Positions 1-64,000 of a stretch of DNA of 64,000 nt are shown here, piece by piece. The stretch spans positions 1 through 64,000 of the IMG/VR virus record IMGVR_UViG_3300045591_000029. One strand, given 5' to 3'. Positions within the stretch are counted from its first letter, which is position 1, and the number at the start of each line of letters is the position of its first letter. Origin of the DNA: a virus (taxonomy: Duplodnaviria; Heunggongvirae; Uroviricota; Caudoviricetes). The position numbers and the translations under genes are program-made. The notes under the pieces were generated by a model, which had not been told where the DNA came from, searched no databases, and worked only from the letters and a program-made list of their open reading frames with translations.

Positions 1-138
1 CAAAAGCGAGAAGAAGCGCGCCGGGAAATTTACTGGCAATCGTAGTCTTACCAGACTTAGGAGTGCCATAGAATAAAACTGAATATCCTCTTAAATCTCT
101 TGATACTTCATGTGGTTTAAGGTCAAGCAAACTCATAA
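1..138 (-). CDS. P-loop ATPase, N-terminal fragment (gene continues beyond window start); Sak4/RecA-like Walker A FYGTPKSGKTT
   Basis: ATG at 138 on minus strand, translation MSLLDLKPHEVSRDLRGYSVLFYGTPKSGKTTIASKF... runs off the window edge. Confidence 0.4.
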
Positions 139-180
139 TTATCTTTCTCCTTTAATTATTTTATTTATAATGAGGAAATG

Positions 181-204
181 AAAGGGGTAGATAACTACCC
201 CTTA
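181..204. terminator. GC-rich hairpin aaaggggtag-ataa-ctacccctt after stop of 210..1166
   Basis: perfect inverted repeat flanked by A/T runs. Confidence 0.4.
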
Positions 205-209
205 TTTAA

Positions 210-1166
210 TTAGAAGTTGTAGTCGCCCTTTGCAGGAGCCGCAGTTGCTTTAGAAGCACCGGCCGCAGCCGCGTTACCACGAGAAGCCTGATACTCGTCC
301 TGACGCTTCTTAATCTCAGCAAGATGAACCTCACGAGCGGTCATCATCTCACCCAGTTCAGAAGCCAACAAAGTATCTTCGCTATCCCACTCATAAGTCT
401 CAGGCTGTGCCCAGTTAATCACAAAGTCACGCTGAGAAGTACGAGTTTCCTTTACAACAGCTTCACCAAATGCGCTCTCTTCCTCGGTCTTGCGTACAAT
501 AGTTTTGGATACCTGAATACCCTGAACTCTGGTGAAGACAGGAGAACTAGAGGAAGCGCCGAGATTTTCGAAATAATCGAGAGCTTTTGCGGGAGCGTAT
601 GGCTCATAAACACTAAACTCAACAGGGAGCAGAGCATTGCGGAAGTCAAACACGCAACCCTTAACAATTACCTTTTCGGGAGTTTCCTTTTCTTCATCGG
701 CCTCAACACGACGGACATTAGTAATCACCATATCAGTGTTGAAAGTTGCACGACTCTTAGGCTCGCACAGTTCCTGTACCTGATGTACGAAACCTCCCTC
801 GTTACGACGGACAGACACCAGATTACCATCCTTATCATACCACTCATTTAGACCAATGGCAGTATCAATACGGACCTTACCTGCGTTCTCTTTGCCGTGT
901 TCCATTACAGAACCAATCTTGCCATCAATGATAGATTGCAGAACATTAAAGGTGTTATTAGGCTTGCCCTTAGCGGTCACCGCAGTTACATAAGTGAAAT
1001 GCACTTGCACAACATTGAGCATCTCGTCATCAGTTGCCACACTAAGAGTACCACTAATAAACTCAGTACCGGGATTCTTAGAGTTAGGACCGCTCTCCTT
1101 CATTTCCAGCTTGTGCTCGTAAACATAACCTTCGACATGGGATTCATTCTTCATTTTCTTACTCAT
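210..1166 (-). CDS. hypothetical protein, possibly ssDNA-binding (acidic Ala-rich C-terminal tail ending in Phe, as in gp2.5-type SSB)
   Basis: 318 aa intact ORF; C-terminus ...KGDYNF; no motif I can name with certainty. Confidence 0.35.
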   Translation of the reverse strand: MSKKMKNESHVEGYVYEHKLEMKESGPNSKNPGTEFISGTLSVATDDEMLNVVQVHFTYVTAVTAKGKPNNTFNVLQSIIDGKIGSVMEHGKENAGKVRIDTAIGLNEWYDKDGNLVSVRRNEGGFVHQVQELCEPKSRATFNTDMVITNVRRVEADEEKETPEKVIVKGCVFDFRNALLPVEFSVYEPYAPAKALDYFENLGASSSSPVFTRVQGIQVSKTIVRKTEEESAFGEAVVKETRTSQRDFVINWAQPETYEWDSEDTLLASELGEMMTAREVHLAEIKKRQDEYQASRGNAAAAGASKATAAPAKGDYNF

Positions 1167-1539
1167 TGTTCAAATTCTCCTTATAAGCGTTAATATCAAA
1201 ATTTTTGCCCTTTTCCGTCAAGCTATAAATGACAGGATTCTGGCCATATTTATCTACAAACCCATCAGATACGAGTTTTCGAATAGCTCCCGATACTTTG
1301 CGAGATGAAATAACCATTCCATCTGCGATATCTTTTGCTTTCAAATTCGTAGTATCGCAAGTCTGTAAATACTCAAGGATTGAAAGTCCACTTTCTGTGA
1401 ACATGGGTTTCTCCATACCTTGCTGAGCAAGGAGGAGATTATAGACATCTTGTACTTCATCGGGAAGTACAACTGGCTCCTTGCAATTCTGCACTAGCCA
1501 GTCGAAGTAATCAGTAAATGCTTTGTACTTATTATTCAT
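1159..1539 (-). CDS. small winged-helix-like DNA-binding protein (putative regulator)
   Basis: 126 aa; segment SSRKVSGAIRKLVSDGFVDK resembles MarR-type recognition helix. Confidence 0.35.
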   Translation of the reverse strand: MNNKYKAFTDYFDWLVQNCKEPVVLPDEVQDVYNLLLAQQGMEKPMFTESGLSILEYLQTCDTTNLKAKDIADGMVISSRKVSGAIRKLVSDGFVDKYGQNPVIYSLTEKGKNFDINAYKENLNNE

Positions 1540-1594
1540 TTAATCCATTTCCTTACCTTTTATACATATATAATAACATAAAATTAAAGAAAAA

Positions 1595-2113
1595 TCAACT
1601 GACCCTATCATACCGCCAAAATTGATATTTGATGTCGTTATATGAGGCCATTAGGTCTTCCTCAATAGCATTCCATTCTTTTGATTCATCGAGATTAGGG
1701 AAAAAGGTATCAATATTATCATGGCTTGCATAGATTTTTGTTACATAAACTCTATCACAATAGGGGAGAAGAGCATTGTAAATCTGTCCTCCACCAATAA
1801 CAAAAATATCCATATCACTAGCCTTAATGTAATTAAGAGTTCCCTCTAATGGCATTGCAACAGTTAGATCTCCAAGAATAGAAATCACCCCATTTGAAAC
1901 CATTGAGTTAGAAACAATAATATTGATACGGTCTGGAAGCCTTGGCAGAGCATCCTTTTTAGGAAGACTCTCCCAAGTATTGCGTCCCATTACTACAACA
2001 TTATATTTGGTCAGCTCTTTAAAATGTTTTAGATCAGCTGGGATATGTTCTAATAGTTGACCTTGATAGCCAATCCCCCAATTCTCGTCTACCGCAACAA
2101 TAGCAGAAATCAT
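1595..2113 (-). CDS. frd: dihydrofolate reductase
   Basis: MISAIVAVDENWGIGYQGQLL...VVMGRNTWESLP...VIGGGQIY, classic DHFR motifs; overlaps start of downstream TS-family gene as in frd-td operons. Confidence 0.8.
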   Translation of the reverse strand: MISAIVAVDENWGIGYQGQLLEHIPADLKHFKELTKYNVVVMGRNTWESLPKKDALPRLPDRINIIVSNSMVSNGVISILGDLTVAMPLEGTLNYIKASDMDIFVIGGGQIYNALLPYCDRVYVTKIYASHDNIDTFFPNLDESKEWNAIEEDLMASYNDIKYQFWRYDRVS

Positions 2114-2961
2114 ATACCCAACTCCAACTTTAACTGCGGCTTCATGGGAGAGTAATTCTCTATCGTAAAATCATCAATGGTCATGTCATAGAAATTAGTT
2201 TTCTCAGGATTTAGATGCAATACAGGATTCTTGCAAGCATCATCGCCAAAGAACATACTATTGAAAAATCTTGAAATCATTTCATGTGCAGCATCCATAT
2301 GACGGTCATAAATCTGTTCATTAGCCACTACATGACTAAATACTCCAGGTTTATAACCAGTATGACGAGCAATCATCATCAAGAGCGCTGCATACTGAAT
2401 TTCATTGATACCACCGGGACCAGAAGCGGTAAGCATATCGCCGCTACGTTGAACCAGCATCATATCAAGATATTCTCCACGAACATTCCAGATGGTTAGA
2501 AACGCACAAGGTGCCAATCCCGCGGTTTCATGGAGATCAGCCTCCTGCCATAAAGAAACTACCTTGCGGCGACCATATGGATCATTTTCAATATCCTTAA
2601 TCAAATTATTGATTAAATCATATCGACTTACTGTTGCTCCATAGCGCTGACCGATCGTACCATCACCAATATCCCAGTCACCCCACCAATTAACACCCAT
2701 TTCCTCCATCTTAGCGATTTCATTCGTGGGCTTTTGATAGATAGTGAAGATTTCCTTGATACCAGTCTTCCAAGCCATCGGCCGCAGGGTACAAATAGGA
2801 AATTCTCCTTTGGATAAATCATAAGTGCGGAAATTATGATTTACAGAGAGAGTATGCGCGGGAGTGCCATCTGCATAATGCGGTCTTGGGTTAATATCCT
2901 TATATCCATTATCAAGAATAAGATTGATTGTCTCAACCATATAATTATCTGCTTTATTCAT
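2110..2961 (-). CDS. thymidylate synthase family enzyme (ThyA-like; active-site PCA instead of PCH, so a dNMP hydroxymethylase cannot be excluded)
   Basis: LAPCAFLTIW...QRSGDM...NEQIYDRHM aligns with ThyA PCHAF...QRS.D...HLY.NH. Confidence 0.7.
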   Translation of the reverse strand: MNKADNYMVETINLILDNGYKDINPRPHYADGTPAHTLSVNHNFRTYDLSKGEFPICTLRPMAWKTGIKEIFTIYQKPTNEIAKMEEMGVNWWGDWDIGDGTIGQRYGATVSRYDLINNLIKDIENDPYGRRKVVSLWQEADLHETAGLAPCAFLTIWNVRGEYLDMMLVQRSGDMLTASGPGGINEIQYAALLMMIARHTGYKPGVFSHVVANEQIYDRHMDAAHEMISRFFNSMFFGDDACKNPVLHLNPEKTNFYDMTIDDFTIENYSPMKPQLKLELGI

Positions 2962-3273
2962 TCAGTTATCGTCTCCCACAGTATTTGTGTATCCTACGAT
3001 GTTGAATTGATTGAGCCAAGAATCTAGCTCATCAATAACAGCAATATATTTCATACCTCTAGCTTTTGTTAGAAAATATCCATAGCTGATAAATCCTAAA
3101 TTTTGAGGTAGATTACGCTCTTTTGTTAACTCTAAGAACTTTTTAACCATCAGCTGAGGGTGTTGAGTAACAAAGAGTACCATCTTATCAGGATACTTAT
3201 GCGCTAAATCATTTGCGTAGTGCATTAAGCTAGTTGTCTTACCTGTACCACGACTTGCAATTACCTTAAACAT
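2962..3273 (-). CDS. small P-loop NTPase-like protein
   Basis: Walker A SRGTGKTT near N-terminus; 103 aa. Confidence 0.45.
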   Translation of the reverse strand: MFKVIASRGTGKTTSLMHYANDLAHKYPDKMVLFVTQHPQLMVKKFLELTKERNLPQNLGFISYGYFLTKARGMKYIAVIDELDSWLNQFNIVGYTNTVGDDN

Positions 3274-4187
3274 TATGAACCTCCACGAGTTCCATTCATA
3301 CCTAGCTCTTTAGTCTTATAGAACTCAATCCAATAAGTCTCTCGTTCATTTAACTAATCTCTAGGCACTTCTTCCAAAACCTCAAATATAAAATTATATT
3401 GACCAGATTTTTGCATCGCCTAATATAACTTATTAGTCGCAGGTCCGTATGCTAAAGAGGTTTTAATGTGCTGTCTAAAACGCTCTTTAATATCAACAGA
3501 CTAACCAATATAAGCCTAACCAGTTGTTAAATCGGTAATCTTATAGATGCCGCAGACCTTCGCTGCTTTAGAGAATAATCTTGCCATAAGCGTATCATAT
3601 GAAGGTTTATAATAAGTTTCCCAAATTAGCTTATCTATTGCTTCTTTCTTAAAGAAACGCTTCTATAATTCACGGAGCAATTCAATATCACTAATATCTA
3701 TTTCATCAATAGCAAGACGATAATAGTCCTAATCTGCGGCAATCGCTTCTTGGCGTTGCTAAGCCTAGATATAAGACAACTATTTAGCTTCTAATTCGTG
3801 GAGTTTGTCTTGCTGATAAGAGATTTGATTAGTTATCTATTGAAGTTCTGCTAAATGATACTTTTCTTTGGCTTGATATGTTTCATCCAGCTCTTTAGTT
3901 TTCTTTTCAAATTGAGCTCTAGCGCTCTCTTCTGCTCGCTACTCAGCGCTTTCCCGCAACTTATTCGCAGTATCGTTCAAAGAATTGACAATTTCATTAT
4001 GTGATGCAATATCTTCTTTTACTTTTGCTAATTCTCTCTATTTCAATGCAATATCTTGTTCAATGCGTTTATTCTCTTCTTGTCTTTCTTTATTTATCAA
4101 TACTACCTAAAGCCGATTATTGCGAAGATATAAAACATATCCGATTAGCGCAAGAATAACCAGGCCTGATAATATGTAATAAATCAT
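3274..4187 (-). CDS. TAG-recoded gene: N-terminal TM helix plus coiled coil, C-terminal GIY-YIG nuclease domain (13 in-frame TAG)
   Basis: hand translation on minus strand: MIYYILSGLVILALIGYVLYLRNNRL*... GIYKITDLTTG*AYIG*SVDIKERFRQH...ETYWIEFYKTKELGMNGTRGGS; only TAG interrupts, ends with TAA; invisible in standard-code ORF track. Confidence 0.55.
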
Positions 4188-4198
4188 AAGTAAAAGAA

Positions 4199-4228
4199 AT
4201 CGGTAAGAGGCATAATCCTCTTACCGAT
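4199..4228. terminator. hairpin atcggtaagagg-cataatcc-tcttaccgat downstream of 4237..4500
   Basis: 10-bp perfect inverted repeat. Confidence 0.4.
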
Positions 4229-4236
4229 CTAATTTA

Positions 4237-4500
4237 TTACTCCTGGGCGTCAGGATCGAAAGCCAAGCCCTTATCAGTCAAGCGAAGATACTTAACTTTC
4301 TGATGGGAGCCATCGGCAAGCTCAACCTCAGCGGGCTCACGCACACCATAGTCCTTGCGCTGTAGAGCGGAGGTAAAAATACCATCAACCTGGCGCTTCT
4401 CAAGACCAAGAGCTTCAGCCACATCAGCGGCAGTCAGATCCTTGTCAGTATTGTCCTTTAGATAATCAAAAACCTTACGAGTATTTTCCTTCATAGCCAT
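4237..4500 (-). CDS. hypothetical protein
   Basis: 87 aa intact ORF with RBS. Confidence 0.45.
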   Translation of the reverse strand: MAMKENTRKVFDYLKDNTDKDLTAADVAEALGLEKRQVDGIFTSALQRKDYGVREPAEVELADGSHQKVKYLRLTDKGLAFDPDAQE

Positions 4501-4792
4501 TGTAATAATCTCCTCTAAAATGTATTATTTAATTCTCGATGCAATTAAAGCATCAATTTCCAGTAAAGCATTTATCCCATCGGGAAAAGCCATAATCTAG
4601 TTAGTTAACTGCATAATTCGGTCTTCTGCGTGGGCTTTTTCCTCTTTTGAGGAATTTTCATCTTGGTGAATAAGTTCGCATTTATAGATTTCATCTGCGA
4701 ACCGCTTCATCTGTTTACGGGTCATACAATCTGTCCTTTTACTATTGCTTTTCTGAATTACATATATATTATATCAGAAAATATTTTTTAAG

Positions 4793-6004
4793 TCAACAAA
4801 AAATTTCTGATATAACGCAATCTTTAGCATCCTTATCTTCTCGTTTACACTTGAATACTGGATGTCGCAAAGTATGCTCTTTCTTATCAATTTGCATACA
4901 ATCAAGAGCTACAACATGACCAAGCCACAAATCGGGATTCTCAGTCATTTCTCTTTTGTTATCGTCAGTTAATCCAGAACTAACTGTACCTAAATCAACT
5001 AATTCACCCTTATCATTGTATGCGCCAATCTTAATTGCGGTTTTCCAGCCTAAATAATAAGGCTTAGTTACCGGAGTATAAAATCTATCCGCTTCGTCCA
5101 ACCACTTAGAACCATTAGCGGGAGGATTGTTGAAATACTTCTCATATAGATTACCCTCAACTAAGCGGGGATTGCACCATCCACCAAAGCAATGGTCTTC
5201 CTCAAAGCAATCATAGAATGAAGGTTGCGTCTCTTCCCAGTATTCCCAAGTAGCTAACTCTTTACCAGTATACTCTTTTGTAGCATCGCAAAAGCCAGTG
5301 CAGATTAAATCAATAGAATCCATCTGCTTGACTTTAATAGTCGACCACGCAGGTCTTTTACCGGGAGTGTATGGATAATCCTTCTTCTTTAAAACTGCAC
5401 CCTCGCCGCCAGATTTCAAGATACGAGAGATTTCAGCTTCCATATCTTCGTCAACACGAGTAGCAAGTCTCAAGAAACTGTACTGGTCGAGATTATGTTT
5501 CTTCCAAATTGCTGCAAGAATTTTATAGCGCAAATCCGCAGGTGAGTCAATAAGATTGACCGTATCATATGCAATAATATCATGCACATAATAATGGATT
5601 GGTTCTTTTTCTTGTCTCTTGATAGCAAGAGCAGGTAAACATCCCATAATACTTACAGTATCTTTCGATGTACCTCCGGGAACATAGATTTCTCCAATAA
5701 GGATAGTTCCTGCGGGAAGGCAGTTCAACGCCTCTTTTAAGTGAGGTACATTGTCACTTTTTTCTGTAAGGATACCAGATAGTTTACTTACTGTGCGACC
5801 AAAAAGATAAGAATGATTTTCAGTTTTTACAAACTGATAAAATGCTCCATCAATCTTCTCTTCAAGAAAATATTCCCCATTAGAGCATACTTCAGAGAGC
5901 ATGGATTCCTTTCCCGCAGGTAACTTCCAAATAAGCATTGGCTCAATCATTAAGTTTTCTGCTTCAGGATATAATTCATGTATCTTATCTTTATCAAAAC
6001 TCAT
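4793..6004 (-). CDS. ATP-dependent polynucleotide ligase (DNA ligase-like nucleotidyltransferase)
   Basis: motif I EEKIDGAF (KxDG) plus downstream ligase-like motifs; 403 aa. Confidence 0.6.
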   Translation of the reverse strand: MSFDKDKIHELYPEAENLMIEPMLIWKLPAGKESMLSEVCSNGEYFLEEKIDGAFYQFVKTENHSYLFGRTVSKLSGILTEKSDNVPHLKEALNCLPAGTILIGEIYVPGGTSKDTVSIMGCLPALAIKRQEKEPIHYYVHDIIAYDTVNLIDSPADLRYKILAAIWKKHNLDQYSFLRLATRVDEDMEAEISRILKSGGEGAVLKKKDYPYTPGKRPAWSTIKVKQMDSIDLICTGFCDATKEYTGKELATWEYWEETQPSFYDCFEEDHCFGGWCNPRLVEGNLYEKYFNNPPANGSKWLDEADRFYTPVTKPYYLGWKTAIKIGAYNDKGELVDLGTVSSGLTDDNKREMTENPDLWLGHVVALDCMQIDKKEHTLRHPVFKCKREDKDAKDCVISEIFC

Positions 6005-6096
6005 TTATTGTTATTCCCTTTCTTTATATAAATATATTATAATAATTAAAAAGAAAAGTCAACTAAGAGAAAGAATGGGTATACCCATTCTTTCTC

Positions 6097-8460
6097 TTAT
6101 ACTTGCGTAATAGAAATCACTTGTTCGTTGTTCTTCAGCATGATATTGCCCATGGAAACTCGACCAAGAGTGGGAATGTCTTTACCGCTAATAACAATAG
6201 AAGACTTGTCACCATTGATAAGGAGATTATCACTTTCTTTGATAATCTCCGCTCCGGCGATTTCTCCCTTATAGCAGAGTAATCCCTTGCCTCCACGATT
6301 CTGTAAAGTAAGTTCATCAATCTGCATTTTCTTACCCAAGCCATTCTTGGAAACAATAGCGAGATAATCTGCGGGATCTACGATCGGCAATGCCGCGATT
6401 ACGCTGTCGCCATCATTTAGTTTCATGCCCTTAACACCTTGCGCTGTGCGCGAAGAGATAGGCATTTCCGTGGTTCCAAATCGAATAGCCATACCATTCT
6501 TTGTTACCAATAACATCTGCTCTTGATTGATAAATGTAACATCTGCAAGTTCATCGCCATCTTTAAAACTGATAGCGATAATACCCGTACGTTTCATCTT
6601 ATCATATTCATCAAGAGGAACCTTCTTGATAGTACCATTCTTTGTGGCAAAGAAGATAAACTTCTTGTCAGTATCTCTGGTCATTGTTGTAAATGCCATA
6701 GGTTTCTCGCCATTCTCAAACTCAATTAGAGTGGAGATAGGCGTTCCGTTAGACGCATTTGTACCTTCTGGAATATTATCCACTAATACACGATACATCT
6801 TGCCCTTAGAGGAGAATACCATCAAGGTATCTTGCGTATTAGTCTTCTGTGAGAAGAGAACAATGTCGCCTGTCTTAACGCCAGTAGTATTACGCTTTTG
6901 AGCCTTAAAATTCTTAGCATCAATACGCTTAATAGTGTTCTTCTTTGTCACTACAACTACGCAATCCTTCGGCTCAACGACAACTACTTCTTTCTCTTGC
7001 TTTGGAATGTCGGTGTTAAGCAGCTTAGTTCTACGAGCATCACCATAAGTGTCTCTTAACTGAGTAATCTTAGAGATTAAGACTTTATTTCTTACTTCCT
7101 TATTAGTTAAGATTTCAATACACTTAGCAATAAACTCTTTCTTTTCTTTTAACTCATTGACTAATTCTTCTTTATCAATACGAGTTAATTTGCCGAGCTT
7201 CATATCGAGGATTGCGTTTGCTTGCACTTCATCAACAGAGAGGAAATCCATTAGCTTAGTTCTCGCATCAGCGCGTCCCGCAGATTGTTTAATCAATGCA
7301 ATTACTTCATCAATCTTATCAACTGCGGCAATCAGACCCTCAAGGATATGTGCTCTTGCTTCAGCTTTCTCTTTATCGAAAGTTGTGGCATTGACGAGGA
7401 CTTCTTCTTGATGGTCAACATACGCATGGAGTAAATCAACCATAGAACAGAGCTTAGGTGTGCCATTGACAATATAGTTCATGTTATAGGATAAAGTAGA
7501 CTGTAAATCTGTCAGCAAGAACAACTTATTCAATGCCTTAGATACAGACACTCCATCTTTTACATGGAATACCAACTTGTTCTGACCGATATTAGACTCA
7601 TCATCAAAGTCATCAATCAGCTCACTTAGAACATCAATATTCTTCTCAATCTGCTCTTTAATCTTATTGCGGTAGGTACGATAAGGAATACTGGTGAAGA
7701 CGATATCCTGCCCATCAATCTCATAATCGCCCTGAATTTTCAGAGAGATATTAGATTTACCGGACGCAAAAGCTGTCCGCACATCCTTAATGTTAAGAAC
7801 TGTACCACCGAGAGGGAAATCTGGTCCGGGAATATAAGACAACACTTCATCAATAGTCAGTTCGCCCTTCTCGATTAAAGCAATAGCAGCATTACATACC
7901 TCTGTCAGATTGTGCGGGGCAGAGTTATGCGCCATAGAAATGCCGATTGCTTGACGACCGTTACAGATTGCGTTGGGAAATAGTGAGGGAAGAACGATAG
8001 GCTCTTGGAACTCACCATTGTAAGTCTCTTTAGTAGGAACAACATTCTTACTAAAGTCATTCATCATCAGGTCGGTAAACTTAGAAGGCTTAGCCTCAGT
8101 ATAACGAGAAGATGAGAACATATCGTTATTTTCCTGTGTACCCAACTGTCCCTGCCCAGTTACAAGAGGATAGCGCATGAGAAACTCCTGCGCCATCTTC
8201 CGCAGAACACCATAGCAAGCAATATCGCCATGGAAGTAGGAGGTTGCCAGAGTAGAACCAATGATAGCATTACACTTCTTAGTCTTACTCTTGTTATCCA
8301 TCTTTAGATAATCTTCCATTGTCCAAAGAATCTTTCGCTGAGCACTAAGGAGACCATCTTCCGCGGCAGGAATCGCACGATCGGTTAGAACTTCTTCTGC
8401 ATAAGTTAGAAAGTTATCTTTAGCTTCATCAAGAATATCAACTTCTGTAATCAAACTCAT
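6097..8460 (-). CDS. type IIA topoisomerase subunit A (GyrA/ParC-like)
   Basis: RAIP..DGL..QRKIL, HGD, active-site SSRYTEAK, YIPGPDFPLGG; 787 aa. Confidence 0.85.
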   Translation of the reverse strand: MSLITEVDILDEAKDNFLTYAEEVLTDRAIPAAEDGLLSAQRKILWTMEDYLKMDNKSKTKKCNAIIGSTLATSYFHGDIACYGVLRKMAQEFLMRYPLVTGQGQLGTQENNDMFSSSRYTEAKPSKFTDLMMNDFSKNVVPTKETYNGEFQEPIVLPSLFPNAICNGRQAIGISMAHNSAPHNLTEVCNAAIALIEKGELTIDEVLSYIPGPDFPLGGTVLNIKDVRTAFASGKSNISLKIQGDYEIDGQDIVFTSIPYRTYRNKIKEQIEKNIDVLSELIDDFDDESNIGQNKLVFHVKDGVSVSKALNKLFLLTDLQSTLSYNMNYIVNGTPKLCSMVDLLHAYVDHQEEVLVNATTFDKEKAEARAHILEGLIAAVDKIDEVIALIKQSAGRADARTKLMDFLSVDEVQANAILDMKLGKLTRIDKEELVNELKEKKEFIAKCIEILTNKEVRNKVLISKITQLRDTYGDARRTKLLNTDIPKQEKEVVVVEPKDCVVVVTKKNTIKRIDAKNFKAQKRNTTGVKTGDIVLFSQKTNTQDTLMVFSSKGKMYRVLVDNIPEGTNASNGTPISTLIEFENGEKPMAFTTMTRDTDKKFIFFATKNGTIKKVPLDEYDKMKRTGIIAISFKDGDELADVTFINQEQMLLVTKNGMAIRFGTTEMPISSRTAQGVKGMKLNDGDSVIAALPIVDPADYLAIVSKNGLGKKMQIDELTLQNRGGKGLLCYKGEIAGAEIIKESDNLLINGDKSSIVISGKDIPTLGRVSMGNIMLKNNEQVISITQV

Positions 8461-8474
8461 AAAATCACTCCTTA

Positions 8475-10373
8475 TTACTCAAAATTGAAACCGAGTTCGT
8501 TGGCATTATCGTAGATATACTGCTTGCGGGGTTCAACTGCGCTGCCCATTAGAATGTTGAGTAATTCCGTAGTTTTCTCTGCATCAGAGATAGAAATACG
8601 CTTATATCTCTCATTCATAAAGCAAACTTTTTGCAAATCTTCAGGATTCAACTCGCCAAGGCCCTTAGCACGCAGTAAATCATACGAGCCGTTATGACTA
8701 TTCTTCCACTCTGTTAATTCATCTTCGGAGTAACAGTAATACTCTTTTCCCTTTTGACGAATAATATACAATGGAGTTACAGCCCTGTATAGCTTACCCG
8801 CTTCCACGAGAGGCCGCATATAAGTATAGAAGAAAGTGATAAGCAGAAGCTCAATGTCTGCGCCATCACTATCTGCATCGGAAGTAATAACAATCTTGTC
8901 AAAATTCATCTTATTGACATCAAAAGAAGAATCAAATCCAGCGCTAATTACACGCACAATATCTGACATCTCTTGATTCGCAAGAATCTTGTCTACCGCA
9001 GTTTTCAACGGAGAGACAATCTTTCCTCGCAACATATAGATGCAGTCAGTCTTAGGATTGCGGGCCTCCACCGCAGACGCACCTGCAGACAAGCCCTCTA
9101 CGAGAAGGAGGTTACGGTTTTTAGGATTCTTATTCGTGCAATCAATAAACTTGTTACTGATTTGCATTTTTGCCTTAAGACCGGTTTCCTTTTTCGCTTT
9201 TACTCCACGAGCCGCGTCTCTTGCCTTACGAGCAGCTTCTCTCGCTTTACGGGCATTAAGCGCCTTATCTGCGATTCCCTTAATATCTTTCTCGTTTGCG
9301 GCGAACCAGTATTGAAGTTCCTCTGCAATTGCCGCGGTAAAGGGCTTCATATCGAGTTTAACTACTCTACTCTTAGTCTGAGCATCATATGCAACACCAG
9401 GAGCGGTCACATTAAAGGCAATATACATACCTTCCTGACAATCTTCACCAGTGAGATTTTCGTCCTTATCTTTTAGCCACCCTTTTTCACGGAAGAATTT
9501 ATTCATCTCTCTCGTGAGGATGGTTTTAATTTGCGTAATATGCGGACCTGAATCTGTAAGGCCAGTATTTACATAAGGGACAATGGTTGCAGAATAAGCA
9601 TTTGTATAAGTTAGAACTAAATCTAACTTGTTCTTGCCATCAGAAAAATTGAAGTTTAAGCGGTTCTTCAAGATTTCCTTACCTTTAACTGCTTCATCTA
9701 CTAAGTCCATAAGACCATTCTTAGAAGCGAAGATAACCTGCGGTTGTCCTTCTCTATTCAACTCGATAGTCAGGCCTGGGCACAAGCACGCAATTACCTT
9801 AAAAAGATTGGTAATGACAGACATATCTACCTCCGGATGTGTGAAGAACTCTTCATTAGGCTGCCACTGAACCAAAGTACCAGAGGGACTATTCTTGTTA
9901 TCCCATGTGCCCGTATCTCGTTTATCAAAGACGCCTTCCTTGAACCAGATATGCTCGTACTTACCATTTCGATGAGTAATTACCTCAAGCCAATGAGATA
10001 GATAAGTTGTCAGCTTACTACCAATACCATTCAAACCAAGAGCAGTACCTTCATAAACGCCATCGTCAGAATACTTACCAGAAGTATTTAGCACGCTAAA
10101 GGATGCTTCGAGCACAGTCTTACCATCATCACGCATGGCATTAGGAATAAATCCCTGACCGTTATCTTCTACAATAATCGTATTATCCTTTTTAATGGTA
10201 ACAATAATTTTATTACCGTGACCTGCCTTAAATTCATCGACTGCGTTAGAGACAATCTCAATCAATAGCTGAGTAGAATACTCAGTGCTACCGACGTAAA
10301 CGCCTGGCCGCAGTCTTGTAAACTCTAATGGAGAAAGTGACTCGATTGATTTCTCGTCATATAGTTTTCCCAT
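8475..10373 (-). CDS. type IIA topoisomerase subunit B (GyrB/ParE-like, ATPase plus Toprim)
   Basis: LLVEGLSAGASA (Toprim EGDSA), ITSDADSDGADI (DxDxDG), GHKL-type N-terminus; 632 aa. Confidence 0.85.
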   Translation of the reverse strand: MGKLYDEKSIESLSPLEFTRLRPGVYVGSTEYSTQLLIEIVSNAVDEFKAGHGNKIIVTIKKDNTIIVEDNGQGFIPNAMRDDGKTVLEASFSVLNTSGKYSDDGVYEGTALGLNGIGSKLTTYLSHWLEVITHRNGKYEHIWFKEGVFDKRDTGTWDNKNSPSGTLVQWQPNEEFFTHPEVDMSVITNLFKVIACLCPGLTIELNREGQPQVIFASKNGLMDLVDEAVKGKEILKNRLNFNFSDGKNKLDLVLTYTNAYSATIVPYVNTGLTDSGPHITQIKTILTREMNKFFREKGWLKDKDENLTGEDCQEGMYIAFNVTAPGVAYDAQTKSRVVKLDMKPFTAAIAEELQYWFAANEKDIKGIADKALNARKAREAARKARDAARGVKAKKETGLKAKMQISNKFIDCTNKNPKNRNLLLVEGLSAGASAVEARNPKTDCIYMLRGKIVSPLKTAVDKILANQEMSDIVRVISAGFDSSFDVNKMNFDKIVITSDADSDGADIELLLITFFYTYMRPLVEAGKLYRAVTPLYIIRQKGKEYYCYSEDELTEWKNSHNGSYDLLRAKGLGELNPEDLQKVCFMNERYKRISISDAEKTTELLNILMGSAVEPRKQYIYDNANELGFNFE

Positions 10374-10375
10374 AT

Positions 10376-10879
10376 TTAACCTCCATACATATCTAATACT
10401 TGCTGTTCTGTAATCTTGCCTGTTGCTAATTGGTCAGCAAGCTCATTAAACAGCGTTCCATTATGTCCTTTTACATATCTTAAATCAACCCGTAATCCTT
10501 CTTTAGTGGTTAATCTATCATATTCGAGAATTAAGTCCTTATTCTCTAAGGGTTTATTACCGGCACGAACCCAGCCATTCGCCTTCCAATTCTTAATCCA
10601 ATTAGTGAAACTATTGACACAATACATAGAATCACTATAAACAATAGGAATGAAGAAATCGCCGTCTTTCGCGCCATAATGAGTTAATGCCCACAAAATT
10701 GCAGACATTTCCATTCTATTGTTTGTTGTCCCATCTGCGCGTTCAGAATATGCGGCGATAACTTTATAGGTTGACGGATCTTGATGCGGTTCCGCTTCGC
10801 AAACCACAACTCCAAAACCACCTTTTGCGTCTTTCGCGCCATTCTTTAAGGTTGAGCCGTCTGTATATATTACTATCAT
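10376..10879 (-). CDS. rnh: ribonuclease H (RNase HI family)
   Basis: MIVIYTDGS...ILEYDR...HNGTLFNELAD typical RNase HI residues. Confidence 0.75.
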   Translation of the reverse strand: MIVIYTDGSTLKNGAKDAKGGFGVVVCEAEPHQDPSTYKVIAAYSERADGTTNNRMEMSAILWALTHYGAKDGDFFIPIVYSDSMYCVNSFTNWIKNWKANGWVRAGNKPLENKDLILEYDRLTTKEGLRVDLRYVKGHNGTLFNELADQLATGKITEQQVLDMYGG

Positions 10880-11052
10880 TCGCTATACCTCAAATACTTC
10901 ATTTATTTTTAAGTTCTCCTTTTTTATTTCTGAATATATAATACCATATATTTTATAAAAAATCAAGCTTAAAATAAGAAAAGGCTTAGTAGATTATTAA
11001 ATCTACTAAGCCTTCAATATTAGATGGTTGCCTCATCCTAGATTATTTGCTG

Positions 11053-11259
11053 CTATTGTTGCTCACACATAGCTAAATCATAGGTAATTCCACCCTTGCG
11101 ATGATCAGATTTACTCATATTTAAGTAAAAAGAACAAACAATACCATGCGCAGACCAGGGTAATCCTACTAATGCACTAATCCATGGAAGAGTGCCTAAA
11201 TAACCGAGATGTACGCAATAGAAAGCAAGAGCAATACCAGAGATAGTTACAATCCACAA
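11053..11259 (-). CDS. small membrane protein, putative holin (adjacent to endolysin)
   Basis: 68 aa, two hydrophobic segments, location immediately downstream of endolysin. Confidence 0.3.
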   Translation of the reverse strand: MWIVTISGIALAFYCVHLGYLGTLPWISALVGLPWSAHGIVCSFYLNMSKSDHRKGGITYDLAMCEQQ

Positions 11260-11342
11260 TAAAGAGCGAATATCGCAAATAAGTTGTTTAGAAAATTCTC
11301 TCTTCTAGTTGTGTCTTCTTTTCCCTCTTGTTTGACGAGTCA

Positions 11343-12749
11343 TTATTGACCACTCTTTTCAGCATAACGTTTTAGAACGGCTGCAAATTCACCACGAGTC
11401 ATAAAGCGTTTTGGCATCAACTGACCTTTTTCATTGCCATTGATTAAGCCATTAGCTTGTGCCCAAGTCATTGCGTCTTGCTCCCAGGTGACTGGTTGCG
11501 CAGCGAGCTGACTAAGATATACATTCATCATTTCATTGAATTTTTCTTGAGTCATGTCTTCATCATCCTCCTCGATACCTTTAGACTGCATTAAAGCAGC
11601 AACATCTTTGCGGACGGTTGTCATATCTTTGCCATATTTCTTGAACCAATGGTATACATCAGCATGGTTGCTACCGAGACCTAGTTGATAGCTATCTTGA
11701 TGGCAGAGAATAGTTGGAACCGTTACACCATTTACATTTACAGAACCATTTGGATTGATATTATATGTCTTGCATAAGTAAGCTGTCAATTCGCAAGCTT
11801 CTTTGTAGACTTTAGCGAAGTAATCGGGGTCACTTAGATTGTCTTCGCAGATTTCAAACTGAATCCATCCAGTATTACAGCTACCTTTAGATCCTGAACC
11901 GCAACCCCAAGGTCTATAATTCCAAGGTAGTGTTTGTACTGCGGCTACGCTTCCGTCAGCAAGAGCACCAATCCAAGCGTTTACACCAGCCTGCTATGAA
12001 CTATGATTCCAATCGGTTCTACTGGTATTTTTACCAATTTTAGTAATCAGAGATTGATAGTTCTTGTCGTTCTCAGACGGTTGAACATAACGCTTAATGG
12101 TCTTATTATTAGCGCCTGTACTGTGCCAGAGGACGCCTTTAATATCCATCTTGCGGGTTTGCTTATAACAAGTGCTATTAGTCATCATACAAACCAATGG
12201 TTGATTAGCGTTTGAATATTTCATCTTAGCTACTTCCTCCTTTTGCGTTGAATAAGTATTGAAGTAACGTTGGCCATATAACGCACGCTATTTTAGTGTG
12301 CTAGAGCTCTGATCTGCCGGTCTTTCGAACTGAGTGACCACCAAATTAGATGCTTCTTCAACAGATGAGGTAGTCTTCAAGATTTTTAATAGCTGGGAGT
12401 AACTTGTAGTTAGTTCCTGATATAAAAAATCTAGTTGGGTGTTTAAGTCACCAATAGACTTTCCTCGACTTTTACACAGCTAAAATAGACCTTGCTTGCG
12501 GCTCCAATATGTCCATTGAGCTAAACCATATCCCGCAGAATCATGCGTGAAATTGGTATAGGAGCCGTTATCAACAGCCGCAGTATACGAGGCATCATTC
12601 ATTCCTAACTCACTCTCATATGAGTTCTATAAGTTAGTTGGAATAAGTCCGCTTTCCGCGAATAGATTCCCCATTAGACCTGCGGCGCCGCAGTTACTTA
12701 ATCCTTTTGATTTGAGATAATCCCAAATAACTTGAGCATTATCCGCCAA
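11343..12749 (-). CDS. multidomain endolysin (cell-wall hydrolase) with C-terminal SLH domain; 4 in-frame TAG, TTG start
   Basis: continuous frame through TAGs: ...CGAAGLMGNLFAESGL... MKYSNANQPLVCMM...GVLWHSTGANNKT... ...TWEQDAMTWAQANGLINGNEKGQLMPKRFMTRGEFAAVLKRY (SLH-type motif). Confidence 0.6.
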
Positions 12750-12811
12750 TGACCTCACCTCCAATTAGGGTATAAAAATAGGTCGAGGGAAAAATTCCCT
12801 CGACCTCGTTA

Positions 12812-14185
12812 TTAAATTTTATCAGCGATAGAAGCAATCTTACTACGATAGATATTCTTAAGAGTTACCTCTCCATAAATATCCTTACCTCTAAATACTT
12901 TTGATACTCTCCGCATACCGTTATTTGCACCAGAGAAGTGAATATCATCAACCTGAGTTTTTTCATCACCATCAATAATACAAATACAATCTTCGCCAAC
13001 ACGCTGTAGAGCGAGTTTCATCAGTGTGCGGTCAAGGTTTTGAGCTTCAGAAATATAGATACCTGCGTTCATACCAGAAGTATCATAACCACGAATATCA
13101 GAGAATGGTAGTAAAACTAATTTACCTTCTGCGATTAGTCTCTCAACTTCCTCTCGACCGCCGAACTTACTACTTAGCAAGTTGCCAATCTGAGAGTCAA
13201 GTAGCTTTTCGTCTTTTGTTCCCGGATAATATCCGAGACGAGCAGAGTTAGCAGTAGCAACAGTATTGCAGAAGATAATAATTTTATCTAGTTCATGGGC
13301 TTCCATTTTTGCCATTAAATAAGCCAGAGAAACGAAAGTCTTTCCGCTACCAGCTGGACCTTTAACAAGAGTTAGCTTGTTATTACGCAAACTATCAAAT
13401 AGCATCTTTTGATAAATATCTCCAGAGTATGGAGAAATCTTACCAAACCACTTAGAGTTAATGGTCTTAGAAGAAAGGTATCTGAACTCTTCGCCTGTCC
13501 AAACCCGCAAATCAACAATCTCTCCATTGCTATTTTTCAGGATAAGATACTGTCCTGGTAATAGGTTAAAGGAATTATCGTTCGGATTCTGATAAAACTC
13601 TGCTAGAGCTTCGTCGCTATAAGTAACTTCAATATAACCAGTATAATTGTCTACTTCTTCTGGAACGCTCTCAATCATTCCATTACCAAAGAAGCAGTTA
13701 GCGATATGCTTTAGACTTAAATCGTTAGTTACAAAGACAATATCTTTTTCTTTGTCGCACGCAATGGCATCAGACAAGATGCGAGTATCATCAGTAACAT
13801 CGAAACCCGCTTCTTTAATTACGAACTCATTGTCTACTTTGTGCGGGATTACTTCATACTTATCTGGATATTCTTCAAACAAATGAAGCAATAGACGAGC
13901 TGAATACTTGATGTCAGCATCCTTATTTGAAGCCGTCTTAATTCTCTCTAATTCTTTTAATGTAATTGAGGAAACTAAGAAGGGCTTCTTGTCCTGCTCA
14001 AATAGACTTTCTCCGGCCAACAAAAGGGAGCAAGTATCGTAGAAGTATCTATCTGTTGGAAACCGTACATCATAGTTCATGTTCATCTTCCTCTTCGTAT
14101 GTAGTGGCAAATCCGATTGCCCTAGATTGAGTTTCTCCTTCACTAAGTTTATTAATCGCAACATTGTGACGAACAATTCTTTCAT
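12812..14185 (-). CDS. phoH: PhoH-like ATPase with N-terminal PIN-like domain
   Basis: LVKGPAGSGKTFVSLA Walker A, PhoH family architecture; 457 aa. Confidence 0.75.
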   Translation of the reverse strand: MKELFVTMLRLINLVKEKLNLGQSDLPLHTKRKMNMNYDVRFPTDRYFYDTCSLLLAGESLFEQDKKPFLVSSITLKELERIKTASNKDADIKYSARLLLHLFEEYPDKYEVIPHKVDNEFVIKEAGFDVTDDTRILSDAIACDKEKDIVFVTNDLSLKHIANCFFGNGMIESVPEEVDNYTGYIEVTYSDEALAEFYQNPNDNSFNLLPGQYLILKNSNGEIVDLRVWTGEEFRYLSSKTINSKWFGKISPYSGDIYQKMLFDSLRNNKLTLVKGPAGSGKTFVSLAYLMAKMEAHELDKIIIFCNTVATANSARLGYYPGTKDEKLLDSQIGNLLSSKFGGREEVERLIAEGKLVLLPFSDIRGYDTSGMNAGIYISEAQNLDRTLMKLALQRVGEDCICIIDGDEKTQVDDIHFSGANNGMRRVSKVFRGKDIYGEVTLKNIYRSKIASIADKI

Positions 14186-14303
14186 TTATATTAGCTTTAA
14201 TAAGTTCTGTAATAGCACTTATAATTTCACTAATACTATTGAGTAAGGTGGCACCTACTGTGATAAGGAGAACTCCAATTAAAATATTTACCAATAAAAC
14301 CAC
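14070..14303 (-). CDS. small membrane protein (overlaps PhoH start; may be spurious)
   Basis: 77 aa hydrophobic ORF. Confidence 0.25.
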   Translation of the reverse strand: MVLLVNILIGVLLITVGATLLNSISEIISAITELIKANINERIVRHNVAINKLSEGETQSRAIGFATTYEEEDEHEL

Positions 14304-14337
14304 CTCTTATGTTATTATAATAAATAAGAGAAGTTTG

Positions 14338-14802
14338 TTAATTATTATCGGCCTTCTGTCTAAAGCGTTTGACAGATTCAATAGCTTTATCTTGACCAAG
14401 AATATATTTATGTAACATATTTTTCTCTTTATCAAGAGCCTCTTTAAGTGCGTCGGCTCTATATTTGCAGCGCATCATATTTCGATTAAAAGCGCCTAAT
14501 GGGTCCACTTCCGCAGGAGTTTTAACGCCAAGACCTAATACCTCTTGATAAAACTGATTGCGGACATTAAACTTATCTCTCTCTTGCTTATAAAAATATT
14601 CAAGGGCTTCAATTCTTGCTTTTGATAGAGCAATATTATATCCAACTTTTTTAGAGTAGAAACCTTCATCACCCTTACTTAGTACAGCAGCGCCATGAAA
14701 AGTATGCCCTTGATAGCAAATCTTTACATTGGTGATACCTTCTTCTTCCTAATAATCTTTCATAATCACAGGAGCTTTATATATAGCTTTAACCAAATTC
14801 AT
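14338..14802 (-). CDS. hypothetical protein with one in-frame TAG
   Basis: hand translation MNLVKAIYKAPVIMKDY*EEEGITNVKICYQGHTFHG...FRQKADNN; no ORF on track because of TAG. Confidence 0.45.
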
Positions 14803-14981
14803 ATAGTTTTGTTCTCCTTATTTAATTCTTTATCTATATGATAGCAAAATTTTATAGATAAATCAAATTTGCCCTATTTCTCCGAAAAATTTGCTGGGCC
14901 TATGTGCGCGGAAACTCGGAGATCGACGATGCTAGCGACAAAAAAAAAGAGCCGCGCTCTTACGAACGCGGTTCTTCAAAA

Positions 14982-16478
14982 TTACTCCTTATTGGAGGAG
15001 TCTGCCAACTTGCCACCGAGGAAACCGGTGAGCAAGGTTTTCACATCAATACCGAGGGATTCGCTCAGTCCCTCAGAAACCTGAGCGACATTCTTGATAA
15101 TGTTGCCAGACAGCTTGCTGGTGTCATCACCGAACATCACAATCTTGTCAACATTGGTGTACGCCTGGCCGGTAGCCTGAGCAATAGCAGGCAACTGCTG
15201 GAAGTACAGCTTGAGGGCTTCCATCTGCATATCCATCTTTGCGGCTTCGCCGTACTGCTTCATAGCTTCCGCTTTCTTCATAAGACCTTCGGCTTCTGCC
15301 TCAGCCTTAGCCTGAATCGCAGCAGCCTCAGCTTCACCACGGGCCTTAGTAGCCGCAGCTTCTGCCTCACCCTGAACACGAACAGCTTCAGCAGTAGCAC
15401 GCTGGGCTTCAGCTCTCTGCTCTGCCTCAAAACGCTCGGCTTCCGCAGTCTTCTGACGCTCATACAGATCTGCCTCAGACTGCTTCTGAGTAGCGTACAG
15501 CTTAGCATCAGCTTCCTGCTGGGCAGCATACTTCTTAGCTTCCGCAGTCTTCTTGACCTCAGCCTCCAGAGCACGTTCCTTAATGGCAACTTCGCGCTCC
15601 TTCAGGTCGATTTCCTTTTCCTGACGAGCAATGTCAGCATCTGCCGCAGCCACATCACGCAGTTTACGCTGGTTCTCAGACTCAATCTCCATAGCAGCAT
15701 TAGCCTGAGCCTGCTTGGTATCAGCTTCCTGCTTCAACTGAGCCTTCTGAATAGCCAGACTATTGTTGCGCTTGGCAATCTCTTCCTCAGCCTTTACGCG
15801 GGCATCGTTAGAAGCCTTAGCGTTCTCAGCCTCGGCAACCGCAATCTCACGCTGGGCATTAGATTTAGCGATTGCGGCGTCCTTGCGGATCTGCTCGACG
15901 TTATCAATACCGAGGTTGGTGATAACATCATTGTCGTCAGAGAAGTTCTGGACATTGAAGGAAACCAGTTCCAGACCGAAACGAGCCAGGTCAGGCACAG
16001 CATTTTCCTGCACCTTTTCGGAGAATGCCTTGCGATCACCGACCATCTCGGTCAGCTTCATCTGACCCACAATCTCACGAATATTACCTTCCAGAAGGTC
16101 GTTAATCTTCTGCGCAATCTGCTCACGAGAGACATTTAGGAAGTTCTGAGCAGCAAGAGCAATCATCCCTTCACTCTGACCTACGCGCACAGAAACGGTA
16201 GAATCAACTCGCACATTGATGTATTCCGCAGTCGGCACGGCAGAGCCAGTCTTAACATCAATCTGGATAGCTCCGAGTGCCAGCTTATCCATTCGTTCCA
16301 AGAAGGGAATCTTGACACCAGCCTTACCGACCAGAATACGAGGTTTCTTGTGCAGACCGGAAATGATATAGGCAACATCGGGCGGAGCCTTTACATAACC
16401 AGAAGCCAAGAGGGCGATAAGAGCAATAGCAATAATCACCACAGGGACAAAAGGAAGAATAGTCATCAAAATTTCCAT
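14982..16478 (-). CDS. SPFH/band 7 (flotillin-like) membrane protein
   Basis: N-terminal TM, SPFH core, long Ala/Glu-rich coiled coil; 498 aa. Confidence 0.75.
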   Translation of the reverse strand: MEILMTILPFVPVVIIAIALIALLASGYVKAPPDVAYIISGLHKKPRILVGKAGVKIPFLERMDKLALGAIQIDVKTGSAVPTAEYINVRVDSTVSVRVGQSEGMIALAAQNFLNVSREQIAQKINDLLEGNIREIVGQMKLTEMVGDRKAFSEKVQENAVPDLARFGLELVSFNVQNFSDDNDVITNLGIDNVEQIRKDAAIAKSNAQREIAVAEAENAKASNDARVKAEEEIAKRNNSLAIQKAQLKQEADTKQAQANAAMEIESENQRKLRDVAAADADIARQEKEIDLKEREVAIKERALEAEVKKTAEAKKYAAQQEADAKLYATQKQSEADLYERQKTAEAERFEAEQRAEAQRATAEAVRVQGEAEAAATKARGEAEAAAIQAKAEAEAEGLMKKAEAMKQYGEAAKMDMQMEALKLYFQQLPAIAQATGQAYTNVDKIVMFGDDTSKLSGNIIKNVAQVSEGLSESLGIDVKTLLTGFLGGKLADSSNKE

Positions 16479-16536
16479 GTGTTACTCCTTAATATATTAA
16501 ATTGTTTTTATTTATAAATCAATGCGTTAGTATTGT

Positions 16537-17223
16537 TTATCCGTAGTAACCTCCATCGGGAGGATCTCGTTTATAAGAGGTGCAAAGTTCAGGGATACAG
16601 CCACAATTAGGATAGGTATACACGCACTTATCGCATCTAATCACAGGCTTTGGTTTTTCAACCTACAGCTGAGCCTTGCACTCTTCTACCTTCTCGTTCA
16701 TTTCTTTGATAACATCATCAAGGAGAACGGGATAGCACTCGTGGGAATCGACTCCCACATGATACATGAAAGGAATTTCATTGTAGAAATTACTTGTTTG
16801 ATGGGTATGACCAAAGAGATTGCAAGTCACCTGCTTAAGTGACTCTTTCTCAAGATTGCCTGTTAAAGTAGGATAATGAGAAGCATAGAAATGATACTTG
16901 CGATAAGTGAAAGCATAAGCGTCAAACACGGGAATACCAGCTCTAAGATAGGCTTCTCTGCGGTTAGCAGTATCATGGTTACCACCAACCACGAGTTTAC
17001 GACCATTCATGCGATTGAGCAAAGCAATCCCTTCCTCAAGCTTATCAGCTCCGCCGAGCATGAGGTCGCCGCAGATAATAAGAGTGTCTTCAGGGGCCAC
17101 GCACTCATTATTCTTCTTTACGATAGTCTCATTCATCTCTTCAACACTCTCAAAACCACGAGCTTTCCAGATAAATTCCTTATCGTGATTATAATGGTAA
17201 TCTGATGATAGCCAAATTTTCAA
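16537..17223 (-). CDS. calcineurin-like metallophosphoesterase with TAG read-through C-terminal Cys-rich extension
   Basis: GDLMLGG...GNHD motifs; ORF ends at TAG 16663-16665, same frame continues VEKPKPVIRCDKCVYTYPNCGCIPELCTSYKRDPPDGGYYG to TAA. Confidence 0.55.
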
Positions 17224-17229
17224 TATAAG

Positions 17230-17934
17230 TCACTTCCTTTTGGGTGTTGTAATGGCTTCAATTCTCGACATTCCATTTTTCATACGCTTGTATACCGAAT
17301 TTTTTGAAATATTATAAATGGAACACCAATCTTTGAAATTGTGAAATTCTCCATTGATTTCAATTAACTTGCTGGCTTCTTCTATGGGGATGTTATTTGG
17401 AATGATTTCCAGTGTTTCTGGATTATATTCCCTAAATATAAATCCCTTTACTGTTTTATATCTGTTACTACCGGATGCGCATTTTCTAATACTAGCTCTA
17501 TCAGTTCCTAACTCATGAGCTGCGGCAGTTATTGTAGGAAAAAATTTCTTTTCTCCACTTGTTTCTGAAATGGCACAAATGGGTGTTGCCAATTTAGCTC
17601 GTACTTCTGGATCATCAAATGGATATTCTGTGTTTAGAGTTTGATTATATCCATGCTAAGAGGTTAAGCTATTATATTCAATGATTGCATCATGCTCTAA
17701 TTTATATCTTTCTTCTGGAGTTTGAATATCTTTTATTAAGATTTGAAAATCAAAATTCTCTATACCATATTTTCTTATGGCTCGATATAATGGATATTCA
17801 TATCCTGCGCGAGATTCGAGACGAGCATTTTGCTAATGTTCATACCACCTTGTTGTAAATCCTCGTGACTAGTCACTGGAACCAATATAGGTTTTATGGT
17901 TAATCAGATTTTCGATTTTATAAATGAAATACAT
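17230..17934 (-). CDS. GIY-YIG homing endonuclease with C-terminal HTH (3 in-frame TAG)
   Basis: MYFIYKIENLINHKTYIGSSD*SRGFTTRWYEH*QNARL...; C-terminal part equals track ORF 17230..17592. Confidence 0.6.
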
Positions 17935-18023
17935 TTTATCACCTTCCATTTATAAATGGAAATTCTTACAGACTCTTTTATTACTTCTGACCTCATCTTT
18001 GATAGTCATTGAAAAACTTATTC

Positions 18024-18557
18024 TTAATGGTGCACACGCACCTCGATATTAGAAAATCCCCAATTGGTCTTAGGAAACTCTTTTTCAGTAGGAATAGAAA
18101 ATCCCTTCTTCATCTTCTTAATTGCGGAATCGGGGATTCTGGCAACGCCAGTCCGCTGAGCATTACGCTCAAGAGCGGTTTCGACAGGAACATCAATGAC
18201 TTCAAAGGTCAATTTGGTATGCGGATCTGCGATCAACCGACCAAGGAGCTTTGCACGAGAAGCGGGGCTAATATGAGTCGCATCCGCAAACACAACATCA
18301 ATATCAAGTTCCATAGCTTCATTAATCTGTCGGACAAATTCGTCGAATACTTCAACTTCTTTGTCAAAGTAGCTATCACGATCGGTCAAGATGGACTGCC
18401 GCACGAAATCTCTGGAAACTACACAAGTGGTGCGATGCTCTTCTTCAATTCGGGCTACCTCTTGCTTCACCCAAGTAGATTTTCCGCTACCGGGTACCCC
18501 AACCATGACTTTCAGTTCAGTTGTCATTCTTTTCGCCTCCATCCATTTTTGCCCCAC
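18024..18557 (-). CDS. P-loop polynucleotide kinase (Pnk-like kinase domain)
   Basis: VMVGVPGSGKSTW Walker A, AAA_33-like kinase layout; 177 aa. Confidence 0.55.
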   Translation of the reverse strand: MGQKWMEAKRMTTELKVMVGVPGSGKSTWVKQEVARIEEEHRTTCVVSRDFVRQSILTDRDSYFDKEVEVFDEFVRQINEAMELDIDVVFADATHISPASRAKLLGRLIADPHTKLTFEVIDVPVETALERNAQRTGVARIPDSAIKKMKKGFSIPTEKEFPKTNWGFSNIEVRVHH

Positions 18558-18792
18558 AATGTGAACAATACTCCCAGAAGTTACTCTTGATTACTTTCTT
18601 ACATACCGGACAAATTCGTTCCGTATGATAATTCATGCCAACTTCAATATCCCATTTACTGTGAGTTACTGGAATAACATCTGCAGCTGGTATTGCCATC
18701 AGTGCAGCAGCACTCACGTACACATCGTCCCAACGACCATGTATGAAATTGGCTTGCGATACAGCCACAGCACGGTCAATGTATTCTGGCAT
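18517..18792 (-). CDS. zinc-ribbon protein
   Basis: CPVCKK...CSHCGAKM; 91 aa. Confidence 0.4.
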   Translation of the reverse strand: MPEYIDRAVAVSQANFIHGRWDDVYVSAAALMAIPAADVIPVTHSKWDIEVGMNYHTERICPVCKKVIKSNFWEYCSHCGAKMDGGEKNDN

Positions 18793-19054
18793 TAGCTAAC
18801 CTCCGTTCAACTTCAGCCATCACCCAAGCAATATCTTCATCAGATACCTCGGTTTCAAACTGAATAGAGCAGTTCTCACCTTTTACTCTTGCTTCAATGA
18901 GCAAATTAACAGCATCTTCAAGGTCCTGTTGATGCTCTATGAAAGGAGAAAAAGCTCGATTCTCTTGAGCACAAGGACATGGGACAGGAGACCAAAGATC
19001 GGATTTGCATCTTGGGTTATCGTGATAATCTAACATACCATGCGGATGAGTCAT
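18776..19054 (-). CDS. hypothetical protein
   Basis: 92 aa intact ORF. Confidence 0.4.
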   Translation of the reverse strand: MTHPHGMLDYHDNPRCKSDLWSPVPCPCAQENRAFSPFIEHQQDLEDAVNLLIEARVKGENCSIQFETEVSDEDIAWVMAEVERRLANARIH

Positions 19055-19220
19055 TACTTTTCCTCCTGTTCAATAAACTGCTGAATGATAGCCATTGATT
19101 TTTCAATATCATTTAGCTCGTCATCAATGAACACGCCGCTCCAATCCAGACTATCAATAATGCCATCGAGGGTTTCCAACGCTTTAACAGCGTCATTTTT
19201 AGTGACCATACCTCATGACT

Positions 19221-19262
19221 TCCTTTCTTAACTTTCTATAAATATTATAATATATATTTATA
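19221..19262 (-). promoter_or_regulatory. same promoter-like motif
   Basis: tcctttcttaactttctataaatattataatatat. Confidence 0.45.
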
Positions 19263-19305
19263 ATAAAATCAAAAGGTTCTAAGAATTAGAACCTTTTGAT
19301 TTTAT

Positions 19306-19803
19306 TTAATTAGTTTGATCAGTAAAATAGACTTGTGAAAGTTCACCAATGTCATCAATCTCACAATCGTTTATTTCAAATGGCCAATCTACCCATAAAT
19401 CAATATGATTTTCTAAAAAATTTAATGGATCTTTCTTAAAAGTTTTATAATCTTCCTCAGATAGCTCAAGTTCTCCATGGTAATATCCGCCTCGTAGATA
19501 ACCAGTAACCCAATCTACTTCTGCATCTATATTAACTTTATGAGTTACCTCAGTTGGATTGTCAAGAGAGATATAATATTTTTTGCCATTGATTTTTTTC
19601 CAGAATGAATAACTACTTTTTGGATAGCCAACTTTTTTTTCTAGAATATCTTCCTTGGTATTAGATTGCAACACAATAACTGGGTTTTTACGCGGATCTT
19701 GACCAATTGGGTGAAAATCTACTCCATCGGCGCCGGTAATTTCAAACCATTCTTTCCATCCTGTTCCTTTTTGCCATTCAGCCATTATTATTCCTCCTGA
19801 CAT
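19306..19803 (-). CDS. hypothetical protein
   Basis: 165 aa intact ORF. Confidence 0.45.
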   Translation of the reverse strand: MSGGIIMAEWQKGTGWKEWFEITGADGVDFHPIGQDPRKNPVIVLQSNTKEDILEKKVGYPKSSYSFWKKINGKKYYISLDNPTEVTHKVNIDAEVDWVTGYLRGGYYHGELELSEEDYKTFKKDPLNFLENHIDLWVDWPFEINDCEIDDIGELSQVYFTDQTN

Positions 19804-20612
19804 TGGATTAGAGATTCGATATACTCGCGTCCTTCTCCGACAAATAGCGGGATACTTTTATCAATTTCCCAGCTAGAGCGAGTTACACCATCGGTCTCAG
19901 TTGTAACCTTGATGCAACAAGAGCCATGCTTATACATAGGATGAAAGTTTTCCCAAGAAATCCCTTTCTCCGTGATTAGCATCTCTTTGATTTTCTCACA
20001 AGACTTACCTTGGAGTTCTTTATGAGAGAAATTAGCCTGGCCTACCATTTGAATAGAATTGCGGGTTGCATCTAGCTGACGCCAATAGACGAGGTTGGTG
20101 ACCTCTTCTTTGGGAATATTGAAGCAACGAGCATCAAACATGGCGCCCATTTGTGTTTTTACTGCATAAGTCTGGCCCAAATCATCTTGTGGGTAAGGGT
20201 TATCCATAGTCGCATGAGCGGCATAATAATCTAGATTCCTATGCCGGACTCCTTCATTAAATGCTTTATTGAAAGCCATCGTTGCCATAGAAGCAGCGAT
20301 AGAGCACATTTTCTGTACCTCGTAATCAAACCAAGCAGAGCTGTTGAGCCGCTTGTAATCAACAAGGATAAGAGTGATTTCATCACTTTGTGTATACCCT
20401 AACACGCACCCTTGAATGTTTTCACAGAGATATTTCATGGTATCCTGCATTGTGTTAATCAATACATCATCAAAAGGCTTGCTGAAACCACGGGTAAAGG
20501 TGTGGAAAGCTTTACCGTCAATGCGAATTGCAACCGGTGTACGACGCATTAGCTTAGTCTTAGGAACGCTTTCGTAATCTTTCATTCTTTTAGCCAGATC
20601 TGACGTATCCAT
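19788..20612 (-). CDS. Thg1-like protein (tRNA-His guanylyltransferase family; 3'-5' nucleotidyl transferase for tRNA 5'-end repair)
   Basis: VAIRIDGKAFHTFTRGFSKPFDDVLINTMQDTM...LGYTQSDEITLILV matches Thg1 core (RxDG..FH.F...KP.D...QSDE). Confidence 0.6.
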   Translation of the reverse strand: MDTSDLAKRMKDYESVPKTKLMRRTPVAIRIDGKAFHTFTRGFSKPFDDVLINTMQDTMKYLCENIQGCVLGYTQSDEITLILVDYKRLNSSAWFDYEVQKMCSIAASMATMAFNKAFNEGVRHRNLDYYAAHATMDNPYPQDDLGQTYAVKTQMGAMFDARCFNIPKEEVTNLVYWRQLDATRNSIQMVGQANFSHKELQGKSCEKIKEMLITEKGISWENFHPMYKHGSCCIKVTTETDGVTRSSWEIDKSIPLFVGEGREYIESLIQCQEE

Positions 20613-20613
20613 A

Positions 20614-21387
20614 TTATACCTCCTTTATAAATACACTAGTTTCTAACAATAAATCTTCTAAACAAATATCTTGTTCGTGAGTATATGGAATCCTGATAAT
20701 CTTTATTCCGTTAGTAGAACACCATTGATTTTTTATTTTGTCATGCAATACTGTTTTTTTGAATTGTTCTTTGGTATTCCATCCTCGTCCGACATAGGAA
20801 AAATGTTGTTCTCCATCAAACTCAATAATGTATTCATCGTTTACATAAAAATCAAAACGAGCTAGTTGCTTAGTATCAGGGAAAACACAATCAGGAAAGG
20901 TTTTTTCTTTTTCAAAGCTGATATTATTAGCAGTTAGTATCTTTTCTATTGTGTATGCTCCATGAGATTGCTTCATACAGCCACAGGAGAATGTTTTCCC
21001 GCTTACCAAGTTGTAACTACGGACTTCGGTCTCATTTCCGCAATCGCATAAACAATGCCATACTACCTGTCCATTCAGTCTTTTACTAGTTGGATATTGA
21101 GCTACCAATTTGCCGAATCTCTAATTAGATAAATCTTTAATTGGAGTTTTCTTGCCGGCACGCTCTTTCTACAAGCATCCACAAGACTATGTTAATCCTT
21201 TTCGCAGGTTAGAACTAAGCACATCTTTTTCATTTCCGCAGTCGCAAATACAATGCCAGATAGTCTCTCCTCGGCTATCTTTTCCAGCGATATTAAGTGC
21301 TGTTAAGCGTCCGAATTTCTGTCCAGTAATATCAATTCTTCTTCCCATAATCTCATAAAACTCCTTTATATTTATTTTTTCTACCAT
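20614..21387 (-). CDS. putative homing endonuclease of the FGRLT...WxCxCDCGN zinc-module family (three modules; 3 in-frame TAG); joins track ORFs 20614..21108 and 21187..21387
   Basis: frames identical (573 nt apart), intervening sequence ...KGLT*SCGCL*KERAGKKTPIKDLSN*RFGKLVAQYPT... has only TAG stops. Confidence 0.5.
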
Positions 21388-21497
21388 AAATGAATTTTAT
21401 GAAATAGAGATTAAACTTTTCTGTCCTTAGATATTCATGGCTGGTAGAATCTTCCCCTTTCTTATACATATATTATATAATAAAATAATAAAAAAAT

Positions 21498-21520
21498 CAA
21501 GGGAGCAAAAAGCTCTCTTG
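21498..21520. terminator. hairpin caagggagc-aaaa-agctctcttg flanked by T/A runs (bidirectional)
   Basis: 9-bp stem with one G.U, poly-A upstream and poly-T downstream. Confidence 0.45.
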
Positions 21521-21622
21521 ATTCTTCTTTTAATCCTTGCTCTTTCCGAGATTACTAGTCTTGAAATAGCTGCCAATCCAACCGAGCGTACCGGCGCAAA
21601 GTGGAATCATATCCTTGGTAAA

Positions 21623-21793
21623 TCAAGTTGTCTGGAACAAAGTATTTAGACCATCAGTGAGAATATTACCAATGGTAATAGAAGCCACCTATCCTCCGAA
21701 ATAGCACAGCCAAAAAGAGATAAAGGGGAGAACGAGTACTGTTGCGATTATCAAAGCAATAGCTCCCAGAATAGCCAGAAAATCATCCATCAT
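21623..21793 (-). CDS. small membrane protein with one in-frame TAG
   Basis: MMDDFLAILGAIALIIATVLVLPFISFWLCYFGG*VASITIGNILTDGLNTLFQTT. Confidence 0.3.
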
Positions 21794-21808
21794 AATAAAC
21801 TCCTTATA

Positions 21809-22090
21809 TTAAAATAGAATATCGCGCTCAAACTGAACGCTATAAGCAGAGCTGGGATGGCTTTTACATCTATTAACCCATTCACAATGCCCCAGCACAG
21901 CTTCTTCTCTAGTGGCATAACGAGCCACAATAATCATATTATGGTCAGCGACCCAAACCGCGGTTTCATAACCCTGGTCTGCGGTTAGACAAGTGTCGAT
22001 AGTATAATCATCGACTTGATCGCGCCCAACGAGATCAGCGTCGTGATTGTTGCAAGCAATGCCAAACATTAAACTCATAAGATTATCCAT
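21809..22090 (-). CDS. hypothetical protein
   Basis: 93 aa. Confidence 0.4.
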   Translation of the reverse strand: MDNLMSLMFGIACNNHDADLVGRDQVDDYTIDTCLTADQGYETAVWVADHNMIIVARYATREEAVLGHCEWVNRCKSHPSSAYSVQFERDILF

Positions 22091-22814
22091 TGCGTTTCCT
22101 CTTTTCCTTCTTTTTCGTAGCTACATCAATAGTCTGTCGATGTACAGAGTAGATTTTTGAGGTAAGCCCATTCTTCATCAATTTATTTAGATTGACCGGG
22201 CTGTAGTTAATTGCGTCAGAGCAAACATTCAGATGTCTGTCGTCATTTTTATGACGACGATCATGGATATGACCATGAATATTAAACACCCAAGGCATCA
22301 TAGGAAGAGGTTCATGGGAGAGAATAAGTTTTTCTCCAATCATGAGAGGCCCCTCATAGATCTCGTCAAAGAGATTATTGTCTGCGGAAACTTCCCAATA
22401 ATCAAAAGGAAAATTGAAGTCATATACATCAGTAATGGAATACTGACAATCGGGGTAGATGCGTTTCATTTCATCAAGAGCCTCAGATTTCTGAAAGACT
22501 TCTTTGGGGAACTTACGAGAAATCTTTTTGCGCTCATAATTACTGCGGCCGGCGTCATGGTTCCCCATAATGAGCACCTTATAACCACGAAGTTTAGCGC
22601 ACATAGCCGGGTCGCCGCAGTCTCCCAAGATAATCAGAACATCTTTCTTACCAACTTTGCTATTGATAAGTTTAACCTGCTCTTCATCGGAAGGACGACC
22701 TGGAGTTCCAGCGGCGAGTTCTTTATCACCAAAATGAGGATCTGAATATACCCAAGTTGTCTGTCCATTCCATCTTTCGTTAAAAACTTTATACAGTCCG
22801 GGAATCATCACCAT
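22083..22814 (-). CDS. calcineurin-like metallophosphoesterase
   Basis: GDCGD...GNHD...HGHIH motifs. Confidence 0.7.
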   Translation of the reverse strand: MVMIPGLYKVFNERWNGQTTWVYSDPHFGDKELAAGTPGRPSDEEQVKLINSKVGKKDVLIILGDCGDPAMCAKLRGYKVLIMGNHDAGRSNYERKKISRKFPKEVFQKSEALDEMKRIYPDCQYSITDVYDFNFPFDYWEVSADNNLFDEIYEGPLMIGEKLILSHEPLPMMPWVFNIHGHIHDRRHKNDDRHLNVCSDAINYSPVNLNKLMKNGLTSKIYSVHRQTIDVATKKKEKRKRNG

Positions 22815-23551
22815 TCCTCCTTCTTAGAAAGGTCAATTGCGTCGGCAGCATTAAAGATATGTTCATCAAAGCTATCTAAATCTAACAATACAGTATAACC
22901 AGTATACCAGCTTGCACAGTCCAAATCAACTTTGTGGTCTTGTGCATACCACCAAGCTCCACCATCCCAATCTGGAATTTCATCGCTCCAATTATTTCGT
23001 TTTAACAGATATGGAATAGGAGTATGACCGTGCACGCAAATTTCTTTATCACCAAAAATAGGTTCCTTAGAGTGCCAATGGCATCTATCCCAAAGTAGAT
23101 CGTCGTCATTAGGGATAGCATCATCCTGCATTGGATTAAAGCCAGCATGACAGAGATGGATAGTGATTCCCTGTTCATTTACATATTTCTTATAGGTTGG
23201 TAGTTTCTTGAGATAATTCCACCAGCCAGTTTTCATTGGTTCTAAAAGCCAGTCAAGGAAAGTTTCTCCACCACCATTTTGAGAAAGCAAAGCAAAATTT
23301 TTCCCAAGGACTCCGCATCCTTCTCTCCGCACTTCATCTTCCATGGCTTTTACCAGCATATCTTCGTGATTACCTTTAAGATAGATAAAACGCTTATCTT
23401 GAGCAACTGCCTTGATAGTCTCCCAAGGATTTGGACCTCTATCTCCGGCATCGCCGAGAAAATAAACCGTATCATCGGGTTGTAAGAAATCCTGAATCTG
23501 CTTCAATAGATCCAATCTACCGTGCAAATCTGAACACGCATATGTTGCCAT
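22808..23551 (-). CDS. metallophosphoesterase (PP2B/PrpE-like Ser/Thr phosphatase or Ap4A hydrolase family)
   Basis: DLHGR...GDAGDRGP...GNHE...HGHT motifs. Confidence 0.7.
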   Translation of the reverse strand: MATYACSDLHGRLDLLKQIQDFLQPDDTVYFLGDAGDRGPNPWETIKAVAQDKRFIYLKGNHEDMLVKAMEDEVRREGCGVLGKNFALLSQNGGGETFLDWLLEPMKTGWWNYLKKLPTYKKYVNEQGITIHLCHAGFNPMQDDAIPNDDDLLWDRCHWHSKEPIFGDKEICVHGHTPIPYLLKRNNWSDEIPDWDGGAWWYAQDHKVDLDCASWYTGYTVLLDLDSFDEHIFNAADAIDLSKKEEW

Positions 23552-23700
23552 TATTCTTCCATCTCCTTTTCAATGATTTCAATAGCTTCTTGCAAATCGT
23601 TAGCAAGACAAATTGGAGCTACCCACTCATTAGCTTCTGCCCATTCAAGATCAAGCTTGAGATTCTCAAGTAGTGAAAATAAATCCATTATATACCTCCT

Positions 23701-23946
23701 TTAGTGTAACTTCATCAGATCAGAAAGATAGCACCAATCTTTGATATACTGAGGGAAAAACTCCATGTACTGTTCGCCAGAATCTTCGATAAAATGGATA
23801 TGTCCATCACGCCAAGTCTGCACAGAAACAATAGAGGCTTCAGGATAAGCATATCCACGAGTAGTTTCTTCATCGAGACGGATAAACACCTTACTACTAG
23901 GCACAGGCAATTCACCATTCTTAATGTTATGGAACATTTCTTTCAT
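23701..23946 (-). CDS. hypothetical protein
   Basis: 81 aa. Confidence 0.4.
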   Translation of the reverse strand: MKEMFHNIKNGELPVPSSKVFIRLDEETTRGYAYPEASIVSVQTWRDGHIHFIEDSGEQYMEFFPQYIKDWCYLSDLMKLH

Positions 23947-24037
23947 ACTCTTTCTCCCCTCTCTTATACATATATTATATAATATATTATTATAAAAATA
24001 AAGAGACTCTTACTGGCTAGGTAAGAGTCTCTTGCAT

Positions 24038-24424
24038 TTAGTTTTCTAATCCGATGGGAACGACATCCATGACACTATCGGGGTACATACTCCATTCGCC
24101 CCAAGCTTTCTTACTACCTTGAATTTCAGCTAGCTTTTGATTAGCATCAATCATATCCGCTACATAGATAAGCGTATCATCGTTAAACTGGTGTGACTGT
24201 GACATTTGCGTAATAATTGTTCGTTGAGTTTCAAAAGAAGCTAGAAAGCTTCTATACTCGCAGGTAGTTAAAAGCATTGCCAATGCAATAATAACTGCTA
24301 CCACTCCAGTAAGAAGCGTACTTACAAGATAGAGTGTGCTATCCCAGCAACTCTTATTGAGTGCCTTCAATGAAACAACACAGACGATGGTACAAATAAA
24401 AAGAATAATACCCCAGTAAAGCAT
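24038..24424 (-). CDS. membrane protein
   Basis: two TM helices; 128 aa. Confidence 0.45.
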   Translation of the reverse strand: MLYWGIILFICTIVCVVSLKALNKSCWDSTLYLVSTLLTGVVAVIIALAMLLTTCEYRSFLASFETQRTIITQMSQSHQFNDDTLIYVADMIDANQKLAEIQGSKKAWGEWSMYPDSVMDVVPIGLEN

Positions 24425-24438
24425 AATCTATACTCCTT

Positions 24439-24591
24439 AATCTTTAAATTGAGAGGCAAAGTGTAAGAGTATTAAAGAGAGAGTCCCTGTCGTAAAACCG
24501 GTAAGATAGACGGCTGAAGGAGGAACTATTGTTCCTAGAATAGAACCAGCAACAATAGTAGCCAGCCACAAACCATAGAGGATAATTCTCA
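24439..24591 (-). CDS. small membrane protein (50 aa, below track threshold)
   Basis: MRIILYGLWLATIVAGSILGTIVPPSAVYLTGFTTGTLSLILLHFASQFKD with RBS. Confidence 0.3.
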
Positions 24592-25322
24592 TACCTCGTC
24601 CTGCGCCTCCTCCATATCGGGAGCAGTCTCAGTCTCTTTGATAATACCCTCTAAATAATTTATATTCAAGTTATCAAACTCCTTATAAGATATTCTAACA
24701 AGTTTTATATTGTGGGTTTTGCAATACTCGGTTTTATAAGCATCTCTTTTTTGGATAATAGCCAAAGAGTCTTTTCTGTGTTGCCATCCAACTTCATGCT
24801 GTTCTCCATCATATTCAATAAGGCATATAAGTTTATTATTATTGTCAAATATTGCATAATCAAAGCTCGCAGATTTTCCACTATCTGGAAATATACAGTC
24901 TGAAATCTTATACTGTGAGATAAAGTGAATATTCATCTAAGTCAACAGTTCGTTAATTTTTAATTCGGCCTTCGACTTCAAGCATCCACATGATTGTGTA
25001 TTACCATCCATTAAATTATCTGTTTGAACAATAACAATATTACCGCACTCACATAAACATTTCTAACTTCCTGGCGGTACTCGCTCTAAGACAGTGAGTT
25101 TTCCAAATTTTTTACCTTTTAGGTCATAGGTTTTGAAATGTATTGCTTTATCGCATCCACAAGACCCGGTATGTCCATTTCGTAGAAAATCTGTTCTTAC
25201 TTCTGTTATATTCCCACAATCACACTAACATATCCATCTAGTATATTTATCATTGCGCTTAGGAGCACGTTCGAGCGCTACTAATTTCCCGAAGCGTTGA
25301 CCAGTTAAATCCAATGCTTTCA
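24589..25322 (-). CDS. putative homing endonuclease of FGKL...CDCGN family (3 in-frame TAG); track ORF 24589..24936 is its C-terminal part
   Basis: MKALDLTGQRFGKLVALERAPKRNDKYTRWIC*CDCGN...GKKFGKLTVLERVPPGS*KCLCECGN...LT*MNIHF... paralogous to 20614 gene. Confidence 0.5.
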
Positions 25323-25404
25323 TATATAATACCTCCTTGGTTTTCTATTATATATGAAATCTCTGGAGGGTATATTATTTATTTTTGCCCTCCAGAGATA
25401 AATA

Positions 25405-26667
25405 TTACTCTTGAGCTTCCTCAATATCAGGACTGTCAGAAGTTTCCTTAATGATACCTTCAAGGACGCGGAACTCGTAAGTCTTAGACTTGAAAGCAGT
25501 GAAAGTGCGACGGTTGACGATACGAACCACAACGCCCTCTTTAACATGAGTTTTGCCGATAGGATCGGCCAAGTCCTCGAAATACTTGTTAATGCGGTCC
25601 TGCAGGTCCTCGGCAGTAGTGAACTTGAAGTTCTCAATCACCGGGACACGATTAAAGCCATGCTTCTCACACCAAGCGGTAATCTCGTCAGGAGTCCACT
25701 CACGCTGACCGTTCTCGGAAGTGATGCGATAAATCCACATATGAGACTCACCGGGCTTGCAGCCGTAGGAGAAGATAGACTTTTTACCGAACAGCTTTTG
25801 GAAAGCCTTATCTTTTAGCTTGGAGTTATCGCCGATAGGCATGATGGTATCGTTCTCAGAGGGGCCGTAGTACCCTACTACCTCGTAGAAGACCTCCATA
25901 CCGGGATCAAGATGGGGTTTCAATGCCTCATGGTGAGACATACGGAATAGATCATTGCCGTAGTAGCCCTGAGAGTTCTCAGTTACAACACACCGGCGCG
26001 TACCGAGAACATAAGCCTGCTTCAGACGCTTCTTCATATGAAATAGACGACGGAAGAAGCCATTGGGAAGCTCAGCAAAGGTGTTCATGGAACGCTGAGA
26101 AGTGCCATGCATCTTAAGAGTCATATTCAGCTCATCACCTGGACGGAACTTATCCAGATTGTATGCAAGCTGCTCAGTGTCAGTATGCATTGCAAACTCA
26201 GGATAGGTAATACCCTCTGCCTTACGACCCTTGTAGGAAGTTTTAGGAGTGGTGCTCGGAGTCTTACGCTTAGGAATATACTTACGGCAGAACTCCTTGT
26301 CATTGATAGTGTTTACCTTGTCGCCGTCCTCCCAGTGCTGATCGCCAAAAGTCTCATAGATGCGCTCAAGAGCGATGACGATGCCAGAACTCTCGTTGCC
26401 ACGAAGCTTGATAGCCCGCACGTGAGAACTATTTTCCAAGTATCCGCCCTGAGGAGTGCCATCGAGATTTTTTCGATATAAGGTGAAAGCATCACCAAAC
26501 CATCTCTCAATTTCTCCGTCGGTAGGAAGATAAAGCACTAGCTCATTTTCTTTCATGTTGGGTCCAACAATAACCCCTTCGTTAAAACAATCTGCCAACC
26601 ACAGATTATCAGAATTAGGGTCTTTATGGAGATTATTTAGTTTTGTCACTAGAGCGTAATAAGCCAT
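25405..26667 (-). CDS. RNA ligase, Rnl2-like family (nucleotidyltransferase)
   Basis: motif I LKMHGTS (KxHG as in T4 Rnl2 KIHGT); 420 aa. Confidence 0.6.
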   Translation of the reverse strand: MAYYALVTKLNNLHKDPNSDNLWLADCFNEGVIVGPNMKENELVLYLPTDGEIERWFGDAFTLYRKNLDGTPQGGYLENSSHVRAIKLRGNESSGIVIALERIYETFGDQHWEDGDKVNTINDKEFCRKYIPKRKTPSTTPKTSYKGRKAEGITYPEFAMHTDTEQLAYNLDKFRPGDELNMTLKMHGTSQRSMNTFAELPNGFFRRLFHMKKRLKQAYVLGTRRCVVTENSQGYYGNDLFRMSHHEALKPHLDPGMEVFYEVVGYYGPSENDTIMPIGDNSKLKDKAFQKLFGKKSIFSYGCKPGESHMWIYRITSENGQREWTPDEITAWCEKHGFNRVPVIENFKFTTAEDLQDRINKYFEDLADPIGKTHVKEGVVVRIVNRRTFTAFKSKTYEFRVLEGIIKETSDSPDIEEAQE

Positions 26668-27382
26668 TTAATTCCTGTTCCTCCTCTTTACTAATTCGTT
26701 TATAGATAAAACCTTTATATGTATTTCTCTATCCATTTAATACTCGATAAATTGCTTTATCGGTCTTTGCTTCTGGACAAAATTCTCGATACGCCGAAAT
26801 TGCAGTAGGAAAAATAGCTAATAATTGACCATCTTTATCATACTTCGCAATCGGCTATCTTCTTGCTTCCAGTGCCTTTTTCTTTGCATCTTCTCGATGA
26901 CCATCTTGATAGGCTTGCTTTAATTTTTCACTTCGCTCTTCTTTTAAGGAAGGATTGTCAATAAACTTCTATTTTAGAGAGTTGCTAATCTTTTCATTTC
27001 TTTCGTGACTATAAGTCCGATTTTTAGCAGCTAAAGTCATATGCTGTCGATACTCTGGATCTTCCCATAGCAACTTAACAGACTCGCCTATCTATTTTCT
27101 AATTTCTTCCGTTTGATAATTTCCACCCGGAGAGACATTGTAACCAAAATCTGTATCTAAAAGATTTAATTCTTTGATTGTATCTATCTCTTTTTGTCGA
27201 ATTAAATCTTCATTATCAGATTCTAATATTACTTCCTTAGTTACATTTTCCCAGCCATATTTTTCTATAGCGTATCCGACGCGCTACCCTTTATATCTCC
27301 CCGACGCTCGCTGTTCAATAGAATTTCTAGTAATTCCGCAGTATTTTTTCCCATTTGGGAAAGTGTATAAATAACAGATCAT
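26633..27382 (-). CDS. GIY-YIG homing endonuclease (5 in-frame TAG)
   Basis: MICYLYTFPNGKKYCGITRNSIEQRASGRYKG*RVGYAIEKYGWENV...; five TAG, terminates at TAA; no ORF on track. Confidence 0.6.
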
Positions 27383-27465
27383 CTAAATAACCTCCTAAAT
27401 CTTTCTACTTATATTAAAAGTCATTAGGAGGTTATTTAGAAGTTTTGTCCAATCGCTACTTCATT

Positions 27466-27756
27466 TTATTCCTCTTCGTTTACATCGTAGCCTTGACTAA
27501 TCATGACTGCTACAGCCTTATAAACCATGCGTCCGAGGCTTTTAGACTTGCCTTTCCGCACAAGTCCCATTTCAATCAGATTGCCGATAAGTCTTGCCAT
27601 TTTCTGAGAAGTCAACGGCTGAAGAATCATATCTTGGCTTTTGATTTCATCAATCGTCATGGCTTCCTCGGACTCATTCAAGATGCTAAGAATACGCATC
27701 TTGTATTCTCCCTCTTTTTCGGGAGAAGGGCGATGAACTCTTACTCTTCCGGGCAT
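27466..27756 (-). CDS. small winged-helix-like protein
   Basis: 96 aa; MARLIGNLIEMGLVRKGK segment. Confidence 0.35.
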   Translation of the reverse strand: MPGRVRVHRPSPEKEGEYKMRILSILNESEEAMTIDEIKSQDMILQPLTSQKMARLIGNLIEMGLVRKGKSKSLGRMVYKAVAVMISQGYDVNEEE

Positions 27757-28014
27757 TTACTTAACCTCCTTGTAGGAAATGACCTCAAGATTTTCAATCT
27801 TTGTGGAGATAGATGCCTTACCAGTATAGACTACTGCAATCTTGGTGTTTCTATCAACGCAGATGACTCTACCAGTGCGGCCGTCTCTCACTCTTACGAT
27901 AGTTCCATCACAAACATAGGGCATCATATAGCTATCTCCTCTCTTGTTACATCGTAATGTCGATACCTTTTTCGTGCAGGATATTGATACACTCCTGCAA
28001 ATAAGCATCATCAT
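27757..28014 (-). CDS. hypothetical protein
   Basis: 85 aa. Confidence 0.4.
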   Translation of the reverse strand: MMMLICRSVSISCTKKVSTLRCNKRGDSYMMPYVCDGTIVRVRDGRTGRVICVDRNTKIAVVYTGKASISTKIENLEVISYKEVK

Positions 28015-28351
28015 GTTCAGGATAAATCATATTACCCTGCTTGGCAGATTCATAAATCTCTTCATACTTAGAATCAGAAATCCATGTATCTTCGCCCAAT
28101 GTACTTCCTCGCCAGTTCGGATTCTTCCAAATCTTATCTGGATGGTAACCACGCTTCTCCATCTCGTCCATAATCAGATAATGATAAGCGACAAGCAAGG
28201 CAGGGTCATGTGTAAAAGCATAGTCTACAGTTGCGTGTTTCTTGCCCCAGCCTTTTCCTCTCAGAGCCGCACATTCTCGATGCTGACCTAAGAGACGCTG
28301 ACGGTCAAGATAGGGAATAAGTTTTTGATGCCAGATACGAATGGTTATCAC
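27947..28351 (-). CDS. denV: pyrimidine-dimer DNA glycosylase (T4 endonuclease V / DenV family)
   Basis: N-terminal ITIRIWHQKLIPYLDRQRLLGQHRECAAL resembles DenV TRINLTLV..LADQHL.AEYREL. Confidence 0.6.
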   Translation of the reverse strand: MITIRIWHQKLIPYLDRQRLLGQHRECAALRGKGWGKKHATVDYAFTHDPALLVAYHYLIMDEMEKRGYHPDKIWKNPNWRGSTLGEDTWISDSKYEEIYESAKQGNMIYPEHDDAYLQECINILHEKGIDITM

Positions 28352-28400
28352 TTCTTTCTTCCTTAACTTTCTATATATATTATAATATATTTTATAACAT
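28352..28400 (-). promoter_or_regulatory. same promoter-like motif upstream of denV-like gene
   Basis: cttccttaactttctatatatattataatatatttt. Confidence 0.45.
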
Positions 28401-28491
28401 TTTTCAAATAGGTATTTATTTTGGCCAAAAGCTGATATACACTCATTATCATTTTTTAGATAACAATAGAGAAAATAATGAAAGGGGCAGA

Positions 28492-28761
28492 TTGTCTATG
28501 TATTCTCAGATGATGAGTGGGGAGAAAATCACTCCCTATCTAGTTCGTCTACTAGTTGATACCGAAGACGAAATTGCCACCCTTCCTACCCACTTTACCC
28601 CTGGCAGCACTTGCGAGGTTGTCGCAACTTCTAGCACTTATAGATTGAACAACCAGGGTCAATGGATTAAACAAAAGTCAAGTGGCGACGGAGGCGGTGG
28701 GACAGTTGTCGTTGAAGGCAGCTTAGCCGACATTGCAGACATTGATAAACTATTTGGTTAA
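28492..28761 (+). CDS. hypothetical protein (plus-strand island)
   Basis: 89 aa with RBS. Confidence 0.4.
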   Translation: MSMYSQMMSGEKITPYLVRLLVDTEDEIATLPTHFTPGSTCEVVATSSTYRLNNQGQWIKQKSSGDGGGGTVVVEGSLADIADIDKLFG

Positions 28762-28774
28762 GGAGTGATTCCTA

Positions 28775-29032
28775 ATGGCAGTCGCATTAGAAAACCTTAT
28801 TGACCTTAACCTTTTATCTCACTATGATACAAAACTCAAAGAATGGGTTAAGGAACAGATTAAAAATGGTGGAAGCATTGAAGTAACACAGCGTTCTGAG
28901 CTTCCTGAAGTTGGTGAAGAAGGCAAGATCTACTTTGTAGAAGATGCCATCTTGCAATATACCACAGCAAATGGCTATCAAAAGATCGGCGGAACTGGAA
29001 GCCCGCAGAAAATTGAGTGGCATGACTTTTAA
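28775..29032 (+). CDS. hypothetical protein (plus-strand island)
   Basis: 85 aa with RBS aaggagtgattcctaATG. Confidence 0.4.
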   Translation: MAVALENLIDLNLLSHYDTKLKEWVKEQIKNGGSIEVTQRSELPEVGEEGKIYFVEDAILQYTTANGYQKIGGTGSPQKIEWHDF

Positions 29033-29040
29033 TTAAAAGG

Positions 29041-29063
29041 GTCGAAGTATTAAATACTTCGAC
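29041..29063. terminator. hairpin gtcgaagta-ttaaa-tacttcgac followed by T-run
   Basis: 9-bp perfect stem then ctttattttttt. Confidence 0.5.
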
Positions 29064-29074
29064 CCTTTATTTTT

Positions 29075-29827
29075 TTATTCAATTAAATTATTAAGAGTAA
29101 TATTGCCAATTTGAGTATATGGAATACGTAATAACGGAATATTGTTTTTCTTACAATATTCATCTTTTAATTTATCTCTCTGCTAAATAGTTTCTAATGA
29201 ATCTGACTAAGACCATGTTGCATCAGGTCCTAAAAAATGCTATCTTCCATCAAATTCAATTAATTTGTAAAGTTTATCTTCTTTAAAGATAGCAAAATCG
29301 AATCTTAATAGACCATTTTTTTCTGTTCTTAAATCATTAAAGGTATATTGCTAAATAAAGTTTATATTATTTTTTCTTAATAAGTCGGCAATAACTCTTT
29401 CGCCTCTGGATTTAACGCATCCACAAGATTGAGTTCCTCCACTTTTTAGATTGTTATTACTTACTTCAATAAAATTTCCACAGTCACATTGACATAAAGC
29501 CCATCTTATCTATTTATCTCGACTGGCCTCTTTTCGATATCCCAAGTCTTTTATAAAAGTTAAATGGCCAAATTTAGTTCCGGGGTCAATAATTCCTCTA
29601 TTAAAATTTTCTTGCGATAATTGTTCATTTCTTAAACATCCGCAAGATAAAGACCGACCAGAGTATAAATCTCTATATTCCTTATATCTCTTTGTGCCAC
29701 AATCGCACTAACATAAAGCCATTTTTGGAGGTTTTTTAGCCTTACTATTAGGATTTACTGTATTAACCTATAAAATAGTCCATCTTCCGAATTTAGCCCC
29801 TACCTTAATAAGATCAGATTTTTTCAT
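29075..29827 (-). CDS. putative homing endonuclease of FGRWT...CDCGN family (about 7 in-frame TAG)
   Basis: MKKSDLIKVGAKFGRWTIL*VNT...W ALCQCDCGNFIEV...LIEFDGR*HFLGPDATWS*...; EFDGR*HF aligns with EFDGEQHF in paralog 20614. Confidence 0.5.
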
Positions 29828-29895
29828 CATAATCACTCTCCTTAAAATTGGAGAGACGGACATTAATGTCCGTCTCTCCAAAAGTATATAAAATT

Positions 29896-30729
29896 TTATG
29901 ATAACTCTTTATATTCTTTTGCCCAAGGAGTATCATCAAAATAAAAGTTAGGAGATTTATTTAGCCACCATTCATGCTTAAATGTTTTTTCTCCATTCCA
30001 ACGGTTCCAAATTGTATCTAACTCCTCAATATCTTGAAATAGCATCTCGCAATGAGGTCTCTCAACTCGATCAGAGTGAAAATGAGCAAAAAGCCATACC
30101 TCCCAATCAACTTTACTCTTGATATCCTCAAGCCAAAGTTCCATACTTTTATCTACTTTGGATTGGTCAAGACCAGAGAGAAACAAATCTCTTGGCTCCC
30201 AAGAAATGGGACAAGTATGGGTTAGGACAAAATCATAACGCTTACCCTCAACCCATGCGCCAATTTCATCCATTTCCTTTTTGGTTAGCTGTTCATCCTT
30301 GAACCAGCCAGTCCAACTATCTGTATCTTCTGGACGATCTCTAAGTCGATACCACTTATCTACGGAATACGCTCCGCCGATAGCAAAGACAGAGTAGCCA
30401 TGAATGTTATAACTCTCTCCATCAAAGAGGTATCTGATATTCGGAAACTCTGGCTCATAATAGACGCCACCATCGACGTCTTCATCATACATTTGCTCCA
30501 TGGAAAGATTTTCTGGACGCTCTTCATGGTTTCCGCGAACCGCGTAAATGCGGAAGCCTGTATTGTTTACGTTTCTCTTATTCTTGCGATCGGTCTTATT
30601 CAGATAGAAATTAAGCCCCATATCGCCAAGAATAATCAATGCAGTTTCATCAGGAGGATATCCAATATGACTAAGTCTTTCAAGGACTTGACCATGAGTG
30701 TCTCCTGTAACGAGCCAGTTCTTAATCAC
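29896..30729 (-). CDS. calcineurin-like metallophosphoesterase
   Basis: GDTHG...GDMG...GNHEERP motifs; 277 aa. Confidence 0.7.
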   Translation of the reverse strand: MIKNWLVTGDTHGQVLERLSHIGYPPDETALIILGDMGLNFYLNKTDRKNKRNVNNTGFRIYAVRGNHEERPENLSMEQMYDEDVDGGVYYEPEFPNIRYLFDGESYNIHGYSVFAIGGAYSVDKWYRLRDRPEDTDSWTGWFKDEQLTKKEMDEIGAWVEGKRYDFVLTHTCPISWEPRDLFLSGLDQSKVDKSMELWLEDIKSKVDWEVWLFAHFHSDRVERPHCEMLFQDIEELDTIWNRWNGEKTFKHEWWLNKSPNFYFDDTPWAKEYKELS

Positions 30730-30743
30730 TAGTTATCACTTCC

Positions 30744-31406
30744 TTACAATTCATCAATATTGGGTAAAGTATTTTTGGTCTTCCAGTAGAAGCCATGAGA
30801 AATAGACGGCATATCTTTATATTTACTTATATGATTACCTATCGCTCTTGCACTAGCTCCAGGTGGACAGATAGCTCTAGCTGCCGCAGAAATTGATTCA
30901 TATATTGCAATAATTTCTTTTGTATTTGGGTCGATCGCGGCAACGCGTTTAGATAGCTTTTTAGGACCAGCATTGGTATCCACTTTAATTCCTTTTGCTT
31001 CTAATTTAGGCTTAAAAGAAGCATAATCATAATGGAACTCTTTGCAAAGTTTATCTAATCGTTCTCCATTATTATATCTTTGGATAATTTCATCCATGTG
31101 TTCGTGATAATCTTTTATGCCGCCTTCTCCACCGCCAGTACAATTATAGCCAGCTCCATAACTGCCATAATAAGCAATCCAGTAAATTTCTCTATTGTCA
31201 ATATTAGAAGTATCACACTCTTCGATCGTTTCAATGGCGAAATTTTCTTTTCCATATTTTGCCATAGCTTTATAAAGCGGTAGTCTATCGCTATATTTAG
31301 AGACATTCCGTAGATGCTCTGCCCAACGCTATTCAACTGTGCGTTCTGTTTTGCCAACATACACTTTATTGTTGATAGTGTTGGTAATTTTATAAATAAA
31401 TCCCAT
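30744..31406 (-). CDS. GIY-YIG homing endonuclease (1 in-frame TAG); track ORF 30744..31265 is the C-terminal part
   Basis: MGFIYKITNTINNKVYVGKTERTVE*RWAEHLRNV...AMAKYGKENFAIETIEEC...REIYWIAYYGSYGAGYN. Confidence 0.6.
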
Positions 31407-31481
31407 ATAAATTCCTCCTTATTGTGCTATTATATAAAAATTAGAAGAATTTAATGAAACTCTTTCGCCCAAACATTTCCA

Positions 31482-32285
31482 TCACTTAGTAATTTCCTCT
31501 AAGAGGGCTTTCTTTACAATATTATATTGTACTTCGTTGAGTAAAGTATCAACTTCTGTATCCACATCATTCTTATTATGAGTGTTGCAAAACTCGTCTG
31601 CCTCGTTTACAACTAACTTTAGATATTTATCAGCAATTTTTCGAGCCTCATCTAAAGAATATTTACCAAGTTTAATGTCCATGATAAAATCTTTATCTTT
31701 TGGATAAAGACATTCTTCATACGGGTAACCGGCGAGGTAAGAACTAATGAAATTCTGAACTCTTACTAGATGTGAAACTTGTTTTGGATCGTATCCATAC
31801 TCGGCTAGTACTTCCAATTTGCTAGGATATTCATGCTCCATAGCATGATATTTCTCCATAGCGATACCCTTCATGGTCTTAACTGCGCCATATGGAGAGT
31901 AGTGAGCAATCTGCTCGCGCGCCGCAGTCAGACGACCCCATTCACTTTCAAAAAGAGGGTTTACCCAAGCATAAGGGGTAAAGAGAATTTCAATGAAGTT
32001 GAGATTCTGTTTGCGGAAGGTGGCGAGCATCAATCGAATATCCTTCAGATCGGTATGCTCGTTGTTTGCTCTTACATGAGTGGTGCTGATAGGCTTCTTG
32101 TTAAGAACCACTTCATCAAAAGTAGGAGTAACAATCAGCTTTGTATCAACATCACTCTTAGGAGTTTCAAGACCATAGTTCTGAGAGCCTTGCAGGAAGA
32201 TACCGACGATTCTAGATTCGTCGAATCTTTGCAAACTTTCATCGAGATGGTCATAGACTCTACTCATAACATCAGTCATCACCAA
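31482..32285 (-). CDS. Pol-beta-superfamily nucleotidyltransferase
   Basis: LQGSQNYGLETPKSDVDT (GS..DxD motif); 267 aa. Confidence 0.5.
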   Translation of the reverse strand: MVMTDVMSRVYDHLDESLQRFDESRIVGIFLQGSQNYGLETPKSDVDTKLIVTPTFDEVVLNKKPISTTHVRANNEHTDLKDIRLMLATFRKQNLNFIEILFTPYAWVNPLFESEWGRLTAAREQIAHYSPYGAVKTMKGIAMEKYHAMEHEYPSKLEVLAEYGYDPKQVSHLVRVQNFISSYLAGYPYEECLYPKDKDFIMDIKLGKYSLDEARKIADKYLKLVVNEADEFCNTHNKNDVDTEVDTLLNEVQYNIVKKALLEEITK

Positions 32286-32574
32286 TAGCCTCCATTTCTT
32301 TAATATATCTTTCGGGGATAGGGTGTGCAGTAATCAGTGTATCTTTGCCACGCCAGATATAAATGTTACCTCGATACACTCTAATAGAACAGGTATTAGT
32401 CTGATCTCTCTTGTTCTGAAGATACGAGAAAAACTTAGGGAATTTCTGAAACTGATTGATAGTCGCGCCAGATCGCTTAGCTTGTTTAGCCAACTTCTTA
32501 GCTTCTGCGAAACTCTCACATCCCTCAGTTCTCTGAACAATACGCTCTTTGCTATGACGAGTAATTTTTCCCAT
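32272..32574 (-). CDS. hypothetical protein
   Basis: 100 aa. Confidence 0.4.
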   Translation of the reverse strand: MGKITRHSKERIVQRTEGCESFAEAKKLAKQAKRSGATINQFQKFPKFFSYLQNKRDQTNTCSIRVYRGNIYIWRGKDTLITAHPIPERYIKEMEAIGDD

Positions 32575-32576
32575 TA

Positions 32577-32807
32577 TTACAATACTTCCTCTCTTTCTGT
32601 CGCATCCAGATAGGTTCGAATAACATCAGCCTTACTCTCAAGGCTATTTGCTTCCTCGATTAGATTCTGCGCTTTCCAGTATAGCTGGGTTGCAAACTTG
32701 TCTAGTTCTTCTCTTGATTTATCGAAAAGACCCGGATATTCGGCTTCGAGGTCTTCTAAATCTTCCTCTTCATACCATCTTAGATTGAGTTCCGAAAACT
32801 TACCCAT
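32577..32807 (-). CDS. hypothetical protein
   Basis: 76 aa. Confidence 0.4.
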   Translation of the reverse strand: MGKFSELNLRWYEEEDLEDLEAEYPGLFDKSREELDKFATQLYWKAQNLIEEANSLESKADVIRTYLDATEREEVL

Positions 32808-33059
32808 TTAACACACTCCTGTATAATGAATCCCATAGAGGATAATACCTATTTCATCGGAGTAAAGATGCTCAACGCAATCACACTCACCAACGTGATT
32901 ATACCCCCAAGAGTCTAAAGCATTGTTGTTATCTTGCCGAATGAAATTATCAATGATTTCATTTGCTTGTATTGCACTATCCGCAGCTACCAACCCTTTT
33001 CCATCATAGCTATATTTAGGTTCAACTAAATATACTTTATGCATTAAATCTCCCTCCAT
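32808..33059 (-). CDS. hypothetical protein
   Basis: 83 aa. Confidence 0.4.
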   Translation of the reverse strand: MEGDLMHKVYLVEPKYSYDGKGLVAADSAIQANEIIDNFIRQDNNNALDSWGYNHVGECDCVEHLYSDEIGIILYGIHYTGVC

Positions 33060-33352
33060 TCATTCTTCTTAATGATCGTTCTCATATTCTGAACGCCGAC
33101 AGGATTCATACTATGAATATGAAAGCTATATCCTGTGTCAACAATGTTTTTAGCTTCTAGCCAATCAAGTAACTTAATATAGTCCCCGCCTTCAGATACA
33201 TAGTCACCAGCATCATGATCAAGGTCAATCAAGATATTATCATCTATCATGTTATGTTCATACTGCCAGATTGCGGTCTTAGCTGCTTTTACGCTTTTAA
33301 CCCAGATATATCCACTTGGCGCCGGCCGCGAGTCATCAACCCACAGTTTCAT
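33044..33352 (-). CDS. hypothetical protein
   Basis: 102 aa. Confidence 0.4.
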   Translation of the reverse strand: MKLWVDDSRPAPSGYIWVKSVKAAKTAIWQYEHNMIDDNILIDLDHDAGDYVSEGGDYIKLLDWLEAKNIVDTGYSFHIHSMNPVGVQNMRTIIKKNEWREI

Positions 33353-33367
33353 TATATACCTTCTTTC

Positions 33368-33688
33368 TTAGTTAAACAGTTCAGGAGCAACTCGTGGGCT
33401 GTAGTTACGAGTTTCAATCAGGTGATTATGATTGTTATGTGCGTTAAGAATATCCTTTCCCTTAGCATTGCCAATAGCAATCATATAACCGAGATGATCT
33501 TTAGCTTCTCTTCTCTTAATTCGACAAGTTTTAAGCATACGACCCAGCTTGACGAAAATGATGTTTCCAGGAGAGGTAAACTCAAACTTGTGGAGCAAAT
33601 CTTCTTGCAGCTTATCCTGCTCAGATTGCGCTGGTGCTTCAAACGAAGATGTAAGCCAACTTGGAAATGGCATTTCAAATGGATTCAT
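33368..33688 (-). CDS. hypothetical protein
   Basis: 106 aa. Confidence 0.4.
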   Translation of the reverse strand: MNPFEMPFPSWLTSSFEAPAQSEQDKLQEDLLHKFEFTSPGNIIFVKLGRMLKTCRIKRREAKDHLGYMIAIGNAKGKDILNAHNNHNHLIETRNYSPRVAPELFN

Positions 33689-33807
33689 CTATGTAACTTC
33701 CTTTCCTTACCTTATATATTTATTATATCATAAATTAAATTATTTTTCAATAAATAGAAAAGACGGGGAAATGGCAATTTTCTTGCCATTTCCCCGTTTG
33801 AGAGGGT

Positions 33808-35340
33808 TTAGTGAATCTGAGCGTAACGCTCGCTGTCCAGCTTCTCAAGGACCAGATCGAGTCCGTCCTTGCCGCTGAGAATCTCCTGAATCATAACAGG
33901 GCTAAAGCCACTTACATAGCTAAAGCCGTCACCGATTGCGGGAATGTTGTTATTGCGGGCGTTCAGGTTCCAGAAGATGCAGCTAGGTATCTTGTAACCG
34001 TAGCGTGCCCACTTAGCCCTCATAGCCTCAAAGAGAGTCTGGATGGCATCGCTGTGCATACCATACCCACAGCCACCCCGATCAGTAGAGTTACTGGTAA
34101 CACACTGGTCAAACTCCATATCAGAGAAGATATAGACGCGAGTAGGCATATCCTCAGGCTTTACACTTTGCTTCATTGCGGTGCTGAGCAGCATATCGAA
34201 GACAGCTTCGATATTAGTATTCATACCCCAATCTGCACCAATGCAACGGCACAACTTATCGGTAATGTCTGCTCCCTCGAACTTCACCAGCTTAGGATGA
34301 CCAGAGAAGGTAATGAAGTGGTTGGCGAAAGGACCATGCGCCTTATCTGCGATGTACGCACCCATAGAAACCGCAGCCTCCATAGGAACACCGGTCATAG
34401 AGCCAGAAACATCGACAACAGCAATGCCATTCTCGGTATTATCACCGTAGTAGTTAGGAAGGTTCTCCCAATACTTCTGAAGCATCAGACGATCAGGATC
34501 GCCCAATCCCTTACGATTGGCTTCAAAGGCACGATGTGCAATGTCGTGAGGATAGAGAGCACTGGCATTAACCTTAGTCTCAGTATCCTTAGCGAAAGCC
34601 TCATACTTAGCCTTAATCATATCGCGGCGAGCAAACGCATTGCGATAAATTACGCCGGCACGAGAAGGAATCTTATCGAACTCAATCTCGTCCCACCGAT
34701 TCTCAGACATAAGGCGCTCAACGATGCGGATACGCTCACGCAGAGTAGAGAGAGTCTTACGGTACTGCTTGGCAGTCATGCCGAAGTGATTACGGGTAAT
34801 CACCGCCAGATGGCGAGATTCCTTAGAGCTGGTATTCTCAGACTTCAACCACTTAGCAAGCAGAGAAGGAGTCTTACAAGAAACATCCAAGGCCAGCTGA
34901 TGACGCATCAGATTGAAAGCGTCCTTCTCCAGAGGAGTGCCAACGAAGATATACAGGTCGTCCCAGCGACCGTACTCAGGCACGAACCGGAGGTTACGAC
35001 GCATAGCTTCAGTCTCATAGGAAGCCATCCAATGAGTCACAACGCGGAAGAAGCGACGCTCACCCTGTCCACCACGCACATCGCGCAGATAGAATAGGCA
35101 CTTCAGGGCATGAGCCTCATCCTCCTTAAAAGCGGCCTTAAACAGAGTGATGCAATCCTCGTCAGAGCGATTGCGGTAAGAGCCGCCGAGCGCAAACAGA
35201 TCCATAAGCCCATTGAGAGTAGACTTATGGGTGACAGCACCATTTTCAGTCAGAGTATAATTGTCGTTCTGCTTCATAGCATTGAGAAAAGTGTTCATAG
35301 TATCAGTCTCCTTTTGATTTTTAGTTTCTCCCTTGGACAA
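33808..35340 (-). CDS. rsr: Ro60/Rsr-like RNA-binding protein (TROVE domain plus C-terminal vWA with MIDAS DVSGSM)
   Basis: N-terminus ...TENGAVTHKSTLNGLMDLFALGGSYRNRSDEDCITLFKAAFKEDEAHALKCLFYLRDVRGGQGERRFFR fits TROVE consensus; C-terminus VVDVSGSMTG vWA; 510 aa. Confidence 0.6.
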   Translation of the reverse strand: MSKGETKNQKETDTMNTFLNAMKQNDNYTLTENGAVTHKSTLNGLMDLFALGGSYRNRSDEDCITLFKAAFKEDEAHALKCLFYLRDVRGGQGERRFFRVVTHWMASYETEAMRRNLRFVPEYGRWDDLYIFVGTPLEKDAFNLMRHQLALDVSCKTPSLLAKWLKSENTSSKESRHLAVITRNHFGMTAKQYRKTLSTLRERIRIVERLMSENRWDEIEFDKIPSRAGVIYRNAFARRDMIKAKYEAFAKDTETKVNASALYPHDIAHRAFEANRKGLGDPDRLMLQKYWENLPNYYGDNTENGIAVVDVSGSMTGVPMEAAVSMGAYIADKAHGPFANHFITFSGHPKLVKFEGADITDKLCRCIGADWGMNTNIEAVFDMLLSTAMKQSVKPEDMPTRVYIFSDMEFDQCVTSNSTDRGGCGYGMHSDAIQTLFEAMRAKWARYGYKIPSCIFWNLNARNNNIPAIGDGFSYVSGFSPVMIQEILSGKDGLDLVLEKLDSERYAQIH

Positions 35341-35410
35341 GGGAGTTAAGTTCTAGACCTATTGTTTTTGGCTCCGTTGGGTTTAACCACTTCCCTACCT
35401 CCGCCATATA

Positions 35411-35489
35411 GTGGTGGGGAGGGCAGGATTCGAACCTGCGTAGCATAAGCGACGGATTTACAGTCCATGCTATTGCTGTTAAGGTCTTA
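35411..35489 (-). ncRNA. tRNA-like element: 3' two-thirds of a class II tRNA-Tyr(GUA) scaffold (acceptor 3' strand, T arm, long variable arm, anticodon arm CUGUAAA) with no matching 5' acceptor strand; adjacent to rsr
   Basis: plus strand tggtggggagg-gcagg-attcgaa-cctgc...; downstream sequence lacks complement of ggggagg. Confidence 0.35.
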
Positions 35490-35558
35490 TGGAGCGAACG
35501 GTGAGATTCGAACTCACGCCCTTACGGGTCACACGGCTTTGCAGGCCGGGATCTTAAA
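35488..35558 (-). tRNA. atypical class II tRNA-like gene, anticodon loop CUGCAAA (nominal GCA) with long variable arm
   Basis: acceptor gcgaacg/cgttcgc, T arm gtgag-ttcgaat-ctcac, D arm and AC stem irregular. Confidence 0.35.
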
Positions 35559-35581
35559 CCACTTGACTACGTTCGCATAAG

Positions 35582-35597
35582 AGCGGCAAAAGCCGCT
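35582..35597. terminator. short hairpin gagcggc-aaaa-gccgctt downstream of lipoprotein gene
   Basis: 7-bp stem directly after stop codon. Confidence 0.3.
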
Positions 35598-35848
35598 TAA
35601 TCGGTCATCAAGACCACATTGGAGATATGAGTAAGATAGGTTACGCCATCAATTTTAATTTGAATGGTATCACCATCATCAAAGTCTTTCCAAGACTGGA
35701 CTTCACCTTCGATAACTGTTCCATCCGGAATTACGATAACCGCTCGATTGAATGTATAGTTGGTATCGAGGATTTGACGATTGCCGCATCCCGCCAAACA
35801 AAGTGTTAAACTAATTGCCGCGGCAAAGGCCACAACTCTTTTTTTCAT
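35597..35848 (-). CDS. small lipoprotein
   Basis: signal peptide with lipobox LAGC (MKKRVVAFAAAISLTLCLAGCGN). Confidence 0.5.
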   Translation of the reverse strand: MKKRVVAFAAAISLTLCLAGCGNRQILDTNYTFNRAVIVIPDGTVIEGEVQSWKDFDDGDTIQIKIDGVTYLTHISNVVLMTD

Positions 35849-35874
35849 TTTTTTTGTTACCTTTCAATGAATTA

Positions 35875-35957
35875 TGGTACCCAAGGTGGGATTCGAACCC
35901 ACATGCCATAGGCGGAAGTTTTTGAAACTTCTGTGTCTACCATTCCACCACTCGGGC
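35875..35957 (-). tRNA. tRNA-Leu(CAA)
   Basis: hand fold: acceptor gcccgag/cttgggt with G.U pairs, D arm gtggaatggtagacac, AC loop UUCAAAA, long variable arm, T loop ttcgaat, CCA encoded. Confidence 0.8.
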
Positions 35958-35959
35958 GA

Positions 35960-36265
35960 TTAAATAAAAGCCCAGAGAATATCAAAAGCACGTTTGTGTT
36001 CATCATTCTCCAAAGGATTATTGGCAGGAATATCTGCTAATTTTCCGTAGCAGTCCATCAGAATAGCGCTATCTTCGAGATTACCATAGAAACAATCTTT
36101 AACATTGTAGGTTGCTGTGTGCGGACCGCAGATGGTTTTCATAAAACTTTTCTCTGTCTTGAGCCAAATACTTTTAGCAGATTGAACCACATAAAGTTCG
36201 TCCTCAGTTAAATGCAAAACTTTAAGTTCCATACCTTCAACAACCTTTCTGTAATTATTATACAA
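35960..36265 (-). CDS. hypothetical protein
   Basis: 101 aa. Confidence 0.4.
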   Translation of the reverse strand: MYNNYRKVVEGMELKVLHLTEDELYVVQSAKSIWLKTEKSFMKTICGPHTATYNVKDCFYGNLEDSAILMDCYGKLADIPANNPLENDEHKRAFDILWAFI

Positions 36266-36288
36266 AAAATTTTTACGAAAATCAAAAA

Positions 36289-36380
36289 TGGCGGAGGGCG
36301 AGAGACTCGAACTCTCACGCCGATGTTCTCGGTTACTGGCGGTTTTCAGGACCGCTCCCTTGCCAATTAGGGTTAGCCCT
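36289..36380 (-). tRNA. tRNA-Ser(UGA), class II (anticodon loop CCUGAAA, C33 instead of U33)
   Basis: acceptor ggagggc/gccctcc, G73, long variable arm, T arm gagag-ttcgagt-ctctc. Confidence 0.65.
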
Positions 36381-36419
36381 CCAAATAGAGCAGTTTTATA
36401 TCTTACTCAGGATAGCGAC

Positions 36420-36752
36420 TTACAGGCTGTCAAGCAGATCGTTCTTGGCAGTGATAACCTCGTCCAGCTCATAGATGGCGTCATCTTTATAATCGCACAT
36501 CTTGTCGAGATATGCCTCGGCATTCACGTGAGCCCAATAGGCCTCATCAACCTTTTGATTGGCACGGGCAACACGCTTCTTGGCAATCTTCTCTGCACAC
36601 CGCAGAGCAGCAAGCTGCTTACCCTTCTCCAGAGAGAACTCGTCGCCATCATGACAGACTGCAATACCTCGGACAGTACGGCCGGCATAGGTGGAAACCG
36701 CAATCACGCGAGTGCCATTAGTATAGAACTTGTACTTCTCAATCGGATACAT
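36420..36752 (-). CDS. hypothetical protein
   Basis: 110 aa. Confidence 0.45.
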   Translation of the reverse strand: MYPIEKYKFYTNGTRVIAVSTYAGRTVRGIAVCHDGDEFSLEKGKQLAALRCAEKIAKKRVARANQKVDEAYWAHVNAEAYLDKMCDYKDDAIYELDEVITAKNDLLDSL

Positions 36753-36945
36753 AACTTGTAACTCCTTTTCTCATTTACTATATATATTATATTATAATTT
36801 TTAAGATTTTTCAAATCGGCCTCTTGATGGAGAGTCATTGCTTCTTCTTTTATCTTATATACATATAATACAATATATTTTGAGAAAATGCAAAAAAAAA
36901 AAAAAAAAATAAGGGTTAAAGCTCAAAGAACTTTAACCCTTATAA

Positions 36946-37407
36946 TTAAGTCAAATCAGTAAATGCTCCCCAGGAGAGATCGGTAGAAGGAGAACCCCAC
37001 GTTCCATCACCCTTAAGATACTTCTCAGATTCCCCTGCCGCAGGAGCTGGAACTAATCCTCGTGTACCAGCTTTTGCGGATGTAGCACCTACCATTGTAT
37101 CTACGTTATTCTGAACCACTGTCCAGTCACTTGCTTTATAGCTAGAACTATAATCACTAACGCAGATAATCATGTCACCTGCTTCCATTGTTCCAATAGA
37201 TGGAATTTCAAAAGCAGTATTGGCTTTATATGTCCAACCTTGTTTATAATTGGTTAGAGAGGTAATTCCGGCAGCACTAGAGACGACACCTTTAAAGACT
37301 AGAGAAGAAGCAACCGCGGTTTGCAATGCAGTGACCGCGGCTCTTACTTCTTCATCTTTAAGGGAGTAAATGGTACTGCCGAGTTTAATTTTGGAAATAT
37401 CCGCCAT
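36946..37407 (-). CDS. fibre-like structural protein (tail/head fibre; YLKGDGTW motif)
   Basis: MADISKIKLGSTIYSLKDEEVRAAV... and ...EKYLKGDGTWGSP similar to phage fibre collar motif. Confidence 0.5.
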   Translation of the reverse strand: MADISKIKLGSTIYSLKDEEVRAAVTALQTAVASSLVFKGVVSSAAGITSLTNYKQGWTYKANTAFEIPSIGTMEAGDMIICVSDYSSSYKASDWTVVQNNVDTMVGATSAKAGTRGLVPAPAAGESEKYLKGDGTWGSPSTDLSWGAFTDLT

Positions 37408-37460
37408 TTACTCACCATCCTTTATTTTCATAAACGAGCATTTAGCTCGCTAGTGCCAAA

Positions 37461-38678
37461 TTACTCTACGGTAACTTCCTTGGCGGCAACTGTGATGTCA
37501 CCAACATTGAGCTCAACCTCATCAGCAGTAAACTTGGTATCAGCAGCGTTAACAGTGGCCTTGTCATAAGTAACACCAGAAACAACCTGAACCTCAGTGC
37601 CAGTAAAGGCAGCGTTGACAGTGTTCTTGTCACCAGTAAAGGTAGCAGCGAACTTATCACCAGTAAACACAGGAGCAGTAGCGGTAGCACTGGTAATACC
37701 AGTAACAACGGCAGTACCCTCAGCAGCCAGCTCAGGAAGCGTACCAGCATCAAATGTACCCTCGACATAGGAAGCCTTAGCACCCTGCTTGAAGGTAGGT
37801 AGATCGTTAGCGGTGAAGGAGAAGCTCAAAGTTTCGCTTGTCTCATCAACATTGGCACTCCAAGCAGCCTTAGAACCAGCGGTAAAGGTATCATCACCAT
37901 TAGCAGTGAAAGTATCAGCAGCCTTAGTGGGAAGAGTGCCCACAGAAGTGACCTTCTTAATGCTATCGGTAGCAGGAGTTACAGTCACAGTAGGAGCAGA
38001 CACGGAACCAGAAATCTGAACACCGTTCTCAGCGTCTTTAGCGATAGCAACCTTACCAGTAGCAGTTACGTCAGCTGCAATACTACCAGCAGGAGTGTAT
38101 GCGCTCTTAGCAAGAGTAGCAGCAGTGGCAGTCTGATTCAGAGCAACAGCAATAGAACCAGTAACATTACCAGTAGCCTTCACACCGCTGATGGTCTGGC
38201 CTGCAACAGTACCAGTAGCAGAGTCCTTCTTAGCAAGCTTGCCAAGACCCATATCGGTAGCAAGAGTATCAAGATTGATATTAGCAGAAAGATTCTGAGT
38301 ACCAATAGTGACAGTCTTTAGAGCATAGATGCTCTCATCGCCGAGCTCATGCCAAGTAGCAGGCTCGCCACCATACACATATTCTTTAACGCCAATGATG
38401 ATTACGTCACCTGCGGCAGGATCAGTAATATCATCAAAGGAGGTGACTACGCCACGGAAGTGCATAGAGCCGGAAATACCAGCAATAGTTGCCTGAACCT
38501 GAGCACCAGTTACGAGACCCTGCTCATCTGCGCCAACGCCAGCAGCGACGTCTTTCTTAGCAGCATTACCAAGAGTAGCAAGAAGCTCACGAGCCTCAGC
38601 GTCCTTCAGATAATAAGTCTTCTCACCAATAGTGAGTTTAGAAATCACAGGAACATTCTTAGGATCAAAAATAGGCAT
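37461..38678 (-). CDS. fibre-like structural protein with Thr/Ala-rich repeats; N-terminus paralogous to 36946 gene
   Basis: PVISKLTIGEKTYYLKDAEARELLATL vs ISKIKLGSTIYSLKDEEVRAAVTAL; 405 aa. Confidence 0.5.
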   Translation of the reverse strand: MPIFDPKNVPVISKLTIGEKTYYLKDAEARELLATLGNAAKKDVAAGVGADEQGLVTGAQVQATIAGISGSMHFRGVVTSFDDITDPAAGDVIIIGVKEYVYGGEPATWHELGDESIYALKTVTIGTQNLSANINLDTLATDMGLGKLAKKDSATGTVAGQTISGVKATGNVTGSIAVALNQTATAATLAKSAYTPAGSIAADVTATGKVAIAKDAENGVQISGSVSAPTVTVTPATDSIKKVTSVGTLPTKAADTFTANGDDTFTAGSKAAWSANVDETSETLSFSFTANDLPTFKQGAKASYVEGTFDAGTLPELAAEGTAVVTGITSATATAPVFTGDKFAATFTGDKNTVNAAFTGTEVQVVSGVTYDKATVNAADTKFTADEVELNVGDITVAAKEVTVE

Positions 38679-38701
38679 AATTAAATTTCCTCCTAAATAG
38701 A

Positions 38702-39214
38702 TTATTTGAAGACAACGGTTTCGTCTTCTAAATTAACTGAAGCACTAACCTTAGTGTTCAGTTCATCTGTAATCGCTTTTTGCGTCATTGCACCATCCAC
38801 ATTCTCTCCAGTAGTAGAGTAAAGCTTCATAATACCTGCGGTTTCCGCTGACGCGGTCGGAAGCGAACCCGGCCCAATTAAAACAAACTCAACGCCATTG
38901 TAATAATACAAGTCGTTGGTGTTATTGGCATCAATATAAATTTTATTTTCATTAGGAGTGATTTCCTAAATACCATCAGCATCCTTGAAAATCTTTCCGC
39001 CAATGAAATAAACGCGTTGGAAGATAGTATTCTCATACTCAAGACTTCCATAAGTTGATACACCATCACCAACAATTACGCAAAGACCTTGTCTAGCAGT
39101 ATCTACTAAACAGATTTCTCCTTTTTTGGGAATAAAACTATCTTTTACCTTCTCGTAATTGTAATCATTGTCGCGGCGTAACTTAAAAACAACTTCAAAT
39201 GTTTTAATAGCCAT
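38702..39214 (-). CDS. structural-region protein with one in-frame TAG; joins track ORFs 38966..39214 and 38702..38911 (same frame, separated only by TAG at about 38964-38968)
   Basis: frames 264 nt apart; downstream track ORF has only a TTG pseudo-start. Confidence 0.5.
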
Positions 39215-39229
39215 ATATTTTAACCTCCT

Positions 39230-39435
39230 ATTGTTGCAGGAGCGCCGCCAGCATCTAAAATGATTGTATCAGTATTCTCAATTGCTGGAGAAGTTATCTA
39301 TACTCTGGTACTGTCATCAGTATCTAAAAAAATCAAACGATTATCCTCGTCTGTTGTAAAGATCAACTAACCTTCTTTAATTGGAATATTATTGAGATTG
39401 GCAAAAGAACCTTTAAGAACTACTAATTCAGCCAT
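39230..39435 (-). CDS. small protein with 2 in-frame TAG
   Basis: MAELVVLKGSFANLNNIPIKEG*LIFTTDEDNRLIFLDTDDSTRV*ITSPAIENTDTIILDAGGAPATIGG. Confidence 0.4.
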
Positions 39436-39567
39436 TCTTACAAATCCCTCCTCTCACATAGATATAAAAACTAATGCAAATCACTTTGCCACATTTGGCC
39501 TGAAAAATTCTAAAGCCACTTTGCGTTTGCACCGAGCGCGGTCCACTCCTGTTCATATACAAAAAGA

Positions 39568-39592
39568 AACCCCTGTCACGAATGACAGGGGT
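39568..39592 (-). terminator. rho-independent terminator aacccctgtca-cgaa-tgacaggggtt followed by T-run on minus strand (downstream of tRNA-Met)
   Basis: 10-bp GC-rich stem then tcttttt on transcribed strand. Confidence 0.6.
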
Positions 39593-39667
39593 TAGGCAGA
39601 ACACTTGCAGGTGTTAAGCTCTCTCGGTTTTCTCATATATATGATAAACATTGCTGCAACAATGAAC

Positions 39668-39743
39668 TGGTGCCAGCTCTGAGAGTTGAACTCAGTCCTC
39701 TCGCCGTATGAAGGCGGCATCTTAACCATTTGACCTAGCTGGC
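39668..39743 (-). tRNA. tRNA-Met(CAU) (or Ile2/initiator type)
   Basis: acceptor gccagct/agctggc, AC stem tcgcc/ggcgg, loop plus gtatgaa giving CAU, T loop agttgaa, CCA encoded. Confidence 0.75.
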
Positions 39744-39768
39744 ATATAGCCTCTTGCGAGGGCTATTC

Positions 39769-40905
39769 TTAAAAATTATCGAACTTGTTTACCATAGAGA
39801 TGCTTACTTTTGTTAGAGTACAAGACTCAACAGTCGTGTTTTTCATCCACTGTCTACGAGCAATTTCTGCATCATCGTCAGACATTGACTCCTCAAAAGC
39901 GTCATAGGCTAAAGTCAACTTAATCTTCTGCGGATTGATGGTTAAAGCGCCATCAGCAACCGTGACATTAGAGGGAGAGAAAGTAATCCAATAACGGACT
40001 TTATCCTTCTCAAAAGAAATGTTATACTCATCCTTAGAGTAGAGATCAATCTTCTTGTAATAAGCTGTAGTGACCCACCCATTAGACAATCTAACGGTAA
40101 CATCATAAGAGCTATTACGCTCGTAATTGATGTTCAAATCCATGAGGGTCTCTTCCAGAGGATAACCCTGCTTTAGATCGAAAGCAATTGCGCGCAGACA
40201 ATCAAAAGTAATGTCAGCTACTTGAGACAGCTTAACAACCTTTTCAATGTCCTCTTCCCAACCAGTACCGAGCTTATCAGCCATATAAGCACGAACTTCG
40301 TCAGGAGAGGGGCAGGTAATCTCAAAATGATAATGGAAACGGCCAGGACGGTTAATAAGAAATTCATTCAACTGACAAGGATCGTTACAGGTAATGACAA
40401 ACAGCTTCTTACCATTATCCATACCATCGAACAGACTAAGCATCTCAACCTGCGGATCGTCCTTCTCTGTCTTGGCGAAAGTCTTTTCAAACTCGTCAAA
40501 AATAATCGTTACCTCTTGCTGAATAGAGGCAAGAAAATTGCTGATGCCGGGAATAGCGGTGTCAACGATAATGACTGGCATATCGGCCTTAATAGACTCT
40601 TCCGCAATCATGCGAGCAAGTAGAGATTTACCGATACCTTTCTTACCAGAAAGAATGACACCAAAGTTACGCTCGCTGACAGCAAAAGACTTGAGAATCT
40701 TTTCAGCGCGACGAGCATGATTGCCGTAAATAGTGCCCTCATTGACAGCGAGGTCATTGTGCTTTGTCAGCCAAAATCCCATCTGCGGATGGAAACCAAC
40801 AGTATAGGTTGCAACTGGCAATTCATTATAGGTCTTTACATCTTCGCCATAGACCTGATAACGAGAACCTGCATTTACTATGTTCATTCCTTTACTTCCT
40901 TTCAA
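39769..40905 (-). CDS. AAA+ family ATPase
   Basis: Walker A GKKGIGKS, Walker B IIFDEFE; 378 aa. Confidence 0.65.
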   Translation of the reverse strand: MKGSKGMNIVNAGSRYQVYGEDVKTYNELPVATYTVGFHPQMGFWLTKHNDLAVNEGTIYGNHARRAEKILKSFAVSERNFGVILSGKKGIGKSLLARMIAEESIKADMPVIIVDTAIPGISNFLASIQQEVTIIFDEFEKTFAKTEKDDPQVEMLSLFDGMDNGKKLFVITCNDPCQLNEFLINRPGRFHYHFEITCPSPDEVRAYMADKLGTGWEEDIEKVVKLSQVADITFDCLRAIAFDLKQGYPLEETLMDLNINYERNSSYDVTVRLSNGWVTTAYYKKIDLYSKDEYNISFEKDKVRYWITFSPSNVTVADGALTINPQKIKLTLAYDAFEESMSDDDAEIARRQWMKNTTVESCTLTKVSISMVNKFDNF

Positions 40906-40912
40906 TATGTAT

Positions 40913-48770: not shown

Positions 48771-48947
48771 CCATAACTCGCACTTCTTCTTGCGAAGCTA
48801 TTCAGGGGACGCGGCGTCACGCACCATTACCGTTTTCGTTTCGTTATATAAGGGGAAAGAAAAGGGTAATCAAACCAAACCTAAACTGGTTTTTAACTAT
48901 AATCACTAATAAATATAACCGAGAAGAACCAATTGAAAACTTCTCTT

Positions 48948-49023
48948 TGGTGGAACCTGCGGGACTTGAACCCGCTACCTCCTGCTTGCAAGGCAGGCGC
49001 TCTCCCAGATGAGCTAAGGCCCC
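48948..49023 (-). tRNA. tRNA-Ala(UGC)
   Basis: AC stem cctgc/gcagg loop plus ttgcaag giving UGC; acceptor pairs with two G.U. Confidence 0.8.
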
Positions 49024-49145
49024 ATAAGATATATAGAGAAAAGTGAAGAGTGGTAGTACCATCACTTATCAGTACCTCGTACATTAAACCACTAAGGTCG
49101 AGTTCTAGTTAACGACAACGCTCGAAAAATGTCAGGAGGTGTTGC

Positions 49146-49236
49146 TGGCAGCCCCGCTGGGGTTCGAACCCAGACTTACTCCTTCAGAGGGATACGGTTT
49201 TAGAGACCGCCGTGCTAACCATTACACCACGGGGCA
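49146..49236 (-). tRNA. amber suppressor tRNA, anticodon CUA (loop CUCUAAA), class II scaffold (about 20-nt variable arm), G73, unpaired U1.U72
   Basis: plus strand ...gatacggt-tttagag-accgc...: AC stem gcggt/accgt (G.U closing), rc loop CTCTAAA; acceptor tgccccg/cggggct, D arm gtgtaatggttagcac, T arm ctggg-ttcgaac-cccag, CCA encoded. Confidence 0.7.
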
Positions 49237-49254
49237 ATATTCAGCAAGACACAG

Positions 49255-49330
49255 GTTTTTGCACTGGACTCGAACCAGTTATCATTTTCGTGGCAAGAAA
49301 AGAATTATCCCATTAAAAAACTTGCTGTAC
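49255..49330 (-). tRNA. probable tRNA-Gly(GCC) with weak acceptor pairing
   Basis: T arm actgg-actcgaa-ccagt, AC stem ttttc/gaaaa loop plus gtggcaa giving GCC. Confidence 0.4.
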
Positions 49331-49335
49331 TGTGT

Positions 49336-49375
49336 CTTTCTTACTTTCTATAAATATTATATCATAATATTTATT
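49336..49375 (-). promoter_or_regulatory. same promoter-like motif upstream of tRNA-Gly/suppressor tRNA cluster
   Basis: ctttcttactttctataaatattatatcataatatttat. Confidence 0.45.
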
Positions 49376-49587
49376 ATTTTTCAAATAAAGAGAATACTAA
49401 AGTCTAGGCGGGTGGTCATATTTCAGCCACACGCTTACGCTACTCCGACTTCGCAAAATTCCACTTCCAGAATTTCAGGCGTAGGTTTTTTTACGCTAAT
49501 TCAAGGGATTTCCACCGCAACTTACCTCACTCTACCTCGCCTGCCTAGACGGCCGATAAGACCTGAACCGTTTCAATATTCTCTTAT

Positions 49588-49664
49588 TGGCGATCCCGAC
49601 GGGACTTGAACCCGTGACCTCTAGCGTGACAGGCTAGCGTTCTACTCTTCTGAACTACGAGACC
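49588..49664 (-). tRNA. tRNA-Asp(GUC)
   Basis: AC stem ctagc/gctag loop plus gtgacag giving GUC, T arm acggg-acttgaa-cccgt. Confidence 0.8.
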
Positions 49665-49857
49665 AAATACTTGGGGAGAGTCATTCCCCTAACGGTAAGT
49701 GATACCGATTAGTTTTATTTAAGTAACAAAGCTAATAAAAGACTATCCAGATCCATGGACAAGGAAAGGTTTCTGAACTCGCACCCACAATCGGCAACCT
49801 CCGTAAGGTAAGCGGTTGACACCAGCTTGTTTTGACTAAGAGTAAGCCAAACTCTTT

Positions 49858-49944
49858 TGGTGCGGCTAGTGAGATTTGAACTCACACGACCTTTCGGCCA
49901 CAAGCACCTCAAGCTTGCTTGTCTACCGATTCCAACATAGCCGC
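49858..49944 (-). tRNA. tRNA-Leu(GAG), class II
   Basis: acceptor gcggcta/tagccgc exact, AC stem caagc/gcttg loop plus acctcaa giving GAG. Confidence 0.75.
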
Positions 49945-50083
49945 ATATTCACGATTGGTTACTTTGCTTTCTTATATTTAGACAGGCGTTGTCCACTAAG
50001 CCACATATCTTCGCTGCTTGGCATTGCCGCGCATTGGATGCCGGTGGTAGTTTACCAATCAAAATCCATGTTAACGCCTCATT

Positions 50084-50165
50084 GGTACGGGATAAGGGAC
50101 TCGAACCCTTACGCCATAGACACTAGATCCTAAATCTAGCGCGTCTACCATTCCGCCAATCCCGC
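50084..50165 (-). tRNA. tRNA-Leu(UAG), class II
   Basis: AC stem ctaga/tctag loop plus tcctaaa giving UAG, T arm aaggg-actcgaa-ccctt. Confidence 0.75.
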
Positions 50166-50418
50166 ATATTTTGGAAGCTTCCCCATAGGAGGTTTACCAA
50201 CCCAAGCAGCTCTAGTGTTTTTCTTTTCTGCCGCCAAAACTACAAAAACCGGCACAAGTTCATTTTGCTTTACCTTTCATTTTGAAAGACTTTAAGGAGT
50301 TCTTGCTTACCTCGTTTTCAAAGTCAGAAACTTGTAGCTATTTCCTGCCACTAAAGCGATATAATAATTTCATCTGTTAGCTACTCAGATACATAATTAT
50401 TATAACCTTTAGATTTTG

Positions 50419-50959
50419 TGGCTGTCCCGGAGGGATTCGAACCCTCGACCCCACGATTGCTTACACATCAGCTTACCAGTTCTTTACTACTTCCTCCAAT
50501 TCATAGTCTTTGGCCCAAGTGATACCTCTAACTTGACCATTTTTTGTAGGAAGAATACGAAGTCTTTTGTCAGCTCCACACTCTCCTACTGGGATTAGAT
50601 AACACTTTCCATTAAAAGTAGTCACGAAATAATCAATTTCTTCGCTAGTATATTGATGATGAACAATTTTTCCATCTTTTCTATGACAACTTCTACCAGA
50701 AAAGACAAAAGAAGCACCATCATCTTCGGTTCGTGATGTTTTTGCTTGAATTTTAATGAATTTTCCATTGACATCAACAACAAAATCATAACGCTCACAA
50801 TCTCCATAGGGAGTTAAAACATTATAACCAAGTTTAGCAAATGCCAACATCGTTTCAAGTTCTGTAATGTTACCTTTTTGCTTACTATTCATTTTATTTT
50901 CATAAAAACGATAAGGTCAGGTAAACAGTCGCGTGCTCTGCCAGCTGAGCTACAGGACA
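50419..50959 (-). tRNA. split tRNA-Asn(GUU) (Asp-GUC not fully excluded): 3' exon 50419..50458, insertion/intron about 50459..50923, 5' exon about 50924..50959
   Basis: 5' exon tgtcctg-ta-gctcagctggcagagc-a-cgcga-ctgtt; 3' exon aa-tcgtg-gggtc-gaggg-ttcgaat-ccctc-cgggaca-g-cca; acceptor and AC stems pair only across the 465-nt insertion. Confidence 0.55.
50473..50892 (-). CDS. PD-(D/E)xK nuclease (paralog of 41044..41454) encoded inside the tRNA-Asn insertion
   Basis: TELETMLAFAKLGYNVLTP....RYDFVVDVNGKFIKIQAKT; C-terminal LIPVGECG...LPTKNGQVRGI conserved between both copies. Confidence 0.55.
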   Translation of the reverse strand: MNSKQKGNITELETMLAFAKLGYNVLTPYGDCERYDFVVDVNGKFIKIQAKTSRTEDDGASFVFSGRSCHRKDGKIVHHQYTSEEIDYFVTTFNGKCYLIPVGECGADKRLRILPTKNGQVRGITWAKDYELEEVVKNW

Positions 50960-51140
50960 ATATCTACGAGTCTCTCGTTTCAAGCTGCCAACATTCAAGA
51001 CTCAGTATATTTGTTTTGCTCTTCAGCAAAAGGGGTTTTCTTCTCTCGGTTAAGTCTTTAATAGACCTTACAGCACCTTCCGTTAACCTCACCACGCATA
51101 CCTTATTTTTAAGAGTTAAGTGGGTGGCAACCATTTCTCT

Positions 51141-51175
51141 CAGTTTCTATAAATATTATACAATATTTTTTATTA
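51141..51175 (-). promoter_or_regulatory. same promoter-like motif upstream of split tRNA-Asn and downstream tRNAs
   Basis: cagtttctataaatattatacaatattttttatt. Confidence 0.45.
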
Positions 51176-51658
51176 GAAATCAAATTTCCTTTTTGGCTTC
51201 TTCTTTTCTGGAATCGGATATTCATTAACCTCGATTCCATGCTTCTTAAACCAATCAAACAACGCCCATCTTTCAGAGCAAGGATTAGTTGGTGCTTCAT
51301 GCACCAGCAGAACAATCTCTGGTTCATCACCATTGGTCACAACTCTTTGCGCTATACTTTCGAAGCGCCGCATGATATCATCAAAATCGAGAGCATCTAA
51401 TTGCTCTCTATAATGCTGCATAAAGCGACATTTAGAGTTGTCATGGTCGCAATTCCCGCAGTAACCTTCACCCTCTTGATGGTCTTTTGGAACGAAAGGC
51501 TCAGCCCGCAAGCCATTAAGCACTCCTCGCTTATCCAAATAGACATCACCTTGATGTTTGTTATAAAACCACTTTGGGTCCCACATCGCGGTAGAAAGGG
51601 CTACTGTATTCGGTTTCATAAACCGAACTGCGTAGAAATAAGAGATATAGAACTTCAC
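51173..51658 (-). CDS. hypothetical protein
   Basis: 161 aa. Confidence 0.5.
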   Translation of the reverse strand: MKFYISYFYAVRFMKPNTVALSTAMWDPKWFYNKHQGDVYLDKRGVLNGLRAEPFVPKDHQEGEGYCGNCDHDNSKCRFMQHYREQLDALDFDDIMRRFESIAQRVVTNGDEPEIVLLVHEAPTNPCSERWALFDWFKKHGIEVNEYPIPEKKKPKRKFDF

Positions 51659-51876
51659 AGGTCATCTCCTGCGATTTCAGAAACCAAATCTACCCAAAGT
51701 TCATAAGGAATAATAGGTACTACGCCATCATTCTTAGCATCTTCGATAACCTCCTCGATTTCAAAGATACCACCGCAGCAACCACAAATGATTTCATTCT
51801 TATATGCAATACCAGCAGTATAATGACCGCCGTCTACATCCCAGAACTTAACCTGAGTAGGTGTCTCAAAGAACAT
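51655..51876 (-). CDS. hypothetical Cys-rich small protein
   Basis: CGCCGG motif; 73 aa. Confidence 0.4.
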   Translation of the reverse strand: MFFETPTQVKFWDVDGGHYTAGIAYKNEIICGCCGGIFEIEEVIEDAKNDGVVPIIPYELWVDLVSEIAGDDL

Positions 51877-51944
51877 ATCATTTACTTCCTTTCCTTAACT
51901 TTCTATAAATATTATAACAAAAATATTATAATATTTCAAATAAG

Positions 51945-52030
51945 GTTTGAAGCTGGCATCAAGGGTACGAGTCGAACGCATTACCACGAGATTTGGAGTC
52001 ACGCCTCAGTCCCTCTGAGATTAAGGTTCC
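51945..52030 (-). ncRNA. tRNA-like structured element (acceptor atcaagg/ccttgat, CCA) with irregular arms
   Basis: hand fold gives good acceptor but poor T and anticodon arms. Confidence 0.25.
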
Positions 52031-52062
52031 CTTGATATATTCTTCCCTCCATAGGTGTCAGT

Positions 52063-52499
52063 CTAAGAATGACAATTAGGGCATAAAAATCTTAAATTTT
52101 CAAGCCTATGGTCATCATTTACTCCATTGATATGGTCTAATTGCAAACTAATGGGTTTACCTAACCATGAATCAATACCACAACAAGCGCATTTATATTC
52201 TAAATATCCTTCTCTTACTAGTCTGGACTTTAGACGACTAATATTATGATAAGTAGAATGTTCTACTAAAATTTCTTCAAGTGTATATTTTGCATTTGCC
52301 GCAGTTAATTTCTTTGTCCCAAAGTGGGAAATATCGCAAGATAATTCTTGAATACGCTCTTTGAGGATATCTGTAGAAGAACCACCTTTAGTAGTTAATC
52401 CCAGCATCCTTAAACAATCTGAATAACTATTCGCCTATGAAACAATGGTACGAAATTCTTCATCAGTAACTTGATAAATTTTACTTCTTCTAGCCATAT
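52063..52499 (-). CDS. HNH homing endonuclease (1 in-frame TAG); track ORF 52063..52407 is the C-terminal part
   Basis: MARRSKIYQVTDEEFRTIVS*ANSYSDCLRMLGLTT...LQLDHINGVNDDHRLENLRFLCPNCHS. Confidence 0.6.
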
Positions 52500-52569
52500 A
52501 TAATGACCTCCTTTATTTGTTCATTATATATGAAAATTATAGAAATTACCTTTACCAAAACTGACCAAC

Positions 52570-52640
52570 ATTTTACCGAATCTTGGATTTGAACCAAGAC
52601 TATTGCAAAGCAATTTTCTACCTATTGAAATAATTCGGTA
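52570..52640 (-). ncRNA. pseudo-tRNA: exact acceptor (accgaat/attcggt) and T arm cttgg-atttgaa-ccaag but anticodon arm collapsed to a 3-nt loop hairpin attgc-ttt-gcaat
   Basis: seen directly. Confidence 0.3.
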
Positions 52641-52892
52641 TATAACCCTCGAAACAGCCTTCTCGAGGGGCGCTCAATCTTAAATGCCGGAGCTATACAA
52701 ACGGCGAGCAGTCTTTCTTCATTCCCCGTAAAGAAAGTCTGTAAAGATAGCTTAGTCAACTTTCGCTATCGGCGCCATGCCTCACCTTTATGCCTAGGTC
52801 ATAAAAGGATTGCGCTATTGTTGATTGGCATTATGGAGCAAGATACCGGGTTCGAACCGGCCCTTTCAGTTTGTGGTGTCTCATATAAGATT

Positions 52893-53643
52893 TGAACTTA
52901 TATCTTTGACCACATTTCATCAGAATATTTTTTAATATCAGATTTACGATAAGGTAAATCGTAGGCTTTACACCATTTTTTAATGGTGTTATCAGAAACA
53001 GAAAAATTTTTTCCTATACTCACAAAAGTTTCTGCCCTAATCATATCTTTTAAGACTTCTCTACTCGGTCTTTCACACTTTTGTTGTCTAATATGGTCAC
53101 AGGCAGAACATCTAATTGCTCCCTTAGAAATTTCTTTTCCACAATCAACGCAATAATGATGCTATTTTGTTATATCTTTTACCTTGCGTAATGGATACTA
53201 TTCACCTTCAATAGTATGATAATCACCACGATTAAGATAATAAACCATGCTTAAGTCTAAACCATATTTTTCACTAATTTGTGAAAAAGATAGCTCAGAT
53301 TTTTTAATATCTTGAATAATACTATCCAAGACCTCTGGTGCATATCTCTTAAAAACTTGGTTCTATGAACTACCGCCAGATGTAATATTATATCCATTGG
53401 GAGTAATTGAGTTATACTTTTGAATATAGAATTTTTCTCTTGTATCTAAAAGATACTCTGGACATTCTTCGATAATGGAAAAAGCAAAATTATCTTTTCC
53501 TTCTCGTTGAATCGCCTACCCAATTAGCGAATTACTACGGCAATGCTCTGCAAATCGCTTTTCGATATGAAGGCTCTAACCCACATATACCTTACCATCA
53601 GTCAGATTTTCAATTTTATAAATACCAATAGACAAGTCTTTCA
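52893..53643 (-). CDS. GIY-YIG homing endonuclease, I-TevI-like with C-terminal zinc finger/HTH (5 in-frame TAG)
   Basis: MKDLSIGIYKIENLTDGKVYVG*SLHIEKRFAEHCRSNSLIG*AIQREGKDNFAFSIIEECPEYLLDTREKFYIQKYNSITPNGYNITSGGSS*... Confidence 0.6.
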
Positions 53644-53760
53644 TCTCCTCTACTATATTTACAATTTTGAACCGACTCTTTAATGAAATGTACCCAAAAT
53701 TTTTCTTAAACTAATGAAACGAAGACTGACGTGCTAGCCGCTAACACTAATCCTGCATAA

Positions 53761-53836
53761 TGGTGCGCCAGGCGGGACTTGAACCCACGACTCTCTGCTT
53801 AAAAGGCAGATACTCTACCGACTGAGTTACTGGCGC
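53761..53836 (-). tRNA. tRNA-Lys(UUU)
   Basis: acceptor gcgccag/ctggcgc exact, AC stem tctgc/gcaga loop plus ttaaaag giving UUU. Confidence 0.85.
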
Positions 53837-53912
53837 AAACCTCAACCTTGTATATTTATTATACAATAATTTTTAATTTATTGCAAATAAATCTTTTTTC
53901 TCTGAAAGAGGT

Positions 53913-53960
53913 TCTTCCCTTACTTTCTATATATATTATATAATATTTTTTATTATATAT
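53913..53960 (-). promoter_or_regulatory. same promoter-like motif upstream of tRNA-Lys
   Basis: cttcccttactttctatatatattatataatatttttt. Confidence 0.45.
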
Positions 53961-54262
53961 CAAGAGAAGAAATAATCCCGTTCGTCAGCATCCATACTCC
54001 GCTGTTTGCGGAGTTCGCTAATGCGATAATTAAGACTGGGAGAGTAGTTTCCATGCAGATTCCTACGCTTACCTTTATTACGCGTCTTAGCCGAACACAT
54101 AGAACAACTACAATGAATTTTATTTTTACTATACTGATGAAGATTATTATAATATGGATGCGTATCTCCATCATAGTAAACTTCTCTAGCAATACGACGC
54201 TTACGAAGAGCTTTCCGCATACTTACATCTCGATTATATGCCTGTGAACGCGGTTTCCGCAT
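53960..54262 (-). CDS. basic Cys/His-rich small protein
   Basis: 100 aa. Confidence 0.4.
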   Translation of the reverse strand: MRKPRSQAYNRDVSMRKALRKRRIAREVYYDGDTHPYYNNLHQYSKNKIHCSCSMCSAKTRNKGKRRNLHGNYSPSLNYRISELRKQRSMDADERDYFFS

Positions 54263-54346
54263 ACCTTACATCACCTCTCCAAGTATTTGGTAATAATAAT
54301 GAAAGAGAGGGGTAATTACTTTAATTACCCCGCCCAAAATTTTTGC

Positions 54347-54664
54347 TTAGATGCCCAAACGAGCGCACAGGTCTGCGACCTTCGCCTTATCTTCTGCACT
54401 CAGTTCTGTAGGAGTGGCAGGTTTACTCTCCCATGCCGCTGCATTTCCATCTGTTGTTGGGGTAGTAACAGGAACCGCAGATGCGCTCACTGGTGTCTTG
54501 GGCATTGTAAGTGCAATAGAAAGCTGAACAACTTCGCCATTCGGACCATCTTTCACATTTACATACAGCTTCTTGTCAATTAGACCAACGAAATCATCGC
54601 CAAAAGCTGCCTGAATAGTGGCGATAGCGGACTGCTTCGCCAAATCTCCTCGTCTCTGTGCCAT
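54347..54664 (-). CDS. hypothetical protein
   Basis: 105 aa. Confidence 0.4.
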   Translation of the reverse strand: MAQRRGDLAKQSAIATIQAAFGDDFVGLIDKKLYVNVKDGPNGEVVQLSIALTMPKTPVSASAVPVTTPTTDGNAAAWESKPATPTELSAEDKAKVADLCARLGI

Positions 54665-54665
54665 A

Positions 54666-55982
54666 TTAAATCTCCTCTTCCTCTTCTGCGGGCAGTAGTT
54701 CTTCGGTCATTGCACGGTGGCAACATCCGCAGAATGGCTCTGTCCCTTCAAAATAAATTTCATCTTCATCATATATTCTACGATAACAACTATGACAAGT
54801 CAAGAAAAAGTCAACATCTGCGTCTCTCTCTGCAATGCACTTGTCACATAAGAATTTATCGTCTCGATTCAAATACTCCTCGCCGCAAACTGGGCAGATT
54901 ACCTTTGCGCCGACTTTGATGCCGAATATCTCTTTGAATAGTTCTTCTTCCTTTTGTTTATTATCAGACGAATAGATCTCATTAAGGTAATTATCTATCA
55001 TAGAAAAGTTTACCGCAACAACAGGACTATATGTACTCGAAGAAACTAAGTCACAATATCCAAGATAATCGCTTGTATCGACAATATCTCGCATATCATA
55101 AGTTCGTCCGCCTGCGTTAATCTGATTATAGGTCATCATCCTATTTCCAAATTTTCCGATAGCTACTTTGAATCCATAGTCCGCAGGCGGTGCAAAGTCT
55201 ATTCGTGGAAATAGATTACTAACCATCCTATGAGTAGCTTCCAATAAGTCTGGAGAATCGTAGGGATACTGCCTATTATAGTAGATGCAAGTATATTGAT
55301 TTGTATGAATTAACATTCTCCATTTCTTGTCAAACCATTCACTATCTTGCGGCAAACAGTTAAAATGCTTCTTTTCATTGGCAAGGTAGGCAACAATAGT
55401 AGTACCATCTACCATATAGCTTAAATCTCCCGAACGATAATCTCCATCAAGAGACTGACAAGAATACCAGTTAGAATCGTTCTCCGACAATGTGAGAAAG
55501 TCTCTCGGATCAACAGAGAGATAGAGGTATCCTTCAATCTTATTTTCTTGGATATATCGTGATGCTGTATCCTGCGCCCATCTCGTTACCTCTTGATTGG
55601 GAAGAAACTTCTTGAAAGACTTAAGTATCTTCGCTCCTTGTGGGATATGGTATGTTGGATATGGTAAAACAACTTTATTCTCGAAAAATCCATCGGTGTT
55701 TACGCGAAGGAAAGTCTCAAAATCCTCGCTTAACACACCGTTATCATCAAGAGTAGAAATGAACTCATTGAACCTGCGGGATCGCTGCTCAGAGGAGAGA
55801 GTAACCTTAATAGGTTCCGCGCTTCTGATATATGTCTTGCCCTTAAACAACTTGATGAATGGAGCTTTTGCCTTTTCCCATTGCTCCATCATTTTTGTAG
55901 CATCTACATCGAATGGGAAGTCTTGAGAATGGACAAGAATTGCTTCGACTTCCTCTTTAATTTGATTATAAGCTCCAGTCAA
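54666..55982 (-). CDS. hypothetical protein with C-terminal zinc ribbons
   Basis: CPVCGEEY...CDKC...CHSC...CGCCH; 438 aa. Confidence 0.5.
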   Translation of the reverse strand: MTGAYNQIKEEVEAILVHSQDFPFDVDATKMMEQWEKAKAPFIKLFKGKTYIRSAEPIKVTLSSEQRSRRFNEFISTLDDNGVLSEDFETFLRVNTDGFFENKVVLPYPTYHIPQGAKILKSFKKFLPNQEVTRWAQDTASRYIQENKIEGYLYLSVDPRDFLTLSENDSNWYSCQSLDGDYRSGDLSYMVDGTTIVAYLANEKKHFNCLPQDSEWFDKKWRMLIHTNQYTCIYYNRQYPYDSPDLLEATHRMVSNLFPRIDFAPPADYGFKVAIGKFGNRMMTYNQINAGGRTYDMRDIVDTSDYLGYCDLVSSSTYSPVVAVNFSMIDNYLNEIYSSDNKQKEEELFKEIFGIKVGAKVICPVCGEEYLNRDDKFLCDKCIAERDADVDFFLTCHSCYRRIYDEDEIYFEGTEPFCGCCHRAMTEELLPAEEEEEI

Positions 55983-56686
55983 TCGGTGTCCCTCCCATGT
56001 CCGTTAGCAACTTATTAGCTGTTGAAAATGGTTTGCTGCCTCGAAAAGCAGGCGTCCCACGACATGGTCTTGTTGCACTAAAAGGACTTGGGTGGGAGGA
56101 AAGCACATAGGCTTTCTTAATTAGATTTTCTTTTACAATATGTCCGCCATCTTCATATACTGCCGCGCAAGAAATTAAATCTTTCAATAAATCCTGTGCG
56201 TTAGAACCCCACAGTAAGAATACAACTGGCTGCGGGAGCTTAGTAGCGGCTTGTAGAACAGACTTAGTGAATCTATCCCATCCCCACCGCACACAACTAT
56301 TAGCTTGATGTTCATAAACTGTAAGTGAGGTATTTAGAAGTAAAACTCCATTTTCTGCCCACTTAGTCAAGTCACCACTTTCTGGTCGCTTAATACCAAC
56401 ATCCTCTTCCAGTTCTTTGAAGATATTTACCAACGAAGGTTGGAGAGGATTACCTGGAGCGATCGAGAAAGCTAATCCATTAGCCTGACCGGGTGTATGA
56501 TATGGGTCTTGCCCTACAAGGCAAACCCGCACATCTTCAGGCGTCGTCAACTGTAATGCTCTAAAGATTTGTTCCTGCGGTGGATACAAAATCTTGCCGT
56601 TATCTCGCTCCTCTTGAGCATGAGCCTCAAGCTCAGTTGCCAAGCAAAGAGCATCCTAAGGGAGAATCTCAGACCACTTAGACATT
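55966..56686 (-). CDS. ung: uracil-DNA glycosylase (family 1 UNG) with one in-frame TAG near N-terminus
   Basis: GQDPYHTPGQANGLAFSIAPG, HPSPFSATR; N-terminus MSKWSEILP*DALCLATELEAH reads through TAG. Confidence 0.75.
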
Positions 56687-56744
56687 AGAAACACTCCTTT
56701 TCTTTTATCTTATAATAATATTATATTATAATTAAAAAAGAAAA

Positions 56745-57506
56745 TCAATTAGATTTTTCAATTAGTTTGAGTGAATCTTCAATCACAGTGAAGTAATTAG
56801 AGCATAGATGGCAGGTTCTACCGGGCTCTTTACAGCGCTGTCCGCAATTAAGTCTATGAGTTGCGAAATCTTCTTTGAATAAAAGATTGTTAATGTCATA
56901 AGGTAAGTTGACCATTAAATCTTTTAAGCTATAATTAAATGTACCTCTGTTGTAAATAGAAAAAAGTACATCTTCCTTATCCTTGTCAGGCTCATTAAAA
57001 TCAATTACATCTATTGAAGTATAAAGTTTAAGGTCTTCCGGTCGGATAAAGAAGTCGTTAGCCTCTCCTCTTGTTAAACTACTATTAGGGGATAAAGTGG
57101 GAGATACGCGGATTTTAGTTTCTTTCTTACCTGCGGCAATCTTATCCATCTGAAAACCGAGCGGACCGTCGATATAAATATCTGATACGCCAAGGTCTTG
57201 AAGTTCAGAAAATGTCTCCCAATCTGTCGCAGGGAAAGCCAAATAGGCATGATAACCTTTAGTAAGCAACATTCGCAGTTGGTCTAGCTGGCCGCAACTA
57301 ATAGTATAATTGTCGGTAACAGTTTTAATTAAATCAATCTGCTCTTGTTCTTTTGCAGAGAAAGAGCTATTCTTCATTGTGATGTTGTATCGCTTATCAG
57401 GATTATCTTTAATAAAGGTAAAGATAGTTCCTAGCTGGTTGATAGGGCATCTAATCTCTTGTGCCTCTTGCTTATATTGTGAATGGTAATTAACGCTAAA
57501 AATCAT
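56745..57506 (-). CDS. hypothetical protein
   Basis: 253 aa. Confidence 0.45.
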   Translation of the reverse strand: MIFSVNYHSQYKQEAQEIRCPINQLGTIFTFIKDNPDKRYNITMKNSSFSAKEQEQIDLIKTVTDNYTISCGQLDQLRMLLTKGYHAYLAFPATDWETFSELQDLGVSDIYIDGPLGFQMDKIAAGKKETKIRVSPTLSPNSSLTRGEANDFFIRPEDLKLYTSIDVIDFNEPDKDKEDVLFSIYNRGTFNYSLKDLMVNLPYDINNLLFKEDFATHRLNCGQRCKEPGRTCHLCSNYFTVIEDSLKLIEKSN

Positions 57507-57786
57507 GTTTAAGCCTCCATTTCTTCTATATTTATAGTAGCATAATAATCTTTAATTGTCAAGCTATGAAATTGCCAACTAGATTGACAGTTTTAATTGT
57601 TTTTGTTATAATAAATATAGAAACTAAAAGAAAGGTTTGGAAGTCTCATGTTTCCTATTATTGTATTGATTATTGTGTACGCTATTTGCTGTGTTGTTTC
57701 ATTCCCTTGCGGGCCTCGTTTCTTCTTCTTTTGCTTAAAAAGAAAGCTCGGTCGAATGACCGAGCTTTCCAATATGAGCTATTCGA

Positions 57787-58212
57787 TTAAGCCAGCTTAC
57801 GATAGCCAGAGAGCTTCTTTGCCTTGCCAGCAACCTCGACAGACACGCTGTCCTTTTCAGCCAGCTCAGCCTTTACGCACTGGGTCAGACGAGCAGTCAC
57901 CATCTGAGCAGACACATCCTCGTCGCCGATAGCCTTGATAATCTCAGGGATAGTCATGAAGTTCTCAGTGGACATGACATCAAGGATACGAGCACGGAGA
58001 GCATCGCCCTCATCACGCTTAGCCTGAGCGCGCTTAGCAGCAGCCGCAGCCTTATTGTCCAGAAGCTCAATCTCATGAGCAATGAACTCGCGCAGAGCGT
58101 CGCAGGTCATGTCTTCGTTCTCGAAAGTAACACCCTCGGACTCAATCTGGTCCACCATGGTCATCAGGGTGTTGTAGCATTCGCGCTTGGTAATCTTCTT
58201 AGTGTTAGTCAT
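57787..58212 (-). CDS. hypothetical protein
   Basis: 141 aa. Confidence 0.45.
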   Translation of the reverse strand: MTNTKKITKRECYNTLMTMVDQIESEGVTFENEDMTCDALREFIAHEIELLDNKAAAAAKRAQAKRDEGDALRARILDVMSTENFMTIPEIIKAIGDEDVSAQMVTARLTQCVKAELAEKDSVSVEVAGKAKKLSGYRKLA

Positions 58213-58330
58213 AATAGGGTTCTCCTTTTCATCATTTTATGTATTTATTATACGAAAAAATTTCTCAAAAGTCAAGAGTTCGTCAAACATTTCCTTGCGG
58301 AATGGAATGTATCTTTGTTTTTCCTTTCCC

Positions 58331-58576
58331 TTAACTTCTATATATATTATAGAATATTTTTGAGATTTTTTCAAGTTTTATCTTGCGGCTAGCATCTACT
58401 TTACATAGTGGTGATGCCGATAATGGCGATGCTAGCAAAGAAGATACAAAAGCCAGCTTCGATAATCGCAGAAGCTCGATAACGCCGATCGACAGAAATG
58501 CCGCAGTTAAAGCCCCATAGAATAGCGGCAATAAGATTGAGAATGATAGTATGCTTAGGCATTGATATTGATCCAC
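58331..58576 (-). CDS. small membrane protein
   Basis: 81 aa hydrophobic. Confidence 0.3.
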   Translation of the reverse strand: MDQYQCLSILSFSILLPLFYGALTAAFLSIGVIELLRLSKLAFVSSLLASPLSASPLCKVDASRKIKLEKISKIFYNIYRS

Positions 58577-59037
58577 TCCTTATTCTTTGCTTTCTTGTCG
58601 AGGATCGCAGCTAGTTCAGCGGGCTTCTTCATATGGCGATCGTCGCCATTTCTGAACTCATCCCATCCGAGAATGAGATACTTGAGATGCTTAGGAGCAT
58701 CTTCGGGGAAAGTATCCGTGCTCACGATGTGCCAACCAATGCCGACAGCATAACGAGCGCAGGAATGCTTCAGCCACTCTTCATCGGTGGAACGAGCACC
58801 ACGAATAACGAGAATAGGGCCATTATCGAAACCACGAGCGTGCTTCAAACCATCCCAACCTCTGTCCTCGCCCTCTTCAAATTTCTTACCGTAGTTCTTG
58901 GCAAACTCTGCATCAGTATACCAACGCACGGAGCGAACAGTACCAGTCTTGGGGTTTTTCACATCGACATAATACTTGCCGCCCTTAACATACTGCTCTT
59001 TCACGATGGGAAAATCTTTGAAGCTAGGTGCTACCAT
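58555..59037 (-). CDS. hypothetical protein
   Basis: 160 aa. Confidence 0.45.
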   Translation of the reverse strand: MVAPSFKDFPIVKEQYVKGGKYYVDVKNPKTGTVRSVRWYTDAEFAKNYGKKFEEGEDRGWDGLKHARGFDNGPILVIRGARSTDEEWLKHSCARYAVGIGWHIVSTDTFPEDAPKHLKYLILGWDEFRNGDDRHMKKPAELAAILDKKAKNKEWININA

Positions 59038-59056
59038 ATCTCTTATCTCCTTTCAG

Positions 59057-59308
59057 TTACCAAGAAATCTTAACGAGAATGCTCTCATACTGCGGGAACA
59101 CGTCGCGCAGGTACTGCCGCACACACAGTTCCTCGCTCTCGCAGAATTCATCTTCACGAGTATTCTTGTAGGCGTACTCCTTGAAGCAATCATTCATGAA
59201 ATCTTCGGGGAACAGCAGAGTGGGAATCTCTACATCCAAGTCATACTGCTGCTTAATTGCTTCTTCAAGGTCATAAGAGCTAACCGTAGGCATCATTTTT
59301 ATTTCCAT
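59057..59308 (-). CDS. hypothetical protein
   Basis: 83 aa with promoter motif upstream. Confidence 0.4.
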   Translation of the reverse strand: MEIKMMPTVSSYDLEEAIKQQYDLDVEIPTLLFPEDFMNDCFKEYAYKNTREDEFCESEELCVRQYLRDVFPQYESILVKISW

Positions 59309-59404
59309 TTACTATCTCCCTCACTTTCTATATATATTATAATATATTTTTTATAAAAATACAAAGAGATTGATAGACGTGGTCTATCAATCTCTTACGG
59401 GTAT

Positions 59405-59779
59405 TTATTCTTCTTTTATTAGACATTTCAATTTCTCTTCCAGATAGGCTTTAGACTCATCATAGACATACTTATAGCAAGCTAAAGCGGTTACATCGCC
59501 AACTGCGAAGCCTGCATAGGGCCGTCCCGCATACATCAGGTCATAACTTAGAAAGTAACTGCCATTTTCATACTCAGGCGGATCACATTGAGGATTATAG
59601 GGGCGCTCATATTCCTCTTTAATTTCGCCATGCTGAAGCAACCAAGCTTTGTAGTCCTCAAGTTTCATTATCCTTAACCTCCTCAATCTTATAATCGTAC
59701 TCAGTCTCTTCGAGTAGTTTACCGAACTCGTAGCCCGAAGGTTTGCGACCACGCTCAGCGATTGCTCTTGTTTGGACAA
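59405..59779 (-). CDS. hypothetical protein
   Basis: 124 aa. Confidence 0.4.
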   Translation of the reverse strand: MSKQEQSLSVVANLRATSSVNYSKRLSTIIRLRRLRIMKLEDYKAWLLQHGEIKEEYERPYNPQCDPPEYENGSYFLSYDLMYAGRPYAGFAVGDVTALACYKYVYDESKAYLEEKLKCLIKEE

Positions 59780-59920
59780 ACATCAGAGCCAGTTGGAATG
59801 CCCGGTCCGCAATCTCATATTCTTTTGTTTCAGAGTCAATAGGAAAGCGATCCTCGAAGGTTTTGGAATGGAGAGACACGGAAATGACGGCAGTTCTCAT
59901 ATAACAGCACCAATCCTTTC

Positions 59921-60247
59921 TTACCAGTTGTCGTTAGCCTTACTTGCATCCTGATTCATAGTCGTTAATTCTTGACCTTCGCTATTACAAGGGATTTCAG
60001 TGGCAAATTTTCCTCCATCAATATAGTTACGAATGATATCGCGAGGAAGTGTGATAACATTTTGATCATCATGGATAAATTCAAGATTCTTGATACTCTT
60101 GAGCATTTCTCCATAAGTGGATTCTAAGATCGCGGCAGCTTCTCCAAAGTTATCAGCAAAACTCAGACCAGAGGTAATGAAGAAGTGACCGCGATTATCT
60201 TGGTCAGTATCATATAGAACAACTTCATAAGCGAATACTGTCTTCAT
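59921..60247 (-). CDS. hypothetical protein
   Basis: 108 aa. Confidence 0.4.
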   Translation of the reverse strand: MKTVFAYEVVLYDTDQDNRGHFFITSGLSFADNFGEAAAILESTYGEMLKSIKNLEFIHDDQNVITLPRDIIRNYIDGGKFATEIPCNSEGQELTTMNQDASKANDNW

Positions 60248-60558
60248 AGTTCTATCTCCTTAATATTGGTTTTAGTTTCAACCATCTCGGTGGTAGAAAC
60301 ATAATTATCGTAAAAGAACTGACCGAAGCCATTATCTTTATACGAGGTATGGAAAAGAGTTGTAGAATCATTTTTTACGAGGACATCGCCGCTATCAAAT
60401 GAGATAAAAATGAGTTGACAGCCATTTTTAATTTTTCGATAGATGTCATAAGGGATTCGGTTTTTGTATTGTTTGTTACTAATGGCATCTCCAAATTGTT
60501 CTAAGATGTGATTGATTCCATTTTGATTATAACAAAAATTTTCAGCCAAGTGTATCAC
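60244..60558 (-). CDS. hypothetical protein
   Basis: 104 aa. Confidence 0.4.
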   Translation of the reverse strand: MIHLAENFCYNQNGINHILEQFGDAISNKQYKNRIPYDIYRKIKNGCQLIFISFDSGDVLVKNDSTTLFHTSYKDNGFGQFFYDNYVSTTEMVETKTNIKEIEL

Positions 60559-60568
60559 TTCCTTTTGT

Positions 60569-61354
60569 TTAGTCGCTCATCCAGTCAAGGATGATAGGGA
60601 GTTCGACCTCGGGCGTCCGCAAGAACCCAATGTTATCTTCATGCAGATCCCAAATATGCCAATCGTCACAGAAGATAGCGAACTTTTCGAAGAACTCCTT
60701 GCCATAATTCTCGACGATAGACTTTAACCAAGTGAGATTACGCGTAGGAATACGCCGCACGACAGTCATGGAGATACCCGGAATGACCTCGCCTTGTTCG
60801 TCCCAGCCAATATTCTCATAAGCAACATGAGAAGCAGGGACAACAATAGGTTGAATCTCCAGATAATTTAACTCGAAGGCTTCAATATCGGGGTTCTGGC
60901 GCCATGTATGATAGTGGGAGTCATAGGTATATCGAGAAGAATTTGTATCATCGAGTTGAGTGACAGGCAGATTGACAGGGAGCTGATGAAAAAAGGTAGG
61001 CACGAACAGCTCCAGAATATTAGCTTCCTTCGCTGCGGCGAGAAGAGCCTGCTCCCTCTTGGTTTCGTTGTCAGTTGAGCAGAACTTTACCACGATAGAG
61101 TCAGAAGCATGATAAGCCTCCTTAAAAGCTCCACAAGAGAAACATTCAAACACTTCACCGGGAGCGCAATGCATTTCGAGACAGTTGCCGATACCCTCTA
61201 CCGTATCTCGCAACTGGACAGCTTCTTTCTCTTGCTGATCTGCGGGAACGCAGTTATTGAGCACCTGCAGGAAAGACTTCTCGATCTCTCGTAAGAAGGT
61301 TTGAATCTCTGGCGAGTAAGTCTCAATGCCGCGAAGTTCAAGCATATTTACCAT
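60569..61354 (-). CDS. hypothetical protein (likely true start MVNMLELRG with RBS aaggagagg; track ORF extends further upstream)
   Basis: about 261 aa from internal Met. Confidence 0.45.
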   Translation of the reverse strand: MVNMLELRGIETYSPEIQTFLREIEKSFLQVLNNCVPADQQEKEAVQLRDTVEGIGNCLEMHCAPGEVFECFSCGAFKEAYHASDSIVVKFCSTDNETKREQALLAAAKEANILELFVPTFFHQLPVNLPVTQLDDTNSSRYTYDSHYHTWRQNPDIEAFELNYLEIQPIVVPASHVAYENIGWDEQGEVIPGISMTVVRRIPTRNLTWLKSIVENYGKEFFEKFAIFCDDWHIWDLHEDNIGFLRTPEVELPIILDWMSD

Positions 61355-61467
61355 TTCTTTTCTCCTCTCCTTTCTTATATAAATATAATAACATATAATT
61401 ATAATAATTTCTAATAGAGCGGTAAGGTTGAGTAATAGTACGGAAAACACGAAGATAAGACGGTAAT

Positions 61468-61492
61468 TGAGAACTTCGAAGAAGTTCTCATG
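61468..61492. promoter_or_regulatory. operator-like inverted repeat tgagaacttc-gaa-gaagttctca in divergent intergenic region
   Basis: 10-bp perfect IR between minus-strand and plus-strand gene blocks. Confidence 0.4.
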
Positions 61493-61800
61493 CGGGTTGG
61501 CAAAAAATTTGGTGATAAAATTGCCAGGCCGCAGGCAAAGAAAAGATTCGGATGGACAGCCAAAAATTTAACAGAATTTTTTAACATTTTTCTTAGTGCG
61601 ATAGAAGAGAAATAACGAGGTTAGAAGAGATAGAAAGAGGTAAAAATTTTAGGTAATTTTTCATACTATGATGGCGACTATGTTGCATTTATTCTTAATA
61701 TATGTTATTATTATTTCATAAAAAAGAATAAAATTTAGGACAAACGCAGTTAATCTCCCTATATTGCTTTTCAAGTATTAGTGGAAGGAGGGTTTTAATA

Positions 61801-61956
61801 GTGGATAATAAGAAAGAGTATTACACTATTTCTACTCGATTAAAGAGAGAACAAAAAGAGTAGTTAGAGCAATTTGCAAAAGAGCAAGACTTAACTATGT
61901 CCCAAGTCGTGCGCAAAGCGATTGAGATGTATATAAATTCTACTACTGAAGAATAA
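61801..61956 (+). CDS. ribbon-helix-helix (CopG-like) small DNA-binding protein, GTG start, 1 in-frame TAG
   Basis: VDNKKEYYTISTRLKREQKE*LEQFAKEQDLTMSQVVRKAIEMYINSTTEE; RBS ggaaggaggg. Confidence 0.45.
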
Positions 61957-62148
61957 TTTGGGGGCATAAAAACAAAATGAAAACAAAGATAATCTATTCG
62001 TTGAAAATTTATACTTAGCTGATAGTCTTAGGATTCTAGCCCATTGCTACAATGCCAAACCCTAAAGATTCAAAATATACTTGTTGGGTTTTTGAAGATA
62101 CCGAAGAGTTTGAAGAGGCTCTTGGCCCTATTCTTGGAGGACTAAGCC

Positions 62149-62760
62149 ATGGCAGTAAGTAATCAGAATATTGTAAGGGTTGGAACCAGAGACGCCTTTG
62201 ATAAGTCTCATACATATTGCTTAATGCATATAGATAGCTTGCAAGCCGCAATGTGTAATCTAAAAGGTGAAACTTTAAAACTCTGGTTATATTGCAACAA
62301 GAATCAAGATGGATATCAGTTTGAGTTAAGCCAGAAGGCATTACAAGAATGGGGTTTGAAAAAAGATGCGTATTAGACAGCTAAAAAGAAGCTAATGGAG
62401 CTTGGCTATCTAGTCCCCGCAAGTGAGGATAGTAATGTCTTAATTTTTTATGAAACTTTGTCTGAAAAACCGACTAATCCGACCGAATCTGTTTTTCAGA
62501 TTCAATCTGAAAAACCGACAAAGTAGTCTGAAAAACAGACAATAACTGGTGAAGAGATCGGGTCTGAAAAACCGACTTCATCTGAAATTCAGACAAAAAT
62601 AGAGACTAGTGAATCTGAAAAACCGACAAAATGCTTAGGCAAAATGTCTGAAAAACCGACAATGTTGTCTGGATTTCCGACAAGTTAGTCTGAAAAAGCA
62701 TAGAGAAATAATACAATAGTACATGATAGTACATTAAAGGATAGTACAAATATGATTTTT
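62149..62760 (+). CDS. putative replication initiator/organizer with iteron array inside its coding sequence (several in-frame TAG; 3' end uncertain)
   Basis: track ORF 62149..62376 continues after TAG as ...TAKKKLMELGYLVPASEDSNVLIFYETLSEKPTNPTES...SEKPT... repeats. Confidence 0.35.
62455..62700. repeat. iteron-like direct repeats: at least seven copies of TCTGAAAAACCGAC(A/T) spaced about 30-45 bp
   Basis: seen directly: gtctgaaaaaccgactaatc, caatctgaaaaaccgacaaag, tctgaaaaacagacaat, gggtctgaaaaaccgacttc, gaatctgaaaaaccgacaaaatg, atgtctgaaaaaccgacaatg, tctgaaaaagcatag. Confidence 0.6.
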
Positions 62761-63232
62761 GGCGAGAGAGAAGAGGAACGGAACGATTCTTATCCCACTA
62801 TTTCACGTGATGTAGTGGAGTAGATATTTGTGAATCCGGAGTATTTAGAGGGAGGTCTTATTAAGAATGGAGACAAGATTTTTAGATTAGAAAATTGAGA
62901 TGGAAAAGTGCGAGGAAGGTTACAGAAATTTCGATCTAAAACCTCTTACAGAAGAGGAAGAGCATTTTATAAAGAATATGATAGACGTGTTATTAGTGGA
63001 GATTGGTCCTAAGCCTGTAGTAGAGGGAGGAGAGCTTCTAGATTTTAGAAGCAAGATTCCGAGAGGATAGAGAAGAAGGCTTTAGCTCTATGGAGATAAA
63101 GGGGAAAGAGAGTCATAAGAATAGCGGAGTGTGTGCTAAAATAGGAAGGTGGCGTGCCGATCGGGTCTAGCTAGACCTCTCTCAATTCCCTGTCACCGAG
63201 ATCGCTACCCTGGCTCCCGCAATTTATATATA

Positions 63233-63263
63233 AAAAAAGAGAGGGTATTAACCCTCTCTTATT
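63233..63263. terminator. bidirectional hairpin aaaaaagagagggt-atta-accctctctt-att between converging plus and minus blocks
   Basis: 10-bp stem flanked by A-run and T-rich tail. Confidence 0.55.
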
Positions 63264-63264
63264 C

Positions 63265-63720
63265 TTATAGACCGATCTCCCGCAGGAAATCAGCGATCTT
63301 CTCATTGTCACTCTTATCCTTGCTCTTAGGAACGGCATCAAAGAGATTATCAACCTTGTCCAGGAGAGCCTGGAGGAGCTCATCTGGTTCCTTACCGACC
63401 ATAGTCGCGGTAGTCTCCGCGTTCAGCTTAATGATCTGGAAATAATCCTTGATATTTTCAGCAGTCCAATCGGGATACTTTTCTGCCATAGTAAGAGTAT
63501 ACAGGGCAGCCGCGTCAGTGCAATCAAGATGTCCCTTAGAAACAGCGGTCTCAAACTGATCCTTCATGTGCTCAATCAGTTCAGTGCGGGCATCCACGAT
63601 TGCCTTCTTCTTTTGATCCTCCTGCTGGACCGCGTTAAGAGTCTTAGAGAACATCTTTGCGATGTCATCAATAGACAGTCCATTCTTCTGGGCATCTCGA
63701 ATCATAGCTTCAAAATCCAT
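63265..63720 (-). CDS. hypothetical protein
   Basis: 151 aa with promoter motif upstream. Confidence 0.45.
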   Translation of the reverse strand: MDFEAMIRDAQKNGLSIDDIAKMFSKTLNAVQQEDQKKKAIVDARTELIEHMKDQFETAVSKGHLDCTDAAALYTLTMAEKYPDWTAENIKDYFQIIKLNAETTATMVGKEPDELLQALLDKVDNLFDAVPKSKDKSDNEKIADFLREIGL

Positions 63721-64000
63721 GCTTTATCACCATAGTTCTTCTACTGGGAAGAACCAATTCCTTTCTTAATTTCTATATATATTATATAATATTTTTTAAT
63801 ATATGCCAACCCGATCGGAAATTAGTCCAAAAATTTTCTCTCCGGTATGGATTTTTGCTAGGTAATAGCATTTATGTAGTTGGCTACAGAGAATTTGAAG
63901 TAGGAAATATGAATACTTGATGGATTTAAAGTGCGTTTTCTTAATTTTTAAGTCAAAAAGCTTAGATTTTTGCGTTATTTTACCTCGTTTTTAGCAATTT

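Follow-up and report, generated by a model that had tools for sequence, protein, structure and literature searches.

A predicted glutamine-type amber suppressor tRNA with an extra arm in a TAG-recoded phage genome

Results

A CUA tRNA in the phage tRNA island

The DNA analyzed here, called the window, is a 64,000-nucleotide stretch of a Caudoviricetes genome (positions 1 to 64,000 of IMG/VR record IMGVR_UViG_3300045591_000029) whose full size, judged from relatives, is ~145 kb. ARAGORN detected a single CUA tRNA within an island of 31 tRNAs in the window. The features at and around this gene are as follows.

49146-49236, minus strand: amber suppressor tRNA(CUA), 91 nt, with a Gln-type body, an extra arm and encoded CCA (ARAGORN; Rfam RF00005; cloverleaf MFE)
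49199-49205, minus strand: anticodon loop CUCUAAA, with the anticodon CUA at 49203-49201 (Rfam alignment register; ARAGORN anticodon position 34)
49146-49150, minus strand: 3' end with U72 (49150), G73 (49149) and encoded CCA (49148-49146); U1 (49236) is unpaired with U72 (sequence)
49174-49193, minus strand: variable region of 20 nt at tRNA positions 44-63 (16 nt longer, by an insertion, than in class I members of the family)
49192-49190 and 49182-49180, minus strand: arm stem, positions 45-47/55-57, enclosing the loop CUCUGAA (49189-49183) and followed by the 3' tail GUAAGU (49179-49174)
49254-49319, minus strand: degenerate tRNA-like leader with a T-arm, between promoter and suppressor (ARAGORN "Gly-gcc", 66 nt)
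49356-49384, minus strand: candidate near-consensus sigma-70-type promoter, TTGAAA-17-TG-TATAAT (11/12 consensus match; cassette alignment)
41941-42014, minus strand: sense tRNA-Gln(CUG), class I, with A1:U72, G73 and CCA (ARAGORN)
43171-43246, minus strand: sense tRNA-Gln(UUG), class I, with A1:U72, G73 and CCA (ARAGORN)

An initial annotation made from the letters of the window had proposed a 91-nt minus-strand tRNA with anticodon CUA at 49146-49236, and both ARAGORN and Rfam bore this out. ARAGORN reported a 91-nt tRNA with cta at position 34, and RF00005 matched 49149-49236 over its full length (model positions 1-71 of 71) with 54.5 bits (E=5.9e-9 for the whole window), above the gathering score of 29 bits that defines membership in the tRNA family. 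ARAGORN and Rfam agreed on the register, with an anticodon stem GCGGU/ACCGU and a 7-nt loop CUCUAAA (49199-49205) containing U33 and CUA in their standard places. Neither a sub-threshold score nor a register shifted to the anticodon UCU/AGA was found, and the Rfam alignment fixes CUA. The remaining elements that had been described were all read directly in the sequence: an acceptor stem UGCCCCG/CGGGGCU with U1.U72 open and pairs 2-7 Watson-Crick, a D stem GUGU/GCAC with GG in its loop, a T arm CUGGG-UUCGAAC-CCCAG, G73 and the encoded CCA. The MFE fold is the cloverleaf; its folding energy is not below that of shuffled sequences (z = -0.3), a measure that is uninformative for a tRNA. In the Rfam alignment, the extra nucleotides form an insertion in the variable region. 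The gene lies far beyond what chance would produce, because it or close variants recur at the same array position in many viral contigs of 80-190 kb and in ~90 metagenome contigs.

The "Pyl" label that ARAGORN gives this tRNA stems solely from the anticodon. Genuine tRNA-Pyl has a short D-loop, a 3-nt variable loop and a 6-bp anticodon stem, and we rejected this identity since the suppressor, with its standard D-arm, an anticodon stem of 5 bp and a variable region of 20 nt, does not fit it. No pylS or pylBCD gene was found among the annotated ORFs of the 64-kb window.

Upstream, the sequence at 49356-49384 belongs to a phage promoter cassette that is repeated in five copies. By its consensus match it is a putative promoter, and it heads a transcription unit whose first gene is the suppressor. 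The intervening leader gave no Rfam tRNA match at E<=1. The two ordinary Gln tRNAs that had been noted nearby were both recovered by ARAGORN. The window also has an 87-nt tRNA-Cys. We also considered a theta or HDV-like ribozyme 3' of the suppressor and hold it to be unlikely: no match to the Rfam HDV-like models was obtained in 49020-49160 at E<=10, and the CCA is encoded.

TAG as a sense codon and its codon partners

Across the 32 curated genes of the 64-kb window, which form the gene set for this census, the stop codon is TAA in 23, TGA in 9 and TAG in none. In-frame TAGs number 44 and are confined to 9 of the 32 genes, an endolysin, a phosphoesterase and seven homing-endonuclease-type genes.

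3273-4190, minus strand: GIY-YIG endonuclease gene, start codon uncertain, 13 in-frame TAGs, predicted suppressor client
11343-12674, minus strand: endolysin (Phage_lysozyme2, Amidase_2 and SLH), 4 in-frame TAGs, predicted suppressor client (Pfam; relatives have CAA/CAG at the same columns)
16537-17223, minus strand: Metallophos phosphoesterase gene, 1 in-frame TAG, predicted suppressor client
17230-17949, minus strand: I-HmuI-like endonuclease gene, 3 in-frame TAGs
20614-21387, minus strand: CxC-repeat nuclease-like gene, 3 in-frame TAGs
24589-25323, minus strand: CxC-repeat/DUF2726 gene, 3 in-frame TAGs
26633-27382, minus strand: GIY-YIG gene, 5 in-frame TAGs
29075-29863, minus strand: CxC-repeat gene, 7 in-frame TAGs
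52898-53644, minus strand: GIY-YIG gene, 5 in-frame TAGs

The other 23 genes, among them replication, nucleotide-metabolism and tRNA-repair genes, are TAG free, and CAG is almost missing from the TAG-rich genes. The TAG-bearing genes are conserved with intact domains. In the ORF at 11343-12764, the Pfam domains Phage_lysozyme2 (residues 8-170) and Amidase_2 (residues 205-357) extend over four TAGs (codons 45, 94, 158 and 256), so that the in-frame TAGs which the initial annotation had matched to the CUA anticodon are real. TAG is a sense codon in this genome.

The assignment of TAG to Gln, proposed from the tRNA, gained support from codon comparison at the DNA level, because TAG interchanges mainly with CAA and CAG among relatives. 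In endolysin DNA from four lineages, CAA/CAG partners occur in 11 of the 17 TAG-containing columns, and a TAG-CAA swap is seen even between genomes ~96% identical. Window-wide, CAA or CAG stands in the window at 17/29 positions at which a relative has TAG. A minority of the TAG-aligned codons in relatives encode other residues (N, K, E, R, V, S and W). We rejected TGG as a genuine frequent partner, since the TGG partners of window TAGs lie mostly in spurious frames over tRNA genes, within the Thg1 gene or upstream of true starts; one in a real gene stays, at codon 22 of 14338-14817, where a relative 98% identical has TGG. Database endolysin homologues all show Q at the TAG sites; these proteins were predicted with a recoded table, which makes that reading circular, and they were left out of the count in favor of the codon-level comparison.

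Family of the suppressor and its acceptor end

The suppressor family carries U1, G10 and a D-arm identical to that of Bacteroidales tRNA-Gln, and its members outside the long-arm sub-lineage are class I tRNAs with a 4-nt variable loop. Bacterial tRNAs that combine this D-arm with U1 are all Bacteroidales tRNA-Gln (U1:A72, A73). By these sequence criteria, the body of the suppressor is a Gln-type class I body and not a Ser-, Leu- or Tyr-type class II body. The "class II" of the initial annotation accordingly stands as a structural description, the variable region being large, but not as an identity, the arm being a 16-nt insertion. An origin from tRNA-Tyr by a GUA-to-CUA change, as in supF, was also considered; the anticodon arms are similar, yet Gln is indicated by the D-arm, by U1 and by the class I relatives.

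We assessed the acceptor end in 26 distinct long-arm tRNAs representing 15 different acceptor stems. Among those with A73, the first pair is U1:A72 in 11/11, and among those with G73, positions 1 and 72 are U.U, U.C or A.C in 14/15. U1 is kept in 22/26. G2:C71, present in the suppressor, occurs in 23/26; the 3:70 pair, C:G in the suppressor, is C:G in 17 and G:C in 9; and G10, paired with C25 in the suppressor, is found in 26/26. Compensatory changes preserve all helices across diverged lineages. The pattern at 1:72 and 73 argues that the 1:72 mismatch is a conserved rule under selection and not noise. The two acceptor-end solutions, U1:A72 with A73 and mismatched 1:72 with G73, probably track host clades (candidate hosts are Lachnospiraceae or Oscillospiraceae, with Prevotella for the A73 class), and this dichotomy appears to be undescribed in the literature that we searched.

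GlnRS unpairs the 1:72 position of its tRNA, so the mismatch may serve GlnRS. The initial annotation had likened the weak 1:72, G73 and U35 to GlnRS identity elements, and this likeness held in part. Relative to the bacterial Gln identity set (G73, U1-A72, G2-C71, G3-C70, G10, U35, G36, A37 and U38; PMC9976931, Table 1), which was defined for E. coli GlnRS, the suppressor possesses G73, a weak 1:72, G2:C71, G10, U35 and A37, and it lacks G3:C70 (here C3:G70), G36 (here A) and U38 (here A). A36 is unavoidable in any amber suppressor. U1 is present, with U at position 72, so the U1-A72 pair is open.

We considered whether a Thg1-like enzyme edits U1 to pair with U72 and rejected this idea, as templated repair would yield G1:C72 in the U.C and A.C lineages; G1:C72 is an anti-determinant for Gln (PMC9976931). 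A further reason is that the phage tRNA-His has no encoded G-1, which leaves Thg1 an ordinary job.

The extra arm

We compared 15 distinct versions of the arm, each borne by a different one of 15 acceptor stems. Since MAFFT alignment of class I and long-arm members placed the gap two columns off, we relied on structure-guided parsing and an ungapped sub-alignment. All three stem pairs change on both sides and are paired in 60/60 cells, and the covariation of the arm (0.383) exceeds that of shuffled alignments (0.091+-0.020; 0/500). An alternative helix, 48:58 to 51:55, as drawn in the MFE fold, is 60-93% paired versus 100% and was rejected. The loop follows the consensus U-[C/U]UG-A (U49 14/15, Y50, U51 15/15, G52 15/15, A53 13/15), G58 in the tail is invariant in the 15 arms, and the length is constant at 20 nt. 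When the search left the anticodon free, the arm was found on CUA tRNAs only. A narrow pattern for a similar arm with a CCA loop on opal suppressors gave 35 matches, none of them a tRNA.

These comparisons indicate that the arm is a lineage-specific 16-nt hairpin insertion into a class I body, gained by a sub-lineage. In view of the purifying selection on it and its restriction to CUA suppressors, we regard it as a putative functional module, one that would leave the amino acid unchanged. The initial annotation had called the variable arm not Gln-like and left the amino acid undetermined. Its length of ~20 nt stands, but the arm is better described as this inserted hairpin, and the amino acid is read as Gln. 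The recoded-phage literature that we searched makes no mention of a long variable region, and the extra arm appears to be undescribed there.

Discussion

Our analyses indicate with high probability that the locus is a functional Gln-type amber suppressor of a TAG-recoded ("genetic code 15") phage, most likely charged by the host GlnRS. The tRNA would be transcribed with the phage tRNA island, probably from the near-consensus sigma-70-type promoter 120 nt upstream, and it would mature with its genome-encoded CCA. Direct glutaminylation by the host GlnRS would most likely follow, via U35, G10, G2:C71, G73 and the unpaired 1:72. The CUA anticodon, presumably the one that decodes UAG in this phage, would then read UAG in competition with host RF1. 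As an outcome, the endolysin, the phosphoesterase and the seven homing-endonuclease-type genes would be translatable despite their in-frame TAGs, and the 23 TAG-free genes could be translated before the suppressor builds up. Charging by a host synthetase is assumed because no phage aminoacyl-tRNA synthetase was seen in code-15 phages or, within 64 kb, in this phage, although a gene for a synthetase or a release factor may lie in the rest of its genome; the enzyme is probably GlnRS, which we assume the host to possess.

Accepting that the tRNA is charged with Gln, the arm may simply be a neutral passenger that GlnRS and the ribosome tolerate, an explanation that we consider unlikely but worth weighing. 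A class I synthetase such as GlnRS approaches the tRNA from the side opposite to the variable region, and the class I members of the family evidently function without an arm. Two changed acceptor pairs turn a class II amber tRNA-Ser into one that accepts Gln (PMC9976931), so a long arm should be no block to GlnRS. Speaking against mere tolerance, the loop and G58 are fixed in 15 distinct arms in which the stem covaries, length and restriction to CUA tRNAs are constant, and the phage phAss-1 retains class I and long-arm suppressors next to each other.

A more specific proposal, which we offer as speculative and rather improbable, is that the arm is an anticodon-stem-loop mimic. The arm loop resembles a Gln anticodon loop (U-CUG-A, with UUG in two lineages), and the arm is kept in both acceptor-end classes. 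The loop C-U-CUG-A-A might copy that of a sense tRNA-Gln anticodon arm, with G36 among the copied bases; this GlnRS determinant has to be given up in any amber anticodon and would be restored in the arm loop. The Gln-charging machinery would then find in the arm a second Gln anticodon, a "sense" one, or the arm may be seen by another factor that recognizes the tRNA-Gln anticodon loop, such as a modification enzyme, a phage code-switch regulator or a host anticodon nuclease, for which it would act as a decoy. If the proposal is true, identity would be uncoupled from decoding, and the arm together with the 1:72 mismatch and G73 would represent a natural modular route to an orthogonal-looking, efficient suppressor.

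Returning to direct charging by GlnRS, the competing route to Gln is indirect: a nondiscriminating GluRS would make Glu-tRNA, which GatCAB would amidate. Many Bacillota lack GlnRS, and in such a host this route would be needed; the SLH domain of the endolysin and the encoded CCA hint at a Bacillota host. The retention of U1 in 22/26 family members and of a perfect U1:A72 in the A73 subclass would also fit, U1-A72 being a determinant for the amidotransferase and GluRS2 (PMC9976931). We nevertheless hold this route to be quite improbable for the window tRNA, as the 1:72 mismatch here and in 14/15 G73 members removes that determinant, and the main B. subtilis GluRS element is a modified U34 (PMC9976931), where the suppressor has C34. 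Furthermore, unamidated product would place Glu at UAG, yet Glu codons are rare TAG partners (3/29 and 1/28).

It is highly improbable that the long arm confers a class II identity and that UAG is read as Ser, Leu or Tyr. The 20-nt variable region, the occurrence of true class II CUA tRNAs in metagenomes and the presence of some elements of the bacterial Ser set (G73, G2:C71 and G30:C40; PMC9976931) would favor such a reading, but the Ser determinants C72 (here U), R4-Y69 (here C:G) and C11-G24 (here U:A) are absent, and the A73 needed for both Leu and Tyr is a G here, while the G34 that Tyr needs together with U35 is a C (PMC9976931). TAG swaps with CAA/CAG, while Ser, Leu and Tyr each account for at most 1-3 of ~57 comparisons, and on its class I Gln-type body the tRNA bears a hairpin of 3 bp followed by a 3' tail of 6 nt, in contrast to true class II CUA tRNAs, whose arms are flush and 5-6 bp long and whose D-loops are long.

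Decay of the suppressor, with the TAGs read by another suppressor elsewhere in the genome or by host read-through or the TAG genes being pseudogenes, is just as hard to credit. The U1.U72 mismatch and the odd insertion might be taken for signs of decay, the adjacent 49254-49319 is a degenerate tRNA-like remnant and phAss-1 has three Sup-CTA genes, a redundancy in related phages (PMC10607447). Against decay, many contigs carry an identical or almost identical sequence, compensatory changes keep its helices, the mismatch follows a family rule, the 31-tRNA island has no second CUA tRNA and the TAG-bearing genes are conserved with intact domains.

Comparison with known systems

Amber suppression with TAG read as Gln (genetic code 15) is known from gut phages (10.1101/2021.08.26.457843; PMC10607447), and validation by mass spectrometry is reported for crAss-like phages only (PMC9523058). 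Code-15 phages, which include crAss-like, Lak, Agate and others (Borges et al., 10.1101/2021.08.26.457843; Peters et al., PMC9523058), have in common with this phage a phage-encoded CUA tRNA and TAG read as Gln. They also share with it the placement of TAG in lysis genes and others of late type, with the remaining genes compatible with the standard code. The code-15 papers carry no description of the suppressor structure. Among deposited phage genomes, the window had no megablast match, and tblastn with GyrA gave at most 36% identity and no close relative.

The nearest counterpart of the suppressor is phAss-1's second tRNA-Sup-CTA (OQ749652.1, 62445-62532), which is 82% identical to the window tRNA over positions 10-91 and shares the anticodon arm, the T arm, an arm with a CCCUCUGAAGGG core, G73 and encoded CCA. 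It differs in the acceptor stem and D-arm, and its A1:U72 is paired whereas the window tRNA has U1.U72. A class I Sup-CTA of 72 nt precedes it by 6 nt. The phAss-1 Sup-CTA was assigned to Gln by tRNAscan-SE (PMC10607447); that paper does not mention the arm, and the word "variable" occurs in it 0 times.

Bacteroidales tRNA-Gln(UUG/CUG) has the identical D-arm UGGUGUAAUGGUUAGCAC, U1, G10 and G2:C71, and its 4-nt variable loop ends in AGU, as does the variable region of the suppressor. U1:A72 and A73 are common to these tRNAs and, within the suppressor family, to the class I members and those with A73. They differ from the window tRNA in their sense anticodon, the lack of an extra arm, A72 and A73, against U72, G73 and encoded CCA here. 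The E. coli supE-type amber suppressors and Gln-mischarged amber suppressors likewise have a CUA anticodon that retains U35, but they are laboratory or host mutants of a class I tRNA-Gln, while the window tRNA comes naturally from a phage gene, has no pairing at all at 1:72, carries C3:G70 and keeps its extra arm conserved. Gln acceptance of amber suppressors hinges on a weak 1:72, G73 and the pairs 2:71 and 3:70 (PMC9976931).

Class II tRNAs (Ser, Leu, bacterial Tyr and the metagenome CUA sequences L178, L183, L195, L211 and L246) also have a large variable region that folds into a hairpin at this site (positions 44 to 48). True class II bodies are marked by G1:C72, by D-loops of the long Ser/Leu type and by arms of 5-6 bp that leave hardly any tail; the window tRNA instead combines a class I D-arm with an arm of 3 bp whose loop has 7 nt and whose 3' tail has 6 nt. 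The theta-ribozyme-associated suppressors (Kienbeck et al., PMC10879173) are likewise amber suppressors of recoded gut Caudoviricetes, and the RNA ligase genes enriched in their genomes have a counterpart in the window at 25405-26667. The theta class is defined by a minimal HDV-like ribozyme that cleaves no more than 5 nt to either side of the tRNA 3' end, and only 4.5% of its tRNAs encode CCA (PMC10879173), in contrast to the CCA-encoding window tRNA.

Borges et al. raised the question of how suppressors get and keep Gln identity despite the lost anticodon determinant. The locus provides a case that is concrete, widespread and amenable to experiment, in that the acceptor end of its Gln-type suppressor family comes in two clear-cut solutions. 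The family is of value for annotation, as current tools label such tRNAs "Pyl", "TERM" or "undetermined", and it should also help phage host prediction. Were the arm merely tolerated, this tRNA would be just another part of the code-15 toolkit; should charging or suppression become more efficient through the arm or the mismatch, either would be useful for the engineering of amber suppressors.

A CUA suppressor tRNA with a Gln-type body

The suppressor gene encodes a tRNA with a large variable region:

49146-49236, minus strand: suppressor tRNA, 5' UGCCCCG UG GUGU AAUGGUUA GCAC G GCGGU CUCUAAA ACCGU AUCCCUCUGAAGGAGUAAGU CUGGG UUCGAAC CCCAG CGGGGCU G CCA 3'

ARAGORN, which the initial annotation had proposed as a check, reported a 91-nt tRNA with anticodon cta; its "Pyl" label is a consequence of the anticodon alone. 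The Rfam tRNA model matched over its full length with a score of 54.5 bits against a gathering threshold of 29 (window-wide E=5.9e-9), aligning CUCUAAA as the anticodon loop and the surplus nucleotides as a variable-region insertion, and the MFE fold was a cloverleaf. All of these agree on a CUA anticodon in an unshifted register. The U.U at 1:72, the discriminator G, and the encoded CCA can be read from the sequence. The original observation is confirmed and its interpretation supported. ARAGORN made 31 tRNA calls plus a tmRNA in the window, nearly all on the minus strand, and both sense genes previously noted, tRNA-Gln(CUG) and tRNA-Gln(UUG), are among them.

The initial class II designation holds for the large variable region but not for the tRNA body. 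IMG/VR contigs of 80-165 kb form a family in which the suppressor gene is flanked by tRNA-Ala and tRNA-Asp. Relaxing the pattern to the D-arm plus CUCUAAA brought in 31 viral contigs. Most of their copies were class I tRNAs of the usual form, with U1, a variable loop of 4 nt, and A73 combined with U1:A72 or U1.G72; the 16 extra variable-region nucleotides were present in the window lineage and in a small number of others. Bacterial genomes scanned with the suppressor D-arm yielded tRNA-His of Patescibacteria and Pelagibacter and tRNA-Gln, and every tRNA match starting with U1 came from a Bacteroidales tRNA-Gln gene, with a U1:A72 pair, A73, and a variable loop of 4 nt. By these matches and the class I relatives, the body is Gln-type class I, with the class II look produced by an insertion. 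This resolves the earlier caution about the arm.

We compared identity determinants with published sets (PMC9976931). The proposed GlnRS-like set is partly present: the suppressor has G73, U1, G2:C71, G10, U35, and A37 and lacks G3:C70, G36, and U38. The competing SerRS, LeuRS, and TyrRS sets did not fit, with C72, R4-Y69, and C11-G24 of the Ser set missing, as well as A73, the decisive determinant of both Leu and Tyr. Six genuine class II CUA tRNAs in metagenomes provide a plain structural contrast to the suppressor, having G1:C72, long Ser/Leu-type D-loops, and flush 5-6 bp arms. These tRNAs (contigs L178, L183, L195 [two copies], L211, and L246), four Ser-like (G73, GGCAGAGUGGUCGAAUGC-type D-arm) and two Leu/Tyr-like (A73), are possibly TAG-to-Ser, -Leu, or -Tyr suppressors unrelated to the window tRNA.

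TAG is a sense codon, probably read as Gln

Many minus-strand ORFs are long only with TAG read-through, and they are genuine genes, among them the endolysin:

11343-12764, minus strand: endolysin ORF, with Phage_lysozyme2 and Amidase_2 matches crossing four TAGs

Other TAG-dependent ORFs encode GIY-YIG, I-HmuI-like, and CxC-repeat/DUF2726 nuclease-type proteins and a Metallophos phosphoesterase. Among 32 curated genes, stop codons were TAA (23) or TGA (9) and never TAG. All 44 in-frame TAGs lie in nine of these genes: seven genes of homing-endonuclease type account for 39, the endolysin for 4, and the phosphoesterase for 1. No TAG occurs in the remaining 23, including those for gyrase A/B, DNA ligase, ThyA, DHFR, RNase H, PhoH, Band_7, Thg1, RNA ligase, and UDG. 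CAG is almost absent from the TAG-rich genes, as expected if TAG replaced CAG.

Close endolysin homologues in the protein database carry Q at all four TAG sites. We rejected these residues as evidence because the homologue genes do not give those proteins under table 11; the proteins were predicted with a recoded table, making the argument circular, and codons were therefore compared in DNA. The endolysin comparison covered four lineages, the window and related contigs L010-12 (~96% identity), L013 (~68%), and L014/15 (~63%). In 11 of the 17 columns with TAG in at least one lineage, the others had CAA or CAG; the remaining six corresponded to F/Y, N, E, N, V/R, and E. TAG and CAA were swapped even between near-identical genomes. 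Against all fetched relatives, a relative's TAG was CAG (9) or CAA (8) in the window at 17 of 29 positions, and Gln codons also led in the reverse comparison after removal of spurious frames. Ser, Leu, and Tyr codons were rare partners. These codon comparisons support TAG as Gln, as originally proposed, without reliance on any annotation. Passages on gut phages in the literature agree (10.1101/2021.08.26.457843; PMC10607447; PMC9523058).

Separately, codon 22 of the ORF at 14338-14817 (minus strand) is an in-frame TAG in the window versus TGG (Trp) in a 98%-identical relative, either a recent nonsense mutation or a Trp-to-Gln change that is tolerated thanks to the suppressor.

The extra arm is a conserved hairpin with a Gln anticodon-like loop

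We searched IMG/VR and a metagenome collection with the anticodon loop, the anticodon-stem 3' strand, and the T-loop fixed, leaving an 18- to 22-nt variable region free against ascertainment bias. This search returned 26 distinct long-arm tRNAs, among which there were 15 acceptor stems and 15 versions of the 20-nt arm. The arm consists of A44 and a hairpin of 3 bp (45-47/55-57) with a 7-nt loop (48-54), followed by a tail of 6 nt. Each of the three stem pairs showed both-sided changes, with pairing in 60 of 60 cells. Covariation across the segment from anticodon arm to T-arm was 0.383 versus 0.091±0.020 when shuffled (reached by 0 of 500 shuffles), and every slid register collapsed; an alternative register suggested by MFE fits worse and was discarded.

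The loop is conserved and the stem variable: U49 occurs in 14 of the 15 arms, C50 in 13 (U in 2), U51 and G52 in all, and A53 in 13, and G58 of the tail is invariant. Read as an anticodon loop, C-U-CUG-A-A is the tRNA-Gln(CUG) loop, and where the triplet differs, it is UUG, the second Gln anticodon. A reverse search anchored on arm and T-loop with the anticodon free found 15 viral contigs, all with the CUA loop (14 readable), among them a new lineage whose anticodon stem differs again. A narrow pattern search for an analogous arm on opal suppressors found none. As far as we searched, the suppressor-specific hairpin would represent a new structural feature. Its role may lie in tRNA identity, regulation, or protection. 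In the simplest mimic model, the loop would present a second, sense-like Gln anticodon to the charging machinery; the main argument against it is that one GlnRS monomer is unlikely to contact the anticodon and variable arm at once.

Another class I-type tRNA of the window phage also bears an extra hairpin, and the GUAA loop of that hairpin is unlike the tRNA's own anticodon:

35490-35576, minus strand: tRNA-Cys(GCA), 87 nt, U73, CCA, Rfam 54.6 bits, long extra arm (UGUGACCCGUAAGGGCG)

Two acceptor-end solutions

The 26 long-arm tRNAs combined 1:72 and 73 as U:A/A73 (11), U.U/G73 (10), A.C/G73 (3), U.C/G73 (1), and A:U/G73 (1). Thus, A73 always accompanies a Bacteroidales-type U1:A72, and G73 almost always an open 1:72. 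CCA was encoded in 12 of 15 G73 genes versus 3 of 11 A73 genes. Because this rule holds across numerous independent acceptor stems, U.U in the window suppressor appears to be a selected state, not decay.

Recognition by an E. coli-type GlnRS involves G73 and position 1:72, and the determinants of the indirect route, in which Glu-tRNA is amidated, are U1-A72 and modified U34 (PMC9976931). An open 1:72 with G73 fits direct charging by such a GlnRS and argues against the indirect route. The split between the two acceptor-end classes, we infer, follows the host clade (Bacteroidota or Bacillota). For the window phage, a Bacillota host is hinted at by the SLH domain of its endolysin and by tRNA genes that encode CCA. 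The sense tRNA-Gln genes (41941-42014 and 43171-43246, minus strand) have A1:U72 with G73, versus the U1:A72 typical of bacterial tRNA-Gln; A1:U72, also found in a Lachnospiraceae tRNA-Gln(UUG) (L067), is a possible host clue.

Expression context and proposed mechanism

The 19.5-kb island contains five near-consensus predicted promoters of the sigma-70 type (11/12 matches), all on the gene strand and built on a common cassette of ~45 nt, TTGAAA-N17-(TG)TATAAT-ATTTATAGAAAGT, with unrelated upstream flanks. They likely represent the phage's early or middle promoter type.

Predicted promoter cassettes (first hexamer; consensus match)
53963, minus strand
51939, minus strand
49384, minus strand
43735, minus strand
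36814, minus strand

The predicted promoter at 49384->49356 lies ~120 nt upstream of the suppressor, with a degenerate stretch between:

49254-49319, minus strand: degenerate tRNA-like element, T-arm ACUGG-UUCGAGU-CCAGU intact, ARAGORN 66-nt "Gly-gcc"

Rfam gave no match to this element at E<=1. Since a class I Sup-CTA occupies the equivalent place in the published recoded phage phAss-1 (OQ749652.1), the element may be a decayed second suppressor.

The known code-15 scheme is the best-supported mechanism. Expression would begin with the standard-code-compatible genes and the tRNA island; the suppressor, which host GlnRS probably charges with Gln, would accumulate and out-compete RF1 at UAG; and TAG-containing genes, here the endolysin and the homing-endonuclease set, would then become translatable. 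No aaRS or release factor was seen within the 64-kb window. No HDV-like (theta) ribozyme was detected 3' of the suppressor by Rfam (49020-49160, E<=10); encoded CCA is rare among theta-associated tRNAs (PMC10879173). The phage also carries a tmRNA, which could bear on ribosomes stalled at UAG prior to suppressor accumulation; copies in relatives encode the tag peptide DNNYFDSHMAA or DNDYFDSHMAA:

45841-46181, minus strand: tmRNA, Rfam 76 bits

Other tRNAs and RNA-repair genes

40913-40986, minus strand: tRNA with 8-nt anticodon loop GUUAAAAG, ARAGORN "???", 4-base anticodon uaaa
47955-48029, minus strand: tRNA-Asn(GUU)-like gene, 8-nt loop CUUGUUAA, all-A/U acceptor stem, no CCA
36289-36382, minus strand: tRNA-Ser(UGA), loop CCUGAAA, C at 33, where U is near-universal
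46800-46877, minus strand: tRNA-His, C73
19788-20612, minus strand: Thg1-like enzyme gene, Pfam Thg1, 107.8 bits
16537-17223, minus strand: Metallophos phosphoesterase
18024-18527, minus strand: AAA_33 kinase-like protein
25405-26667, minus strand: RNA ligase
33808-35340, minus strand: DUF2828/DUF7788 protein, faint vWA match

The first tRNA scores only 36.2 bits with Rfam, has G73 and CCA, and is conserved in a relative (L005, 11258-11331); it could be a quadruplet/frameshift-type decoder or a decaying gene. The Asn-like gene is probably a 1-nt insertion variant or pseudogene, since a normal Asn-GUU of 74 nt occupies its place in relatives L001 and L006. In tRNA-His a T precedes G1, so the gene does not encode G-1, and the Thg1-like enzyme could add it post-transcription, which would be unusual for a bacterial system. 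The last four genes, alongside Thg1, are of RNA/tRNA repair type; RNA ligase is reported to be enriched in phages with suppressor tRNAs (PMC10879173).

In contig L033 (2810-3700, plus strand), a 274-aa ORF with 45% identity to window ORF 52021-52512 breaks a class I suppressor copy directly behind its anticodon loop (CTCTAAA|). The 3' half of this copy was not found within 2.5 kb, and the copy is either an intron/homing-endonuclease insertion or a disrupted gene.

Comparison with known recoded phages

Suppressors in code-15 phages are already known, and phAss-1 carries an 82%-identical relative, annotated as tRNA-Sup-CTA and located 6 nt downstream of its class I Sup-CTA. The two share the same arm core but differ in acceptor and D-arm. 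Neither the phAss-1 paper (PMC10607447) nor other recoded-phage papers turned up by our literature searching mention the arm, and as far as we searched, neither this arm nor the rule linking 1:72 and 73 has been described. What is new relative to these known systems is structural, namely a family of Gln-type suppressors whose acceptor end takes two forms, together with a conserved, suppressor-specific hairpin.

Follow-up and report, generated by a model that had tools for sequence, protein, structure and literature searches.

Does a phage tRNA gene that is interrupted in its anticodon loop by a homing endonuclease gene (HEG) still yield a tRNA, and if so, what would take the insert out? To our knowledge, the tRNA introns so far described in bacteria all splice themselves, most by far as group I introns and a few as group II introns, and tRNA splicing by proteins is seen as a trait of archaea and eukaryotes. 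According to a 2014 review, no phage intron known at that time lay outside protein-coding genes, even though phages have many tRNA genes (PMC3984707). Here, we analyzed a split tRNA-Asn gene in the first 64,000 nucleotides (hereafter, the window) of the Caudoviricetes record IMGVR_UViG_3300045591_000029. That a mobile HEG-bearing insert occupies position 36/37 of this gene is virtually certain. With much less assurance, we lean towards the view that this mobile unit behaves as a tRNA intron lacking a ribozyme; our confidence in that view as a whole is set by its weakest part, removal of the insert from RNA by proteins.

Results

The tRNA-Asn(GUU) gene spans window positions 50419-50959 on the minus strand and is interrupted by a 465-bp insert at 50459-50923. 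In intron mode, ARAGORN folds a single cloverleaf across the insert, with the acceptor stem tgtcctg/cgggaca (one G.U pair) and the anticodon stem cgcga/tcgtg. The 5' exon (50924..50959, minus strand) comprises tRNA positions 1-36, is collinear with uninterrupted alleles and ends with the anticodon, G34 U35 U36 (50926-50924). The 3' exon (50419..50458, minus strand), placed by ARAGORN and by alignment to the same alleles, comprises positions 37-76 with the CCA encoded. Between them lie a 31-nt leader, an open reading frame and a 14-nt tail. An initial annotation, made from the sequence by eye, had described the two halves as one folded tRNA around an ORF-bearing insert of about 465 bp; its exon coordinates, stems and ORF all hold, as does the single fold.

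What fixes the boundaries of the insert? Eight IMG/VR contigs (L043-L050) contain GAGCACGCGACTGTT joined directly to AATCGTGGGGTC, an exact uninterrupted copy of the gene. These contigs are viral, closely related and represent the same locus, with syntenic flanks that are 92-96% identical to the window, and they lack exactly the inserted stretch. Because bases 50458 and 50924 of the window are neighbours in these alleles, the insert must be 50459-50923 (minus strand), between U36 and A37. There is no target-site duplication. ARAGORN labels the split gene Asp(GUC), a reading that the initial annotation had considered and set aside in favor of Asn(GUU). The eight contigs settle this question, since ARAGORN calls the uninterrupted allele tRNA-Asn(gtt), and relatives of Enterococcus phage EFP01 (see below) also give Asn. 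No second canonical tRNA-Asn is present among the 31 tRNAs of the window, a set that is near-complete.

The ORF (50473..50892, minus strand) begins 31 nt past the 5' junction and ends 14 nt short of the 3' junction. By sequence comparison, its 139-aa product is predicted to be a PD-(D/E)XK homing endonuclease of the I-Ssp6803I family: residues 1-132 of 139 match Pfam PF11645 (E=2.9e-30, 105.5 bits against a cut-off of 26.1), and the protein matches PDB 2OST (E=5e-10). The predicted catalytic residues E11, D36, Q49 and K51 are invariant across 14 diverse homologs that reside in tRNA genes, and D36, Q49 and K51 stay invariant once free-standing homologs join the alignment. Homologous proteins number at least 580 in metagenomes, and the HEG subfamilies have diverged to 27-47% identity. 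Several family members (L020, L039, L040, L056 and L058) carry in-frame stops that could be taken for HEG decay. We reject this reading: all of the internal stops are TAG and the terminal stops are TAA or TGA, which indicates TAG-recoded phages. Nor is a conserved YTGACC the -35 box of the ORF. The matching -10 element ends one base ahead of the ATG, so a transcript from it could not encode the conserved N-terminus with the catalytic E11, and the Y covaries with the opposite strand, which argues further against a -35 box.

A tRNA-Met(CAU) gene in the same window (40990..41520, minus strand) is also split at 36/37, as judged by ARAGORN, Pfam and layout. Its 454-bp insert (41030-41483) contains a HEG (41044-41454) whose product is 47% identical to that of the tRNA-Asn insert and belongs to the same I-Ssp6803I family, in agreement with the earlier proposal that the two ORFs are paralogs and the two genes are laid out alike. 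The uninterrupted tRNA-Met junction sequence is common in viral contigs.

At about 65 related phage loci the layout recurs; the split tRNAs there have 12 anticodons between them (GUU, UUU, GAU, UAU, CAU, UUG, UGU, UCU, ACG, UGG, UUC and UUA), and the insert always sits at 36/37. Inserts measure 450-495 nt, with leaders of 14-45 nt and tails of 6-23 nt. One contig (IMGVR_UViG_3300045988_112927) carries at least three such inserts, and in another (L010) a split tRNA-Asn adjoins a tRNA-Gln with a larger insert bearing a homolog; the following tRNA of that contig is predicted by ARAGORN to hold another long insert, which would be the third. Our scan of bacterial genomes returned five contigs, all from metagenome-assembled genomes, at least three of which (L051, L052 and L054) have a phage-like split-tRNA layout. 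Among the short ARAGORN "introns" of about 100 loci, a small dataset in which absence carries little weight, we found no HEG-less mini-version with the anticodon helix described below.

The cultured Enterococcus phage EFP01 contains an unannotated copy of the element. When joined at 36/37, its exons are 100% identical over 101 nt to at least 29 other Enterococcus Schiekviruses, and the gene is annotated as tRNA-Asn in these insert-less relatives. This identity indicates that the EFP01 copy is recent. Thus, both in the window compared with its eight relatives and in EFP01 compared with the Schiekviruses, the insert is present or absent at an identical site in near-identical genomes, with no duplication. 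Mobility by homing is well supported by these data. The initial annotation had proposed a mobile HEG-bearing family aimed at tRNA anticodon loops, and the PF11645 ORFs, the presence and absence of the insert at one site, and the recurrence at about 65 loci with 12 anticodons bear this out.

The ends of the insert pair with the exon. The initial annotation had noticed that ttac and gtaa, at the two ends of the insert, are complementary. This match is real, and its extent had been understated, as the helix (H1) is 7 bp long. The 5' strand of H1 (50921..50927, minus strand) consists of U33, the anticodon and the first three insert bases (uguu followed by uac), and the 3' strand (50458..50464, minus strand) consists of the last six insert bases (guaagc) and A37, such that U33-G34-U35-U36-u-a-c pairs with g-u-a-a-g-c-A37. 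The 5' junction thus falls within the helix, and the last three bases of the insert complement the anticodon, one of the pairs being G.U. In the full 541-nt precursor, H1 and the cloverleaf are kept in both the MFE and the centroid folds.

A 4-nt match in a single sequence could be due to chance; family-wide covariation cannot be. Throughout the family the last three bases of the insert are complementary to the anticodon, in a helix of 7-11 bp that is stacked on the anticodon stem. We scored H1 at 50 distinct loci whose junctions had been set from the tRNA stems alone, without the use of H1, and found 96.3% of cells paired compared with 58.3% in shuffled controls (0/500) and 37-45% when the strands were slid. 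The pair between position 34 and the last insert base is UA at 23 of these loci, GC at 22, CG at three, AU at one and UG at one, and is never unpaired. H1 therefore covaries with the anticodon across all 12 anticodons. Because H1 contains G.U pairs, the pairing is more readily explained in RNA than in DNA. These G.U pairs also speak against a DNA-level origin of the anticodon complement, as does the fact that fill-in of a 3-nt overhang would produce a direct rather than an inverted repeat.

Inward of H1, an internal loop separates it from a second helix, H2. The 5' strand of the loop (CUGA-C, 50916..50920, minus strand) is box D-like, with YUGA conserved in the Asn/Lys subfamily. The 3' strand (C-UGAUG-U, 50465..50471, minus strand) is box C-like, and its conservation depends neither on the reading frame nor on the stop codon; the ORF of EFP01 even has its TGA stop inside it. 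The Y of YUGA pairs with the G or U that ends UGAUG (C-G in nine cases, U.G in three and A-U in one). A kink-turn has tandem sheared G.A/A.G pairs and an adjoining 3-nt bulge between two helices; here, CUGA opposite UGAUG can form G.A, A.G, U.U and C-G between H1 and H2, with a loop of 1x2 nt rather than a 3-nt bulge. The motif is not found in the Met, Gln, Ile and Thr subfamilies. The 3' motif GCUGAUGU also resembles a hammerhead core (CUGAUGA...GAAA), a resemblance that we discount since conservation is lacking at the A9 and GAA positions and H1 occupies the downstream bases. H2 is formed by cuuauc (50910..50915, minus strand) and gguaag (50472..50477, minus strand), the latter including the UAA stop of the ORF (50473-50475). 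Its positions are 95.6% paired compared with 67.5% in shuffles, and both sides change in 5/6 pairs.

Which enzymes might act on such an RNA? The phage encodes an RNA ligase (PF09414, 25405..26667, minus strand, E=6.4e-10) that shares 41% identity with proteins annotated as RNA ligases in large Bacillus phages and is a candidate sealing enzyme. Pfam searches also detected a polynucleotide-kinase-like P-loop kinase (AAA_33/KTI12, 18024..18557, minus strand), four Metallophos phosphoesterases (16663-17223, 22083-22814, 22808-23551 and 29896-30729) and a Thg1-like protein (19788-20612), and an RlaP protein is encoded as well. Intronless relatives presumably have this RNA-repair set too, so that its occurrence here is not specific to the element. 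The tRNA_int_endo domain of EndA-type splicing endonucleases was not among the Pfam matches listed for 46 ORFs of the window (for the first 23 of these, the best 25 of 34 families), nor did it appear when 20 of the first 23 were rescanned singly; the window is part of the genome.

Discussion

We propose that the element acts at two levels. At the DNA level, the I-Ssp6803I-type PD-(D/E)XK enzyme would cut the uninterrupted tRNA-Asn gene at the anticodon, and repair from an insert-bearing genome during co-infection would copy the 465-bp element between U36 and A37. The carrier would be immune because the insert splits the target. At the RNA level, we infer that the element is transcribed within the tRNA array and that the tRNA body folds normally, while the 3' end of the insert pairs with U33, the anticodon and the first bases of the insert to form H1. 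Together, H1, the internal loop and H2 would make a rod with the ORF at its tip. The two junctions would then lie 3 bp apart on opposite strands of H1, the geometry expected if a dimeric nuclease cleaves both strands of a duplex with a 3-nt 3' overhang. A protein endonuclease may cut at the two junctions, after which an RNA ligase, probably the one encoded by the phage, may reseal the loop to give a functional tRNA-Asn. We favor such protein-based removal, if only modestly, and we know of no enzyme from bacteria or phages that cleaves double-stranded RNA at these positions with a stagger of 3 nt.

Could the insertion instead be purely selfish, never spliced, and the loss of the tRNA tolerated since phage tRNAs are accessory? 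We regard this as rather unlikely, though it is the most serious alternative. Two considerations count against splicing: the intact-looking exons could reflect only repeated homing into fresh genes, and an unspliced insertion could be tolerated, as phage tRNAs are often dispensable. Close homologs are free-standing beside intact tRNA-Asn, -Ile, -Arg and -Val genes in Salmonella phage PM10, Pectobacterium phage My1, halovirus HSTV-4 and cyanophage Sf-FR1, so the family does not need an intron; moreover, the EFP01 copy is a recent arrival. In the same reading, and with the same low probability, the H1/H2 rod would serve the endonuclease mRNA, either through a foldable tRNA body that is trimmed by RNase P and RNase Z and stabilizes the message, or through translation control. 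The ORF stop codon does lie within H2, so that structure and translation interact. However, a closing stem for an mRNA needs only the insert's own ends to be paired, whereas here the 3' end has been refitted to each of 12 anticodons and to U33, with both junctions inside the helix. In addition, some phages carry two to three or more inserts and would suffer a heavy loss if none were spliced, and the split gene is the sole canonical tRNA-Asn seen in a near-complete set.

If proteins do remove the insert, its own homing endonuclease is one candidate for the cut. In this specific version of the preferred explanation, whose probability is contained in that of the broader one, H1 would be an RNA copy of the left half of the DNA homing site. 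I-Ssp6803I is reported to cleave the top DNA strand after N36 and the bottom one between the complements of N33 and N34; the junctions in H1 fall at these places, and such cuts give a 3-nt 3' overhang that corresponds to the anticodon. An enzyme of this type would produce 5'-P/3'-OH ends, which fit direct sealing by an Rnl-type ligase. Against this, the right half of H1 is unlike the DNA target, our alignment revealed no residues that tell in-tRNA from free-standing homologs, and no PD-(D/E)XK homing endonuclease is known to us to cut RNA. On the other hand, tRNA-splicing endonucleases belong to the same PD-(D/E)XK superfamily (PMC3424549). On balance we consider a splicing role for the insert's own enzyme doubtful, and equally improbable as a complete scheme is phage protein-catalyzed tRNA splicing in which a dimeric nuclease, possibly this PD-(D/E)XK enzyme, cuts the anticodon-intron helix and the phage RNA ligase reseals it.

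The insert is very probably not a group I intron. Its non-coding part amounts to 31 + 14 nt, whereas a group I core takes at least about 180 nt, the known group I intron with this HEG family measures 655 nt for a 150-aa ORF (PMC1995217), and among 333 surveyed, the shortest such intron of a bacterial tRNA gene has 184 nt (PMC13011429). With the Rfam group I model RF00028, which would reveal a conserved catalytic core (P3-P9), we obtained no match at E<=10 in the window region, at E<=0.05 in 20 loci or at E<=1 in six further loci. The group I splice-site rule (exon U, intron-final G) is broken: the tRNA-Asn insert ends in C, tRNA-Gln exons end in G36, and in general the insert closes with whichever base (C, A, G or U) complements N34, not with a conserved G. 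A cryptic self-splicing intron, either divergent group I-like or a new ribozyme inside the ORF with H1 as a P1-like splice-site helix, is thus very unlikely: bacterial tRNA genes do otherwise carry this HEG family within group I introns (PMC13011429; PMC1995217), RF00028 can miss divergent ones (PMC13011429), synonymous diversity dips at codons 16-30 and 126-140 and the fold of the precursor is somewhat better than that of shuffled sequences (z=-2.3), but no covariance-model match emerged in the 27 sequences at very permissive thresholds, synonymous sites of the ORF show no extended stretch of constraint (diversity 0.15-0.45 in each 10-codon window), a shared embedded core would hardly survive the divergence of the HEGs, and the guide pairing is supplied by the 3' rather than the 5' end of the insert. 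The lack of room for a ribozyme and the fitting of the 3' end to the anticodon, both absent from the initial annotation, are the features that make this element unusual.

How does the element compare with known systems? Like archaeal bulge-helix-bulge (BHB) introns, some of which encode LAGLIDADG endonucleases, and other eukaryal and archaeal tRNA introns, it is ribozyme-less, and the HEG-bearing ones contain little beyond the HEG. In both BHB introns and the insert, an exon-intron helix with anticodon pairing sets the junctions, and removal would need an endonuclease and a ligase. In the BHB, two 3-nt bulges are separated by a 4-bp helix and the junctions lie in the bulges. The insert has neither 3-nt bulges nor a 4-bp central helix; its junctions lie 3 bp apart in a continuous helix of 7-11 bp, at 36/37 rather than 37/38, and its hosts are bacteria, probably Bacillota, in which, as in bacteria generally, we know of no EndA. 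Bacterial 23S rRNA intervening sequences also replace a hairpin loop, sometimes carry an ORF and have ends that form an extended stem. These are removed by RNase III, and the rRNA fragments remain unligated yet functional. A tRNA nicked in its anticodon loop would, by contrast, need ligation, and the 3-nt stagger differs from the 2-nt stagger of RNase III. The free-standing endonucleases of phage tRNA clusters are homologous (PF11645) and are plausibly the ancestors of the element, although there the tRNA is uninterrupted and no anticodon-pairing helix exists.

The closest relative by enzyme family is the group I intron of Synechocystis PCC 6803 tRNA-fMet, which encodes I-Ssp6803I and shares with the insert its anticodon-loop target and mobility by homing. 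PF11645-bearing group I introns also occur in tRNA-Arg(UCU) of Bacteroidota and Campylobacterota (PMC13011429). These bacterial introns are self-splicing, exceed 500 nt (655 nt for a 150-aa ORF) and sit at 33/34 (PMC13011429; PMC1995217), whereas the phage insert has 465 nt for a 139-aa ORF, sits at 36/37 of a phage tRNA gene and has no detectable ribozyme. The "enigmatic" tRNA introns of Lak megaphages resemble the insert in that they lie in phage tRNA genes, are defined by alleles with and without them and leave the splicing mechanism open; they are short, have no gene for an endonuclease and may code for a tRNA-like element (Devoto et al. 2019, PMC6784885). Short Lak-like inserts occur in relatives of our phage, without an anticodon-complementary 3' end. 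We did not find a description of the element in the literature that we searched. An insert that is almost entirely HEG, leaves no room for a self-splicing ribozyme and pairs with the anticodon suggests a kind of tRNA intron undescribed in bacteria or their viruses.

Why does it matter whether the insert is spliced? If it is, a new RNA-processing activity exists in bacteria or phages, phage RNA ligases gain a role beyond the repair of damage by host anticodon nucleases, and the element is a plausible intermediate between free-standing endonuclease genes and protein-spliced introns. Protein-catalyzed splicing would make this the first class of non-self-splicing tRNA introns outside of archaea and eukaryotes, and if the insert's own enzyme were responsible, a homing endonuclease that also serves as a splicing endonuclease would be at hand in a living system, as a link between restriction-fold DNases and EndA-type enzymes. 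If the insert is not spliced, selfish genes routinely destroy phage tRNAs. Finally, standard annotation misses split genes, as seen from the unannotated copy in EFP01 and the ARAGORN call of Asp for Asn, and phage tRNA repertoires are therefore under-counted.

Results

An endonuclease gene splits a phage tRNA-Asn gene after the anticodon

Read on the minus strand, 50959-50419 holds the two halves of a tRNA gene, separated by 465 bases. The 5' half (from 50959) consists of the acceptor strand tgtcctg, the D arm, the anticodon-stem strand cgcga and the loop bases cuguu, and the 3' half (to 50419) of aa, the stem strand tcgtg, the T arm, the acceptor strand cgggaca, g and cca. Default ARAGORN and Rfam found no match at 50959-50419. 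Intron-permitting ARAGORN returned a single cloverleaf spanning the 465-nt insert at 50419-50959, confirming the proposal in the initial annotation that the exon halves (50419-50458 and about 50924-50959) form one tRNA, and a second, identically organised cloverleaf at 40990-41520 (tRNA-Met, 454-nt insert). A 139-aa ORF (50473-50892) occupies the tRNA-Asn insert save for 31 nt at its 5' end and 14 nt at its 3' end.

The uninterrupted sequence, GAGCACGCGACTGTT followed directly by AATCGTGGGGTC, is present exactly in eight viral contigs that are syntenic with the window (92-96% identity on each flank). Because window bases 50458 and 50924 align to adjacent bases in these contigs, the insert is 50459-50923, between U36 and A37; the target bases are not duplicated and the placement is unambiguous. 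ARAGORN reads the uninterrupted allele as tRNA-Asn(gtt). The earlier preference for tRNA-Asn(GUU) over Asp-GUC was therefore correct, and the Asp(GUC) call that ARAGORN made for the split gene, with the junction one base too far left, is ruled out.

Both window ORFs are full-length matches to Pfam PF11645 (E=2.9e-30 and 1e-22), and their products are 47% identical, as expected from the suggested paralogy of 50473-50892 and 41044-41454. The sole relative with a solved structure is 2OST, which we take to be I-Ssp6803I. I-Ssp6803I is a PD-(D/E)XK homing endonuclease from the group I intron of Synechocystis tRNA-fMet (family link: PMC3424549). E11, D36, Q49 and K51 are invariant across diverse in-tRNA homologs.

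The element belongs to a mobile family

A protein search yielded 580 homologs, the best 120 of which are 78-99% identical, and scans of viral and genome collections yielded about 90 loci. When the acceptor, D, anticodon and T stems alone define the junctions, the ORF lies within a tRNA interrupted after position 36 in 61 loci, with a further 8 from ARAGORN; these counts take in both window elements, and the cultured Enterococcus phage EFP01 (Schiekvirus) twice (L001, L026). Inserts in the 61 stem-placed loci are 450-495 nt long, barring two outliers (434 and 522 nt), with leaders of 14-45 nt and tails of 6-23 nt where the ORF is callable. Twelve anticodons are represented among the interrupted tRNAs: Asn GUU, Lys UUU, Ile GAU and UAU, Met CAU, Gln UUG, Thr UGU, Arg UCU and ACG, Pro UGG, Glu UUC, and a UUA suppressor-type tRNA. 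Junctions outside tRNA-Asn and -Met are based on the cloverleaf and a 7-nt loop.

EFP01 carries a 463-bp copy inside a tRNA-Asn gene that lacks annotation. At least 29 other Schiekviruses contain the exons of this gene fused at 36/37, with 100% identity over 101 nt, and most of them annotate the fused sequence as tRNA-Asn. The window against the eight contigs, and EFP01 against other Schiekviruses, each give an exact presence/absence polymorphism, independently of one another. With both polymorphisms and the endonuclease family, homing is a well-supported and straightforward explanation for mobility. The recurrent layout, the 12 anticodons and these polymorphisms also uphold the initial annotation's view of a mobile endonuclease family that targets tRNA anticodon loops. 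More distant homologs are free-standing genes adjoining intact tRNA genes, after tRNA-Asn in Salmonella phage PM10, before tRNA-Ile in Pectobacterium phage My1, 2 nt after tRNA-Asn in halovirus HSTV-4, and beside an intact tRNA gene in cyanophage Sf-FR1, which suggests an origin for the in-tRNA form.

The insert ends pair with the anticodon

In all loci U33 pairs with A37 and the anticodon pairs with the last three insert bases, and the first 3-7 insert bases pair with those preceding the terminal three. The resulting helix, H1, is 7-11 bp long, stacks on the anticodon stem over the usual 32.38 mismatch and encloses both junctions. The ttac/gtaa complementarity noted earlier at the insert ends is real, but it is too short, as the full helix includes the anticodon. 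When 50 distinct junction constructs are aligned without gaps, 96.3% of H1 cells are paired versus 58.3% in shuffles (0 of 500 reach 96.3%), pairing falls to 37-45% when the partners are slid, and the covariation score is 0.958 versus 0.206. The N34/-1 pair is UA in 23 constructs, GC in 22, CG in 3, and AU and UG in 1 each; it is never unpaired. U35 is paired with G in the Asn group, and such wobble pairs point to RNA rather than DNA pairing.

Past H1 come an internal loop and a second helix, H2 (50910-50915 with 50472-50477), which covaries as H1 does, with 95.6% of cells paired versus 67.5% in shuffles (n=13, in a register chosen from the observed pairing). The loop in the Asn/Lys subfamily sets CUGA against UGAUG, which are the sequences of box D and box C. 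These could adopt a kink-turn-like fold, but we leave it as a resemblance because the bulge geometry does not match and the motif is absent from other subfamilies. For the full 541-nt precursor, both the MFE and the centroid fold retain the cloverleaf and H1.

Could the element simply never be spliced, and be a selfish insertion that inactivates a tRNA the phage can do without? Such an element would be consistent with the free-standing relatives and with the recent arrival of the EFP01 copy. However, anticodon-specific pairing does not, nor does the presence in some phages of several such inserts, and we consider this explanation rather unlikely.

The insert does not resemble a ribozyme intron

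Judged from its sequence, the insert is not a recognisable ribozyme intron. A known group I intron with an I-Ssp6803I-type endonuclease is 655 nt long for a 150-aa ORF (PMC1995217), compared with 465 nt for 139 aa here. Among 333 bacterial tRNA group I introns, those bearing endonuclease genes all exceed 500 nt and the shortest is 184 nt (PMC13011429); the non-coding part of the present insert is about 45 nt. The Rfam group I model found no match in the split tRNA-Asn region at E<=10, in 20 loci at E<=0.05 (L010 among them), or in six further loci at E<=1, including the ~800-nt variants L081, L085, L090, L091 and L097. Synonymous diversity in 14 Asn-subfamily ORFs is 0.15-0.45 in every 10-codon window, with its minimum at the extreme 3' end, overlapping H2; these ORFs contain no long silent-site-constrained block of the kind expected of an embedded core. 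Group I junction rules are also broken, as tRNA-Gln exons end in G and the final insert base is the complement of N34, whichever base that is. Given this small non-coding part, the missing matches and constrained block, and the junctions, a cryptic ribozyme hidden within the ORF is very improbable.

Discussion

We class the element as a mobile, endonuclease-bearing tRNA intron, a known kind, in a new ribozyme-less, anticodon-pairing version. Group I introns with this endonuclease family occur in bacterial tRNAs (PMC13011429). Phage introns known by 2014 were all in protein-coding genes (PMC3984707), and short 'enigmatic' introns of Lak megaphages were described as the first in phage tRNAs (PMC6784885). 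In the literature covered, we found no description of an endonuclease-filled, ribozyme-less tRNA insert with an anticodon-pairing helix. Should protein-dependent splicing be demonstrated, the element could count as categorically new in bacteria and phages.

How might such an element persist? At the DNA level, the endonuclease would home it into uninterrupted tRNA genes of co-infecting phages, a well-supported step. At the RNA level, H1 may offer both junctions, which lie within it on opposite strands 3 bp apart, to a double-strand-specific endonuclease; cleavage would leave the anticodon as a 3-nt 3' overhang, after which the nick in the anticodon loop would be closed. We favor this role for H1 because an mRNA closing stem needs neither junctions so spaced nor an insert 3' end that is re-tailored to each anticodon.

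Phage RNA-repair genes are usually taken to counter anticodon nucleases of the host; those of the window would suit splicing equally. They include an RNA ligase (25405-26667), whose nearest cultured relatives are in large Bacillus siphophages, and a PNK-like kinase (18024-18557), together with four calcineurin-type phosphoesterases, a Thg1-like protein and an RlaP-type nucleotidyltransferase. The same region encodes a PIN-PhoH fusion (predicted RNase and ATPase; 12812-14185, minus strand). The window is part of a genome, and a further tRNA-Asn or a splicing enzyme may be encoded outside it.

Which enzyme might cut? RNase III leaves 2-nt overhangs, unlike the 3 nt needed here. I-Ssp6803I reportedly (Bonocora and Shub, 2001) makes DNA cuts that flank the anticodon and leave 3-nt 3' extensions, the same geometry as H1 gives to the two junctions. 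Along its left half, H1 reproduces the DNA target as RNA, and the PD-(D/E)XK fold is common to tRNA splicing endonucleases (PMC3424549). That the homing enzyme doubles as the splicing enzyme is possible but unlikely.

Other features of the tRNA arrays

Larger anticodon-loop inserts of ~790-860 nt, roughly 350 nt beyond the usual length, occur in L010 (499-1405), L081, L085, L090, L091 and L097; that in L010 lies in tRNA-Gln by manual reading (Leu per ARAGORN) and encodes a longer, 209-aa homolog. Short inserts at 36/37 in L043 (6717-6853; 61 nt, tRNA-Gln), L091 (3010-3155; 71 nt, tRNA-Glu) and L033 (3122-3242; 44 nt, tRNA-Thr) hold either a hairpin like a T arm or a mini-tRNA with a terminal CCA. 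They are similar to the Lak-phage 'intron that may encode a tRNA' and make up a second class of inserts at 36/37 in phage tRNAs. The tRNA at 42825-42949 (minus strand) has a ~48-nt insert in its anticodon arm (ATAATCAAGGTCTAGTAAATAGACCACGACAGCAATCACTATGATTTT), nearly identical to one that a related phage carries in another tRNA (L047 10074-10198); neither has an ORF or an anticodon-complementary end.

A tRNA-like gene at 47955-48029 (minus strand; Rfam 49.7 bits) has an 8-nt anticodon loop, CUUGUUAA, which is the tRNA-Asn loop plus one U (a 4-base anticodon per ARAGORN). Candidate readings are a quadruplet decoder, a decayed copy and an Asn allele that the endonuclease cannot invade. Adjoining the element, a stretch of ~200-250 bp that separates tRNA-Leu(UAG) from the 3' end of tRNA-Asn (50169-50418) is present in the window, L046 and L047 and missing from L043, L045, L048, L049 and L050, a second indel polymorphism. 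The tRNA at 49146-49236 (minus strand) has a CUA anticodon (amber suppressor) and a long variable arm (Pyl per ARAGORN). TAG is recoded within this phage group, since endonuclease genes of the related phages L020, L039, L040, L056 and L058 contain in-frame TAG codons, in L056 replacing the otherwise invariant Tyr29.

A phage tmRNA (45841-46181, minus strand; Rfam 76 bits) lies within the tRNA array, and L023, L028 and L081 also have one. ROOL RNA adjoins the arrays of L025 (3111-3417) and L085 (2922-3435; Rfam 142 and 267 bits, respectively). YrlA (Y RNA-like) matches in L017, L031, L091 and L097 are sub-threshold, and the window encodes DUF2828/DUF7788 proteins. Matches to HDV-like (F. prausnitzii type) and twister-P1 ribozymes, also sub-threshold, occur at L017 1973-2040, abutting the split tRNA-Asn, and at L015 717-782 and 1083-1140, the latter abutting tRNA-Met; they recall the 'theta' ribozymes described next to tRNAs of gut phages (PMC10879173). 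Elsewhere in the window, an ORF with an I-HmuI NUMOD-like domain (17230-17592, minus strand) is a homing-endonuclease remnant, and a remnant at ~52040-52280 resembles genes for HNH endonucleases in T4-like and Enterococcus phages.

Follow-up and report, generated by a model that had tools for sequence, protein, structure and literature searches.

Does the array of near-identical short repeats inside a plus-strand gene of an uncultivated phage mark an origin of DNA replication, or do the repeats serve the encoded protein, the regulation of its gene, DNA partition, or packaging? Within the window (the whole 64-kb stretch of phage DNA analyzed), we propose that positions 62461–62760 constitute an iteron-type theta replication origin within the gene of its own initiator, a reading to which we assign a probability of about 0.72. 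The initiator would bind the iterons, the DNA would unwind, a partner would be recruited, and replication would start at this site.

A TAG-recoded plus-strand cassette

The source phage is an uncultivated gut phage in which TAG is translated as glutamine. In alignments with relatives, TAG stood opposite CAG or a conserved Gln; the TAG in VVE-TAG-IF of the window is CAG in the related loci L011 and L020, and the TAG in SN-TAG-N of the relatives is CAG in the window. A tRNA with the anticodon CUA is encoded in the window (Table 1) and is needed because five in-frame TAG codons in the candidate initiator gene (codons 76, 126, 180, 185, and 225) must be read; the frame at 62149–62898 is unbroken only when TAG is read as Gln. 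INPHARED phages gave no match, either to 25 kb of the window as DNA or to the initiator by tblastn, the gyrase-A-like protein shared at most 36% identity with catalogued phages, and no link between the window and the published TAG-recoded phAss-1 group (PMC10607447) was found.

The initial annotation had placed the repeats in the only divergent region of the window, and the interval 61.8–63.1 kb was indeed its sole coherent plus-strand gene block; the few remaining plus-strand ORFs, taken from a crude ORF selection, mostly overlapped longer minus-strand ORFs. This island ends at a terminator-like hairpin, on which a minus-strand gene (63265–63720) converges, and an Rfam scan of it returned no RNA family. 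A promoter-like site precedes a three-gene cassette, and the flanks of the site (TTTAGGACAAACGC...TATATTGC) are kept in L007, L009, L018, and L026. The first gene had been annotated as encoding a ribbon-helix-helix (RHH) protein, an assignment borne out by matches to Pfam RHH_9 (2.4e-5) and RHH_1 (5e-4) and to PHROG 876, “transcriptional repressor” (1.9e-8); an RHH gene occupies the equivalent position in L002, L003, L005, L006, and L007. The second, a DUF5659-like gene, overlaps the start of the initiator gene by 14 nt; of 51 related loci, with both long and short forms of the winged-helix (WH) gene, 22 have a homolog immediately 5′ of it. The inverted repeat initially proposed as an operator at 61468–61492 does exist (GAGAACTTC-GAA-GAAGTTCTC, at 61469–61489), but it is not conserved, being missing in the close relatives L009 and L018, and it was dropped from the proposed element.

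Table 1. Positions of the features of the candidate origin, its cassette, and the suppressor tRNA in the window
Feature	Position	Strand	Basis or remark
tRNA, anticodon CUA	49146..49236	-	ARAGORN; Rfam tRNA 54.5 bits
Promoter-like site AGGACA-17-TATATT	61737..61765	+	Consensus scan; putative function
RHH gene, 51 aa, GTG start, in-frame TAG at codon 21	61801..61956	+	Presumed cassette regulator
DUF5659-like gene, 61 aa, two in-frame TAG	61977..62162	+	Pfam DUF5659 E 5.7e-4, under curated cutoff
Candidate initiator gene, 249 codons + TGA stop	62149..62898	+	TAG read as Gln
Iteron array, nine 13-bp dyads TCKG-N5-CMGA	62461..62680		9/11 window matches
Half-iteron TCTGAAAAAGCA + motif TAGAGAAATAATACAATA + AT-rich stretch; candidate DNA-unwinding element	62689..62760		Conservation, AT content
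C-terminal domain coding region (YPTISRDVVEQIFVNPEYLEGGLIKNGDKIFRLEN)	62785..62895	+	pLDDT ~80; presumed partner recruitment
Terminator-like hairpin, bidirectional	63237..63260		10-bp stem both strands; T run on minus strand

The iteron array and the adjoining AT-rich segment

The dyads of the array start at 62461, 62488 (with an inverted A/T tract), 62506, 62527, 62563, 62581, 62614, 62647, and 62668, and the commonest form of the 13-bp site is GTCTGAAAAACCGAC. The dyad has 11 matches in the window, 9 of them within 220 bp, against a window-wide expectation of 2.6 ± 1.6; a generic iteron-type theta origin is recognized by at least three clustered repeated sites, and here there are nine. The repeat TCTGAAAAACCGAC occurs exactly on the plus strand five times (62461, 62506, 62563, 62614, and 62647) and inexactly at 62527 (one mismatch), at 62581 (three mismatches), and, inverted, at 62487–62500 (two mismatches); with up to two mismatches allowed, there is no further copy anywhere in the 64 kb. 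A partial tenth iteron, TCTGAAAAAGCA, starts at 62689. These counts agree with the at least seven near-identical repeats initially annotated at 62455–62700. Two details of that annotation had to be corrected. The start-to-start spacings are 27, 18, 21, 36, 18, 33, 33, and 21 bp, that is, 18–36 bp rather than 30–45 bp, and the repeats do not lie in an ORF following 62149..62376 but in the same gene, which continues through its five TAG codons to 62898, the sense reading of TAG having been missed.

The repeats had been described as encoding SEKPT, which holds for the main copy; the variants encode SEKQT, SEIQT, and SGFPT, and the inverted copy encodes SVFQI. A protein-level tandem repeat, in which a SEKPT-type disordered linker is repeated and the DNA has no function of its own, would account for the single frame shared by all nine copies, for spacings that are each divisible by 3, and for the predicted disorder of the linker, but not for inverted and variant copies that encode unrelated peptides and nevertheless keep the dyad. 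That the repeats are elements of the DNA rather than of the protein follows from these copies, which retain the dyad though their peptides differ, and from the presence of the same iterons in the non-coding DNA of many relatives; conservation as DNA, as initially proposed, is thus seen both within and outside ORFs. The iteron positions of the window are retained in L009, and identity to relatives is 95.3% in the iteron cores and 87.1% in the spacers. Relatives vary by the gain or loss of whole iteron units, and their dyad shifts coherently to TTCGCAAAATGCGAA or TCGGAAAACCAGA, with the peptide altered along with it.

The non-coding arrays occur in short-form relatives, in which a short WH ORF (~102–125 aa) is followed by 3–14 downstream iterons (L013–L016, L049, L053, L056, L058–L060, L065, L067, L070–L072, and L096). 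Past the WH stop, all three frames are interrupted by stops in 8 of 8 loci read (L013–L016, L053, L058, L060, and L067), and the iteron spacing, approximately 32–33 bp, is indivisible by 3, contrary to what a protein repeat requires. The iteron of the short-form locus L053 is TTCTGAAAAACCGAA of the window. In most short-form loci, the array ends in ..TAGAG(A/T)AATA followed by an AT-rich stretch.

A comparable AT-rich segment is found in the window, where AT content reaches 78% at 62700–62760, immediately past the last iteron, and where ATAGTACA is present in three copies (62716, 62726, and 62741). The terminal iteron and the AT-rich segment together are 96% identical to L011 and 87% identical to L006. 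At third codon positions, their identity is 96% for L011, 91% for L006, and 100% for L009, versus 55%, 53%, and 72%, respectively, for the WH domain, which is 74% identical overall in the L011/L006 comparison. The AT-rich segment is constrained as DNA. The initial annotation had asked whether the repeats decay in close relatives while the peptide is kept; the opposite was seen, the synonymous sites of the candidate origin being far more conserved than those in the remainder of the gene. Since synonymous sites in and beside the repeats are more conserved than those in the folded domain, a purely protein-level repeat is scarcely credible. At most loci read in detail, non-coding arrays included, (T/C)AGAG(A/T)AATA and AT-rich DNA follow the last iteron; no such motif was seen behind the L067 array. 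In both composition and conservation, the segment matches the AT-rich DNA-unwinding element expected beside iterons, and it would presumably be opened as such.

GC skew had been suggested as a further check and gave no support. It is positive only at ~61.5–63.5 kb, where genes run on the plus strand, and in L009 it is approximately zero or negative again past the island, with the genes 10 kb on either side staying on the minus strand. Because the sign change is local and tracks the coding strand, in the window as in L009, GC skew is uninformative here and was set aside as an origin test.

The candidate initiator, its relatives, and other roles for the array

The gene encodes a winged helix (aa 1–105), a linker predicted to be disordered (aa 108–212), and a small C-terminal domain (aa 213–249). 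The iterons fall at codons 105–178 of the 249 and the AT-rich tract at codons 181–204, and the linker is the translation of the origin DNA. Whether the N-terminal domain resembles an initiator or a DnaD-like winged helix had been raised initially, and its top structural matches were DnaB, RctB, RepA_N, and DnaD, all of them replication proteins. Foldseek against the PDB gave nothing significant (best E 0.23), PDB sequence searches with two family profiles gave no matches, and NCBIfam gave no meaningful match.

The protein family comprises approximately 1,800 clusters at 50% identity and has no Pfam family of its own. Among 30 distant members, 15 matched PHROG 270, “replication initiation protein” (best 1.5e-11), 10 matched PHROG 428, 9 matched PHROG 678, “O-like”, and 7 matched PHROG 186, “DnaD-like helicase loader”; Pfam HTH_36 (PF13730) was matched by 7 of the 30 (best E 8.7e-10). 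All functionally annotated PHROGs matched by family members are initiators or loaders, and one further matched family carries no annotation. The window protein itself matched the “O-like” PHROGs 678 (1.1e-3) and 345 (8.6e-3) weakly, family members reaching 1.5e-9, and HTH_36 below threshold (12.9 bits, cutoff 25, E 0.097); its relationship to HTH_36 is remote and transitive because only family members match well. RepA_N (PF06970) was absent both from the matches of the window protein at E ≤ 1 and from those of the 30 family members at E ≤ 0.01, and neither the window protein nor the family members matched pfam09524 (the G38P family) or the related phage replisome-organiser N-terminal Pfam. For the window protein, Pfam gave no match to Phage_rep_O and did not detect a DnaD C-terminal domain. 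By these profile matches, the large family to which the protein belongs is remote kin of phage replication initiators.

The iterons change together with the N-terminal domain, and across relatives their variants follow the divergence of the WH domain. In the syntenic locus L007, the N-terminal domain is unrelated to that of the window, and seven to eight dyads of a different form, TTCCGR-N4-YCGGAA, lie at the same place in the gene; the C-terminal 35 aa of its protein (P0096) are identical to those of the window. A second paralog in L004 likewise has repeats and an AT-rich stretch of its own, and its C-terminus is similar. A theta origin with a cis-encoded initiator should show initiator specificity that co-varies with the iterons, and both the swap in L007 and the paralog in L004 show this.

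The exchange of an N-terminal domain together with its iteron set among close relatives is also what conflict between elements predicts. The array might be a regulatory cluster, whose dyads are bound by the WH or RHH protein to autoregulate the cassette, or a decoy for incompatibility or exclusion that titrates the initiators of related co-infecting phages or satellites. The WH fold is common to many transcription factors (MarR, Fur, CodY, and GntR were among the structural matches), and the cassette, which forms a small island on the opposite strand within a large phage, resembles the cassettes of small temperate phages. Operators, however, usually lie at promoters and not in 5–14 copies in or after a gene, followed by conserved AT-rich DNA; the annotated PHROGs matched by the family are replication initiators and loaders only, and a C-terminal domain conserved in the lineage suits the recruitment of a partner better than repression. 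We therefore regard a solely regulatory or decoy role as unlikely. In part, it would be a sub-function of an origin rather than an alternative to one, because in genuine origins the iterons have roles in autoregulation and incompatibility as well.

In partition systems of types Ib and II, the iterated centromeres are bound by RHH proteins, and in the window an RHH gene adjoins iterated sites. The array could accordingly be imagined as the centromere-like site of an extrachromosomal prophage, bound by the WH protein in the manner of TubR, which ranked fifth, without significance (E 0.75), among the Foldseek matches, or by the RHH protein in the manner of ParR or omega. However, no ParA, ParM, or TubZ NTPase gene adjoins the cassette in the window, none appears among the genes listed for L002–L009, and the small relatives carry integrases and so would integrate rather than partition. 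The conserved AT-rich element beside the array is an origin feature, and the PHROGs matched by the family are replication initiators and include no partition families. A partition site is decidedly improbable.

Packaging was considered since in L002, L003, and L005 the TerS and TerL genes follow the cassette at a distance of 0.9–1.8 kb. Sites of the pac type can occur within genes of DNA-binding proteins, and the array might serve as such a recognition site for the WH protein. These three loci, however, have their own Terminase_2 small subunit, the homology of the WH protein leads to initiators and not to TerS, and no terminase was found among the called genes within approximately 10 kb on either side in the ~140-kb relatives or beside the cassette in the window. 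Such a role is very improbable. In the ~22-kb phage contigs with integrase and terminase genes, the RHH-DUF5659-WH cassette is the sole replication-like module seen in the 10–12.7 kb read around it in each. In the only plasmid match, pRGF00006 (5.2 kb), there is a TAG-recoded WH homolog, unannotated and with three dyads. The plasmid also has what looks from its sequence like a Rep_3-type initiator gene, and because of this gene, the plasmid does not decide whether the module replicates autonomously.

Proposed mechanism and known origin-in-gene systems

The initial annotation had offered a candidate origin of the lambda O type inside an initiator gene. Every test run favors that reading, and from these results we infer origin activity. 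As the mechanism may be envisaged, the N-terminal winged helix would bind the nine dyads, probably as a dimer, with the TCKG/CMGA half-sites of each dyad converging on an A/T tract. The resulting multi-protein complex would bend the DNA and assist the opening of the AT-rich stretch at 62693–62760. The small C-terminal domain, which is conserved in the ~140-kb phage lineage, would then recruit a helicase, primase, or loader; this recruitment is presumed by analogy with lambda O and the C-terminal domain of pSK41 Rep. Translation of the origin DNA would yield no more than a disordered linker that tolerates indels. The cassette promoter is probably autoregulated through the upstream RHH protein, and the DUF5659-like protein would be a frequent accessory of the cassette. 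The ~145-kb phage, 64 kb of which is covered by the window, has its own topoisomerase and may have other or additional origins.

An origin inside an initiator gene is an arrangement already known from lambda, SPP1, and staphylococcal plasmids. It has been established experimentally for lambda and Stx phages (PMC7466680), for SPP1 oriL within gene 38 (PMC5737612), and for pSK41 Rep and the pPR9 chimera, whose N-terminal domain is a pfam13730 HTH (PMC5703833). One close likeness in layout is to the pSK41-type RepA_N/pPR9 proteins, which, like the window protein, combine a WH N-terminal domain, an origin-encoded linker, and a lineage-specific C-terminal domain, with Rep boxes central in the rep gene and semi-palindromic iterons converging on an A tract (PMC5703833, PMC7145576). 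RepA_N iterons have been described as inverted repeats that face a poly-A tract between them (PMC7145576), and the half-sites of the window iterons follow the same pattern. The relationship of pPR9 to pSK41 also parallels that of L007 to the window, the N-terminal domain and origin being swapped as a unit and the C-terminal domain retained. In contrast to the pSK41-type proteins, the window protein lacks a Pfam RepA_N match and reaches HTH_36 only below threshold; it has nine sites rather than four, comes from a TAG-recoded phage of ~145 kb and not from a plasmid, and ends in a C-terminal domain of approximately 37 aa unrelated to that of pSK41. An RHH gene precedes its cassette, and antisense-RNA control is not evident. 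The N-terminal domain of DnaD itself does not bind DNA (PMC7145576), whereas the window domain is paired with specific iterons.

In the lambda O/ori-lambda system, too, iterons and an AT-rich tract occupy the middle of the initiator gene, and in lambda and Stx O, the number of iterons varies between relatives, adding or removing linker residues (PMC7466680). Binding to the iterons is the task of the N-terminal domain in lambda O, and recruitment of the helicase loader that of its C-terminal part (PMC7466680); the window domains would have corresponding roles. The window protein differs in having no Phage_rep_O match, its iterons are 13–15 bp rather than the approximately 19 bp of lambda, no P-like gene is recognised next to it, and its host is of the Firmicute type rather than E. 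coli. In SPP1 oriL, repeated AB boxes bound by G38P and an AT-rich unwinding element lie within gene 38 (PMC5737612), an arrangement like that of the window, and both G38P and the window protein are initiators that lack an AAA+ domain and serve a Firmicute host; equivalents of the helicase loader and helicase, G39P/G40P, were not found in the island, unlike in SPP1.

No result here overturns current understanding. A candidate origin and initiator can now be proposed for an uncultivated ~140-kb TAG-recoded gut phage lineage, along with a candidate function for a large unannotated protein family and a link between DUF5659 and replication cassettes. Both states occur in the family, the origin being either non-coding DNA behind a short WH gene or coding DNA translated into a linker, and the family forms a natural series for how origins become embedded in initiator genes. 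The cassette could also serve as a replicon or specificity module for phage or vector engineering in gut Firmicutes.

The recoding raises a separate consideration. Amber suppression is required from codon 76 on, which is awkward for a very early gene. The conserved motif at the end of the origin itself contains a TAG (GCA-TAG-AGA-AAT), and four more interrupt the initiator gene. It is conceivable, though doubtful, that stop-codon recoding is functionally tied to the origin and that full-length initiator, in which the origin-encoded linker joins the WH domain to the presumed recruitment domain, is made only once the phage tRNA-CUA is active, because under the standard code of the host translation would end at codon 76. 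Amber suppression would in that case time or license the start of replication, and it would have let an origin downstream of its gene evolve into an origin that is a translated linker.

The plus-strand island and its initiator-like gene

The window is a phage-like genome whose genes lie almost entirely on the minus strand; the region considered here is a short plus-strand island of RHH, DUF5659-like and putative initiator genes. The initial annotation had split the last of these into an ORF at 62149–62376 and the ORF that follows; the two are a single gene in which TAG is read as Gln, because P0001, a protein in a public collection with TAG translated as Gln, differs from the window initiator only by A16T, and because the in-frame TAG codons align with CAG or a conserved Gln in the relatives.

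Features of the island and of the tRNA region in the window
Feature	Position	Strand	Detail
Cassette promoter-like site	61737–61765
RHH gene	61801–61956	+
DUF5659-like gene	61977–62162	+
Initiator gene	62149–62898	+	249 codons, TGA stop; in-frame TAG at codons 76, 126, 180, 185, 225
Iteron starts	62461, 62488, 62506, 62527, 62563, 62581, 62614, 62647, 62668
Half-site	62689		after last full iteron
Small ORF	62867–63118	+	83 aa, three in-frame TAG
Terminator	63237–63260		putative, bidirectional
tRNA array	35490–53836	-	31 genes, ARAGORN
tRNA-CUA	49146–49236	-	ARAGORN

In the AlphaFold model, based on a 23-sequence alignment, initiator residues 1–105 form a confident winged-helix (WH) domain (pLDDT 70–91), residues 108–212, encoded by the iterons and AT-rich DNA, are disordered (pLDDT below 50), and the C-terminal domain (CTD) is small (pLDDT about 80). 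On its own, the window protein matched HTH_36 with an E-value of 0.097, and its matches to PHROG initiator families were at about 1e-3. A profile search yielded 1,775 clusters, many of them 105–125 aa long; when 30 distant members were compared with known families, 15 matched PHROG 270 “replication initiation protein” (best 1.5e-11), 10 PHROG 428, 9 PHROG 678 “O-like”, 7 PHROG 186 “DnaD-like helicase loader” and 7 Pfam HTH_36 (best 8.7e-10). Neither the window protein nor these 30 members matched the RepA_N, Phage_rep_O or replisome-organizer Pfam families. These profile matches show homology to initiators and place the window protein as a probable remote relative of HTH_36-type initiators, outside those three families.

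In 22 of 51 loci, a DUF5659-like ORF lies directly 5' of the WH gene, which suggests that this domain plays a part in replication cassettes. In three ~22-kb contigs with integrase and terminase genes (L002, L003 and L005), the RHH, DUF5659 and WH genes were the only replication-like module in the approximately 10–12.7 kb read of each. The sole plasmid match, pRGF00006 (HG796773.1), carries on its minus strand, around record positions 430–930, a TAG-interrupted WH homolog that the standard-code annotation of the record overlooks; three GTGTA-N11-TACAC dyads and AT-rich DNA come after it. This plasmid is uninformative as support, since it also holds a gene that reads like Rep_3-type. A serine recombinase is encoded on it as well.

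The small ORF overlapping the 3' end of the initiator gene keeps its position in two relatives (L008 and L009); no family match was found for it. The segment 5' of the RHH gene is variable (window 61540–61660; L007 7445–7529; the equivalent region of L009). Two 20-bp direct repeats, TAGAAGAGAAATAACGAGGT, occupy window 61602–61641 and are replaced in L007, L009 and L018 by four 22-bp repeats, TGTCCnnnnnTTTCTAnT; L026 carries neither. These repeats may be regulator sites. The palindrome at 61469–61489, initially proposed as an operator, is missing from L009 and L018.

Conservation of the array as DNA

The iteron array that the initial annotation placed in a putative initiator gene is real, with nine dyads of the form TCKG-N5-CMGA inside the gene. 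It includes five exact copies of TCTGAAAAACCGAC, plus copies with one and three mismatches and one inverted copy, and no further copy with two or fewer mismatches occurs anywhere in the 64 kb. Across the whole window, 11 dyad matches were observed versus 2.6 expected. Successive iterons are spaced by 27, 18, 21, 36, 18, 33, 33 and 21 bp, and the half-site is followed on its 3' side by the motif TAGAGAAATAATACAATA and then by a 78% AT stretch with three copies of ATAGTACA.

The repeats had also been read as DNA-level elements. Nucleotide decay under a retained protein repeat was looked for and was not what we found, because the dyad is kept, synonymous sites are conserved and the iterons are non-coding in many relatives. 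Copies that keep the dyad encode differing peptides (SEKPT, SEKQT, SEIQT and SGFPT; SVFQI in the inverted copy). In diverged relatives the dyad alters coherently and the peptide along with it, as in L002 (TCTGAAAAACCGAAA and TTTCGCAAAAAGCGAAA), L003 (TTTCGCAAAATGCGAAA) and L004, where one copy has its half-sites swapped (TCGGAAAACCAGA). Against L011, identity was 74% in the WH part of the gene (55% at third-codon positions) versus 96% in the terminal iteron and AT-rich segment (96%); the corresponding values were 74/53% versus 87/91% for L006 and 86/72% versus 99/100% for L009. Across relatives, iteron cores were 95.3% identical versus 87.1% for spacers, and whole iteron units have been deleted or inserted.

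Furthermore, in many relatives (L013–L016, L049, L053, L056, L058–L060, L065, L067, L070–L072 and L096) the WH ORF ends at about 102–125 codons, with 3–14 iterons downstream. Stop codons break every frame 3' of the WH stop in all eight of these short-form loci read frame by frame (L013–L016, L053, L058, L060 and L067). Their iterons are about 32–33 bp apart, approximately three helical turns and not a multiple of 3, and L053 shares the iteron TTCTGAAAAACCGAA with the window lineage. The array is closed by ..TAGAG(A/T)AATA plus AT-rich DNA in most short-form loci; in L067 no such motif was seen beyond the array. These three independent lines show that the conserved entity is the DNA, and a repeat maintained solely for the protein can be regarded as excluded. 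That a single family carries this putative origin in both a coding and a non-coding form is a curiosity. A long GC-rich hairpin lies 3' of the AT-rich segment in L013, L014, L016, L053 and L058 (e.g., CGTTTCTCTAACTCG...CGAGTTAGAGAAACG in L053) and could act as a terminator or as a signal for priming or loading.

Co-variation with the initiator and the proposed origin

In modular initiators, the DNA-binding domain and the iterons travel together, while the recruitment domain stays with the replicon lineage. Two relatives follow this pattern. L007 (138 kb) has the same island, flanked by minus-strand genes. In its initiator, P0096, the N-terminal domain is unrelated to that of the window protein, and the corresponding part of the gene holds seven to eight dyads of another sequence, TTCCGR-N4-YCGGAA; the last 35 residues are the same in both proteins. 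In L004, a second initiator-like paralog (6984–7670; 29% identity, E 5e-18) lies directly 3' of the first. Because this paralog comes with repeats (four copies of GGGGATTACTGGGGATACC) and an AT-rich stretch of its own, and its C-terminus is similar, the locus probably consists of tandem initiator-origin cassettes. The repeats therefore co-vary with the N-terminal domain.

The best-supported reading is a theta origin of the iteron type lying within the gene of its own initiator, and DNA-level repeats, N-terminal co-variation and initiator homology all argue for it. The candidate origin that the initial annotation placed inside a putative initiator gene is supported. WH dimers would bind the nine dyads, with A-tract centres favouring bending; the complex would destabilise the adjoining conserved AT-rich segment, the CTD would bring in a helicase, primase or loader, and replication would fire at the embedded origin, with the RHH protein regulating the cassette promoter. 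An array with only a regulatory or decoy role is unlikely, and such roles overlap the ordinary functions of iterons. A partition site is less probable still, given the integrases of the small relatives and the lack of an adjacent NTPase gene; a pac site is very improbable. GC skew, suggested as a check on the embedded origin, was uninformative, its sign flipping locally with the coding strand only.

By analogy, the predicted architecture matches three experimentally established cases. In lambda and Stx phages, the iterons and an AT-rich tract lie mid-gene in O, and extra iterons lengthen the O protein (PMC7466680); SPP1 has oriL within gene 38 (PMC5737612); and pSK41 Rep has Rep boxes in the middle of its gene, a linker that is encoded by ori and can be dispensed with, and a CTD specific to the lineage (PMC5703833). 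Closest of all is the pPR9 chimera, in which a phage-like pfam13730 (HTH_36) module replaced the N-terminal domain and origin while the CTD was kept (PMC5703833). RepA_N iterons are described as inverted repeats that converge on poly-A (PMC7145576), and the window iterons have this form too. The embedded arrangement is already well known, and the window system adds another case.

TAG recoding and the window genome

TAG is a sense codon, most likely for Gln, in many window genes: reading it as sense raises the summed length of ORFs of at least 100 aa from 63 kb to 88 kb, and one of the 31 tRNA genes has the anticodon CUA. In-frame TAG is very patchy (window mean 5.8 per 1000 codons), being absent from the gyrase-like genes, the PhoH-like gene and many others and reaching 20–43 per 1000 codons in, for example, 3273–4187, 26633–27424, 29075–29863, 52898–53758 and 62149–63118. 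The putative replication cassette falls in this TAG-rich class, which is unexpected because recoding has been viewed as marking mainly late genes (view cited in PMC10607447). That the initiator gene of a recoded phage carries in-frame TAG codons, one of them inside a conserved motif of the proposed origin, is a further curiosity.

The tRNA-CUA is 88–91 nt in size and its variable region (ATCCCTCTGAAGGAGTAAG) is unusually long; ARAGORN labelled it “Pyl” solely from its anticodon. Four-base anticodons were called in two tRNAs (40913–40986, “taaa”; 47955–48029, “tgtt”). A full-length tmRNA, absent from the ARAGORN output, lies within the cluster at 45841–46181 on the minus strand (Rfam RF00023; score 76 bits, gathering score 47; E 9.5e-28); a tmRNA encoded by a stop-codon-recoded phage may be worth attention.

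No close relative of the window was found in INPHARED. Other products include gyrase/topoisomerase IV subunit A, a PhoH-like protein, an RNA ligase and an SLH-domain lysin, and this gene content points to a Firmicute-type host. The lysin (11343–12674, minus strand) combines Phage_lysozyme2, Amidase_2 and SLH domains with four in-frame TAG codons, and its SLH domain hints at a Firmicute host bearing an S-layer.
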